A DNA stretch of 64,000 bases from Hypanus sabinus (GCF_030144855.1 NC_082732.1:23622001-23686000), one strand, 5' to 3'; shown: positions 1-64,000, counted from the first letter of the stretch. Program-made: numbers and translations. The notes: generated by a model from the letters alone, not told the origin.

Positions 1-364
1 TTATTCTTCATTTTAGCACCTCTTGGCAGTGGTGCTGACACCATATACGGGTTAGTTTTCCTGGGTTTTTGGAAGCAGTGGGAAAGGGCTCAACCATCAG
101 TCACCCACCGCTTTCCTTTCTTTGAATTCACAAAATAGGTTTTCCAATTTGCATTATTTAGCAATAGGGCCTCACTCATACGCACCACTCCGTGCTTATG
201 TACTTGCATGTACTTTGTTCACTTCAATGGCAAATAACACCAACTCATCTAAGCTGTCATTTGACAGTTTCACAATTACGAACAACTCTGTTAGTCCACT
301 TTGTATAAATGAGCACAATTCCGCAGATATGTTGATACAAAATTTAATTTGAATGTTTTCTCAC

Positions 365-449
365 CAGTAGTATCGTATGCCGGTGCAACCTCAACCAAAT
401 CACAGCCGACTATTTTCATCCCCCGACACCCTCGGATAATTTCCAAAGC
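365..449 (-). CDS. AGMAT: AGMAT exon 6 (85 bp; ALEIIRGCRGMKIVGCDLVEVAPAYDTT)
   Basis: Not in the ORF track; read manually. Acceptor CACAG|GCT, donor G|GTGAG; ureohydrolase GxDLVEVxPxYD motif. No final exon recognised in 1-364. Confidence 0.93.
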
Positions 450-669
450 CTGTGAACACACAAGGAACCGCTTTCTATTTCCACATTACATTCACAATTT
501 AATGAATGATCTGAGTAGCCAAGAAATTTTCCTTTTAACCTGTAATATTGTTAAGACCGTTCTGTCAAATGTTCCACATATTTCGGTGGCCACGCAATTG
601 GAAAGTTGGGTCATAATCAGTTTAGGTTGGAGGCAGTGTTGTTTAAAACATGGATGCAGTGAGTAATTA

Positions 670-1170
670 TGAAATTAACAATGTTGTCCATGGCAAGGGG
701 AGTTGAATACAAAAAGAGGAAGTTATTCTTTTATGTTAGGTGTAGATGAGACTACAGCTGGAGTCTCCTTATTCAACAAAGAATGTTATTGCATTGGTGG
801 CAGTTCAGAGATGGTTTTAACACACTAATATCTGGAGTGGGAGACATTAGGACTAATGAGGCTTGTACTTGCTGGAGTTTAGGAAACTGAAAGAACCTGA
901 GTGGGAGAGTCTAGAACTAGAGTTCACGAGTTGAAATTGTAACATCAAAATAATGGAGTTACTTTTTTCTCAGAGTCTTGAGTCTTTGGAACGTTCCTCA
1001 GAAGGAAGCAGAGTCTTTGAATATATTTTAAGGCAGAGATAGCTAGGGAATATAATCAAGGTTGCTAGAAGTGGTCACGTAGAGTAAGGATACAATCAGC
1101 CCATTAAATGGTCGAGTAAGCTGGCGGGGAGGTGGGTGTTTGATTCCTGTTCTCGATTTTTCTGTAGCGT
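670..1170 (+). mobile_element. Degraded CR1-like LINE 3' fragment
   Basis: Recognisable CR1 RT C-terminal sequence (ggggagttgaatacaaaa..., gagtctagaactagag) similar to the better-preserved copy at 60910-61770. Confidence 0.65.
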
Positions 1171-1547
1171 GGAGTACTTCAGGTTTCAAATGATCAATGA
1201 ATGCATTCAGCACAATGGAAGGGCTTTCTTCAGATGAGATTTCATTCAGAACCCCATCTACTGGTTACATAAAGTATTTTGCAACATCATTTGTAGACAG
1301 AAGATTCTTTTCCCATGATCCCTGGGAGAACCAATACTACTGAAAAGGTCCTAAGACATTTACTACTCTGGGATAAAAAGCAATCAAATTGATATTATCA
1401 CCATTAATCTGATTTTTAAAAAAACTTTTGTGGAGATAAATGTTTGAAAATTAATCTTCAAGTTATCACTTGGAAAAACTCATAACGGTGAACCCACTTG
1501 TCAACCATGGTTCGTCCTACCGTGGGGTGTTTGTTGTGCTTAGTTAC

Positions 1548-1727
1548 CTGACTTGGTTGAAGACCTGCAATCTCTGGAGTTCCAGTTCCGGGTGCAAAGG
1601 CTGGGTCCAGTCCATCAATATCAAAGCTGATGTACACAGGGCCGTCTCCCATTTGTTGCCTCACCTCATTCATTAGTGGAGCAAGGGAACGTAGCCAACA
1701 GTCCTGTCCAGTAACTACACGGAAACC
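1548..1727 (-). CDS. AGMAT: AGMAT exon 5 (180 bp)
   Basis: GFRVV...YISFDIDGLDPAFAPGTGTPEIAGL: second Mn-binding motif SxDxDxxDP of the arginase/agmatinase family; CAG|GGT acceptor, CAG|GTAAC donor. Confidence 0.96.
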
Positions 1728-2397
1728 CTGGAAACAATAAATGTCCAGGGGAAAAGGACTGATAGAATTTTTCTTAAACAATTACAAATCATGGGTTTAA
1801 ATGAACTGACTACATGTACTGCAGAAGCAAAAGATTAATATCTAAACATAAAACAGATTGAGGACCAAAAGTGTTAATTCCATGATTTGTTTCAAACCTT
1901 CTTTCCCTCTGTTAACAACTTTGTTGTACTCCTCACTATTACAGTTCTGAATCTTACAACATTTTCCCTGTTAATGTACTTGATTAATATTTATGGACAC
2001 TTTTTTATGTGCTGCCTCCTTGCTCATGCTCGTGTTGGCCTCTCTTTCTTCCATTCTACCATCATGTAATGAATTTTGTCCATACTTCTGTGAACAAAAT
2101 ATCATCTATAATTTTTCCCCTTTGCTGTTTACTCCATTTTGATCATCCAGAAACCTTTGCTTTTTAATTTCACTCCCCAGCTCCATCATGAGAATGTACC
2201 TAGATGAAACATTTCCACTCAAAAGTGCTACCCCTCCCCCTTCAATTACAGTTTTGCCTACCGACTTTGATATTATTGAATAGCTGAGCAGGCTCTGTGG
2301 GCCAAATGGCCTACTCCTACTCCTATTTCTTATGTTTTAGGAGAAAATAAAGTCAAAGGAGATAAGTATGTAAAAATGAATAGAAGCACACTTAGAG

Positions 2398-3465
2398 CAG
2401 TGGTTCCCAACCTTTTCTATGCCCCACACCCTTAGGAAATGTTTGATTAATGTTCGCACCCCCTACAAAAGTAATATCACATTTGAAGATGAATAAGTCT
2501 AATTTCTAAATTTTGAACCACATGCAATACTGCGGGTGAACAAATTGAACTTAAAAAAAAATAAGTTTCAGGACAAATTACAGGAACACAATTTCCTCAT
2601 AATCCAATATTATTTTTACTAGGTGATATTGAAGGGATAAAACCGAAACTCAAACTAAATAAGTATCAGAAAGAATTTATAAAAATTGCACTGGCAGTAG
2701 CCAAAAAAGCTATTGCAGTTACTTGGAAATCGGATACACATTTAAGTATAGATTCTTGGAAGAAAGAAATCTATGGTTGTATTCCATTAGAAAAAATTAC
2801 TTATAATTTAAGAGATAAATATGAAACATTTTTGAAAATTTGGAGCCCTTATTTACAAAAGACAGGATTAAATATATAGATGCTTTGAAGATGAAACAAT
2901 TGGTTATTAGGGGAAAGAAATAAATATACATATTAAAATTATTACGAATTCCATGGAGCATGTGGAGATCTTCCAACAACCAGGCATTCTTTCTTTCTTT
3001 CTTTTTTTCTATAGGGCAGTTAGGGGGGAGGGGGTATGGGTTATATACATTGTTTTTTTATACTTTGTAATCATTTAAAAATGCAATAAAAAAAGTTTAA
3101 AAAAAATAAGTTTTTAACTCAGTGCATAAAATGCAAATATTAATTGAGCAATTAGATTCTAATTTATTCAGAAAAAATTGTAAACAGTAAATTGATGAGA
3201 CTCCTCAACTCTGAGGTGTAACTCCCAGGTAACACTGATGAGAATCCTCAACGCTGACTCAGGCAGTGGGAGACTGGAGTGAGTTTACGTCTCTCTCGAC
3301 TTAGGCAGCGGGAGACTGGAGTGTGCTTGAGACGAACGTTAATACCACTTCTCAAGGCACACTGGCAGCTGGCTGAGTGATGACTCGTGACCTGTCACTC
3401 AAGCACACAAGCCACTCTTTGTCGCAACCCCTGGGGGTGCGGGCACCCCAGGTTGGGAACCCCTG
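2398..3465. mobile_element. Non-autonomous hAT (Charlie-like) DNA transposon
   Basis: TIRs CAGTGGTTCCCAACC / GGTTGGGAACCCCTG and an exact 8-bp TSD ACTTAGAG (2390-2397, 3466-3473). Confidence 0.9.
2569..3098 (+). mobile_element. 5'-truncated L1/Tx1-like LINE nested in the hAT element
   Basis: ORF2 C-terminus-like KKAIAVTWK...CIPLEKITY...FLKIWSPYL, AATAAA and A-tail; TSD (A)nTAAGTTT at a TT/AAAA site. Confidence 0.8.
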
Positions 3466-3531
3466 ACTTAGAGTTCACCTGACCAACCAGATAGCCATGT
3501 TATTAGCACTATAAGGGGAAAAATATGTTAC

Positions 3532-3727
3532 CTGTTCTCGGCCCCAAAGATAACCATCCAGTTCATAAGTAGAACCCCGGAGCCCGATCTGTACTACCCG
3601 TTTGCAGTCAAGCAATCCCTCATCCACACAGCGCCTGAATGGCGTCCCATGGCATATTTTCTCTCCAAGCACAATATCACTTGTGTCTGCGTGTGCGTCA
3701 ATATGAACCAATCCTACTGGACCATAT
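3532..3727 (-). CDS. AGMAT: AGMAT exon 4 (196 bp)
   Basis: YGPVGLVHIDAHADT...HGTPFRR...QIGLRG: DxHxD metal motif; canonical AG/GT ends and phase continuity. Confidence 0.96.
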
Positions 3728-4489
3728 CTGATTTTAAAAAGAACAAAAGACCATCACGGACAGCAAGTAGTGAGTGTTTAATTTCCCTCCTCCTTTACAT
3801 ATCCAGTTATTTCTTCTCTTGACTTTTCAAGTTATTTGAACAGCTGCCAAATGTTCTTCAGCTTTAGATTTTATACCATTTGTGGCAGGATTTTAACTGG
3901 TAAATCGCGGAGACAACCTTCCAGGAAAGAGGCAAGTTGGTCATTAAGTCTGCGTTTAGTTAATTGGTATAATCTCTGGACCTGCTTGTGCAAAACTACT
4001 GGCCCTGGTACCACATGATGGGAAATCAGAGCAGGATGCCCAACCCTGACAAATATCCACTAACCTATCCCGGAACAACATACAGAGTTGGCTGGCTATG
4101 ATGTTCCTTTGGTAGAATATGCAGTCTTGATTCATAACTAGTGACCATGGATAAAATACTGAAAGGGATATAGCTGCAGAAATAAACCTCAAAGTTTAAC
4201 ATATTCAGGGAAGAAGAGGAGAGATAAAGGATCGGAGGAAAATATATTTTCCTCTAAAATGTATTTTCCTCTGCACGGGTACCAACTGGGAAAGTTTCAG
4301 GTAAAACAAAGTAAAGTTGCCTTCCCACAGGCCAGCATACATTCCCAGGGGCATGTACAAGGAGAATCAGATTTAATATCACCAGCATATGTGGAGAAAT
4401 GCGTTAAATTTATGGCAACAGTACAATGAAAATACAACATTTAGGATGTCACATGCATTTCAATGACAATAATAAGCAGAAAAACTTAC

Positions 4490-4538
4490 TTGTCTACCAA
4501 TGCCTGTAGTATTGGGTATGTTATAGTGTGATCACCAC
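4490..4538 (-). CDS. AGMAT: AGMAT exon 3 (49 bp)
   Basis: GGDHTITYPILQALVD: GGDH motif; CTAG|GT acceptor, AA|GTAAGT donor. Confidence 0.95.
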
Positions 4539-4679
4539 CTAGGTCACATGAAACACATACAATTAGTGATTTCTGATATGCCCCATAACATGAATCAAAA
4601 TCCTTTTTTGCCTTCCTATAATTTATTAAGTTTTTCTTCCTACTCCCCAACTGACAGAAGGTGCCACACAGTTTCATAC

Positions 4680-4882
4680 CCATGGTGAGGGGTATACAGC
4701 CAGTGGATACAATCTTCTTAAAGGATTCCCTGATAATCTTGCAGCTCTCCTTCAGGTCATAAAGATTCACATTGATGTCACCAATGTCAGCCACCATCAG
4801 AGATTCAAAAGGGGCTGCCTTAGTACCACCGTTGTATGCTCTGACCATGGCTGACTCTGCTCGGATATGTCGAGGGCCGAAC
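4680..4882 (-). CDS. AGMAT: AGMAT exon 2 (203 bp)
   Basis: FGPRHIRAESAMVRAYN...VADIGD...GCIPLTM; TTTAG|G acceptor, G|GTATGA donor. Confidence 0.96.
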
Positions 4883-5499
4883 CTAAACAGAGAAGCAAAA
4901 AGGCAAGATATTCTACTGTGATTTGCAAATAATACCACTTGTAATTTTCTTTATCAACTTAAAACACTTAACATTTTGCTTGCAAATTTTCCTTTCAGCA
5001 GAGAGGAAAATACCACAGTCAACACCACACCCAAATATAGGGCAGCTACCCAGCTTCAATCGCTGAACAGGATGCCTTTGACTGCTTGCCCATATTTAGA
5101 GTCTGATTGACATCCTGCATGATGGATTGTTTGGAACAGGAGATTAGCACTGAATAGAAGAACCATTGTGCAATTTGATCATGGCAAATAACCTGCCCAA
5201 CCTGTAAAATCAGATGGGCAAGACAGTCTTAAGAACTCACTATTTATGATTAAGAATGTAATTGTAGTAATTATATTTAAACCAGTTAACCTGATGTTTT
5301 GGAGGTACTAAGTCAGAGACCAGCGTGACAAATAAATCTAAATTCAGTTAAATCATATAAATTGGAATACAAGGTCAGTGCTAGAGAGTGATTGTACTGA
5401 AACCATCTGTTGCATGAGTAATCTCTGGGAAAGAAAACATATCCTCTGTTTTTAGCCTGTCTTATATATACTCAGTGACAACTTTATTAGGTACATCTT

Positions 5500-5905
5500 G
5501 TATCTCATCAAGTAGCCACTGTGTGTGTTCATGGTCTTCTGCTGCTGTAGCCCATCCATTACAAGGTTCGATGTGTGTTCAGAGATGCTTTTCTGCACAC
5601 CACTACTGTAACACGTGGTTATTTGAGTTACTGTCAGCTTGAACCAGTCTGGCCATTCTCCTCTCATTAACACGGTGTTTTCACCCACAGAACTGCTGCT
5701 CACACCATTCTCTGAGACTGTTGTGTGATCCCAGGAGATCAGCAGGTTTTGAGATACTCAAACCATTCTGTCTAGCACCAACAATCATTCCATGGTTCAA
5801 GACATTTAAATCACATCCCTTCCCCTTTCTCATGCTTTGTCTGAACAGCAACTGAAACTCTTGACCATATCTGCATGCTTTTATGCATTGAGTTGCTGCC
5901 ACACA
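5500..5905 (-). mobile_element. Tc1/mariner transposon remnant
   Basis: GMIVGARQNGLSISKPADLLG is a typical Tc1 transposase N-terminal HTH segment; downstream part is broken. Confidence 0.75.
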
Positions 5906-8729
5906 ATGAAATGGAAGTCATTTTGTTGTACCAAACTAGTTCAACAAAATAAAATGGAGAAAATTAGGTCAGCCACCTAGTACCAACCAGGTATCAGGCG
6001 CAGACGTTGATGATAACAGGCTGGTCATCTATTGTTAAGAGAGTGTGATCCTTTATACTGACAATGGATCCAATGCACTCTTAAGCTGTCATGAATAATA
6101 CAAGCAGTGCTGAATGTCTCCTACTGCATGCAACTTGTGCCTTCCCGCTGACGAATCAGTGCTCATGTTGAATTCTGATACAGCAAAAAGAATACAGAAT
6201 GGGTGAGTGAGTTGATTTCCAAGAATGATGCAGTAGCAACACTACATTCTGAGAATTGAAGGACAAAGTTTCCAAAATGCACCTGTAGAAGCCGTGAAGG
6301 AAATAGGGAAACACCCTACTAATTGTTGCCATTCCACCAGCCACATATAGCTGTCCATTTAGCATTGATCATCTTATAGCAACTAAATCCAGTCTTCATT
6401 CTGAGGCACACTTCTTTGTAAAGTAGCCCTGCCACCATGCAGAATGGAGGAGATTCAGAACAAATTTTTGTAGCCTACAAATAGTTTCCATCAGCAAAGG
6501 CAGAATTGTCTCTTACTAGAACTGAACAATATGGCCTACTGTATTCTTCCCTCAATGATGCAGTCAATCCTGTTCAAGGAGAAGCATAGAAGGTCTATTA
6601 GGGGCTGCTGTATACCATGAAAATTTAAATATTTACCAGTCTGGAGAAGCTAGGATAGAGGATAAAGCAAAGGAATTGTCTGACAATGGTGCAAACCAAA
6701 ACTCTAGTATCGCCTCATTTAGTCAGGTACAATGCAATCAAACAACAGAAATAACATCTAACTTCATCTTTACCTTGCATGTGAATGAAAAAGATAGTAT
6801 GTTGTTAATGAGTCGTTGACCCATCTCATGATCATCCTGAGGTCCTACCATCATTCAGACAATTTGATTAGTCCACATAAAGTAACAAGTTGCAATATTT
6901 CACAGAGGAAAGGATCCCCAGATCTACGATCACACTTGTAACCACATTATTTTAGTATCCGCCCAAGGATGAAAACTTTTTATCAACATAAAGCAGGTGA
7001 AATGTGATCCAGTTGCCCATATTCCCAACAACCTCCACTGTCATTTACTAACTTTTGCTTTGATGGATGTTACCAAAGGTACCCACTCTCAGGTCTCATT
7101 ACATCATGGAGAAAAGATCTAAATATTGGATGAGTAATTTGGACATCAAAGCAGCAGCATCAAGGTGCCCTGGCTAATTTACAGTGAATGAGAATCAATG
7201 GGAAAGCTTCTCTGATTGGAATTGTACCCATAACAAGAAAGTTGGCTGTAGGTGTTTATGGCCATTTATCTCAATCAGAGAGAAATGCATCAATAAGACA
7301 TGTAAAATCTGCTTCTGCTGCTGTCAATGGGTCTGGATGTTGAGGAGCGACTCCAAGAGAAAAAGACCCAATAAACCTTGCTCCTTACCTCAAGATCTAT
7401 CATAATCATCTTCAACCCAGAGTCTATAGTGCAGGATGAGCCATGCTCACACAGAAGAAACTTTATAATCGGTAACCTTAAGGAAGAGGGCAAAAGGATG
7501 TATGATAGACCTATAAATCCGATGCTGGCCTATGCTATGAAAAGGCCCCTCACAGTCAGGTTTCAAACATTGGCAAGCAGTCTTTGACCCTGAAGGAACT
7601 AATAATGTCTCATTCCTTTGAATCCTATTTGGCTCTATGGGCCTAAATCAGCCCAGAACAGCTGGGAGTATACAGTGAAAGCTGGCAGAATATTAGGATC
7701 CTTGAGGAAAGGCATTCTGTTCATATACAAGCAGCTGTTGGGGTGGGGGGGGGAGGTGGAGAGAGAGTAAAAACAATGAAATTGATAACTCAGTGCTGTT
7801 CTTCATGCAAACCACAGGCAAATCTTGACCTTGAGTCAACAGGGTATTAATCAACATAAAATATAATCATGGGCCTCAGGGAGAAGGAGATGATGTGTCT
7901 TATCAAATAGTTCCCTGAACAGACTGTCAAAGCTGTTTGCAAATTGGCTCAACACCAGAAATCTCAAATAAATGCCAAGACTCTGCTTCGCTGTTCTCAC
8001 AGTTCTGGGGTCCTCATCCCGCACCATGAGGCAGCTGTGGTGTGGATGAGATTGTCATCCATCGCCTTGTGAACTGTCTGTAAAATAATGCAGAGGTCCT
8101 TGTCAATACTCATTATGAGACTGTGTGCATCTTGGGCAGCTTCCCGGGATGTGAACTGTGACAAACGTCTACTAGAAGATCATAAACTTGGTAAAAGATG
8201 CACTTTGACCTGCTTGAAAATTGCTGGTTGTCCAGTGCAAGCAGTTATCTGCATGGAATGCTGGCAACTGATGTAAGATACAGGAATACACACTGAGGGG
8301 ACACACATTCCTGGCACAGTCATTGCTGAAGGTGCTGCACAGTCTAGGGTCCTCTTGCTACCAGACACTATAATGATCTCACTGATAGAATGATTGGAAG
8401 CACAAGATAGATTCAGGACACCAAGCAGTCCTTCCAGGTGAGGCCTACCTACAAATCTGTTGGGGTCATCTAGTGCATCCGGTGCTCCTGATCTGTGAGA
8501 CCCAGCGTAAACTTGGTGACTGCTTTGTTGAGCATCTCTGTTCCATCTGTAAAAGTGGAATTTCCAACTGGCCAACATTTAAATTCGTATCCCCAGTCCT
8601 GTTCTGACATGTCACCCCATGGCTCCTCTTCTGCTATGATGAGGCCACCCTTAGGGTGGAGGAGCAACACCGCCTGTGCCGTATTGATAGCTTCTAACCT
8701 GATGGCATGAATATTGATTTCTGCTGGCA

Positions 8730-9125
8730 ACTATATTTTTTCTTTAGTTATCCACCCTATTCTAGCCTCTACCTCTTCCCCTTGCCTGCCTATCACTTCC
8801 CCCGGAGCCCTTTCTCCCATGGTCCATTCTCCTATCAGATTCCTTCTCCAGTCCTGTCTTTTCTACTTATCACCTCCCAGCTTCTTACTTCAAGCCCCCT
8901 CCCCAATCCCCACCAGCCTGGCTTCACCTAACACATTCTCGGTTGTCTTTGTTCCGCATTCCCCTCCTTTTTATTCTGGCATCTTCCCCCTTCCTTTCTG
9001 GTCCTGATGAAGGGTCTCAGCCTGAAACATCAACTGTTCATTCATTTCCACAAATGCTGAGTTCCTCCAGCATTTTATGTGTGTTGTTCTGTACTTCCAG
9101 CATCTCAGAATCTCTTTATGTTTAT
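8730..9125 (+). mobile_element. Penelope-like element 3' end / pseudo-LTR
   Basis: C/T-rich tract followed by the gtcctgatgaagggtctc...gaaac...gatgctg...gagttcctccagcatttt unit repeated across the window. Confidence 0.75.
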
Positions 9126-9559
9126 GACAAGTGGATGTCAAGTTGACATAATGCAGATATTGTTAGTGGATACCCTGATATACTTGGTACAGTGAATGAG
9201 GACGTTACAATGTTCTGCACTGCCTAATTTTATTTTTAGGGCAAAAGTAGAAGTTGTTAAGAATATTTGTAAAGACACTCCTAAGTCTAAACATCAAGTT
9301 TACAGTAGGATGTCTGTTCATGGTTGCACAAGCTTCTGTTCTACCACAACTTCTCAAATGCAGCAAGATATAGTTTAGGGCCAATAAATGTAACATTTGT
9401 CTCATTAACGACCTTGTCTCAAGGATGAAGAAAATGGAACTAGAGGTAGTCACATAAGAGCAATTGTTATACTTATGGTGGAACTTGAGTGATATGGATT
9501 GTTAAAAGCAGAGATTTAGAGAGAAACCATAATATATTCATATATTCATATATTCACAG

Positions 9560-10165
9560 AGGAGCTGGATTAGGCCATACCTCCTATTGAGTCTGCTCCG
9601 CCGTTCAATCATGGCTGCTTTATTCTTTTCCTCTCAAACTTATTGTCCTGCCCTCTCCCCATAAACTTCGACACCCTTACTAATAAAGAATCTACCAACT
9701 TTCTCTTTAAATGTACGCACTGACTTGGTCTCCACAGCTGCATATGACAATGAATTTCACAGATTCACTACTCTCCGGCTAAAGAAATACCTTCTCAAAT
9801 CTGTTCCGAGGCTCTGCATGTCCTGGAAACATCTCTCCATGTCCACTCCATCCAGGCCTTTCAATTTTCAGCAGATTTCAAAGAGGTCCCCCCATCCTTC
9901 TAGACTCCAGCAAGTACAGGCCCATCAAACACTCTTCTGATGTTAACCCTTATATAACTGGAATCCTTCCTGTTTACCTCCTCTGGATCCTCTCCAACAC
10001 CAGCACATCCTTCCTTAAATTCTTGATTGGTCATGGGATGAAGGGATACAGGGAGAAGGCTGGAGATTGGGGCTGAGAGGAAAATTGGATCAGCCATGAT
10101 GAAATGATGGAACAGCCTCGATGGGCCAAATGGCCTAATTCTGCTCCTACATCTTATGATCTTAT
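9560..10165. mobile_element. Two CR1-like 3' fragments in opposite orientation
   Basis: Minus-strand CR1 tail (9560-10020) abutting a plus-strand tail ending ggccaaatggcctaattctgctccta. Confidence 0.7.
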
Positions 10166-11294
10166 GGATGAACATAACAAATTACTGCTTTATGTACTGC
10201 CAGTTGATAGTAATCATTCAAATATCCTTAAATTAATTTGTCATGTTCTTGCTATCTATATATAAGTATAATTCTTTTCTGCGGTGTCGGTGTGATAATG
10301 GTGTATGAAACACCTCGTTAATTAGATTGCAGGAAACCTATCATACTTGAGCTCAGTCTGTCCTATTGCCATTTTATATGTTCCCAGGAGAAAGAATCTC
10401 AGGGTTGTATGTGGTGACATATACTGTATGTACTCTGACAATAAATTTTACTTTGAACTTTTTGGATTAGTATTTTAATGAAGCTCCTGTGAACTCCTTG
10501 GGGTGCTTTACTACCTTAACAGTGCAATACAAGTACAAATTGTCATTGTTGTTGAGAGATTACATCGTCAAAAGATGTGTTCAAACTAGCATTTATCACC
10601 TTTCAACCGAGCGGGCTACTGGTATATTTCAGGCGGTGATTAAGAATCAATTATGTGTGTGGAGTGACAACGGGCAGACGGACTAAAGGTGTCAGAATTC
10701 TTACCCCAAACTAAACGGGCTTTTAAACAATTTCAGACCTTTCATAGCTGGCGCTGACCCTTCAATTACAACTTCTGTCATTGTCTGTGTTCATTTTCTC
10801 CAGCAGCCGTACTGGCATTCTAACTTAGGATCCTCGACTGGGAGACGTGCCGTGATTTACACGCACTGCATCTGTTTATCGTTACGTATCCGTGCTCACT
10901 GGCAAGGATCTCTTCTGCATGGGCTCGTCCGTGGCCCCAATCTTTCTGATGCTGGTTTAGTTTCCCACCATTCACCTCCTACAGCGAAACTCAGTGTAAG
11001 CTCCAGGATCGCTGGGACTTTAAACACAGCAACCTCTGGAACCCAGCTCTGAATAACTGTTACGTTGATTCACCCTTCCAAATTCTATTCTCACTTTTTC
11101 GCACTTTCTACTCTTCTGGAACACCAGTTTATGTTCAGTTGCCATTATAATCTGCTACAGCTGTACCTTTTGATCATTACTCGCTTTTCTGTTGGCACAG
11201 GTCCCTTTTGCACCATTCAGTGGCTTCTGTGTTTCCGAATTAGGGGCTGATTGTACTCTTACAAATTACAACTGATTTCCTTCTTGTTCCATAC

Positions 11295-11542
11295 CTGGCA
11301 CCAGGGCGATTCGAGGTGCCGATGTCCAAAGGCACTCCGAGAAAGGCAGCATCCAAGCCCTGCGAGGAATCCTGCACTGGGAGCCGCATCATGGAGCAAA
11401 CTCCGACAGGACGTGCCACTTCCGTGGCGCTCTTGGGCACGTTCAGCCTTTTCGAGGAGAGACTCCGGCTGGACACTAGGCGCGGCAGCCACGGGCGGCC
11501 CCGCAGCACAGAAGGGACACGGCGAAAGAGAAACCCCTCCAT
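11295..11542 (-). CDS. AGMAT: AGMAT exon 1, coding part (mitochondrial agmatinase / guanidino acid hydrolase)
   Basis: ATG in strong context (AATATGG); Arg-rich, acid-poor presequence-like N-terminus, then GVPLDIGTSNRPGAR; donor AG|GTATGG, phase 2, joins exon 2 in frame. Confidence 0.95.
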
Positions 11543-11700
11543 ATTTACTGAGCGCTCCGACTTTTGACCGGCGCATGGCAGTCCAGCTTAAAGGCGCATT
11601 ACCGCCGCTGTCTGGCTTGAGTTGGGTAATAAAACCCCTCCGAGTTTTCATTTGCGAAGAAAAATAATTTCAGAACGTAGTGACATTATACGTAACCACT
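11543..11700 (-). promoter_or_regulatory. AGMAT 5' leader / proximal promoter (CpG-rich)
   Basis: Local CpG enrichment against an AT-rich, CpG-depleted background; partial NRF1-like GCGCATG at 11571-11577. TSS not determinable. Confidence 0.55.
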
Positions 11701-11829
11701 GAAACTAAATTACCCTCAAAAGCCCTATAGATTGTAAATAATGAAATACAATATTGTGAATTAAAGTCACTTCCATAACTTAGTTTTTAAACGAAAACCA
11801 TCAACTCGCAAAGCTAGTAGTGCCGCCTG

Positions 11830-12660
11830 CATTTGCTTTCCTTCAACCTTAAAGCTTCACATTGCAAAAGAACGTGTTCAACTGTTTCATGCGCACCCCA
11901 GAGTGAGTTTCCCAACAAAATACAAGGAATAATTAAGCATAATACCTGTATGCTCAATTCTAAGCTGTGTCAATATAATTCCTCCCTTTCTTGTGTTACC
12001 CCTTCTCCCATCAATCCACCAGATTCATGTATTCTGTAAGAGGTGTCTCCCCTAATGCCCATTATTCCACAAATCTTGCCATAACCCCCTAATTCTTGGC
12101 CCCATAGCTTTTGATTTGCTAAGAGGAAGGTCTATATCCACAGTCGAACTTTTTTTCACCAGCTATTTTTGGCTAAAATATCAACCCGATCATTCCCCTC
12201 CACGTGAGAAAATGACATGTAAACCAATACTTTGAATGTGAAATAAAGTTTGCGGAGCTTCCAGCAGTAACTCTAACCTGCTAAAATTACCCATTTTAAG
12301 GCTAATCACACCTGAAAAAGGGATTACAACCTTACAAGGACATATTTCCGCCACCCACTGCAAGCCCAAAATGATGGCAAAGACTGATAAATGGTAAGAA
12401 AGAGATTTCTTTATTGTTTCTTGTAATTCAGCCACATCAGCATTTCCAATTAAATTATCTTTTGATCCATCAGTAAAAATGGTTAACATCTCACAATAAT
12501 TTCCTTTAACATATTGGTGAACCAACAGACACTTTCGACTTTTGGACTTCATTAAATCATACAACCTAAAATCAACTAAAGTCATGTGGATGGGGGGGGG
12601 GGGGGGTGGCGGGAGAACAAGGTGGGGTCACCGAAAAAGCTACTGTGGGAGATATTGCAT
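11830..12660 (-). mobile_element. I/Nimb-clade LINE 3' fragment with RNase H domain
   Basis: IFTDGSK...AIILGLQWV (non-LTR RNase H) and a downstream ILTQLRIEHT motif; disrupted frame. Confidence 0.7.
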
Positions 12661-13379
12661 AATCCAGCAAACCCATATTCCTACCAGTAACCCACTGAGC
12701 AAATAGCGATTATCTCAAAGGTTTTAGCCAGGAACATTGACCTAGATGAAGCGCTGTTTGTGTATCCACCCCCACCCCCAGACTCTGACCGAACGAAGCG
12801 AGGTTAACCGGCAATTTAGAAACCACCTTCTGCGGTTTGTCGACACAGCGCATTTCTATAATATCTTTGGAGCCGCCAAACTGCCATTTACGTCTCAGCC
12901 TGTGAAGCCCACCCTGGGCAAAAGTCACTTGAGAGCCAATTGCAGGAGCCTGTTTGGATTGCCAGCCTCCTTTTCCACATTCAGCTCGGGACAGGAGCGC
13001 GATCCGTCACGGCCTCAGTGACAGACCGATATATGGTAACACATGCTCAATCAGCAGTTCTCTTAAAGCACCCACTGGCTAACAGCTTAATACAAAGTCG
13101 TTGTTTTTGTGCTTGCGGCTCTGAGTGACTGTTGCACATTCCAAATAACAAGGTCCAAAGGCCAAATTTTGCAATGTGACCAGCTGTTCCCTGACAAATG
13201 CAAATTCCTTGCTAAAATCGACTGACTCTTGGGTGATCTCAGTAAATAAGTAACGCTTACTTCCCCCAGTAGATCAATCGATTCTTGATATCGCAAATTA
13301 ATACTATTATCTATATTTGAAATCACAATGGAAGGCTCCAGCCTTCTCTCAACAACCTACCTATCTCGCCCTGAGCTAA

Positions 13380-14520
13380 TCTGATTATTTTTTGAACTTG
13401 ACTAGCCTCCGTAATTTCCTTCTAGAACTTTCATGATGTCTTTTGAGAGGTAAGCCATGATATGTTTATTCAAATTATCCATGATTCCGTCAGTTAGCAT
13501 TTTTTCCCCAATGCTACTGTACAGACCGCCATCAATTTTGTCAACACTTTAGATATTGCTTGTTGGATTTGATCGAGAGCATATGCAGTTTCGTGTGTTA
13601 ACTTTTCCAGTGCTGTTGTCATATTAATCAGACCTCGTGTTGCTTTACCCGTTACATAGGCCAATGCTACCCTGCCCAGGTCAACACTAATTAGTCCATC
13701 GGGGTGAAGTCACACACCATCGTCCTGTTTATAACCCAGTTTTTCCCACTTTACCCTTTCGGCCGATGGAGCAATGGACTGGTATGCTCCTGTATCCTCC
13801 ACAGTGGGAGGTGTCATCAGGGCCGCTTCTTTCTGGCACAACGAGCTTATTGATCCTTCTCAATATCAACGAGCTTATCGACCTTATTGCTGCCTCTTTT
13901 GCAGTTCAATCTACCGCTTTTTTGCTCTTTACAGCCCTCATCCATTTGTCCAGTATGCGCTGCGTATGGTTTTCCCCATGTCGCTACATAAAGCCGGACC
14001 GTCAACAAAGAAAATTAAGTCGGCAATAGGGTTATCAGTAAGGTCCATGTGAAGCTTTATTACTTTTTGAGTAACAGTTTCGCAGCAGTGAGGATCACCG
14101 TCTTCCTCCGTAGGGAGAGGAGTTGCACGGCAATTCATTCTAACATTCAGATTTATTAATAATTGGATTTCGTGTTCAGTGCGCCTAAGTTACGTTGCAT
14201 AGCGGGTCAGCAAGGCAAGAGACTGCCACTGCTGGAAGACAATTTTCTGCTGTTCAAAGTCCTGCTCAAAGCCTTCCTCGCTTGAGGAGGCCATCCATGT
14301 ACTGTATTAGATTAGAACATTCCCCCACCCAGGGACTCCTTAGCTTCTTCCATTTGCAGTTTACAAGACAAAACACTGATTGCATCAAAACTATTTTCCA
14401 AGGAATCTCAAACTCAAAATCAATATGCCAAAGGTCTCAGGAAACATTTTTATGTTCTACTAAACAAGGGGTGATCCGTTGGGGCACCCTTTGAGAGAAA
14501 TGTAGTGCAGTCTGATGTGA
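13380..14520 (-). mobile_element. Heavily deleted class-I (gamma/epsilon-like) endogenous retrovirus: pol and env scraps
   Basis: In order on the minus strand: LIQYMDGLL (RT YxDD remnant, ~14284-14310), ATPLPTEEDGDPHCC...IFFVDG (tether/RNase H), TAKEAA (RNase H end), LINMTTALEKLTHETAYALDQIQQAIS...TVAL (env TM heptad-like). Confidence 0.65.
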
Positions 14521-14599
14521 CCAGAATGAACATTAAATTTTCCTTAATGCTATTGGTATTGCTTTGCTTTGGAAATTAAAGAATAAAAACCAGTTTATT

Positions 14600-16050
14600 A
14601 AAGAAGAAAGACAAGTAGCAAGGCAAATATAGATCCTCCTCGTTTAAGGAGGGACACTTCTGATAGCAACATTTCTGGTTGATCTGCCACCCTTGTGCCT
14701 CTCGTTGTCATTCTGGAGATGTGCAGTCCTTTCATGCGCCATCTCTTCATCTCTTCTGCTGTTTGTTGTCTGTCTCTGATCCTGGAATTGTGCATTTCTC
14801 AGCTCCTTTGTCTCTTCCTCTCTCCTCCTCCTGTGCGTGTTGTTGTCATTCTGCAGACGTGCACGCCTCTCCTCCTCTGTCTCTTCTTCTCTCATCTTTT
14901 TTGTCCTGACTCTTTGATCCTGGAGTCGTGCAGCCCTGGCCTCACCCGATTCTTGTTCTCTCCCTCTGCTTGTCGCTTCCCGACGACGTTTGGCGTCCCC
15001 CCTCTCTTTCCACGTGCCATAATTAGACTGACCATATTTTTTTTACCCTAATGCTGGATGGAAGATATGAAGCAATAATACCAAAGGAAGCTGATTATTC
15101 TTGATGATGTGGTTGACGCTCTCCTAAATGGACGTGATAATATTCACCGCTGTCCTTTGACTGCAGAAAAGGGTTTTATGGGTGTCTTGAAGTATGTCAG
15201 TACAGGTTACGGGATATTATGTCATGCTTAAATTTAGAGAAGATCCGATGTTCAGTTTTTGAATCTAGTCAAGACTTTTATACATTGTGGGGACCATTTT
15301 TGAGTTATTTTCAAAACCTTTGATTTGTTGTAAAAGTACAGATGGTGGCTAATAATATATTAAATATTGATACTAACATATAATAACGGTTTCCCCACCG
15401 TTTTTTCTTGCTTTTCCTAACAGCTCTGACTTTGGTAGTGGTTTTGGATCTTTTTTCTGTATACCAAATTTTTTAGATTTCAATATTACAATTTAATTTT
15501 TATGAATACAGGGTTTTGTGATTGTAACCGTATTTTAACACAATGTACTTGGCACTTTAACTTATAATATATCTTCTTGTACTCTGTATTCCTTTATGCA
15601 GAAACTTATAAAAATATTGAAAGAGAAGTACGTCATTACAATAGGATTTAATGATCTCTTATTGATGGGTGGCAGTGGATCTGTCCCAACCTTGCAGCTG
15701 CTGATGGTGATGTGACCGCTGCCCTGCCCTCTTGCTCCGGTCGGTGTCGCTGCTGAGGCTGGCCGTGCGCATGTGTCGTGGTGTCGCGTCCCGATTTGCA
15801 TGATGACGGATCGGCTCATGCAAATGCGAGGGTTGGGGTTAGGGTTAGGTTAGGACAGCCTGTTGACTTTTTTGCGAATGAGCAATTTTATACGAATATA
15901 TAACCCTGAACTTTGCATGCATTCTTATAAGTTAGCGCATTTAAAGTCGATTTAGCCAAAAAAAAAGTGCCGGTGTAATGCACTGTTTGCGCTGATTGGA
16001 GATCACAAACAGATAGCATGAGAGTTTTGGTAGTACAGTATATAGATAGA
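14600..16050 (-). mobile_element. Helitron-like element, 5' portion
   Basis: A|TCTAT... 5' terminus near 16050; broken ORF from ATG at 15020 (MARGKRGG...) with charged repeats REEETEEERRARLQ, typical of RepHel N-terminal STPR-like repeats. No Rep/helicase motifs or 3' CTAG hairpin seen. Confidence 0.55.
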
Positions 16051-16054
16051 TAAA

Positions 16055-19000
16055 AGAAAGCAGTCTTTTAGAATTGCTCTCAAAAATATGAGAATCTTTC
16101 CAAAATTGTTAATTTCAAAGTCCCAATTATCTTCCAAAGAGCAATTTCTCCCCAATGCCCATTTCTGTCAGAAACATGGACATCTCATATTCCAAATACA
16201 GATGCACAGATTGCTGCCTCAACTCATATTACACCCAGCCAGTATAAAGAAACAGAAACTTAAAAAAAAATACGCTGTCAAAACAAAACAAGAACAAAAA
16301 AACATTCTTCCTTGCAAGTAACTTCAAAATTTAAAATACACCGTTAATTCCCATCGTGAAAAGCTTTCACACAGATTTCAAAGGACCAAGAAAGAAAAAT
16401 GCACACATTAACACATTGCTGCAACCTCTTAAAGGTTATAACAGCACATTTCTCTTCCTCCCCTTCCTTCCTTTCTTTCATCTCTCTAGTCATGTGGCCA
16501 CACTTTACATAGAAAACCATTCACACTTTAAACCATTTTAAGGTTCCTCAAGGTTAAACTGTTGCCGTAATATTCAGTTACAAATTGACAACACTGAAGA
16601 AACATGTTACTCTAAGACCCTAAAACAAAGAAATATTCATCAACCTACAATACTTTAAATCAACTTTAAACTTTAAAGCATGAAATCCCGCATTAACCAA
16701 AATTCCAACATATCTGACCCTTCTGCAACTCAAATCTCTGATTTTTGTTAGGATTGAAATTACATGAACCGTTTGCTTTACAGTCCCGAGGGTAATGACC
16801 CAGGTGAAACAGCAGATTTGAGCACTGAGAGAGTCCTGACGAAGGGTCTCGGCCCGAAATGTTGACTGCTCGTTTCAACGAATGCTGCCCGACCTGCTGA
16901 GTTCATCCAGCTTGTTTGTACGTGTAGATTTGAGCGCTGTACTGTTCCCAACAACAGCTTCCCTGATTGGGCGAAGGCACACTCCAGCAATGTGTTACTT
17001 TCTACGATCTCTTCTGCTGGCTTCTCCCCTGACCTGCATTTCCCTCACACGATATCCCGTGTACTTTTCTCGAAAGGAAAAGACTTCAGCTGCCTGCAGC
17101 TCCCTCTCCCATGCTCTAATCATTTTAACCATCCATGCCTCAGTATGTGCAGGGTCACTGGGATCAAACAGTTCCAACATCTTTCTAGAATCGGCAGTAC
17201 CATGAGACACTAATGTTATTAACCATCCATGTGTGGGTTCTGGCTCTAAATGATCTCCATCTAATGGTGATCCATACATGCCTCGGAACACCATCCACAG
17301 GTGGGACACAAATGAAACGGGGCGTTTTCCTTTTCTCTGGCAACATTTATGTAACTGATCAATTGGGTCCCAATTTTTATTACCCATGAGTCAATATCAC
17401 ATTAATTCCTCGTTTATTCCCTGAGCATGTCGCTGTGCTTGGCAAAGCAGAGTGCAAGTTCAGATGCAAGCACCTTATAATTAATTTCCTATCTTCATTT
17501 GTCGCCTAGTCTGTGCATTGTTCTCTGGCAATTAATTACTTGGAACAACTCTAGTCATCCTTGGGCACATACGTCCCAATATCCTTAACAACAATCCTCA
17601 GCTGCTGTACCCTGAATGGGGTACTGCGTGTTAGAAGCCCATATTGCTCCTCTCTATGCAGCAAGTTGGCTCTGCAGCTTTAAGCGCTTAGTATTATTTC
17701 CTGTGCTACTTTTTTTTCATGTGCTGATTTCTCTTTTTAGATCAGGGAAAGACACACCCTGCACCATCTTTTACTTTTGTTACGTACCCGTAACTGGGTC
17801 ACTTAGCAGCAAAGATAGAGAGGTCCATTGAAGTCTGATGGTACTATTTTTAAACAGTATTTATTGATAAAAATACACAAAAATAATATCAATGCAAACA
17901 TACAGATAATATACGACGTCAATACTAAATCTAAAAGCGCGGGTATAATAATAATCAATAAGAAATAGCTCTATCGTTGTCTAGGGGATAATGTATTATC
18001 CGATGGAAATATAAAAGTCACTCAAGTTTATTCAAGCTGTAGCTTTTCGGTTGGAGAGAAAGGCGGAGGTTTAACTTGCCCATTCCTTTTATGATGTCAA
18101 TCCTTTGAGAGTCGTTGGGGACTGGTTTCCCCTTTGTGGTTAGCTAAAGCCGTGCTTCTGTGGTAAAGGCCCACTGATTCCGAGGCAAATGGAAAAGGAC
18201 GAACGTGGGCTTTCCACCAGCTTTCATTGTTACAGGAGTTCTAGCATTTCTTCTGGTGCGTCTGAAGGGGCTGTTCCCCAGACCCTCTTTTATCCTGACT
18301 CACAGGGTCTCAGATGTCAATCAGGTTGGGATGATGCAATCCCTCCTCCAACCCCCCACCCCTCGGTTCATTGCCTGGGGGCTTCGATGCATCCTACAGT
18401 ATTCAATACACAATTCCGTCTCCAAGAGACAATAGCCGTTATCAATGGTTCCGCCTTTCGGAGGCCAGGACACATTCCAAACTCTTTGTGGATTCTGCAT
18501 GTCTTCCTCTCATTTCCTGGGTGTCCTGAACTGACTTAATAGTGATCTTGCGATTCTCAAAAAGGAGGGGGCCATGGACGTAACACTTTATCCTTATTTA
18601 GTTCTATTTACATTTATTAATATTCTATCAACATACCAGTTTTCACTACAGTGTCCTGTTGTGTTTTAATAAGTTTAGTTCCGGCACTTGGTGTCCCCCT
18701 TACTTACCCTTTCATTATTGGATAGTTTACTAATTTCCTTTCTCATATTACTTCAGAAAACTTACACGTGTTTCCGATGCTAGGTTGACCAGTACAAGTG
18801 CCCCTGACACAAAAAAAACATTCAATACATTTGTGCACATGCGTCCCAGACACTAGGCCGACCTGTACCAGTGACCCCGACACCAAAAACTATCCAAATC
18901 GTTGGTGCACATCTCTTTCCTGTGTCCCAGACGCTCGGTCGACCTATAGTGTTCATCTCTTTTCTTACTCAAAGTTTCTGTCGTCACATCAGAATCACGA

Positions 19001-19986
19001 GGAGAGAAACTGATCCACTCAAGGCCATAGCAGTGTGTAGGGTAAAAGCGTGTCAAAACCAAAGTCAAGCTGCAAAGGGTAAAAAAGCTTTACCTTCAGC
19101 AGCCACTGCTCCCGAGTTTCCATAAGGCGGATCTGTCCTTGGAATTTCCCACATCGCTGTCACACTTCAACAAGCGGTCTTGGTGGGACCTCCAAATTCT
19201 GTCATGTACCGTTCAGCTATGTCTTCTAATTTTCAGAAATAAACTACAACAAATTCAGACAGGATCATATTATTAATGCATTTATTATTTTCCTTCCAAG
19301 GGGAGGTATAATTCCAATCACAAACAAGTGAAATCTGTAGATGCTGGAAATCCAAAGCAACACACACAAAATGCTGGAGGAACTCAGCAGGCCAGACAGC
19401 ATCTATGGGAAAGAGTACAGTCCACTTTTTGGGCCGAGACCCTTCAGCAGGACTTCCAACCAAGTTTCGTCTGAAAAAATGGCTGCGATCATATGATTCA
19501 ACCAAGACTCTTCCATATGTTTTCTTTCACAAGAGAACAGTAATTAGATTGATCCATTCAATAACTATACATTCCTCGGTAATCTCATTTTCACATTTGT
19601 TCTCTCAGAAGCTCTATACTGTTGTCAAAACATTCCCTCTGGTGATAAAACAAATCACCTATCATAGAAAAAACAGCTTCTTCCCATAAAACACAAACTT
19701 GTGTAAGTTTTCCCAAGCAGACCAGCCCACACCTTGGGATTTCATAGACTCCAGCTATGAAGTTACAAATTCATAAAAACTTCAGGGTTACAGATATATT
19801 TCCGTAGAACCCATTTTTAAAAAGACCAACAAACACCCAATGTGCAGAGAGAGGTAAAGAAACTAAATCAGGCAAACCATGAAAGCAAGCGAGAGCATTC
19901 AGAACGAAAACAAGTCCATAGACACGAAATCTGGAGCAGGTTCACAGCCTCAGCATCACGGAGAGCAGAGTAAACATTGCAGGACA
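16055..19986 (-). mobile_element. Degraded LTR element/ERV 5' part: LTR (~19200-19986), tRNA-Gln PBS (19177-19194), gag-like remnant (~16950-17500)
   Basis: Minus-strand TGGAGGTCCCACCAAGAC closely matches the complement of the tRNA-Gln 3' end, 5 nt after ...TGACA; ORF 16995-17387 has a capsid-like CxQxKxxxPxxFxxxLW pattern. Confidence 0.55.
17778..18585 (-). mobile_element. Solo LTR related to the Gypsy LTRs at 46427/50649
   Basis: TGTTA...TAACA ends, 4-bp TSD CTTT, terminal region is the reverse complement of the 46427-47185 LTR end. Confidence 0.9.
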
Positions 19987-19999
19987 ATGAGTAGAACTG

Positions 20000-20660
20000 G
20001 CCGGACCCTTGCCCCCAGATCTGATGCCTTTTCAATCCATCTGGCCTGACATTCAGTAAAGACAGGAAACAAAATCTCCTCCATGAGTATGCTCAACATC
20101 AGTGCTCTGCAAAACTGTGCTGCCAGCTCACTAACATGCTCCCTATATACTCAACTGTGTGAGTAAATTATGCACTAACTTCATTTATAAGTTTGCAAAT
20201 GCCACCACCACAGAGGGTCTTATCTCAACCAAATGAGACAGTGTACAGGAAAGCCTAGTGGCACGGTGTCAAGTCAACAACTTACCCCTCAATGTCAGTA
20301 AAATAAAAGTCATTAAATTCAGGAAGTCATTAAGTTCACACCCCTCTGTATCAATAGTGCTTTCGGGCAGATGGCTGAGAGCTTCAAGTTTCTTGGTGTA
20401 AGTACAGCCAACGATTTGTCCTGGTCCAGCCACAGAAGCACATGTTCCCAATGACTCTTACCAATTTTTAAAGATGTATCACACCTTGGTACAATGATTT
20501 CCCAGCCGCAAGATATTGCAGTGTTGAATGCAGCCTTGTCATTGACACAAAACAAGTTTCCCTGCTTTGACTACATCTATGCTTCCTGCTACCTCGGGTC
20601 TTCTCCTAACAGAACATTGGGAGTACATAGTGCCAGACACAAAGACAGCTTCTATCCTAT
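20000..20660 (+). mobile_element. Degraded Rex-Babar/L2-like LINE fragment
   Basis: RT C-terminal remnants (gagagcttcaagtttcttgg, aaagacagcttctatcc) shared with 34050-34415 and 62345-62900. Confidence 0.55.
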
Positions 20661-20669
20661 TATCATAAG

Positions 20670-21110
20670 ACAGAATCATAGAAAATTACAGCGCAGAAAC
20701 AGATCTTTTGGCCCATCTAGTCCAAACTGAGCCATTTAAACTGCTTACTCCCATCGACCTGCACTGGGACCATAGCCCACCTGTGTACCTACCCAAAATT
20801 CTCTTAAAACGTTGAAATCGATTTTGCACACACCACTTGCACTGGCAGCTCGTTCTACACTCACAATCCTCTGAGTGAAGAAGTTTCCCCTCATGTTCCC
20901 CCTAAACTTCACAGCTTTCACCCTTAACCCATAAACTCTAGTTGTAGTCCCACCTAATCTCTGTGAAAAAGGCCTGCTTGCATTTATCCTATCTATACCC
21001 CTCATAATTTTGAATAACCCTAACAAATCTCCTTTCAATCTTCTATGTTCCAAGGAATAAAGTCCTAACATTCAATCTTTCTGCATAACTTCGGTCCTCC
21101 AGACCTGGAA
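20670..21110 (-). mobile_element. CR1 LINE 3' fragment
   Basis: LGLYSLEHRRLKGDLLGLFKIMRG...FFTQRIV: CR1 ORF2 C-terminus. Confidence 0.85.
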
Positions 21111-21769
21111 TGTGAGGGTCACTAGTGAACTCAAGTGCTGGAATCATAGAGCCTTTAGCAACTGAAATAAACTAAAGATTTATTACAGAAATTAACAAGA
21201 AAAAGCTAACAAGTCCACAGGCAAACTGTACAGAATCTTGATGAACTGAAATCACTCCTGATACACAAAAGAATTTGGTCTGAGTTACACCGGAGAAGGA
21301 ACCACAACGTCACAACAAAGACAGGTTGTTATCTCCCCCTGAAGTACACCCTGGGGCATGTAGGAATTTTGGACATTGACATTACCGTGCCAATGTAATG
21401 ATCCCAAATTGATTAAAAAGTGATAAATACTAAGTTTAACAATCCCCATGATCCCAAATGAGATATCTACAAAACAAAGTGAAAAACCAGGGCTAGTGCA
21501 GAGACAATTAGACAGAAAAGGACAATGTACACACTCACCAGGTGACATTGAGAAAAATACAGTCCACTTACTGACAAAAAATTTTTTCTTAAAAACAATC
21601 AAGGTTGTGACACAGAACATTTTAACAGACCTTTCACACACTAAAAGACAAACTCTATTTCCCAGTCTACCTTCGGGCCCTTGTACTTTAATTGCTTATC
21701 TGCACTTTCTCTGCAACTACAACGCTGTATTCTACATTCTGTTCTTACAATCAAGATGTAATTATGTAT

Positions 21770-22655
21770 GGCATCCCTTCTCTCAGTTCCACCATCTCCC
21801 ATGCATTAGTTGTCAGGGTGAGACTTTTCATTCCAGAACTAATGAGATGTCTTCCTTCTTCAAAGAAATGGGCTTCTCTTTCTCCACCATCAAATCTGCC
21901 CTCACCCGCATCTCTTCCAGTTTGCGCACGATTTGGAGGATGATGTGTCTGTTCCATTTTTCATTTGTTTTGTATGGGGAGGTGGGACTTGAGTGTTGAT
22001 GATCGTGCTGCCTTTTTTGGATTCTTGGCTACTCGGAGAAGAATTTCAGAGTTGTATACTTTGATAATAAATAAACCTTTGAATGCCTGTCCTTACCCCA
22101 ACCTCCCACCAGGGATAGGGTTCCTCTCCTACCATCCCACTGGCCTCCGCATCCAGCACTGTAACTTCTGCCGTCTCCATCAGGATCCAACCACATCATT
22201 CCCTCACCCCCACTTTCTGCAGGGATCGTTCCCTACATGACTCCCTTAACCATTCGTCCCTCCACACTGATCTCCGTCCTGCACTTACTCTTGCAAGTGC
22301 CACACCTGCCCCTGAACCACCTCCCTCACTACTATTCAGGGGCCCCAAATAGTCCTTCCAGGTGAGGCAACACCACCCATGAGTCTCTTGGGGTCATGCA
22401 CAGTATCCAGTGCTCCCGGTGTGGCTTCCTGTATATCAGTGAAACCCGACATAGATTGAGAGACCACTTCATTCAGTACCTATGCTTCATCTGCCAGAAA
22501 AAGCAGGATCTCCTAGTGGCCACCCATTTCAATTCTACTTCTCATTCTGATGTGCCGATGGCATGAACATTGGTTTCAGAAATTTCCAGTAATTGACACC
22601 CCCCTTCGCTATTCCTCTCTCCCTTTCTCATCTCCAGCACTTTTTGTGTGTGTTA
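21770..22655 (+). mobile_element. Penelope-like element remnant with GIY-YIG endonuclease, interrupted by a LINE tail (~21920-22083)
   Basis: SIQCSRCGFLYISETRHRLRDHF (~22400-22470) matches the PLE GIY-YIG motif; upstream FHSRTNEMSSFFKEMGF fits the PLE RT thumb region. Confidence 0.75.
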
Positions 22656-24136
22656 AGATAACAAATATGTGGCAAAGTGGGTCAGTGATTATCTGAGCAA
22701 TGAAATGAAACAATTGTAAATAATTGCCTGAGCAGATGATGAATGATCCATCTTAATATGTATATTGTGCAAATAAGGAGGGCTTAATATTATGTTCAAA
22801 TGTTTAATGATCTTGAGTTTCCAGTTTGAAAAGGAACTCCTTCCTGATTTTTGTTTTAAACACAAAAACTGAACACTGAGATCTCAAATGGAAGCAAAAG
22901 GTGCAAGTCGATCTTTTGGTTCAAAACCCTGCATCAAATACTGAGAAGGAACAGAAAAAGGTTTCTAGTATATATTCATATGAAGGGAAATGGGGTAGGT
23001 GATAGTTGGAACCAGATAGAGAGGAGGTGATTGATGTTTAGAACCAGATGGGTTGGGGGTGGGGAGAGATGGGGTATTGGAGGGATGGAGAAATAATTTT
23101 TCCCAATTTCAAGTTTCCCACATCCCCATTGTTCTCCATCTCCTCCCCCACCACATAGACTTAAGAGTATACTCTTTGTTCATCTCTCCCCTCCTCTCCC
23201 CTCAACCTGACCCGGTTCCAGCATTCATGTTTCCTTTTGTCTCCAATAGGTTTTATAGTTCAATATACTTCCGAGAATCTGTTTAAGTCTCACATAGGAG
23301 AGTAGGCAGTACAAGAAAGTAAAGAACGAAAATGAGATCATTGTTCAAAATTTCAATTTTTTTTTACTTAAATCAGTTTAACAGAGCTATATTGCAAATA
23401 CAAACTGAAAACATATGTCAATCAGTATGAATGCCAAGTCATTAGCTTAATAGATTTCACAATGCAGAAATCACAAACAAGGAAAATAGTGCTTAGATTA
23501 CATTCAAGATCAATCAGACTTTCCACGCACTGAATTAATAGCTCACATCTGTAAACTTTTTCTTCCTTCCCTAAAATCTCAAGTGTAGAACTCCTAACGT
23601 CCACTTTCTTCCTACAAGGTAGATATTAAAACATTGGGCCTTTGTGACATCACCTGTGCTACTTAAACAATGTCTTCACTTCACTCACCTTTTACAACTT
23701 GATAAATGCTTGCACTTTGTGTCATGGACAGCTTTCTTTAAAAATGGGAACAAAAAGTAAGAGATTAAAGTGTTATGTGCCAGGATAGGGGTTTTTAAAT
23801 TAAAGTACATTTATTACCTATGTCATCATATACCACCCTGAAATTCACATTCTCAGGGTGAGGTACAAGCAATGCAAAGTTACCTGAGCAATGAACTAAA
23901 CTCCATTTCAAATTAACATTCTTCAGGAAACAGGAAATAAATGTGCAAGTTTATTATTAACTAACTGTTCAAGTTCTACAGAAGCCAATTAAGGATACCC
24001 TCCTTGGTGCCAGTCATGAACGGCAAAAAAACTATTTACCTCTAACTACTGCTCCACCATACGCCCCAATTCATTAAATGCACATTCATCTTTTTAATTA
24101 GGAGCTAAATTCAGTGCCTTATTTCTCGACCTGTAA

Positions 24137-24451
24137 TTAGTAGCATTTGTTTCCTCCCAATTCAGTTTTGGAACCCACAGGATTATTGGTGAACTTCAGT
24201 TGTTTTTCCCCAGCTAGCAGTAGATCCAGTGTCAGGTTTAGATCTTCAAAACTGAGATTTGCCAAGAAGTTCCTCTTCAGTTCGGTCTGCACTGTTGATT
24301 CACAACTCACTGTAAACTGCAGGCAGGTGGGCAGAAACTGGTAGCAAAGCCAGTCAAATAACTCCTCCGCAGTGATTTCTGCTAAAGCGAGAAGCTCTGA
24401 ATTCCACAGTTGTAGGTGCAACATGTTTGCGGCAATTCTTGCTGATAGGCG
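24137..24451 (-). CDS. PINK1: PINK1 exon 8, coding part (C-terminal extension, stop TAA at 24137-24139)
   Basis: RLSARIAANMLHLQLW...LFDWL...ELKRNFLANL resembles the PINK1 C-terminal region; polypyrimidine + TAG acceptor. Confidence 0.93.
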   Translation of the reverse strand, partial: RLSARIAANMLHLQLWNSELLALAEITAEELFDWLCYQFLPTCLQFTVSCESTVQTELKRNFLANLSFEDLNLTLDLLLAGEKQLKFTNNPVGSKTELGGNKCY

Positions 24452-24689
24452 CTATAAATGGGAAGAAGAAGAGTGAAAAGCTGTATTTATAGTCTATAGT
24501 AACACTGAGATTACAAAGCAAATTGTAAGAGATTTTAGGAGGCTTATGTAGTGGAAAGTAGCAAGTGAACAAGAATCATAGCAAAGCAATTACATGAATT
24601 TAAGATTAGAAATCTTAAATTCTGGAATAACATACCCAACACATGAAAATGAATAGCAGCCAAGAATTCCAATTATATTATTTTAATAA

Positions 24690-27600
24690 TTTGAAGAGGA
24701 TACATTGGTTGTAATCTTCCAGAATTCCATAGATTCTAGAACAGTTCCCACTCATTGGAAGGTAGCAAATGTAACCGCATTATTAAAGGAAGAAAGGAAG
24801 AAGACAAAACTACAGAGCAGTCAGACTGAAATCTGTATCAGAGATAAATGTAAATCCAATAAGGAAATGGCAACATAGCACAGAAAATAACAAGACTAGA
24901 CACAATCAATATGTATTTCTTTAGGGAAAATCATGCTTAATAAACCTGTTCATTTGTGTTGAGGTTTCATCTAGCACAGTAGATCTAGAAAAAGTTATGT
25001 GGGGTATTTGAACTTTCAGAAACCCAAGGTGCTGCATGACATTATTAAACAAAATTAGGGTCTACTGTATTAGTGGTAATTTATTAGTAGGGATTGAGAT
25101 TTGTTATTGGCCAAAAAATCCAAGGAGTAAATACATCATTTTTCCATTGGGAGGCTGAGAGTCATGGAGTACTGCAGATATGGGTGCTGGGACACCAACT
25201 GTTTACAACTGAAATCAATAATTTAAAAAGGAGGTGAACCAAGTGCAATACATTCAAGTTTGCTGATGGTAGAAAGCTGATGGCAATATGGCTCTGGATC
25301 ATTGGAATTTCTTCTGGGGAAGGTACGACCTGAACAAAGGGGACGGGTTGCACCAGAACAACAGGGGAACCAATATCCTCACAGGCAGGTATCCTACAGC
25401 TGTTTGGGAGGGTTTAAACTACCTTGGCAGGGGGATGGGAACCAGAGGCACAGGGTTGAGGATGGTGCAATTGGTTTACAAACAGAGCTAGTGTGTAGTG
25501 AGACTGCTAGCAAGGACAGGCTGATGATAGGGCAAAATTGCAAATCATAGACATCACAGTTACAGATTGGCTTGCATGACGTGTTGATATCACTAAATCA
25601 TGGCTGAAAGATTCTAGCTAGCAGCTTAACGTCCAAGGATAGACATCGTTTTGAAAGGATAGGTAGGTAGGAGGAGGGGGTGGTGTGGCTCTGTTGGTAA
25701 AAAATGAAATCAAATCATTAGAAAGTGACATAGGATCAGAAGGTGTAGAATCATTGCAGGTCAAGCTAAGAAACTGCAAGGGTAAAGAGATCCTGACTGG
25801 AATTACATACAGATCTACAAAGAATAGCAAAAATGTGGTTTACAAATTGCAACAGGAGATAGAGAATGTATGTCAAAAGGGCAAAGTTATGACAATCATG
25901 GGGGATTTCAATATGTAGGTATATCATGTTGGTGTTCAGTCCCAAGAGGAGGGAATTTGTAGAATGCCCATGAGATAGTTTTTTTAGAGCAGCTCATGAT
26001 AGAGCCTACTACGGGATCAGATATTCTGGATCTGGCATTGTGCAACAAAATGGAATTGATGAGAGAGGTTAAGGTAAAGGAATCCTTGGGAGGCAGTGGT
26101 CATAATAGAATTCACCATGAAATTTGAGAAGCTAAAGTCAGATGTATCAGTAATACAGTGGAGTAAAGGGAATTACAGAGACACGAGAGGAGCTGGCCAA
26201 AACTTATCAGAAAGGAACACTAGCAAGGATGACAGTGGAAACCTAGAAACATAGAAAACCTACAGCACAATACAGGCTCTTTGGCCCACAAGGTTGTGCC
26301 GAACATGTCCCTACCTTAGAAATTACTAGGCCTACCTATAGCCCTCTATATTTCTAAGCTCCATGTACCTATCCAAAAGTCTCTGAAAAGACCCTATCGT
26401 ATCCACCTCCACCACCATTACCGGCAGCCCATTCCACGCACTCACCACTCTCTGTGTAAAAAAAACTTAACCCCTCTGTACCTACTCCCCAGCAACTTAA
26501 ACCTGTGTCCTCTTGTGAAGCAGCAATGGCTGGAGTTTCTGGGAGCAATTGGAAAGATGCAGAATAGATAAATCCCAAAGAAGAAGAAATATTCTAAAGG
26601 CAGGATGATACAACAGTGGCTAACAAGTCAAAGCCAACAGAAAAGCCAAATAACAGGCATATAACAGAGCAAAAATTATTGGGAAGTTAGAGGGTTGGGA
26701 AGCTTTTTTCAAAAAAGGCAACTAAAAAAAAATCAGAAAGGAGGAAAAGATGGAATACAAAAGTAGGCTAGCCAATAATTTTTAAGTGGATACCAAACGT
26801 TTTTTTCAAAAACATGAAGTGTATAAGAGTGGTGAGAATGGATTTCGGACAGCTGGAAAATGATGCTGGAGAGGTAGTAATGGTACAATAATCAGCAGTT
26901 TTGGGTCCCTTATCTAAGAAAGGATGTGCTGACATTGGAGAGGTTCAGAGGAGGTTCACGAAAATGATTCCAGGATTGAAAGGTTTATCACATGAGGAGT
27001 GTTTGATGGCTCTGCCCTGTACTCACTGGCATTCAAAAGAATGAGTGGGGATCTCATTGAAACCTATCAAGTGACTGAAAACCATTGAAAGGCCTCAATA
27101 AGTGTTCATGTAGAGAGGATAATTCCTATGCTGGGTGAGTCTAAGACCAGACAACATAGGCTCAGAATAGAGAGACACCATTTAGAATGTAGTTAAGGAG
27201 GAAATTCTTTAGCTAGAGAACAGTGAATCTGTGGAATTCATTGCCATAAGTGGCTTTGGAAGCCAAGTCATTGGGTGTAGTTAAGACAGAGGTGATATTT
27301 TCTTGATTAGTTAAGGGCATGAAGAATACGGAGAGAAGCCAGGAGATTGGGGCTGAAAGGGAAATGGGTCACCCATGATGGAATTACAGAGCAGACTCAA
27401 TGGACCGAACAGACTAATTCTGCTCCTATACCTTACGGGCTGTGAGGAAGTTACTATGAAGCCTCAGAAGACAATGCAAGTTAAGTCAGTGAATGAAAAT
27501 GCACTTGGCAAATTACAGGAAATAAATGGAAAGGTAGAGCTTTTTTAAAAAATGATGAAAGGTTAAATGTTGGCATTCAAGTGGATGCATTTATACACAA

Positions 27601-28100
27601 TCACTGAGAGCCAATATGTAATTAGGATGACATACAGTTTTTCATTGCAAAAGGTTTGAGTACAAAAATAGAGTCACCTTGTTCCAAGTGGACAGGACTC
27701 TGGTGAGACTATATCTGGAACAGTTTACCTTAGGAAGCATGTAGCTGTGACATGGGGATGACAGCGAGTATTTACAAGTTTGATCTCTGCAATGGCAGGT
27801 TTATCACAGTTGAGGAGAGATTATGCAGACTGGGTCTATACTCTCATATTTAGAAGAATAAAAGTAAAAAATTAAAATGTAAAAAATATTTACAAAGTAG
27901 ATACGGGAATGATGCTTCCCCTGACTGGTGTGTCTCAAACCAGAGTGACAGTTTCAAGGAATTAACTGTTCAGGTTAAAGAGAAAAGAAATTTCGTCACA
28001 CCCTAAAGATCCTGAGAATCCTCAAATGCCAAGAATATTCATGACAGTGACTTGGAGAATTTAAAATGTCAAGGGAATCAAAGAGATATTGCAAGAAATT
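24690..28100 (+). mobile_element. Cluster of nested CR1 LINE fragments (ORF1 end, APE endonuclease, RT/3' ends; inverted CR1 tail at ~26240-26515)
   Basis: DGLHQNNRGTNIL (ORF1 esterase end), GGGVALLVK...IMGDFNM (APE), and 3' tails at ~27440; many stops and frameshifts. Confidence 0.8.
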
Positions 28101-28320
28101 GATGCCCCACATTAATCATCTTACTAATTGGGGGAGGGGAGGGAAGTAAGCTCCTCACAAACATCAAGGTATATGACTAAATTGGAAAACTGTTCCACAG
28201 GTCAGTCAAGCAATAGTCAGAAAATCCTTCTGGTGAGGAATGTACTCAATCAGATCTTGGTGATTTATATACCACAGCCTGTTGTCCAGTGATCCCAGCT
28301 GTAAAGATATTACTCTAGAA

Positions 28321-28401
28321 TAGGGGTTTCCAACCTTTTTTTATGTCATGGACCCCTACCATTAACTGAGGGGACCATGGACCCAAGGTTGGGAACCTCT
28401 G
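28321..28401. mobile_element. 81-bp hAT-type MITE
   Basis: TIRs TAGGGGTTTCCAACC / GGTTGGGAACCTCTG; 8-bp TSD CTCTAGAA/CTCCAGAA. Confidence 0.8.
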
Positions 28402-28659
28402 CTCCAGAACAAGATGAAGCTGGAGTTTGGTTCTGACATTGATTAAGCTGCCACATTTTAGTATACACTGTAACTTTAAATTTGTGGCCCAGCAAGGCTC
28501 CACATTTAAAAGTAAAATAATGAATGAGATAGAAAACAAAAGTAAATTCAAGAACTACCTACCACATTCTCCAACTGGAATTAGTACAGAGAAAGGTTGC
28601 TATTTGCATTATTACATACAAGTTCAGATTAAATTCCAACAAAGATAAATCTACCTAAT

Positions 28660-29475
28660 GACACAACAAAATGCTGGGAGTTACTCAACAGGTCAGACAG
28701 GATCTATGGAGGAAGAAAGAATAACCTCCATCCTTCTCACTTAGACCATAAGACACATGAGCAGAATTTGACCATTCAGACCATCAACTCTCCTCAACCA
28801 TTTCATTATGGCTGATGTATTTTCCCTCCTTGTAACCTTTCATGCCCTGCCTAAGTAAAAATCTCTCAATCTCCACCTTAAATATACACAGTGACCTGGC
28901 CTCCACAACAATCTGTGGCAATGCATTTCATAGATTCACCATCCTCTGAATAAAGAAATCCCTCATCTCTGTTCTAAATGGTCATCCCTCTGTTCCTAGG
29001 CTGTGCCCTCTGGATCTAGGCTCCCTTACTACAGGGGACGTCCTCTCCATATCCACTCTGCCTAGGCCTTTCAACATTCAATAGGTTTCAATGAGATCCC
29101 CCAACCTGTCCTTCTAAATTCCAGCAGGTACATGCCCAGAGCTATCAAATGCTCCTCCTACAATAACCCTTTCATTACCAGAATTCTCTTGAACCTCCTC
29201 TGAACTCTGTCCAATGTCAGCACATTCAACATCACATTTGCCTTCATCTTCCCTCCCCCACCTAGTTTCACCTCCCAGCTCTTTCTTCCCCCCTCCACCT
29301 CCTTTTTCCCTCTTCTTTTCTAGTCCTGATGAAGGGTCTCAGCCCAAAACATCAGTTCTTTATTCCTCTCCATAGATGCTGTCTGCTGAATTTCTCTTTT
29401 GGGGGGGGGGGGGCCGGGGGGGTTGCGGTTTTTATTACTCTGGATTCCCAGCATCTGCAGAATCTCGTGTTTATT
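28660..29475. mobile_element. Penelope-like inverted termini enclosing a minus-strand CR1 fragment (~28745-29220)
   Basis: pLTR unit on minus at ~28660-28715 and on plus at ~29320-29475; CR1 tail between. Confidence 0.65.
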
Positions 29476-29626
29476 TATGGATGAACATGTTAGTGATCCT
29501 AAATTAGACCGAGTTACAGAACATTACCTTAAAATGTATCATTTTAACCATGCAAGGATAGGAAAGTGTATTGATCTCCTACAGAAATTGTTAATAAATA
29601 ATTTTGGATGTAATTACTGTACTCAC

Positions 29627-29863
29627 TTTCTTGGGGTCTCTGCACAACAAAAGCTTCACCACCTGTCTCACATTTCTATGAATGTAGTTTGGCAAAGGTG
29701 GTAGCTTGTTCTCTTCATAATTCCTGCTCTCCAGATAATTCATTCCACGTGGATAAAAGGGATTCGGAAGTCCCAGAATCTCATAGGCTAGTGTACCCAC
29801 TGTCCAGGCATCAGATTTGCTATAATCAATGGATGCTCTGGGTCCAGGCACTGCTGTACAAAT
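29627..29863 (-). CDS. PINK1: PINK1 exon 7 (237 bp)
   Basis: IDYSKSDAWTVGTLAYEILGLPNPFY: kinase subdomain IX; CAG|ATT acceptor and AAA|GTGAGT donor. Confidence 0.97.
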
Positions 29864-30014
29864 CTGTAAAAAGGACAAGAGCAGGGGTTTGATTTAAGCC
29901 ATTGTGCATCAACATTCACACTTGTTTTGAATGTTGCTGTGAAAATGCATGTTGCGACTCAAACACAAACCATGCACAAGTGCCAGGTTCGTTTTGTGCT
30001 CCCCCAGCACTTAC

Positions 30015-30142
30015 CTCAGGAGCCATGAGACAGGTATTTCCTCCCCGGTCAACCTCCATACTGGTAAAGGGAAGCTTCAATCCACGATCACAATTTGCCA
30101 GACAGCAGCCAAAATCTGTGATCACTAAACGTGGCCAGCCAA
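30015..30142 (-). CDS. PINK1: PINK1 exon 6 (128 bp)
   Basis: [11 protein letters not shown]...[12 protein letters not shown]: DFG to APE activation segment; GAG|GTAAGT donor. Confidence 0.97.
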
Positions 30143-30796
30143 CTAAACAGTGGACAAAAATAGAAGAATTGCATTTATATTTTTGCTTCACAAACTGCCT
30201 TTATTAAAAAAGTTACAACTGAGGGCAAAGTGATACAAAAACTTTCTGAAACATGTTTAAGCAAATGCCTCCTGGGGTATCATAGAAATAGTATGGTGGG
30301 TACTGCATGAATAATTGACAGTAAACACTTTCATCTTTTACAAAAATGTAAAACAAATTTATATTGTATACATAAGGTCAGATCTTGCCCCTATATGGTA
30401 GTATGTTTGGGAATTCTGCACAAACCTTGTACTTCTTACCTTCATTTTCTTTGATGAGTCATGAAAAGTTTGCAAGTCTCTTTTAGAAAAAAAAAGGAGC
30501 GAAGAAATATTTGTGGTAGTGGGATAAAAAAAAACTTCAAAATGATGAAGCCACTACACATAATGTCTCCTTTTAGTTAGACATCGGTATATAATCAGCA
30601 ATGGTCTCTATGCCATTCACTGAACTGCTGTTGTATAGATTGTATTTTCAATTTTTGTGAATGTTATACTTTACCATTGTTTATTCTTTCCTGTTAAGAT
30701 TTTACTGAACATTTTATTGAACAAAAATTGTTTAAAGTCATTAAAAGTTTCAGAAATACTAACCTTGATAGTTTACAAAAATTTCCTTGCCCCTAC

Positions 30797-30960
30797 CTGA
30801 ATCGAACTCCACCAGAATATTATCAGCCTTCAGGTCTCTGTGTGCAATGCCATTCTGAACCAGATGATCCACTCCCTCTAGTAACTGAAGAATCATCTGC
30901 ACAGCATACCCACTCCAGGGGCTGCACACTTCCAAGTACTGCTTCAGGGTACAAGGATAG
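30797..30960 (-). CDS. PINK1: PINK1 exon 5 (164 bp)
   Basis: YPCTLKQYL...[15 protein letters not shown]: HRD catalytic loop; canonical splice sites. Confidence 0.97.
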
Positions 30961-31369
30961 CTAAGATACAAATGACAACTATCAGCTACAATTGGTTTGT
31001 CCAAAATGTACTGAAAGCCTGTTAAGAGATCCCACATCCACAAAGGCACCCAAAAATTTAACAGCACCTCATTGCATCGGCCCAAGGCCTTTTCTTCTAC
31101 TTTCATTTTCTCCTCCCACACCCCCCCCAACAATAAGGAACTGATTCTTGATTCAGAGATGCTCCTTTGTTCCAAAATCTGATTTCTTTAAAACATAATG
31201 TCAACAAAGCATGCAAGCGAATTATGTAGCCATGGAAACTTCAAAGTAAAGTTCTACGTTAAATCAATCTCCTCTGTGCACAGGAATGAAGGTATAGATC
31301 CCCAGCATGTGCATTCCAGTCCTATTGTCACAGAGATCAGCAAACTCAATATAGAACTGATGATCAGAG

Positions 31370-31615
31370 TCATGTGAAGCCATGGAAGCAGGTGGTGGAT
31401 GGTCACCACCAGCTGGTGCATATCACAAGTCTTGCTTATGCGACCATTGATAGGAGGCAAATTTTAAAGAGTATGGTTAATGGCTGGGATCAACCATCTT
31501 ATAAAGACACTGCCCAGAAGGAGGCATTGACACATCACTTCTGTAGAAAAATTTGCCACGAACAATCGTGGAAAGACCATGAATGCCCATGTCATACAAC
31601 ATGGCACATAACAAA
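31370..31615 (+). mobile_element. RTE-related SINE-like repeat (second copy on minus strand at ~60565-60905)
   Basis: Shared aaagacactgcccagaag...cacttctgt(a/g)gaaaaa core in two places, resembling RTE/BovB-type leader sequence. Confidence 0.6.
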
Positions 31616-32309
31616 CAAACAAATATGCCACAAAATCCCAACCTATTCTTTTTTTTAATTGCAGTTCACAGCATGTTTTGCTCAAGAACTAGTCCTTGGA
31701 ATGCTGCAACAAAACCCTATCCCAAGCTGCTTACAATACTATTACCAAGCATAGTGTGAGTATTAACTGAAATTATCTTAAGTATGAGCAATTATAGCTA
31801 ATAGATCTCAACAGTTTTTCATTCATTCCTGAGACAGCAAGAAAGGAGCAACAGTGAATCCACACACATGCAACATCCAGTAGCTATAAAAATCACATGT
31901 ATAATAGATCTGACTTGTGTACGGATTGCAAGTTCCTCGACAGGTATTGTAGCCCCACAGCTTTAATACGGTCACCATTTTGCAAAGATAATTTCTTTTT
32001 AAACAAAAGATAGACAATTCAGATAGATATAAAAAGAGGTCTGTGTAATAATCTAAAAATCAAAACCTTTCACATTGCACCATTATTTATAGTATTGTTC
32101 CAATATCAATGCAAGTTCTGTGAATCAAGAGGTAGAATACCTATATCCTGCTTATGTATGGTTATAGGCCCTTATGTTCAAAAACTCAGTCCATCTCTTG
32201 TGTTCTACACTGTGGCATATACTCATCCGTTCTATCATGGTCAGTTCAGGCTGCCTTCCCTTCCAATGTCAAGCACGTTCAGTCAGTAAGCATGGTTTAA
32301 ACTACTTAC

Positions 32310-32492
32310 CTTTTCATCACCAGAAAGAGGGTGTGGCTGCATCCAAACCCATTGGGATTCAAACTTTTGGGCAGTACATCAGGATACTCCTCCCATGCTC
32401 CGGTCAACAGAGGAAATTCAGCTGTAAATGCCCGGACAATCTGGATAATGTTTGGATGTGGTTTCAGCTTCCTCATGTTATAATAGGAGGAT
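32310..32492 (-). CDS. PINK1: PINK1 exon 4 (183 bp)
   Basis: LKPHPNIIQIVRAFT...YPDVLP...TLFLVMK, including the ubiquitin-binding insertion 3; AG|GTAAGT donor. Confidence 0.96.
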
Positions 32493-35238
32493 CTAACCAA
32501 AGTAAGAGAGAAAAATCATCTAGTTCAGGAGAAAATTACAACTAATGTCTGTGGCCTAGTATCTGTAGAAGAGATAACATTCAACATTATACCTTAATTT
32601 TTTTTGCATTTCCTGTCATTGCTTGTTTATCGATGTACAGATTTTGTAGGGTCATAGAATCTGACAACATACAGAGATACTTTGACCTAACTTGTTTATG
32701 CTGATTGTGATGCTCATATCACGAATTCCCGCTTTCTATCCTTTCACAGACTTACTTTTTGTTTTCTGTAAAAACTTGTTTTTACAGTAATTCTTTCAAT
32801 TCTGAAGTGTCCTGACATGAAACAATAATTTACTTTCCTATTTTACCTTATTACTGAATTTTCTTTTTCTACTTAAAATATTTCAATTGAAATTGCTGTT
32901 GCACTCCAACAGGTTGGTGGAGTTGCATTATTCACAGAATTCCTATCTCGACTCATGGTTTTTTCACTCCATGAATGTTTGTGTATGCAAACTTCAATCC
33001 CAAGTAGAGTAGCTCTAGTTCTGTTAACTTGTTCAAGCTTTGGGGGGTGGGGGGGGGGGGAGATCTTCCTAATTTCTTCTCTAATCTTCTACTGATTACG
33101 TTTAATCAATGTCCCTTAATAAACCTCTTTTGCATCCTCTCCAGCACTATCACATCTTTCCTATACATGTGTTGATGAGAACTCAATGTAGGACTCAAAT
33201 TATAAGAAACAATTGCTAAAAGTAATATTGTCATTAACATTCCTTGCCAGCAATGTACCTTAGTTTTTGTTTGTATTTCCTGTTATTGCAGTTTATTGAT
33301 GTACAGATTTACAGGGTCATAGAATCTGACAACACGAAGAGATACTTGTCTCAAATCGTCTATGATGATTGTGATGCTCATGCCACAAACATTTTAATGT
33401 CTCCATCACCTCATCATTCTGTATGGAGAAACTCACCTCAAATCTTCTTCAAATTCTCAAATTGTAGATTGCCCTACCTGGGAAAAAGACTCTGATCATC
33501 AACCCCTTCTTCCATGTTCCTCATAATCTTATAACCTCTATAAGATCAGCCTATAACATTCCACTGAGAACAAATCCAGTCTATCTAATCTCATTACATA
33601 ATGAAAACTCTCCATTCCAGGCAACATCCTAGTGACCATCTTCTACATTTCTTCCTAATATTACGACGTCCTTCTTGTAGTGCAGCAACAATAACTGTAG
33701 ATATGACTGATGCGTCTATTGTACAGCTGCAAAACTGTTCCAACTGTAACACCTCACATAAATTCTCTTCTGTAATCTAGCCATTATGTTGCTGTTTTCA
33801 GAAAACTATGAACTTGTAGATCAAATAGATTTTATCTTTTTGTATATTAACACCAAGATTCCTGCCATTAACTGTATGTATCCTGCCAGCATCTCTAAAT
33901 ACACTGTCTCACATTTGCCTGGATTAAATTCCATCTGCCGCTGCTCTGCTCAAATTTCAGCTGATCTATTTCCACTTATACAACCTACAACTCCACCAAT
34001 ATTAATGTGTAATTGTGTTCTATCTCTTGCGGTCATTGTAGTACCTTTCTTACAAGTTCACATTCTGACTCCCATCGGGGGAGTCTCATCATGGGCATTA
34101 GCCTCCCCAGCATAGAGGACACCTTCAAAAGGTGATGCCTCAGAAAGGCAGCATCCATCATTAAGGACTCCCATCACCCAGGAAGTGCTCCTCCATCAGG
34201 GCGGATATACAGGCGCTTGAAGACATACACTTAATGTTTTAGGATCAGCTTCTATCCCTCAACCTTTCTGGACAATGAACCAACCCATGTACACTACCTC
34301 ACTATTTTTGCACAATGAGTATATATATTCTTATTGTAATTTATGGTATTTTCACTGTAATGCAGTCATGAAACAAACTTCACGACACATTAGTGATAGT
34401 AAACCTGATTCTGATATACTAGAAACTTATATGTTTAATATTTCTCATCTCTACTGAGACTGATTCTATATCATGATTGCAGTGAGCTTGTCCTTTATTA
34501 AAGAACTACCTCACTTAGCCTTCTACGCATCTGTCTTTGGTTACCTAGCGACCATGTTCCTGTAATGGTTTATTTAACTGAATACGTTAATATATTTGAT
34601 TCAATTTGCATGGTCGCTTGTATAACCTTTATCACTTCTAGTCCTTTTGCCAGTCATGTGAAATGTGTGTTCTGATTATCAATCAATGATGTTGTCATTG
34701 GAAGTGATGGTCTAATGCCCATCTTAGTGTTTTATACACTATAGGGCATAATTGGCCTAAAACCACATTACAAATTAGGACAAGGGAACAGTCGGGAAAG
34801 GTTTAAATTAGATTGTCAAATGGGTTGGAATCCAAGGATACAATCAGAAGGGATAAAGCTAGGATGGAAATAGAACACAGGGGTTCCGCTCAGGAAAACT
34901 CAGAGGACAGAGAGAAAGAAAAAGGCAGAAGTACAGTTTATCAGTAAGGGACAGAGGATACAAGCACAAATGTATTCTAACAGGAGTCAGAATGAAGAAA
35001 ATGGATAAAATAAGACTAAAGACTAGCTAAATTCTCACAGCATTTTAAATAACAAACAGAAATTTTCTCTGCACTTTTACTTTAAATCAGACAAGCAGGT
35101 AAACTTAGATGACTGAATGTAACAGAAAAAGAAAAATCCACCCCATACCAACAGAATTTAACCTGCTGGTATATCTACAGTCATTTATTTCAACATATTC
35201 ATACTAAAAACAGGCATTAATAAAGCACCAATACATAC

Positions 35239-35345
35239 AGAACTAATCCTTTGGCTTTATTAAACTCTCCAGATAAAGCATTAGGGATGGTTGGCACCAA
35301 CTCCTTCCCCATTGTTCTCAGGATAGCATCACTGGATGACTCTGT
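35239..35345 (-). CDS. PINK1: PINK1 exon 3 (107 bp; TESSSDAILRTMGKELVPTIPNALSGEFNKAKGLV)
   Basis: Not in the ORF track; read manually. Contains the S228-equivalent autophosphorylation serine and alphaC glutamate (ELVP); TGCAG acceptor, CT|GTATGT donor; phase 2 joins exon 4 in frame. Confidence 0.93.
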
Positions 35346-37164
35346 CTGCAATGAGAAATTTACAATAAGGAGCTTGGAGGGTGGGGGGGGGGGGGGGGGG
35401 CATCCAGTTTAAGATCGCACCACATAAGCTGGGCGACAACTGACTGGTAGTTCATTAAGCAAGAAATACACTTAATACTTAATAACACTTTTTCCTATTA
35501 AGTGATTACCGCAAACAATGTAGAGGCAAATGAAGGCCAGGCTGACTCGTGGCGTTCATGTGCAAAGCAAAATCTGAGCATGGCATGCTTGAGAAGAAGA
35601 GGTTGGAGTGAAGTTGAGGCATATTCAAATGTGTGTGAGTCAGAACCAGAGATGGAGTTGGAGCAAGTGGAGAAATATTGGAGCAGAGTTGTTTTGGAGC
35701 CTAAACCAAGAGCAAAGTTGGAGCAATCTAAGCACCAGGCCGAATTGGACAGGTAGGCTACAGGTCGGAACTCGGTGGCGGAGTCCTGGGTCCCAGTGTG
35801 GGACACAACCCGGTGCTGGCCCAGATGGACTGAAAAGGTGGGTGTTGCAACCGCAGGTGAAGGCTGTGCCGCTTCTGCTCGCTGCTCCGCTGAGGCTGTA
35901 AGACTGCTCCGGGCTTCATGTCTGCAAGCTTTGCAGCGATTTGCCCCACTGTATAACAAATTGAGGTTGAGGCTATGGGCTTCATGTCTATGGGCTTATT
36001 TTTTGATCTACATGCTGTTATTTGCTTTTACTGTTTGCACAATTTGTGTTCCCCCCAACACACTGGTCTTTTTTTTAAGCTAGGTTTTCTCAGGTTTCTT
36101 GCTTTGAGGCTGCCTGTAAGCAGACAAAGCTCAAGGTTGTATAATTTATACATACTTTGATAATAAATGTACTTTGAACTTCGATATCATGGCAATAGTA
36201 TTTTGTCACCTAATAATCTTCATTATATGAGGAACCAGAATCAAGACACAAAGACGTAAATGCAAGCCATGACCCCACTCAGAAATCTACAAATTGTTAA
36301 TAAAGTTTCCAACAAATGATCTCTTTTCTTGCATTAAATTTGATACTTTAACTAAAGCAAGTAGTGTATTAGTGGCTGTTTTGTAAATTAAAGAGGACTA
36401 TGTGGAGAAAAAAATACAAATTTGACTTCAGTACCTGGTGGGAGTATAGAAAAGACCCAAATACCCCTTTCCCCTGAGACATAAATGGAACTTGATTCAG
36501 TTCCCAGTAGGTTCCTTCCTTGCTGAGAGAAGTGTTGATGTGAGGGAAAATTGAAGTCAGATCTCCTTGGTTTGCAGTATTAGAGGAGTCAGAGATATGA
36601 CACAGAAACAGGCTCTATAGCCCCCCAAATCCATGCCAACTATCAACCACACTTTTTACATTAAGCCTACCCTAACTGCTTTTTTCTCTTAATACATTCC
36701 CATCAGTTCATCTCTGGACTTTGTGGAGAAAACTGTGGTACTTAAGAGGAAACCTACATTGTCACAGGAGGAACACTCAAACTTTGTATGATCAGCACCG
36801 AACCCCAGTCAGAGCAGCAATGATGTCACTGGGCATTTCTAGGTGAGAAAAGTGCTAACTGTAAGATAACATCTCTACAGCCACCTATTAGTCTGAAGGA
36901 ATGATCTATCCTCTGCAATTGATTTTGGTACCACTTAGGAAGAGTTTAAGCGTTCTGCTGTATGGACCCAAAGATGAGGAAAATGCCAGTGGTCAGGTCC
37001 CTATGTACAGTGTGCAGAATCCAACTGCTGTCGATACTTTTGTTATAATTATTTCTCAATCCTACTGTCTCAGTTTTTCTTGAAATAATTTTGAGATTTA
37101 TGTTACTGAAAGTATATGCAGCAATTGAAAAAAATTCTCCCCCCCCCCCCCCGCATTTATTTAT

Positions 37165-37410
37165 TTACAGATACAGTATAGAACACGCTCTTATGGCCCA
37201 ATAAGCTGCACCACATAGCAACCTACATATTTAACCCTGGTCTAATCACAGCTATTTACAACATCCAATTAACCTACTAACCAGTACACCTTTGGACCGT
37301 AGGAGGAAAGTGGAGCAGTCACAAGAAGAATGTACAAATTGCTTAGGCTCAGCCTCAGAATTGAACTCCAAACTCCACGCTGTCATAGTGTCATGCTAAC
37401 CACTACGCTA
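37165..37410 (-). mobile_element. tRNA-derived V-SINE/HE1-like SINE (relatives at ~36590-36830 and ~45395-45655)
   Basis: Shared core cagtcaca.g.agaa.gtacaaa and tRNA-like head ending in gctaaccactac at three loci. Confidence 0.6.
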
Positions 37411-37549
37411 TGATCTGTATTCAAGCTCAATTCTAATACTGCACAAGCCTAAATAGTAATCTTTAGTTTGAGCTCAGATGGGGAATTTTCATTGTAAATC
37501 ATAAATACAAGAGATTCCGCTGATAACTGCAAATATCTGTTTAACTCAC

Positions 37550-37969
37550 GTTCAAGTTCCAAAGCATTTTTAAAGCCAGAGGGTGGCTAGTGTCTCCCAG
37601 GGGCCCGGCTTCCGGTAAGCTGGTGTCCTCCACAGGTCCAGAAGGTGGATCCCTCTCCAAAACTACAAAACTCAGACTTGATGATTCCTGCGAAATTGTT
37701 GAATTATTTATTATTTCGGAACAAATGCTGGAGATATCTGGTACAACAGCAGCTTTCTTTTCCTCATTTTTACTTTCCGGCTGTCGCTCCTTTGTCATTA
37801 TTTTACTGCTCGATTTTGGATTGGCTCCTTCAGAGATAAAGGCCTTGTATACAGCTGCATTACATCCTTTTCCAAGGGGGTCTCCAATCTTGTAATCTTC
37901 TAGACAATGGCCAATAGTGGGCAAAGGTACAGAGTTTTCATACTTAGTTTTCTTTCTTTTAAATTGTGT
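37550..37969 (-). CDS. PINK1: PINK1 exon 2 (420 bp, with expanded insertion 1)
   Basis: LEDYKIGDPLGKGCNAAVY (Gly loop) ... PLALKMLWN (catalytic Lys); GGCAG|ACA acceptor, AAC|GTGAGT donor; open frame throughout. Confidence 0.95.
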
Positions 37970-38570
37970 CTGCCAAATGGAAAAAAACCAGAAAAACAAA
38001 TTTATTAAGAGCAAGGCACAAACTGTAATCAATGGGTGGAAATGGAAATATTTTAAAAAGCACTTTGTTTTAAATGAATTAAAAACCTTCAACTAGCTTT
38101 GCAAGCAGCACTGACAAAGTTTCAAGGCTGCCACTAGCACTTTCATTAGTCCACAGAATTAAGCTGTCACCCTTTACCACTAGCTTTCAGGACAAATGTC
38201 CTTTTCTTTCAATGATAATGTTACTGTTGTTGTTATGGATTGGACAAATGAGTTTATGGATTGTGGATTCCGCCCCCCCACCAGACTTCAGGTTTTTATA
38301 TTCTTTGATTTTTGTCCATTTCTTTTCCTGTTGTTTGAGGGGAGGGAGGTTGGCAGTTGATGTTCTTCTTGTGATCTATTAGATTTTTTGTGTGGGGGAG
38401 GGGAATTTGGAGGTCAATGTTCTTGTTGCGTTTTGAGCGGGGGGGAGTGGGGTTTGGGGGTTGACGATTGAGATGCCGTTCTTTTTTGTGTAGGGAATGG
38501 GTTTGGTGTTTCTCTATACAACTTCTATGTTCTTTATTTTGTGGCTGTCTGGAGAAGACAAACCTTAGAG

Positions 38571-39152
38571 TGTTGTAGTTTGTTGTGCCCCACGCAGAAG
38601 ATTCTTCAAGAAGTGTTAAACTTTAATTTGCAAATCAAAGCTTAGAAAGTCAGTGAGCTAGTCACTGATTGCCCACCGGTCCTTGGACATAGCATTTTTT
38701 ATAGCAATCTCCTGGTTTAGTTGCATTAGCATATCCAATCCAATACAGTTGCGTATCACCAGTACATCAGCTCCTGACTTCCCACTATTGTTTCTACCCA
38801 TTAACTTAATCATGTTCTAATCTACTTTTTGGGCCACATGTTACTTCATCCCTGGCCACAGTTATCTCTTAGCTAGCCTCTCATTAACACACTATTATCT
38901 TCTTATATGGCTACATTCTTAAGTCACTGATGTGTTCAATAGTACAGAGACAATACAGAGATCTCAATAAGTTGGATACATAGTAAGTATAAGTTAGCTA
39001 CATTCTCAAGGCGTTGATGTGTTCAATAGTACAGAGACAAAACAGAGATTTCATTCTCCTACTAAATTGGATACATACACAGCAAATAGCAAATACAAAG
39101 CTGACTACATAGTTTTGGTACACAGCAAACAGTGCAACTTTATACTCCAATA
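38571..39152 (-). mobile_element. Solo LTR in PINK1 intron 1 (TA...CA ends)
   Basis: 4-bp TSD AGAG interrupting a LINE 3' tail; minus-strand TATAAAA and ATTAAA; internal ~40-bp direct repeat; similar to 40231-40865. Confidence 0.75.
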
Positions 39153-40230
39153 AGAGTTGCATATGGATAAATGACCCTTTGAAATGATCCAAGGTATACC
39201 TAGGCATCATCCTAAATAATCAAAACGGATGTATGACAGGGATCTTGCTAATTTCTTAGTGACATTTCTTCTAAATTTTTAATTTGTTCCACCACCCTTG
39301 AAAAGGTATAGAATCCCCCTTTTGAAATACTAGCCCACAGGCAGCAATTAATTCCACATTATATTGGTCAAATCTGATATTAAATAAAGGAGCATTCAAA
39401 ACAGTATCTAGAAATGATTGGATTCTACAAGTATTAGAAAAGTTTCAGTGATCACTTAACAGTTAATGGAACAGTAATTTCCAATGACTGCGAGTAGCAG
39501 AATGTACAGATGGGTGAATCTTGGATCAGAGAAGATTTAAGGAAGTCCTGATAGATGTGTTGACAACAATAAAACATCCAAGCAAAGCAAATACAAATAA
39601 ATTGTTCCCATTTAAGAGTACAGAACCAAAAGGGCACAGATTGAGGTAATCAGAAGAAAAACCAAAAGACACATGAAAGGGGTTAACACACACACACATA
39701 CACACATCCCTACTCATAATTAGCACTGCATGGACAAATCAATGAACCAAAATAAACTTCAAGAGAACCAGGGAATTAAATAAACAGGATTGCTATTACA
39801 AAAAGAAAAATTTAATCAGCTGAATGGGTTCTTTCACTGCTGTAATGATTCTACGAAATTAGAAACTAATGTCTTAAGTGGATTTTTCTTTCAGTAACTC
39901 AACAAGGTAATTGGCGCTGAGCTACATGAATTTGGAGCAGTAACATGAAAGAGATTTATTATACATGCAAGTAAATTTTAAAGCCGTAATAAATCTGTTA
40001 TTGTCAGCCAAGTTTTCTTGCACTGCAAATGTAGAATCTCAGATGTGAAAAAAAACAATGATCAACGCAAATTTACAATGTCAGCGTGTAACTCGCTTCA
40101 ATTTACAGCGAATAGAACCAGCGACTAGTCAAGAAATCAGACAGTGGTGGCATATAAAATTGCTATTCGCCGCAAAATTGATGTTGAGAAATATCATGGT
40201 TAATTAAATCCGTAGTTTCCATCAGACACG

Positions 40231-40865
40231 TGTCGTGGTTACTTGAAATGACCAGGAGACGCAGACAATTCTTCGAGAAGTTTAAACCTTTATTTGCAAA
40301 CAAAGGCTGAGGCAATCAATGAACCTGTCACCGAAAGCCCACCGAGCTCCGGTGTACAGCATTCTTTATAGTAATTTCTTATCTCAGTTACATTTCGGTT
40401 TCATCAGCATACCCAATCAAGTTTTAATTGCATATAATCTATCCATTAACTAATCAATCGCTCTTGCCCAGCTCTCGGTGCGCCACCATTATGTTTCACC
40501 CGTTCGCATTGGGGCCTTATTCCTGGCCAAGGTTATGTTTTCCAGACAACCTCCCTCACATTACATTCCTGCTCGTCCCATCCTGTCCGACACCGTTATC
40601 TCATACTAAACAAAGGTTGAGTGTAATACATGGGGTATATTTCCGCTAATAGTGCTGCTAAACAGGTGTTCTGTAAGTGCCATAATATGCAGCTAAGAGA
40701 GTGCAATGTATCTAGTTAAAACAACACATAGCAAAATGTGTCTAGTAAAATAATACATAGTAATATTCAGTACCTAGAAGTGATTACATAGTATAGTAAA
40801 TAGCTAATACATAGTGATTAAATTTCAGGTATATATAATGATTATGTCAGGTACATTTCTCAATA
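40231..40865 (-). mobile_element. Solo LTR in PINK1 intron 1, ~56 bp from the exon-1 donor (TA...CA ends)
   Basis: 4-bp TSD CACG; minus-strand TATAAAG (~40364-40370) and AATAAA (40289-40294). Confidence 0.75.
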
Positions 40866-40921
40866 CACGCGAAACTGGGTACCAAGACGACGTAAGGGAA
40901 TTTGGTCTGAGATTCCTTTAC

Positions 40922-41233
40922 CTGCAACTGGTCGCACACAGTAGTGTATGCCCTTATCTCCTCCGCCTGCTGTTCGACGAAACCCAGGCCCAGTCCGAAG
41001 GCCAGCAAGGTCCCGCGGCCCCGTCCAAACGCTTGGCGCTGCAGCTGGGCGGCCAGGCTGCCAACCGAGTGGCGGAAGAACCGGTAACGGGCTGGCAGCA
41101 CGCACTGAAGCGGCTGCCTGACCCGAGGCCGCAGAACCGGGGCGCTCGGCCCGACCCTGACCGCGGGGGTGACATGTGGCAAGGCCAACCGGCCTAGCTG
41201 CCAGCCGCGGGCCAGCAGCTTGCGCATCGACAT
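40922..41233 (-). CDS. PINK1: PINK1 exon 1, coding part (mitochondrial targeting sequence, OMS, TM segment)
   Basis: MSMRKLLARG..., RFFRHSVGSLAAQLQRQ and LLA|FGLGLG (PARL site equivalent); CAG|GTAAAG donor. The eight exons sum to 1866 nt = 621 aa + stop. Confidence 0.96.
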
Positions 41234-41560
41234 GCCGGAAGCTTAGAAGTGGACAAGGCGACACTTCATCCCCGGGGACCGGCCACGGTGTTGCTGCGTC
41301 AACCGCTCGGCTCTCGACTCAGGTGATGGCCGGCGAGAGCGCAATTGTGAGCGCCACCTGGCGCTGTCGCCGTGGCAACAGCCCAATAATAAACAGCTCC
41401 AGGCCTAGGGCCTACCAACAAACGTCGTAACTTCTCCTCCCGGGGCATACCGAAAACATCTCCGCCCTGCTTCAAGGTAATGTCCTGTGCCTGGCCTAGC
41501 AAATGCGGGGAAGAGGCCCCATCCAGCAGAAAAGCGCAAACCGTGATCACTCGAAATGAG
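41234..41560 (-). promoter_or_regulatory. PINK1 5' leader and CpG-island promoter with CTCF-like and RFX X-box motifs
   Basis: CpG-rich ~40950-41560; GCGCCAGGTGGCGC (minus, 41351-41364) fits the CTCF core; GTCGCCGTGGCAAC (41366-41379) fits X-box GTNRCCnnRGYAAC; CCGGAA ETS core next to the ATG. Confidence 0.65.
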
Positions 41561-41802
41561 CCAATTTAGAAAGTCGGCAAATTACAGCCAACTGCTTGAC
41601 ACATGTCACCTCAGGAACGTTTTCCTTTCGTTTCATAACAAGTAAAATAAGTAGCTGTGTCGAAATAGTAATATAATGGCAATCTAATTATTCATTTTTT
41701 GAAAAAAGTTGTTTTCTTCAGTAGGTTCCCACTTTTTTTGTGTCATCACGACTCAAATACAGATTTTTGATCTTCCATTTCCCCTTCACATTCCCGCATC
41801 TT

Positions 41803-41842
41803 GCAGTCCTGACGAAGGGTCTCGACCCGAAACGTTGACTGC
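41803..41842 (+). ncRNA. Putative minimal type-I hammerhead ribozyme motif (best-paired copy), in a Penelope-derived repeat
   Basis: GCAGTC-CTGACGA-A-GGGT(CTCG)ACCC-GAAA-CG-TT-GACTGC: 6-bp stem I, intact CUGANGA/GAAA core, 4-bp stem II, palindromic CG in place of stem III. Confidence 0.6.
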
Positions 41843-41849
41843 TTCTTTC

Positions 41850-44496
41850 TTTTTAAATCTTTTTATTAATTTTTAAGCAAACATAAATGAAACATGAATA
41901 CAAAGAGTTTGAGAGTACATAGTTAATAGTTTAAGCAGAGATTCAAATATATAATAATCAATATATATAACCTCCCAAACTCATAGTATTTATGAACAAA
42001 AGAAATAAAAAGAAAAAAAAAACAAAAAAAGAAGAAAAAAAACACTAACCAACATGGGCCATTGCATAATGTCAGATATATACAGTAGTGCCAATAACTC
42101 CGAACCTCTATCCAAATAATTACGGATAATAAAAGTGAGGTTTAGGAAAAGACAATTTAACTCATATGAAAATGTTGAATAAATGGTCTCCAAGTTTCTT
42201 CAAATTTAACTGAAGGATTTATGCTGATGACTTATTACTTTTTCTTTCAAATCTGTCTACATCCTTACCTCCAATGTTTTCACTTCTTGACAAGTTTAGC
42301 CAGCTCTCTGAATATAAACTTAATTTACATAAGAGCGAACTTTTCCCAATTAATAAAGAAGCACAAGAATTAACATTTCGTGATCTCCCTTTTAAAGTAA
42401 TAATCAATTTACTTACCTTGGGATTACAGTCACAAGGAAGTTTAAAGATCTCTTTCATGAAAATTTTGTCAATTTTTCATATACTATAAAACAGAGTCTG
42501 TTACAATGGTCACCTCTATCTATGTCTTTGGTAGGTCGTATTAATGTTGTTAAGATGTATGTTCTCCCTAAACTTTTATATTTACTTCAATCAATCCCAA
42601 TTTTTATTCCTAAATCTTTTTTTGATTCCTTAGACTATATTATTTTGTCATATCTGTGGAAGAATAAGCGCTCTAGAATTAATAATCTCCAAAAACCTAA
42701 AAAAGAGGGTGGCATGGCTTTACCTAACTTTCGTTTATATTATTGGGCAGCCAATATACGTTGTGCTACCTTTTGGTCATTTTTCCATAGCCAGCCCGAG
42801 TGCCCTAATTGGGTGGCAATGGAGTTGAGCTCCACTAAAGAATTATCTATCTCTGCACTTCTTGGCTCTGTACTCCCTTGTAGTTTGTCCAGATTAATAG
42901 TTAATCCTCTTGTTAGACACACTTTGCGTATATGGGCTCAGTTTAGGAAATTTTATGGTTTCCATGGTTTTTCCTTTTCTAGCCCTATCTTACATAGTCA
43001 CTTTTTTTTAACCTACTACGTATGACTCAGCATTCCATGATTGGTATAGAAAGGGCATTAGACATTTTGAAGATCTTTTTATTGATAATCGCTTCGCTTC
43101 TTTTCAACAGCTCTCTGCTAAGTTCAATATGCCCAATGCTCATTTTTTTAGATATCTCCAAATTAGACACTTTATTACTCCATTAATTCCTAATTTCCCT
43201 GAAATGCCTGAGAAAAATGTTATCGACTTATTTCTTTCTATTAATCCACTAGGTAAAGGTTTAATATCATTTATTCGTGATAAATTAGCAGTCTTACGAC
43301 GTGTCCCTGTGAATAAAATTAAAATGGCATGGGAGCAGGATTTAAATACCTCATCTGATGAGACTTGGGACTCGATTCTCAAATCAGTTAATTCAACCTC
43401 TCTTTGTGCTCGCCACTGCCTTTTACAGTTTAAGATTGTGCATAGAGCCCATATGTCTAAATCTAAATTATCTCGATTTTACCCTATCATTAGTCCGCTT
43501 TGTGATAAATGCAAAAGGGGCGAGGCCTCTCTCATTCATATGTACTGGTTTTGTCCTAGCTTGGAGAAGTTTTGGAAAGATGTCTTCATAATGTTATCGT
43601 ATATTCTGAATCACCACCTAGAACCACCTTTAATTGCTTTGTTCGGTTTCTGGGGTGAGACAGATTTACGTCTGAGTTCGACTAAGTGTCGAATATTATC
43701 TTTTGCCTCTCTCCTGGCTAGACGTTTAATCCTCCTTAGATGGAGAGATGTTGCCCCGCCCAAGCATGCTCAATGGCTTAACGATATTATGGCCTGCTTA
43801 GACCTTGAAAAAATTCATTATTCAGTTCTTAATTCGGATTTAAAGTTCCATAAGGTCTGGGGACTTTTTATTGAGTACTTTAATAACCTTTCTCTTAACT
43901 AAGGTTTTTTTGTCGGTCCCTTGCTTTCAGCTCTTTTTTTTTGGTAGTAGGCATTAATATCTTCTGTTGCTAAGTGTATTCACAGTTTTGGGGGTTTGAA
44001 TGTCCTGATTTATACTCTCTATATTGTGTTGTGGTTGGTCTGGAGTTTTTTTTTGTTGTGGGGCTTGGGGAGGATACTAATTTTACAAGTCTTCAATTTG
44101 GATGCATTTTCAATTACGTATCTTTCTTTGTATCATATTATTATTGTATGTTTATTTTTGCACTGTATCAATGTTCTTCATTTTGATCTGGGTTTTTTTA
44201 TCTGTAGCTATGTAGAAAATGTATAAAAAAACTAATTTAAAAAAATTAACTTAAGGATCAAAAACAACACTTCTAATTTTTTCTAAGTTCAAACAAGAGA
44301 TAGTTTGAGAAAACCACTGAAATACAGTTGGAGGATTAATTTCTTTCCAATTCAATAAAATAGATCTTCTAGCCATTAATATAACAAATGCAATCATTCG
44401 TCGAGATGAGGAGGATAAACGACTATTATCCACCATTGGTAAACCGAAAATTGCAGTAATAGGATGCGGTTGGAAATTGATATTCAGAACTATTGA
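41850..44496 (-). mobile_element. 5'-truncated L1/Tx1-like LINE (outer; split into ~41850-42218 and ~44242-44496)
   Basis: HPITAIFG...ARRSILLNWK...CLNLEKIR; T-rich tail on +; 13-bp TSD GACTGCTTCTTTC (41837-41849, 44497-44509). Confidence 0.8.
42219..44241 (+). mobile_element. 5'-truncated L1/Tx1-like LINE (inner), ORF2 from YADD to C-terminus, frameshifted
   Basis: Starts at YADDLL; SLVGRINVVKMYVLPKLLYL, GGMALPNFRLYYWAA, CDKC...HMYWFC zinc knuckle; A-rich tail; ~17-bp imperfect TSD AAA(T/A)TTAACT(G/T)AAGGAT. Confidence 0.9.
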
Positions 44497-44647
44497 GACT
44501 GCTTCTTTCAATGGATGCTGCCCAACCTGTTGAGTTCATCCAGCTTTTTTGTACGTCCCGCATCTTTAACTTTGATCATTGCTTCTGTGCATATTTTAAA
44601 TTACTGAATTCCTCCTAAAAGGTCATCAACCTAAAATGTTGGCGACG

Positions 44648-44882
44648 CACACAAAACGCTGGAGGAACTAGGCAGGCCAAGCAGCATCTGTGGAGAAGAG
44701 TAAAGTCAACGATTCGGGCCGAGACCCTTCAACAGGATTATTTTCCAGCCCTGATGAAGGGTCGAGGCCTGATATGTCGACTGTACAGTTTTCCACAGAT
44801 GCTGCCTGGCCGGCTGACTTCCTCCAGCATTCTGGGTCTGTTGCTTGGATTTCCAGCATCAGCAGAATTTCCCTTGTTTGTG
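44648..44882. repeat. Inverted pair of Penelope pseudo-LTR units (long imperfect palindrome)
   Basis: 44648-44738 is the reverse complement of ~44746-44840; each arm has a degenerate hammerhead motif. Confidence 0.8.
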
Positions 44883-46426
44883 ATTGAACCTAAAATGTTA
44901 ACACAGTTTCACTTCAACAATGCTGAATATTTAAGGTTTTTCTCCCTATTGTTATTCATAGCTTGTATTAGTTGGAAGATTAAAAGATAGCTACATTTTG
45001 AAAACATAACATATGTGTTTTATTCCTTTAAGACAGTGAGCGGCAAATTCATAACACACGGGAATGTTCTGAATTTTACTTTGCAAATGCGCATTGTAAT
45101 TATCATCAACCATTTCAGTAGTTAGTAAAATGTCTCTAAGTGTAAGCAAAGTGATTTTGATTTTTAATGTATCAACCTGATCATCTCATTGCAAAAAAAT
45201 TACCTCAGCAGTATGATTCAATCCTTACTTGTTCCATTCAACCTTTATCCCATCCATCTTCCAGCTGTTAGTTGAAACATTCCCAACAATGTAAGTTTAT
45301 AAGGGCGCTTATCCCCTTGCACATTTATCCAACCTGGTATTCAAGGTGCCATCCAACTCATTTAAAGTTGGTAACCATATTTCATTACCCTTTTATTTAG
45401 CAATACAGTGTGGAGTAGGCCCTTCTGACCCTTCGAGCCACACCGCACCCTGGCATCCCGTGACAAACCCTAAACTAATCACTGGACAATTTACAATGAC
45501 CCCTTGGACCGTGGCAGGAAGGTGGATCACACAGGGAAAACCCATGCATTCCGTGGGGAGGACATACAGACTCCCTACTGGTGCCGGAATTGAACTTTGA
45601 ACTCTGAAACGCCTCTAGCTGTAATAGCATCACACTAACTGCTACACTGCAGCTGCATCCTCTATTCTCCCTCAAAAGGTTCAAAGTTTCATTTTATTAT
45701 GGAAGTATGTACGCAGAATACAACTCTGAGATTCATCTTCTCCAGACAGCCATGAAATACAGAAAAACCATGGAGCTGTTGAAAGAAATAAAACATCAAC
45801 CCCACTCCCCACATGAAAAAGAAAAAGAAACAAAATTAGCAAACCTCAAACCCGCCAACCCCACCCTTGAACAAAAACTAACAGATTGCCCACTCAGACA
45901 CGAACAGCTAAATCATCAAACCCCTAACCCCCAAACCCTTCCCACAAAAAAACAGCGACAATAACATCAAACCCCCAACCCCCTCTCTCGGACATAAAAA
46001 ACTTACAGATTGCCCACATGGAAAAACACCGACAAGAATATCAGACCCAAAAACTCCAACCCCTCCCTTGCCCAAAAAGTAACATATTGCCCATCCGCCA
46101 ATCAGCAACAATTAAGACAACACAGAAAACTGACAGAGACCACATAGACTACAGTCCACACTACTAATCATGTGTCTTGGAATTTTCAAAACATCCTCCA
46201 TTGGCCTTGCCGACTCCATCTCACAGCCTCCTGACTTCCAGCCTGACACAGTCAATTATCTTCCCTAACGCTAGACATAAAAGGAGGGAATAGGTGATGT
46301 CTTGATCTCTCTCCATAGACTCTTCAAAAGCTTAGCTGAATTCCGTGATAGAGCATGGTGGGATTGGCTTTTTTTCTGGATCTTATAAGATGAGAGGATA
46401 TAGCCAACATAAAGAATGAGATATCT

Positions 46427-49400
46427 TGTTATGAATGTACCACAGCTCTGAGGGGCCGAAGGGTGCGGGGGAGCCCCCTCCTTTGTGAGAATCGCAAGAG
46501 CATTATTGGGTTGGGTCAGAGGACCCAGGAAATGAGAGAGAGAGACCTGGCCATTGTCTCCTGGAGACCAAGTTTGTGGATTGGGGACTATGCTACGTGC
46601 AAGCCCTCGGGCAAAGTGGGCTGGTTGAGAGAGAGATTGCATCACCCCAACCTGATTGACATCTACTACCCGGCGAGTTAAGATAAAAGGGGGGGGGGCT
46701 GTAGGGACAGCCCCTCAGATGCACCAGAAGAAACGCTAGCGATCCCATAATAGCGGGAAGCCACGTGCGTTCGGTTCCCTTGCCTGGGGGGCTGGTGGCT
46801 GGTACCACGGAAAACGACTTGGAACTAACAACGGGGAACCAACTCCCCCCGACTCAACAGATTGGCCTCATAAAGACCCGGGCAAGTTTCAAACCGTCTC
46901 TCTCTTAAACCCAAAGAGCTGCAGCTTGAAAGGACAGTGACTTTTATCTTTCCATCGGACAATACAATATCCCCTAGACAAACGATAGAGCTATTGCTTA
47001 ATTGATGATTATTATTGTACCTGCGTTTTTAGATTGAGTACTGATGACGTATTTTATCTGAATGTCTGTATTAATCTTATTTTTGTGCCCCTTTATAAAT
47101 AAAGACTTTTAAAAATAGTACCATCAGACTTCAACAGGCCTCTCTATCTTTGCTGGTAAGTGACCCAGTTATGGGGTTCGTAACAACAATTGGGGTTCTC
47201 GTCTCGAGATTTGAAACCAAATTGGGGAGCCAGTGAATCGGGCTTGTAAGTCCAAACTTGGATCTGGTACGCGAGTAGCCAGACGGGAAACCAGCAAAGA
47301 TTGACATGGATGAATTTATAGAAAACCCGACTCTGGAGGCGCTAGATGCGGCCACCAAATCAGACTTGGTAAATTTGGCAAAGGGGTTAAACCTCGCAGA
47401 GGTGAGTTCGTCCATGAAAAAGCGGGAGGTGCGAAGGGCAATAACTCAGTATTATATCAGGAAGAATGTGTTTGCAGCTGAGGTATTGGAAAATATCCCT
47501 GAAAGGGTACCAGCTAGTGGGACGGCTCAGTTAGAGTTGGAGAAATTAAAGCTGGAACATGAAATCAAGTTAAAGCAGCTGGAAGCAGCCGAGAAAGAGA
47601 GAGAGAAAGAGCCGAGAAAGAGAGAGAGAGAGAAAGGGCCGACAAACAAAGGGAGCATGCGCGCCAGCTAAAGGAGTTAGAGGTTAAACAGGATCAGGAG
47701 CTCCAGCTAAGGGTGTTAGAGGTGAAAAGGGAGTAGGAAAGAGCTGAGAAGCAAAGAGAGCATGAACTTCAGTTAAAAAAGCTGGAAGCAGCTGAGAAGG
47801 AGAAGGAGAGGGCTGAGAAGGAGAGGGAGGCAGAGAGACAGAGGAAACATGACTTGGAGATGGAGAAGTTAAAGCAAGAGCAACGCGGTCAGGGGTCAGA
47901 CCGAGAGGAGCAGTTTGATGTTAGTTGGGCGTTGAGGTTAGTACCCCCGATGGAGGAGACGGATGTTGATAGTTATTTCTTGCTTTTTGAAAAGGTGGCA
48001 GTGAATCAGGAGTGGCCCAGAGCACAGTGGGTGGCGTTGTTACAAAGTGTGTTAAAAGGGAAGGCACAGCAGGCATATACGGCGTTGTCCATGGAGGAGG
48101 AGAGTTATGACAAAGTAAAGGTGCCCACTCTCCGGGGTTACGAGCTAGTACCTGAAGCCTATAGACAAAAGTTCAGAAATTTACGGAAAGGATGGAATCA
48201 GACGTATACTGAGTTTGCCCATGAGAAGGGTGTGCTCTTGGACCGTTGGTGCACCACAGAAATAGTGGGCAAGGATTATGGGCGTCTCAGGGAGTTAATT
48301 CTGATTGAGGAATTTAAAGGTTGTGTTCCGGAGGAGATCCGGATGTATTTGAATGAGAAGCCGAGTAAGTCCATCTCAGAATTTGCTAGGTTCGCAGATG
48401 AATATGCCCTAACCCACAAGACAAAGTTTTCCTCGAATAAAAGTTCCCCGAGAGACCGTGGGAACGATCGAGAAAGTCCGCCGGCTGAAGCAGAGGTCCC
48501 ACTGGGAGCTAGTGGTAAGGTTGAGGGGGAAAGGCCAGACGGCCAGCGATTTCAGGGCTTGACCTGTTTTAATTGTGGGAAGAGCAGGCATGTTGCGTCT
48601 CGTGCTTTGCTCCGAGGAGGGAGACGGGAAAAGGGAAAGCAGCAGTCCCTTTCGGATGTGCTGTGGTAATCAGTAAATCGACAAGAGAGCCCCGGGTAGA
48701 CAGAGTACGACACGGGTCTGAGACTTGTCTGTCACACGGAGCTGTGTCTTTGAGGAAGGGGGACACACCAATTCCCGTACGAATCTGGAGAGACATGGGG
48801 GCTGAGCTGTCGTTGATCAGCCGTAAGGTACTAGAATTTGGTCAGAAGACGAGAATGGTATCTGTAAAGGGAATAAGTAAAAGGATAGAAATGGTGGCCT
48901 TACATGAGGTCATTAAGGATTGTGAGCTGGTGTCTGGACCCGTTGAAATAGGGGTGCCATCAGAATTCCCGAGAACTGACGCGGACGTCCTTCTCGGTAA
49001 TCATTTAGCATGTGGTAAGGTTTGGGCAGCCATGACGAGGACCGGCCAGCCGGTGAGTGTTGAGGCTTCGCCCCTAGAGTCCCTGACCTATCCTGCATGC
49101 GCGATCACTCGCAGAATGTTGAGACAGGCAGCTGAGAACGAGAGCAGTTTAAATCTGGCCAGTTTTGATTTGGTCGAGACTTTTCTACCGACCCTGTACC
49201 ACGAGGGTTTAGAGGGTGGTAAAACGAAGAGTAGTAAAGTGAAAGAGGGTAAGGGAGCGGAGGTAGATCTGCCCTTAGCGAGGAGAAAGGTCCTAGAGGC
49301 AGAAAATAAAGATGAGGAACCGATAGAGCAGTTAAGAGGTCCAGAGTTGGACAGGGATGATCTGTCTGGTTTGGCAGAACTGTTTGAGGAAGTTGAAACT

Positions 49401-51406
49401 TCTAAAGGTGTTCCCGATAATGAAATGAGGGCAGCCCTAGATGAAAAGGGTGCTCTTACCTCAAAGAAGTCTGCTGGGTTGGCAGATGAGGTTATTTCAG
49501 CCCATGGGGTTGAGTTTACTCCGGAAGGGAGTTGCCCAGAGAGTACCTGGGAGAAACGGGGGAACTTAGAATTTGAAAAGGGTACGGGTATTGAAAGCCT
49601 GGAAGAGGCCAGTGTCCTGTTTGAGTGTGTCCAAGATGGGGATGCACGTGGTACTGAACCTAGTAACGGAGCTCAGAAAAAGTCTGAGGTATTTGCTTCA
49701 GTGGAACAGAGCGGCCGTCCTTGTGGGTCAGATAGACGGTTCAGTGGAAAAAGGGTTAACCTTGGTAACCGTGGGAAGTGAGAGTTCCCAGGTGTTTGTG
49801 CTCGAAGGTGTATTCAAAGTTAATGCAGAATTTAAGAATGGGGAGATAAGAATTATTATTGAAGGAAACAGAAAGTCTGTAGTTCCTAAGACAAATGAAG
49901 AAATTTTAAACCCGGCAGATCGCTTACAGAGTAAGCCGGGAGATAGCGGGGGCCCCCCACACTATTGTTAGGCCAGGATGTGGTGTGAAGAGGCCGAATT
50001 CGGAAACACTACTTGAAGAGTTCAAATTAAAAACCCATAGCCTGAAGGGTCCTGACGAGAGGGCTAGCCACCTGTGTAAAATTAAAGAATTGGGTGGAAA
50101 TGGTCTAAGTTTGGGACACGGTGTTGATAAAATAACCCCTATGAAAAAGGCGGGCGGGAGTTTACCTCGCCAGATTACTCAAGTTCCCCACGTGGGAACT
50201 CACCGGAAAAGAGGCGACGGTTAATGGGGATGCCATTTTAAATAGCAAAGCAGGTTGTACAGGATTTCGCCAAAGCCTGTGAATAATAAAGACAACCCCC
50301 TCGGAAGCCTGCCTGTTAAGTGAAAATGACCGAAACGATTAGTATTCACATAAACTTTTGTAGATGCACATAAGCTAAGATCAAAACTCCTTAGTTTTGT
50401 TGCTGGAAAAAAAAATAGGTGGTTATTAAGTTGAAGTCTGATGCTACAAGACTTTAGTAAGGTACAAGATGTTAAAAAAATTAAAGGAAATGCCACTGTA
50501 ATCATTAACTGTTTGGATGCTGAATTGAATGTATCACTGTATTACTCTGTAGAAAAAAAAACTTTTGTATTGTGTTAGATTCTAAAACCCTGTAAGACTC
50601 TGTTCTACTTCGTTTCACCGCTGGTGAAAACGCTTTGAAGAAAGGGGGTGTTATGAATGTACCACAGCTCTGAGGGGCTGAAGGGTGTGGGGGAGCCCCC
50701 TCCTTTGTGAGAATCGCAAGAGCATTATTGGGTTGTGTCAGAGGACCCAGGAAATGAAAGAGAGAGACCTGGCCATTGTCTCCTGGAGACCACGTTTGTG
50801 GATTGGGGACTATGCTACGTGCAAGCCCTCGGGCAAAGTGGGCTGGTTGAGAGAGAGATTGCATCACCCCAACCTGATTGACATCTACTACCCGGCGAGT
50901 TAAGATAAAAGGGGGGGGGCTGTAGGGACAGCCCCTCAGACGCACCAGAAGAAACGCTAGCGATCCCGTAATAGCGGGAAGCCACGTGCGTTCGGTTCCC
51001 TTGCCTGGGGGGCTGGTGGCTGGTACCACGGAAAACGACTTGGAACTAACAACGGGGAACCAACTCCCCCCGACTCAACAGATTGGCCTCATAAAGACCC
51101 GGGCAAGTTTCAAACCGTCTCTCTCTTAAACCCAAAGAGCTGCAGCTTGAAAGGACAGTGACTTTTATCTTTCCATCGGACAATACAATATCCCCTAGAC
51201 AAACGATAGAGCTATTGCTTAATTGATGATTATTATTGTACCCGCGTTTTTAGATTGAGTACTGACGACGTATTTTATCTGAATGTCTGTATTAATCTTA
51301 TTTTTGTGCCCCTTTATAAATAAAGACTTTTAAAAATAGTAAAATCAGACTTCAACGGGCCTCTCTATCTTTGCTGGTAAGTGACCCAGTTACGGGGTTC
51401 GTAACA
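46427..51406 (+). mobile_element. Two-LTR Gypsy (Gmr1-like) retrotransposon, non-autonomous: gag + protease only
   Basis: LTRs 46427-47185 and 50649-51406 (TGTTA...TAACA, about 14 differences by eye); tRNA-Pro-like PBS TGGGGTTCTCGTCTCGAGATTTGAA at 47191; PPT GAAGAAAGGGGG ending 50648. Confidence 0.93.
47306..49781 (+). pseudogene. Disrupted gag-protease of the Gypsy element
   Basis: Coiled coil, SCAN-like capsid (FEKVA..WP..W..LLQSVL.GKAQ...YELVPEAYRQKFR), CFNCGKSRH knuckle broken by a frameshift, protease IWRDMGAELSLI; frameshift and stop near 47640-47736; no RT/RNase H/integrase motifs. Confidence 0.85.
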
Positions 51407-51599
51407 GGATATAGCCAGATAAAGAATAAGATATCTCACCTTCAACCTACAACCGCCGTGAAACTAGGAATAAGGAATACCAAGGAGCTTTGGTCAGTAC
51501 CAGATCAATATCTGTCAGGAATTTCTATAGGCAAATCTGTCAAAACTCACTTGCTCAGGAGGTATATGGCCCATCCATAGTCGCTATGGAACAAAACAC

Positions 51600-52210
51600 C
51601 CAGATGAGGCTATCAAACCTTGCAGCGTGTAATGGACCAGCTGGGAAAAAGAGCTGAAAATGGCAGATGGAATAATGCAGATAGTTGTGTGGTGTTGCAC
51701 TTTTGAGGGAAAAACCAGGGTAAGACTTGCACAGTGAATGGCAGGGCTCTGAAGTGTGCTGTAGAACAAAGGGACCTGGGAATACAGATCCACTGCTCCA
51801 TGAACATGACAACATAAGTACATTGGCGCAATGTCCTTTATAAATTAGGGCATTGAGGAAGTTATTAGATGTTATGTTGAAGCTATATAAGATGTTAAGG
51901 AGGCTGAATTTGGGGTATCCTGTGCAGTTCTGGTCGCCATGGCTTTCTAGTCACCTCACTATAGGAAAGTACATACTGAAAAAGTGCTGAGAAAATTTTG
52001 AGTATTCTTTGCAGTTCTGCTTACCTTACTACAGAAAACTACAGGTTGAAAAATTGCAGAGAAAATTTATAAAAATGTTGCCTGGACTTGGGGTCCTGAG
52101 TTATTGGGATGTTATTTCATGGAGCGTAGGAGAATGGAGAGAGATCCTATGATGGTATACAAAATATTGAGGAGGATAGATAAGGTAAGTACAGGCAAGC
52201 ATTTTCCCCT
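51600..52210 (+). mobile_element. Degraded CR1 LINE fragment
   Basis: gaaaaatggcagatggaa..., tgtgcagttctggtc, ERRRMERDPMMVYKILRRID. Confidence 0.75.
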
Positions 52211-52211
52211 G

Positions 52212-52970
52212 CAACATACACAAAATGTTGGAGAAGCTCAGCAGGTCAGGCTGCATCTGGGAAATGATGGTTTGGGCCGAGACTCTTTTCGGGACTGAGA
52301 AGGAAGGTGGAAGACAGCAGAATAAACTGTAGCTCCCTCTTGTGCCAAAATGAGACCCCCCCTCTGGATGCATGAGCAACATTTTATATATTCCATCTGG
52401 GTAGCCTCCAACCTAATGGCATGAATATCAATTTCTCCTTTCGGTAAAAAAAAATTCCTGCTCCCTCCCCTCTTCCTCTTTTCACCACTGTGGCCTTTTA
52501 CCTCTTCTCACCTGCCTATCACTTCCCCCGGGTCCTCTCCTTTCCTTTCTCCTATGTTCTACTAAACTCTCCTCTCACCTGGCTATTATTTCCCCTAGGG
52601 TCCTCAACTCCTTCCCTTCCTCCTATGTTCCACTATCCTCCCCTGTCAGATTCTTTCTTCTGCCCTTTACCATCCACCTGGCTTCACCTACTACCTTCCA
52701 GCTAGCCCCCCCCCCCACCCCACAACCTTGCCTGATACTCTGGCATCTTCTCCCTTTCTTCTCAGTCATGAAGAAGGGACTTGGCCCGAAACATCGACTG
52801 TTTATTAATTTCCATAGATGCTGCCTCACCTGCTGAGTTCCTCCAGCATTTTGTGTGAGTTGTAGAAGGTGATAGGTTAAGTCAGGTAGATGGGGGAGAG
52901 GGGATGAAGTAAGAAGCTCGGAGGTGATAGGTAGAAAAGGTAAAGTGCTGGAGAAGAAGGAATCTGATAG
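52212..52970 (+). mobile_element. Penelope-like 3' fragment with inverted pseudo-LTR at its 5' side
   Basis: Minus pLTR unit 52212-52300, GIY-YIG C-terminal remnant (ctgggtagcctccaacctaatggcatgaa), pyrimidine tract, plus pLTR unit 52763-52860. Confidence 0.75.
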
Positions 52971-55078
52971 AAGATTATTACATTATATCCCTTTGAACTG
53001 GTTTGATTCTTTTAATCAGTAGTCTGCAGGAATTTGTCAGAGTATCCTAGGTGGGAACGGAGAGCAGCCCAGTATGCACCAGGGATGTTGGTATAAACCA
53101 GCATCTCACCTCTGGTAGCAAAATCAACATGTTAATAGAATTTAGGTAGACTGTTTTCAAGTTAGCATAGTTGAAGCTGCCAGCAACAATAAAGAATAGG
53201 GAGGTTCGGAGCTGGTGACACTAATGGTCCTGTTTTTTTTATATGCTATAAACAGCCCATGTTCAGTTCTTAGTTTTTTTTCTGTTAGGTTAGTATTGGT
53301 TAGTTTAGTTTTTTGGGGGGTATATTTTTTTCTTTCTTTTTTTTCTGTTTGTATATGTTAATCATTTTTTTTAATGAACTCTACATTTGTATTTGAACAT
53401 TTTTGGGAGGTTTATTACCTTTGTATTAACTGAATATATAATTATATATGTTATCTATTAACAATGTAATCCCAACAATTGTGTAGCAATACTATGTATA
53501 TCCACTATTTTGATATTAATAAAAAGATTGAAAAAGAAAGAAAGCAACAATAAAGAAACTATTAGGGTACGTGACTCGGAGGTCACTGAAGGCACGATGG
53601 GACTCATGCAGTGCTTCCCCAAGGGTCGGGGGGAATGTATACAGCCACAATCACAATGACGGTGAACACCCTTAGTAAATAGAAGGAACACTAATTCATT
53701 AAAACACAAGGACTTTTATGTTACAGAGGGAAATTGACAGTCAACATTTTGAGTCGAGTTCCTTCATCTGGATAGATAAAGGGTCATGATCCAAAACCTA
53801 GACTGTCAATTTCCTAACACAGATGCTGCCAAACCCACTGAATCCCACCAGTATTTTGTGGAGATTCAAGCATATGCAGCCTATTGTGTCTTAATATTTA
53901 TATTATGCTCTGCTACCCAGATAGTGAACAAGGTGAGTGGGTAAATATGCCATATGGTACTGTTATGCTTTGTAACCCCAAAACAATTAATTGAAAGGAA
54001 AACAAGAGTCTGAAATGCAAGTCTAACTTTGTGTTTTCTTTAAGTGACACATGCACATGTCAATTGGTGGGGCCACGATGTATGTAATTAACTTATTTCT
54101 ACATATAACCCATAATAAATTATTTAAACAAACAAGAATGCTTAATCAAACATTATATTTACAATATTACTCAAACATTATGGAAACACATATACACAAC
54201 ACTCTTCCTTGCTTAGACTGCAAGTCAGTGTAGAATGTATCTCAACTATGCACTGTATAATACAACTACTATACAACTACTGTACTATATTATACAACTA
54301 TTATACAGACATTCACAACGTAGTAAATTTTAAATTGTCCCATTCAGGCCTAAAAATTTAATTGCTGTGGAACCTTTCTTACTCTTGTGGGTTAATGACT
54401 TTCCTGACAAGGGAGGTCACACTACATGGCTGGTGAGACCTGTGGCTGTGAAACAATCTCAGGTTCTGGGGCATCCTCTGTAGTGGTTGTTGGAGGTGAC
54501 TCTGGTACTGTGGGAAGTGGTTCTGAAGGCGGTAGCCACCTTTCTTCTCCAAAAATGGACACTCCCTCCTGTGCTCAAGTGATTGATGTGTCGTCTCCAG
54601 ATTGCAATTTCCACTGTGTAAGAGAGTGGTCCAGTTCTGTCCTTAATTTTTTTGAGTACCCACTTTTGATCACCTCTATTGTCCCTCACCAGGACTGCTT
54701 GTCCAGGAGTGAAATATCGAACTTCCTTGTTTGAGGAGCTTTCGATTTGTCTCAGCTCTTTGTTCCCCATACTCCTGAGATTGAATTTGAGGAGATCCAA
54801 GTGCGAACCTAGGGGATGACCCAGGAACAGCATAGCTGGTGAGCTGTTGGTTGTGGAGCATGCTGCTTTGCAATATGCAAGGAGGAATTTGACGAGCTTC
54901 TGATTCAGTGTTAGTGCAGTGTGCTCTACCCACATTGATCACAGTGCATTCTTTAGACGCTGGACAAACCTTTCCGCCAAGCCAATATAGCTGAGTGGAA
55001 TGGTGCAGATGTAATATGTCTTATTCCATTCATATTTAGGAATGACTGAAACTGTCTGCAACAAACTGTGGTCCATTG

Positions 55079-55854
55079 TGTTATGCCTGCAGCCCCCTCC
55101 TTTGTGAGAATCGCAAGATCACTGTTGGGTTGGGTCAGGGGGCCCAGGAAATGAGAGAGAGACGTGCAGAATGTCTCGTTCCCCCGGCGATGTAAAGCTA
55201 CGGGACATAGCCATTGTCTCTGGAAGACGAATTTGTGGATTGAAGATACTGTGCTACGTGGACGCCCTCAGGCAAAGTGGGCTGGTTGAGGGAGGGATTG
55301 CATCACCCCCAACCTGATTGACATCTGCGACCCTGCGAGTCAGGATAAAAGAGGGTCTGTGGGAACAGCCCCTCAGACACACCAGAAGAAACGTTAGTGC
55401 TCCCGTAATCAGGGAAGCCATTTTTTAGGAGGCCACGTGCGTTCAGTTCCATTGCCTGGGACTGGTGGCTTGGAACTTGGAAAACGGCTTTTAGCTAACA
55501 ACGGGGAAACCAACTCCCCCGACTCAACGGATTAGCATCATAAAAGACCTGGGCAAGTTTAAACCGTCTCTCTCTTAAACCCAAAACGCTGCAGCTTGAA
55601 CAAACTAACAGTGACTTTTATATTTCCATCGGACAATACATTAGCCCCTAGACAACGATAGAGCTATTTCTTATTGATTGTTATTATACCCACACTTTTA
55701 GATTTAGTATTGACGACATATATTATCTGTATGTTTGCATTAATCTTACTTTTGTGCCCCTTTTTCAATAAATACTTTTAAAAATAGTACCATCAGACTT
55801 CAACGGGCCTCTCTATCTTTGCTGGTAAGTGACCCATTTACGGGGTTCGTAACA
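55079..55854 (+). mobile_element. Solo LTR (same family as 46427 LTRs) inserted in the integrase region of the old Gypsy
   Basis: TGTTA...TAACA, 4-bp TSD ATTG, extensive similarity to 46427-47185. Confidence 0.92.
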
Positions 55855-57951
55855 ATTGTCACTGACTTAAGTTTTCTGGAACACCAGCCCTTGAGAAAAG
55901 GCTTCCCAACACAACAACAGTGTGCAAAGTTGTAATGGAGACTATTGGGAACACTTCTGACCACTTTGTAGTTGCATCCACTATTCCTAATAAATTTATG
56001 TCCATGAACAGTCCTGCAAAATTCCCTGGGATGGAGAGGCACTGCTCTTGACATCTTCTGCGTGTGTTGACACCCCGAACAGTGCATGGCAAGCACTGCT
56101 GATCTATCCCAGGCCACAAACAAAATTTCAAGCCAACGCCTTAATTTTGACCACGCTTAGATAGCCACCATTTAGCTCCTCCATCACTTTAGCTGTCTGT
56201 TTGGATAGTACAACAACTTTCAAACTTGACATAAGGCAACCTCTGCCAATGGCAAATTTGGTAATGAGGGTAAACCCTCCACATACAAGTAGTGATTAAA
56301 ATGTTTTACATCCTAAACTAAATCCAAGGCCTCTCTGTCAATCAGTGCATAATTTTTCTCAGGAGCAGTAAGGAAACATGATGCAAAGACTACAGGGCGT
56401 TCACTTTCGTCACTCATAACATGTGACATGACTTCACATATGCCATAAAGCAAGGCATCACAGGCAATGATGATGTAGATCATAATGTCCGACTACAGTG
56501 TCTAACATCACCATTTACTTTGCCTTTTGGAAAGCCACCTCAGTCTCTCCGGACTCTGAACTGGGGATTGCCAAACATTATGTGGATTTTCTGGTGTAGT
56601 CTGTTTTGTCATGTGCTTTTGTGATATCATTCTGGAGGAACGTTGTCTCATTTTTTAACTGCATTGCATTTGTGGTTTCTAAATGACAATAAACTGAAAT
56701 TCAATACTTTGTCATTGCCATTTGTTCCGCATCTCCAGTAAAAAGTTCAAGGGGTGGAGCGCAGTAGTCAGGTTTGGCAGGAACCTGTACAGTAATTGAC
56801 AAAACCTAAAAAAGACTGCAACTATGACACATTCTTTGGCCTTGGAGGATCCACCACTTCTTAAATTTTCTCAGCACACTTGTGTAATCCTTCTAGGTCA
56901 ATAGGGTGTCCACAGTAAGTCATGCGTGGTTTGTAGAATTCACGCTTGTCTGAGCCCATAATCTTCTAATCTTTTTAACACTGTCTTGAGATTTTGGAGA
57001 TATTTCCTATCATCCTTACAGGTAACAATGATGTCATCCAGGAACGCCGTGTGCCTGGGCAGCCTTGCAGCACTAGGCCCATTGCTTTCTCCCAGAGAAC
57101 AGGTGAGGATGCTACTCCAAAAATAATCTTATTATCGTGATAAAGCTCTTTGTGAGTGTTTATGGTGTGAAATACCATGGGTACTTCTTCCATCTCCATA
57201 AGTAGATAGGCCTCAGCTAAGCTCACTTATCTGAAACATTTCCCTCTAGAAAGGTTGGCAAAGATAGTCTCTATCTTGGGCAGAGGGTATTGATCTACTT
57301 TATTGGGTTGACGGTGATGTTAAAATCACCACAGATCCTGACAGAGCCATTGCTCTTGGTAATTGGGACTACTGGTTTTGCCCAAGAGCACCACTCAGCT
57401 GTGGAAAGTATTTCTTCAGCCTCCCATGTGATCTAGCTCACTAGCTGCTTTATCACAGATTGTATAAGGAACTGGATGGGCTTTGCAAAACATTGGTGTG
57501 GCAATGGTGTGGTAACACCATTTTATCCTTGATATGTTTGAGCTTTCCTTGAACATTGCTGTGACATCATCCAGTGCCTTTCTTAATTTGATTTCCATTG
57601 TCTTCATTGCAGGGAGTGTGGCATGCAAGTTGTGGATGGATCTCCAAACATGTTGTGGTCGTCTCTGTAAATCACATCCCCACAATGCAGGCCCTCCTGT
57701 TTTTATCACATCAAGCCCAATGTGGCTTGTTGGTTGGGATATTTCACTGTTATGAATGTCATTCCCACATGAATGATATTTTCTCCAGTACAGGTTCTTT
57801 GTTGGATATCTGCAAGGTTCAGTTCAGTATCATTGAAATGCCATTGCCGCTCATAATGTGGAATGACTGAAACAGCCAAGCCAGTATCCAATTCCATTTT
57901 AATTAATTTGTCGTTCACTTCTGTTGTTAACCATGTTGCTTGTTTGTTCAA

Positions 57952-58045
57952 GCAACACACACAAAATGCTGGTGGAACACAGCAGGCCAGGCAGCATCTA
58001 TAAGGAGAAGCACTGTCGACGTTTCGGGCCGAGACCCTTCATCAG
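57952..58045 (-). mobile_element. Young Penelope pseudo-LTR unit with a consensus hammerhead core
   Basis: Minus strand CTGATGA-A-GGGTCTCGGCCC-GAAA-CG-TC-GAC; CpGs retained; near-identical truncated copy at ~61850-61922. Confidence 0.75.
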
Positions 58046-60909
58046 CACCACCTCTGGTCTTCTCCTATCATTTTGCATTTTCCCCTCCCTCTCCTACTTT
58101 CAAATCTCTTACTATCTTTCCTTTCAGTTAGTCTGCATCTGCATCTATTATTCTCGTGTTTGCTTGTTTGTTGTTAGTTTTCACATTATAAATCTTAAGG
58201 TTACGCAGTCTTATGTCACTCTCATCACCATCAGCTTTTTCATCAACAGCATGCAGATTTGAAATTGCAACTTGAATTTTTAGCTTGTACTCTTCCCTGT
58301 GCAGTCTGTTTATTTTGTCTAACTCAATGTCCTTTGTATGTGTCCTACTTTGTTGCATTTTCTGAAAGTTTCAGCCTTAAATCTGCATTGGTTTGGTGAA
58401 TATGAGCCCCTGCCATAGCAGTAACAAAATTTGTTTGGCTAGGCCAGTTTCCGTTTGTTATTGCAATTTGTTCACACTCCTTTTTATTCCTGACTGCAAT
58501 TCACTTGCGTCTCTCTCTGCTGTTTCCTTTGATCCTGCTATTTCAACTGCGTTTTTAAATTTAAGTTAGGAGTCATTTTTGAATACTTTTTTGTAAGATT
58601 CCAGAAACTAAATGATCTCTTACTGTATCATTAATCCCATTACTGAACCGGTGATGCACAGACAATCTCTTCAATTTGGCCATGTACAGGGAAATAGACT
58701 CACTGTCCTTTTGATCTTGCTAATGTAACCTAAAATATTCTGCAATCAACAATGGTTTTGGTTCTAAATCTTCCTGGTTTTACTTTCACAATATCAGTAA
58801 TGCTCATTTTGGTGGTTTGGTTGGAACAGTTACATTTCGAAGCAAACTGTACCCTGTAAATGCAATGCACTCAGCAAAATTGGTACTTGTTTTTCATTGA
58901 GTATTCAGTTCGCTTTAAAATACTGCTCAATCCGTTCAGCATATACAATCAAGTTATCTGTCATGTAATTAAACACATCAATCTTTCCAATGTAGCCAGC
59001 CATTTCTGCTCTTTTTAAAAAAACGATTATTATCACCTGGAACTGTTTATGAACCCATGAATTCTTCCATTTTCTGTCTTGTTAATAAACTTGATTGTGT
59101 CTTCCTTTCCACTGCTTCTTTTAAACTTGAATGTTTCACTGTGCTTCCACAAGTCTCGACTTTTATCTTGCACTGGATCCAGATGGGAATGGGAAGAAAG
59201 AGAGTGAGGCTGACGCTGCGCAACTCTACCTCACCTAATCAAGTGCTAGTCTCGACACCATTTGATGGTGTCGAGGTCTTCATCGATGTCAACGATGGAC
59301 CAACAACAGGTAGTCATCTTGGGTTCGTTTCAAAATCACTTTGTTGTCACTGTTATATTCTGTATCTCCAAAACATAAAATTAATTGAAAGGAAAACAAA
59401 AGAATGTGAAATGCGAGTCTAACTTTGTTTTTACTTTAAGCGAGGTCTGTGCATATCATGTGGTAGCATCATGTTCTATGCAATATTCACTTATTTTTAA
59501 TATAATCTGTAATTATTTAAACAAACAAGAATGCTTAAACAATATATTTATAATATTACTCAAATATACAATGGGTATGGCACGCACATGGTGATGGAGA
59601 GATTGTGTGCTATGGATAATTAGAAGTCTAAACATACCTTTTCAGAAGGAGTCCTGAAATGAATAAGATGAAAATATCCTAGAAATGAAAAACATTTTCA
59701 TTTTAAATATTAATCTCCTCATAAGGACTGAGGTGCTTTTATTACCTAAGTCCTTTTGAGGAAGTTAATCTGAAAATTAAAGACTGGTATGTAACAAATC
59801 AGAACCATATATCCTCTTAAGAAATCTTACATGTAAGGTCTTTAGTGGATGGTGCTGTAACTCACTTTGAGAACTCATTCAGCAGCAAAGTGTCATGCTG
59901 CCTGCAAGACTCCCTTATCTTGGACCAGTTTCACATTCCTTCCTTTGCCATTGGCCAAACCATAATTTTCCTCTTCCCCATTTTTCAGAGGCAGACTCAG
60001 ATTCTTTTTATTGAAACATACGGTGAAGTGCTTTGTTTCCATTAACAGAATCAGAATCTGGCATACATTGCGGCAGCAGGAGAATTAAATTTCATGATAA
60101 ATAAATATAGAGAAAAAACTGAATTACAGTAAGTATATATATGTCTATTTAACATTTAAATTAAAATAAGTACAGGGTAGTGCAAAAAATAGAAATAAAA
60201 ACAGTAGTAAAGTAGTGTTCATGGTTCAATGCCCATTTAGAAATCAAATGACAGAGTGGAAGAAGCTGCTCCTGAATTGTTGAGTGAGTGATTTCAGGCT
60301 CCTGAGGGTAACAATGAGAAGAGGGCATGTTCTGGGTGCTGGGAGTCCTTAAAGATGGATGCTACCTTCCAAAGGCACTGCTCCTTGAAGATGTCTTGGA
60401 TACTAAGAACCCATGATAGAGATGACTAATTTTACAGATTTCTGTAACTTACTTCAGTCTTGTGAAGTAGCAACCCCCCCCCCCCGCCCCCCCCGTAATT
60501 CTTGAGAATTTCTGGCAAATTAAGTATTCCATTTACAACAAGCCAGGGACAGAGCAACATCAGAATCATCATCATTCTGTGCTGTGTATGATGTAGGCAA
60601 TTATGGTCCCATGACAATGGCAATTTTTTCCACAGAAGTGGTTTACCATTTCCTTCTTCTGGGCAGTGTCTTTACAAGGCGGGTGACTCCAGCCATTATC
60701 AATATACTCTTCAGAGATTGTCTGCATGGCAACAGTAATTGCATAACCAGTACTGACGATAGGCACTAGCTGATCATACAACCATTCACTATCTCTTCCC
60801 ATGGCTTCACGTGACCGGGAATGGGGGACAAAGGATGTTAAGCATGTGCTGAACCTTGCCCAAGGGTGGCCGGCAGGCTAGTGGAGGAAAGGATGCCTTA
60901 CACATCCTG

Positions 60910-61770
60910 TGAGGAGGATGCCAAGAGGATGCAGGGTGACTTTGATAGGTTAGGTGATTGGGCAAATTCATGGCAGATGCAATTTAATGTGGATAAATGT
61001 GAGGTTATCCACTTCGGTTGCAAGAACAGGAAAACAGATTATTATCTGAATGGTGGCCGATTAGGAAAAGGGGAGGTGCAACGAGATCTGGGTGTCATTG
61101 TACACCAGTCATTGAAAGTGGGCATGCAGGTAAAGCAGGCAGTTAAAAAGACAAATGGTATGTTGGCATTCATAGCAAGAGGATTCGAGTACAAAAGCAG
61201 GGAGGTTCTACTGCAGTTGCACAAGGCCTTGGTGAGACCACAGCTGGAGTATTGTGTGCAGTTTTGGTCCCCTAATCTGAGGAAAGATATTCTTGCCATA
61301 GAGGGAGTACAAAGAAGGTTCACCAGATTGATTTCTGGGATGGCAGGACTTTCATATGAAGAAAGACTGGATTGACTAGGCTTATACTCGCTGGAATTTA
61401 GAAGATTGTGGGGGGATCTTATTGAAACATATAAAATTCTAAAGGGATTGGACAGGCTAGATGCAGGAAGATTGTTTCCGATGTTGGGGGGAGTCCAGAA
61501 CGAGGGGTCACAGTTTAAGGATAACAGGGACTGAGATGAGGAAAAACTTCTTCACACAGAGTGGTGAATCTGTGGAATTCTCTGCCACAGGAAACAGTTG
61601 AGGCCAGTTCATTGGCTATATTTAAGAAGGAGTTAGATATGGCCCTTGTGGCTAAAGGGATCAGGGAGTATGCAGAGAAAGCAGGTACAGGGTTCTGAGT
61701 TGGATGATCAGCCATCATGGCGGTGCAGGCTCAAAGGGCTGAATGGCCTACTCCTGCACCTATTTTCTAT
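60910..61770 (+). mobile_element. Young 5'-truncated CR1 LINE
   Basis: MQGDFDRLGDWANSWQMQFNVDKCEVIHFG...LVRPQLEYCVQFWSP...; 3' tail ggctgaatggcctactcctgcacctattttctatg. Confidence 0.92.
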
Positions 61771-62344
61771 GCATCTCCACCCTGCCAGCAGAACATCAGA
61801 ATAGAGCTTACATGAGGAAATCTGCAGATGCTGGAAATTCAAACAACACCACCCACAAAATGCTGGTGGAACACAGCAGGCCAGGCAGCATCTATAGGAG
61901 AAGCACTGTCGACGTTTTGGGTCCACCAGCATTTTGAGAATAGAGCTTAAGAAGGTTTGGCATCCATGCAAGAGGCAGTTTGATGTAGTGCTTATGCAGT
62001 AGGGAAGGCAGATTGCTAGTGCTAACTGAAGATTGGACAGAACTCATTTGGGGGAAGGGTATTTTAGTAAAAAGAGGAAGGATGATAGTTATTTCTAAAG
62101 TAGTTGTTGCAGAAGTAGTAATGCTATGGTTAACCCGTGATCAATAGTCATTTTTAAAAACTTTAATTTTAATGCAGACGTGTTAATGTTTAAGAGAATA
62201 AGACATAGACACAAGAGTAGCATTCTTAGGTCTTATGAATGCAATGACTAAGTATGAATAAAATCTGAGATTCTCCAGGGGAAATACACACTCATACCTA
62301 CTAATTGTAAGCTTTAATATACCTATTCATACTAATATGAACAG

Positions 62345-62902
62345 ATCAGAATCAGACTATAATCGCCAAGTACCTGTGCACATACAAGGAATTTACTTCC
62401 GGCAGATATTGTCTCTCTGCTCACAACAATAATAATGATAAATATAAATGAAAATATAGATTAAACATACAAGTAGTGCAATCCAAGTAATAGTTAGCCG
62501 ACAGTTAACTGTTCAGCAAAGTGACCGCAGTAGGGAAAAAACTTCTCCAGTGCCTAGTAGTCTTAGTCTGGAGGGATCTGAAGCACCTACCAGACAGAAG
62601 CAGTTCAAACAGTCCGTGCGCACCTACTAGGATGGAAGGAGTCCTTTATGATGTTCCCCGCCCTCTTCTTCAACCTGGAAGAGTACAGGTCCACAATAGA
62701 GGGCAGGGAGGCTCCAATGATGCGCTCGGCAGTCCTCACTGTGCACTGTAGTCTGGTTCTATCCTGCTTGGTAGCGGCTCCAAACCACACAGTGATAGAG
62801 GTGCACAGGACAGACTCAATGACTGCAGTGTAGAACTGCAGCAGCAATTCCTGAGGCAGACCATATTTCCTCAAGAGCCGCAGGAAGTACATCCGCTGCT
62901 GA
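62345..62902 (-). mobile_element. Rex-Babar/L2-like LINE 3' fragment
   Basis: MYFLRLLRKYGLPQELLLQFYTAVIESVLCTSITVWFG; (TCTGAT)n-type tail at the left end. Confidence 0.8.
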
Positions 62903-63259
62903 GCTGATGTTCGGCTCCCACTTCAGATCCTTCCCCCTTCAATATACAGGGTATTTAAAAGGAATCTTTTGTGTATATTAACAACTATCTACAAACCTCT
63001 TGTTATACTTGATAAAGAGATTATACTAGCACATTGTTGAATGTTAACTTTTGATGGCAAATTGGTCACATTAAAATTGAGTCTAGCAGAATAAAGAAGT
63101 CAGCGGCTCAGGCGGCGAATAAACAGGCATTTCAGGCCTGATCTTGGCCCAAAATGAACCCGCTGAGTTCCTCCCGCATCTTGTCCTGTTGCAGGTTCCC
63201 AGCATCTGCTCGCCAATCTGCTTTCCCTAGGCCGCATCTACCCTTCTCCCCGCGAAACA

Positions 63260-63780
63260 GCATCTGTCTCTCCCTCTCCTCTCTTCCCACCTCCCCAATC
63301 TTCCCTATCCACCCTCTCTCCCTCATCCCCCACCTCCCTATCTGCTCTCCCCTCCATCCCCCTTCTCCTCCTCTTCTCTTCCCACCTCCCCAATCTTCCC
63401 TATCCACCCTCTCCTCCCCTCATCCCCACCTCCCTATCTCCTCTCCCCTCCATCCCCCTTCTCCTCCCTCCTCTCCCCCACATCCCTCCTCCTGTCCTAC
63501 CCTCCCCACTCTTCCCATCTCTCTCCTCTCCACTTTTCCTCTCTGCCCCTTGTACTTCTCTACCCCATACCCCGTCTCTCCTCCCTCTCCCCTCTTCCTC
63601 CTCTACTCATCCCACTGCCCCATCTTCCCTTACCCTCTTCTTCTTCTCCCCTCCTCCCCATCCCTTCCCTTCACTCCTCCCCACCTCTCTGACCCCTTCT
63701 CCTTTTCTCCCCCTCTCCTGGCTCCCCACCCCTCCTCTCTTCAACCCCGCTGCCCCTTCACCCCTGCAACACTCTCCTCG
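63260..63780. repeat. ~520-bp C/T-rich polypyrimidine low-complexity tract with internal repeats
   Basis: Almost G-free + strand; recurring units such as cccacctccccaatcttccctatccaccctctc and catcccccacctccctatct...catcccccttctcctcc. Confidence 0.9.
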
Positions 63781-63789
63781 GTATGAATG

Positions 63790-63920
63790 AACGTCGAAAT
63801 GCCCGCCAATCACCGAAGTTCGCTGACGTCACAGAGTACGTTCTTGCTCGTGACCGCGGCTGCTCACGTGACAACCGGCTCTCTGTCTTGTTGGAGTCGT
63901 CGTCGGGAATCTCAGAGGTA
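63790..63920 (+). promoter_or_regulatory. Promoter and probable non-coding first exon of an unidentified downstream gene
   Basis: CpG-rich; CCAAT 63806-63810, full CRE TGACGTCA 63824-63831, E-box TCACGTGAC 63864-63872, splice donor GAG|GTAAAG at 63917/63918 followed by T-rich intron-like sequence. Confidence 0.65.
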
Positions 63921-64000
63921 AAGCCTTTCTGTCGTTTTGTTCGTATTATATTATAAGATTATGTTTTGTTGGTCTGTGTTTTTGGCGAAAATTGTATTTC

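Follow-up and report, generated by a model that had tools for sequence, protein, structure and literature searches.

Among the described motifs closest to the element analysed here are the Atg8-interacting (LIR) motifs of mitophagy proteins. Optineurin, which acts as PINK1 does in PINK1-dependent mitophagy, has the LIR core S177-F-V-E-I; that of BNIP3 and NIX, S-W-V-E-L, is flanked by phospho-serines. BNIP3 and NIX are dedicated receptors with Trp in the aromatic (Theta) position, whereas PINK1 is a kinase whose known route into autophagy runs via phospho-ubiquitin, Parkin and OPTN/NDP52. PINK1 is also said, to go by the title of a 2010 paper, to associate with LC3; a full-text literature search found no paper on an LIR in PINK1 or on insertion 1 (Ins1) of elasmobranch PINK1. 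To our knowledge Ins1, the loop between strands β2 and β3, is the one part of the PINK1 kinase domain that has no assigned function, and this holds for the human protein too. According to the LIR review, the optineurin motif is phospho-regulated, by TBK1; Ser/Thr or acidic residues at positions -1 to -3 enhance binding, phospho-effects extend as far as -8, acidic or phosphorylated residues normally act most strongly at -2, and an aromatic residue in the second core position (Gamma) is tolerated only sometimes. The same review describes binding that dispenses with the aromatic residue: the CLIR of NDP52 (I-L-V-V) binds LC3C via LC3C-specific residues.

In human Ins1, phosphorylation of T185 and S187, directly before an LL pair, was mapped after depolarisation with CCCP. 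Deletion of residues 180-209 leaves the phosphorylation of ubiquitin and Parkin intact, with negligible effect on activity in cells; thus the loop is available for functions other than catalysis. Tribolium PINK1 is largely without Ins1, and the papers on the Hsp90/Cdc37 and TOM complexes describe the loop as probably unfolded and loop swaps as of no help to expression.

The window, a 64,000-nucleotide stretch of DNA from the Atlantic stingray Hypanus sabinus, contains on its minus strand an orthologue of PINK1, a gene implicated in mitophagy and in Parkinson's disease. PINK1-like pieces are visible in the minus-strand ORF listing, and tblastn with the RefSeq PINK1 of H. sabinus (P0024, 621 amino acids) together with a search for splice boundaries places eight coding exons in 24137..41233 (Table 1). 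The sole GT-AG spliced model translates into P0024 at every residue. In a 60-sequence PINK1 alignment the kinase motifs G137-K-G139, K238, H381-R-D383, D405-F-G407 and P437-E438 are invariant; Pkinase Pfam matches are recorded as well. The architecture is that of PINK1 as well: the alignment to vertebrate PINK1 is full-length, with invariant residues throughout 1-104 and 521-600, and an AlphaFold2 model places a helix at 74-117 and C-terminal helices at 521-605. Exon 2, whose length of 420 bp in the original prediction is reproduced by its splice sites (acceptor ...tttggcag after a pyrimidine tract, donor gtgagt) and by the gene model, encodes the end of the N-terminal extension, the glycine-rich loop and β2, Ins1, and β3 with the catalytic Lys238; its best PDB matches by phmmer are PINK1 chains, in the glycine-rich loop/β2 and PLALK (β3) segments. 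Human PINK1 exon 2 is 288 bp. Exons 4-7 of the stingray gene measure 183, 164, 128 and 237 bp. The human gene has 184 and 163 bp for exons 4 and 5, so that the two together are equal in the two species and the intron between them has apparently shifted by one base; exon 3 has 107 bp in the stingray and 100 bp in human. NCBI names the protein 'serine/threonine-protein kinase PINK1, mitochondrial [Hypanus sabinus]'. The window also holds, upstream of the first PINK1 exon, long, retroelement-like ORFs on the plus strand (42522-43902 and 47306-49971): one is LINE-like (257 amino acids), and others are gag-like, with a CCHC knuckle (CFNCGKSRH), and are followed by a 402-amino-acid ORF.

Table 1. 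Features of the PINK1 gene and of its insertion 1, in window positions
Feature	Position	Strand	Basis
PINK1 coding exons	41233-40922, 37969-37550, 35345-35239, 32492-32310, 30960-30797, 30142-30015, 29863-29627, 24451-24137	-	tblastn and GT-AG model
Exon 2, 420 bp	37550..37969	-	splice sites, spliced model, PDB PINK1 matches to both flanks
Kinase insertion 1 (Ins1), β2-β3 loop, F148-H233, 86 aa	37583..37840	-	frame translation, anchors VYKA/PLALK
Ins1 N-part F148-Q198, polar and charged	37688..37840	-	alignment
Conserved island E199-D211, 13 aa, ESSSLSFVVLERD	37649..37687	-	alignment, translation
Ser cluster S200-S204 (S-S-S-L-S), residues -5 to -1 of the putative LIR, putative phosphorylation sites	37670..37684	-	sequence; human analogy
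FVVL core F205-L208, Theta = F, Gamma = L	37658..37669	-	regex scan
Ins1 C-part P212-H233, two degenerate decapeptide copies	37583..37648	-	translation

The minus-strand frame across 37541-37975 reads ...GKGCNAAVYKA-(86 aa)-PLALKMLWNLN, and phmmer against PDB PINK1 chains finds 41 residues (T174-F214) between the same anchors of human PINK1. The original prediction, that 86 codons separate VYKA from PLALK against about 41 in human, is thus confirmed, and the translation puts Ins1 and its FVVL tetrapeptide exactly where they had been proposed to lie. Expansion of Ins1 is common to all sampled elasmobranchs, not peculiar to H. sabinus: the loop has 83-488 residues in every species of this group, and each of 104 loops retrieved from bony vertebrates has at most 60 (32-50 among those tabulated). 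This sample was assembled by several routes. Exon 2 compared by phmmer with 1.8 billion cluster representatives returned two strong relatives, and a word-indexed search added 16 more PINK1 entries of sharks and rays, together with PINK1 of more than 100 bony vertebrates. Ins1 by itself (86 residues, 5.8-billion-sequence database) generates E-values that are too strict, only Hypanus and Mobula passing; a search restricted to residues 100-262 matched elasmobranch PINK1 exclusively. Searches with the whole protein, with Ins1 only and with the exon 2-3 region returned no PINK1 sequence from a chimaera (holocephalan). Exon 2 also matched (E = 1.7e-6) a protein, P0005, encoded on a 72-kb metagenome contig (L003, ENA ERZ25073780): a long tandem array of a ~53-residue unit that resembles PINK1 β2-Ins1-β3 (..VYEAS..ALAFKMMWN..).

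Three parts can be told apart in the elasmobranch loop. The N-part is nearly constant in length (45-55 residues, usually 53) and contains a block of ~41 residues that is missing from bony vertebrates in the alignment. The short island that follows is the subject of most of what is said below. The C-part is made of decapeptides of the S-E-G-D-I-S-Y-P-L-G type, the final copy running into β3 (sequences compared: P0012, P0016, P0001, P0020, P0015 and P0014). There are ~2 copies in stingray and skates, 7 in a shark transcript contig, ~20 in Scyliorhinus and ~43 in Carcharodon, whose PINK1 reaches 1002 residues. The two degenerate copies of Hypanus are ..VEDTSLPEAG and PLGDTSHPLA..; no tandem repeat was found at the DNA level in Hypanus exon 2, and the repetition is visible in the protein only. 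An array of this kind directly before the strand of the catalytic lysine is an unusual coding minisatellite, tolerated inside a kinase N-lobe. It also generates an asymmetry of spacing: the island stands at a fixed distance of ~53 residues from β2, and its distance to β3 varies ~20-fold, from 21 to 427 residues, which favours a tethered motif over a packed structural element. Human Ins1 is like its stingray counterpart in lying between VYxA and PLAxK and in that a hydrophobic pair comes after a group of S/T residues (E-V-T185-K-S187-T-G-L-L-P); it differs in its 41 rather than 86 residues and in having no aromatic residue, no FxxL and no decapeptide repeats.

The evidence that the island matters comes from its conservation. 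In a sub-alignment of 15 elasmobranch species (drawn from alignment A1), the mean frequency of the majority residue is 0.93 for SSLSFVVL, 0.62 for the Ins1 N-part, 0.61 for the C-part and 0.87 for the kinase domain; shuffling of the loop columns attains the conservation of this 8-mer at a frequency of 5e-5 (P = 5e-5). Five of the six invariant columns of Ins1 fall in the island (E199, S202, L203, F205 and L208), for which the elasmobranch consensus is E-x-S-S-L-S-F-[VTMI]-[VI]-L-[KE]-[RKS]-[DE]. Identity between batoids and sharks is 0.34 in the N-part, 0.67 in the island, 0.30 in the C-part and 0.75 in the kinase. The expectation that a serine-rich segment with FxxL would form a conserved island within a divergent loop therefore holds across sharks and rays. 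Relatedness does not explain this pattern, since all columns of the alignment share one tree. Synonymous codon differences among identical residues are as frequent in the island (0.27-0.33, from a small set of 9-11 codons compared in two Logan transcripts) as in the kinase (0.26-0.27), and L203 and V206 are each specified by three different codons in three species. The normal synonymous rate indicates that the constraint acts on protein and not on DNA; constraint at the nucleotide level, considered as a source of the conservation, is rejected in view of these differences. Taken together, alignment and codon comparison argue strongly that the island is a real short linear motif under purifying selection at the protein level. 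That it functions as a docking or regulatory motif, whichever its partner, is assigned the same high probability.

The loop is present in transcripts. Uninterrupted full-length ORFs that contain all of it are found in Logan contigs of 2.0-3.0 kb from skates (the P0022 cluster, with RefSeq Leucoraja and Amblyraja among its members) and from one shark (P0018), and the RefSeq model of Hypanus PINK1 uses all of exon 2; that the segment might be spliced out is contradicted by its retention in these relatives of Hypanus. Ins1, the island included, is predicted to be disordered. An AlphaFold2 model computed from a 60-sequence alignment assigns no secondary structure to residues 153-229, with pLDDT below 50 (~30-38 across this segment), although this model is of medium quality (mean pLDDT 65, rising to at least 90 in the C-lobe) and is the single one behind the prediction, a run with 20 elasmobranch sequences being uninformative (mean pLDDT 31.5).

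How well does the island fit the definition of an LIR? F205-V-V-L208 conforms to the LIR core, [W/F/Y]-x-x-[L/I/V] (Theta-x-x-Gamma), and contains none of the residues G, P, K and R, which the definition excludes. LSFVVL (203-208) matches the extended xLIR regular expression (PMC5119064); the strict cLIR expression from the same source matches nowhere in P0024, because Leu rather than an acidic residue is found at -2. Sixteen elasmobranch sequences were scanned for xLIR, and all but that of Heptranchias (LNFMIL) match, with LSFVVL, LSFV[IV]L, LSFTIL or LSFIVL. Before the core, Ser is found at -1, -3 and -4, Glu at -6 and an invariant Leu at -2: in the stingray E-S-S-S-L-S stands before the core and E-R-D after it; in most sharks the residues that come directly after the core are K-R or K-K. 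The LIR-like character that was originally proposed thus stands as regards the core, the xLIR match and the upstream Ser and Glu residues, and falls short as regards the strict motif and, in most sharks, the residues directly after the core, which are basic. Nor are such matches rare: a bare [FWY]xx[LIV] core turned up in 33% of shuffled versions of the stingray loop, in keeping with the caution, part of the original prediction, that four-residue LIR cores arise often by chance, and an xLIR match in 4.7%; the specificity of xLIR is poor in general, 23 matches having been counted in shuffled versions of 27 proteins (PMC5119064). The motif in a single sequence being only mildly unusual, the weight of the argument falls on its conservation. 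The only other xLIR match in the protein is LSFEDL (P0024 583-588, window 24239-24256, minus strand), which is conserved (LSFEEL in sharks), falls within a helix predicted for the C-terminal extension and is probably structural. Two further motif classes were tried and rejected for FVVL: the GABARAP-interaction motif, (W/F)-(V/I)-X-V, which has Val where FVVL has Leu at Gamma, and the SUMO-interaction motif, of which FVVL fits neither the parallel nor the antiparallel pattern as commonly given.

Among described LIRs there is a close likeness to that of optineurin, with which the island shares an S-F-V-x-[I/L] core, upstream serines and the F type, which is expected to be weak unless phosphorylated. 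Optineurin differs in its acidic residues at -2/-3 (Leu/Ser in the island), in its Glu at X2 (Val/Ile in the island) and in that its binding has been demonstrated, the island being a candidate. The LIRs of ULK1 and ATG13 and the GABARAP-interaction motif likewise place an F-V-x-aliphatic core in a disordered segment (for the island a predicted one) of a kinase or of a protein from a kinase complex, but with Val at Gamma and a preceding Asp, against Leu (Trp in Leucoraja) and Ser in the island. With BNIP3 and NIX the resemblance is one of concept, an outer-membrane-anchored protein whose Ser-primed LIR brings in Atg8 proteins without an intermediary.

A mechanism can be formulated along these lines. 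After stabilisation of PINK1 on the outer membrane, the island would serve as an F-type, LIR-like docking strand tuned by serine phosphorylation: added as a β-strand to an Atg8-family protein, it would insert F205 and L208 into the two hydrophobic pockets, its affinity would increase once S204, S202 or S201 was phosphorylated, as is the case for the S-F-V-E-I of OPTN, and the long flexible tethers on either side would give it its reach. By analogy with pT185 and pS187 of human PINK1, we infer that the stingray Ser cluster is phosphorylated. A phospho-tuned LIR is the best specific candidate for the role of the island, but a doubtful one, because two lineages break its key residues and the strict motif fails.

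These two lineages are the following. In Narcine bancroftii the island reads SSLSSMAL, Ser having replaced the Theta Phe so that no aromatic residue is left; in Leucoraja erinacea (RefSeq) and in many skate transcripts it reads SSLSFVVW, with Trp for Leu at Gamma (sequences with variants at key positions: P0128, P0026 and the skate Logan members P0130-P0141). Both forms fail xLIR by inspection, and both exceptions stand beside a 15-species alignment in which the Theta F and the Gamma L are invariant. One of the skate transcripts (P0138) also lacks two residues just upstream of the island (DESLSF). For the LIR reading as a whole, then, conservation, retention in transcripts and predicted disorder support what was originally proposed, and the broken key residues of Narcine and Leucoraja count against it.

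The island of ray-finned fishes raises the same difficulty on a larger scale. MAFFT aligns the elasmobranch island without gaps to a ray-finned-fish island, E-S-x-K-C-S-L-V-E-L-K (fishes P0027-P0127). The pattern S-[LIV]-[VIL]-x-[LV] is found in 48 of 66 ray-finned-fish loops, three of which contain another internal aromatic-x-x-[LIV]; the teleost form is S-L-V-[EQ]-L, with Leu where the stingray has Phe. Tetrapods retain remnants only, E-S-S-x-L or x-L-L-P. On this comparison the island seems to be the form that an ancient element of jawed vertebrates has taken in elasmobranchs, and the canonical aromatic core appears to belong to this form only. What elasmobranchs and teleosts have in common, S-Phi-[VTMI]-x-Phi, is the architecture of an LIR (Theta and Gamma conserved, V/T/I at X1, X2 free), and the teleost S-L-V-E-L differs from the S-W-V-E-L of BNIP3 and NIX at the aromatic position alone. 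To judge from its sequence, with Leu at Theta, it could amount to no more than a half-LIR like that of NDP52; binding of that type is the only way in which the teleost and Narcine islands could share an LIR function, and the sequence register of the NDP52 CLIR is a different one. If the function of the island is ancestral, it is not that of a canonical LIR, since the teleost and tetrapod forms are without the aromatic residue.

Survival of the motif after loss of its aromatic residue (S-S-M-A-L in Narcine, S-L-V-E-L in teleosts) is what one would expect of a selected docking or regulatory motif whose partner is not an Atg8 protein: an autophosphorylation cluster or pseudo-substrate, or a site for some other reader protein. 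Taken as a class, these alternatives are possible, if short of probable. They would account for the fact that the most invariant residues, E199, S202 and L203, sit upstream of the LIR core, and for the behaviour of the human loop, in which the S/T residues beside the LL pair become phosphorylated only once active PINK1 accumulates; against a regulatory role is the negligible effect on activity of deleting that loop in cells. In the autophosphorylation or pseudo-substrate version the tethered S204 strand would have the active site within reach, whether in cis or in trans, and could modulate activation. Tethers of ~53 and at least 21 residues make such a reach plausible, and S204, with its hydrophobic strand and basic residues, loosely resembles the strands around Ser65 of ubiquitin (S-T-L-H-L) and of the Parkin Ubl domain (S-I-V-H-I). 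That resemblance is short and was spotted post hoc, however, X1 is Thr in lamniform sharks so that a strict S-x-Phi-x-Phi register is not kept, and PINK1 recognises a folded conformer of ubiquitin, not a linear motif.

Alternatively, L-S-F-V-V-L might be a structural element, an extra β-strand buried on the N-lobe, at a dimer interface or against TOM subunits. Five of its six residues are hydrophobic, the alternation L-x-F-x-V is strand-like, and Ins1 emerges beside the glycine-rich loop, a component of the activation dimer in the insect PINK1 dimer structures. The 20-fold variation of the spacing to β3 tells against such packing, AlphaFold2 finds neither structure nor contact for the island (pLDDT ~30), the Narcine F-to-S and lamniform V-to-T replacements would be poorly tolerated in a packed strand, and the loop, which human cells can do without, is largely missing from Tribolium PINK1; the structural reading is quite unlikely. 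That the island has no specific function, its conservation being due to chance, to the slow evolution of elasmobranch proteins or to an RNA- or DNA-level constraint (e.g., an exonic splicing enhancer in an exon that is unusually long, at 420 bp), draws on the frequency of LIR cores in shuffled loops and on the two lineages with changed key residues, and is very improbable in view of flanks that evolve on the same tree with an identity of 30-34% against 67% for the island (majority frequency 0.93; P = 5e-5), of synonymous differences at the rate of the kinase domain, and of the three codons used for each of L203 and V206.

The phospho-tuned LIR, if correct, would admit of a wider extrapolation: elasmobranch PINK1 might be an Atg8-recruiting mitophagy receptor in its own right. 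Phosphorylation of SSLS, by PINK1 itself or by a kinase of the TBK1 or CK type, would switch the LIR on and bring in GABARAP/LC3 in parallel with the phospho-ubiquitin/Parkin route; the decapeptide array would serve as an adjustable tether, and the teleost S-L-V-E-L would be what remains, as a half-LIR, of a function present in ancestral jawed vertebrates and lost in tetrapods. This full scheme is unlikely as it stands.

What the comparison does provide is a block of Ins1 that is under clear purifying selection in sharks and rays and whose equivalent can be recognised in ray-finned fishes too; its 13 residues can be mutated and offer a definite starting point for asking what Ins1 is for. Should the island turn out not to bind Atg8 proteins, it would still be a candidate cluster of regulatory phosphorylation sites. 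Should it bind them, PINK1 would be a direct receptor like BNIP3, NIX and FUNDC1, with a route to mitophagy that is independent of Parkin.
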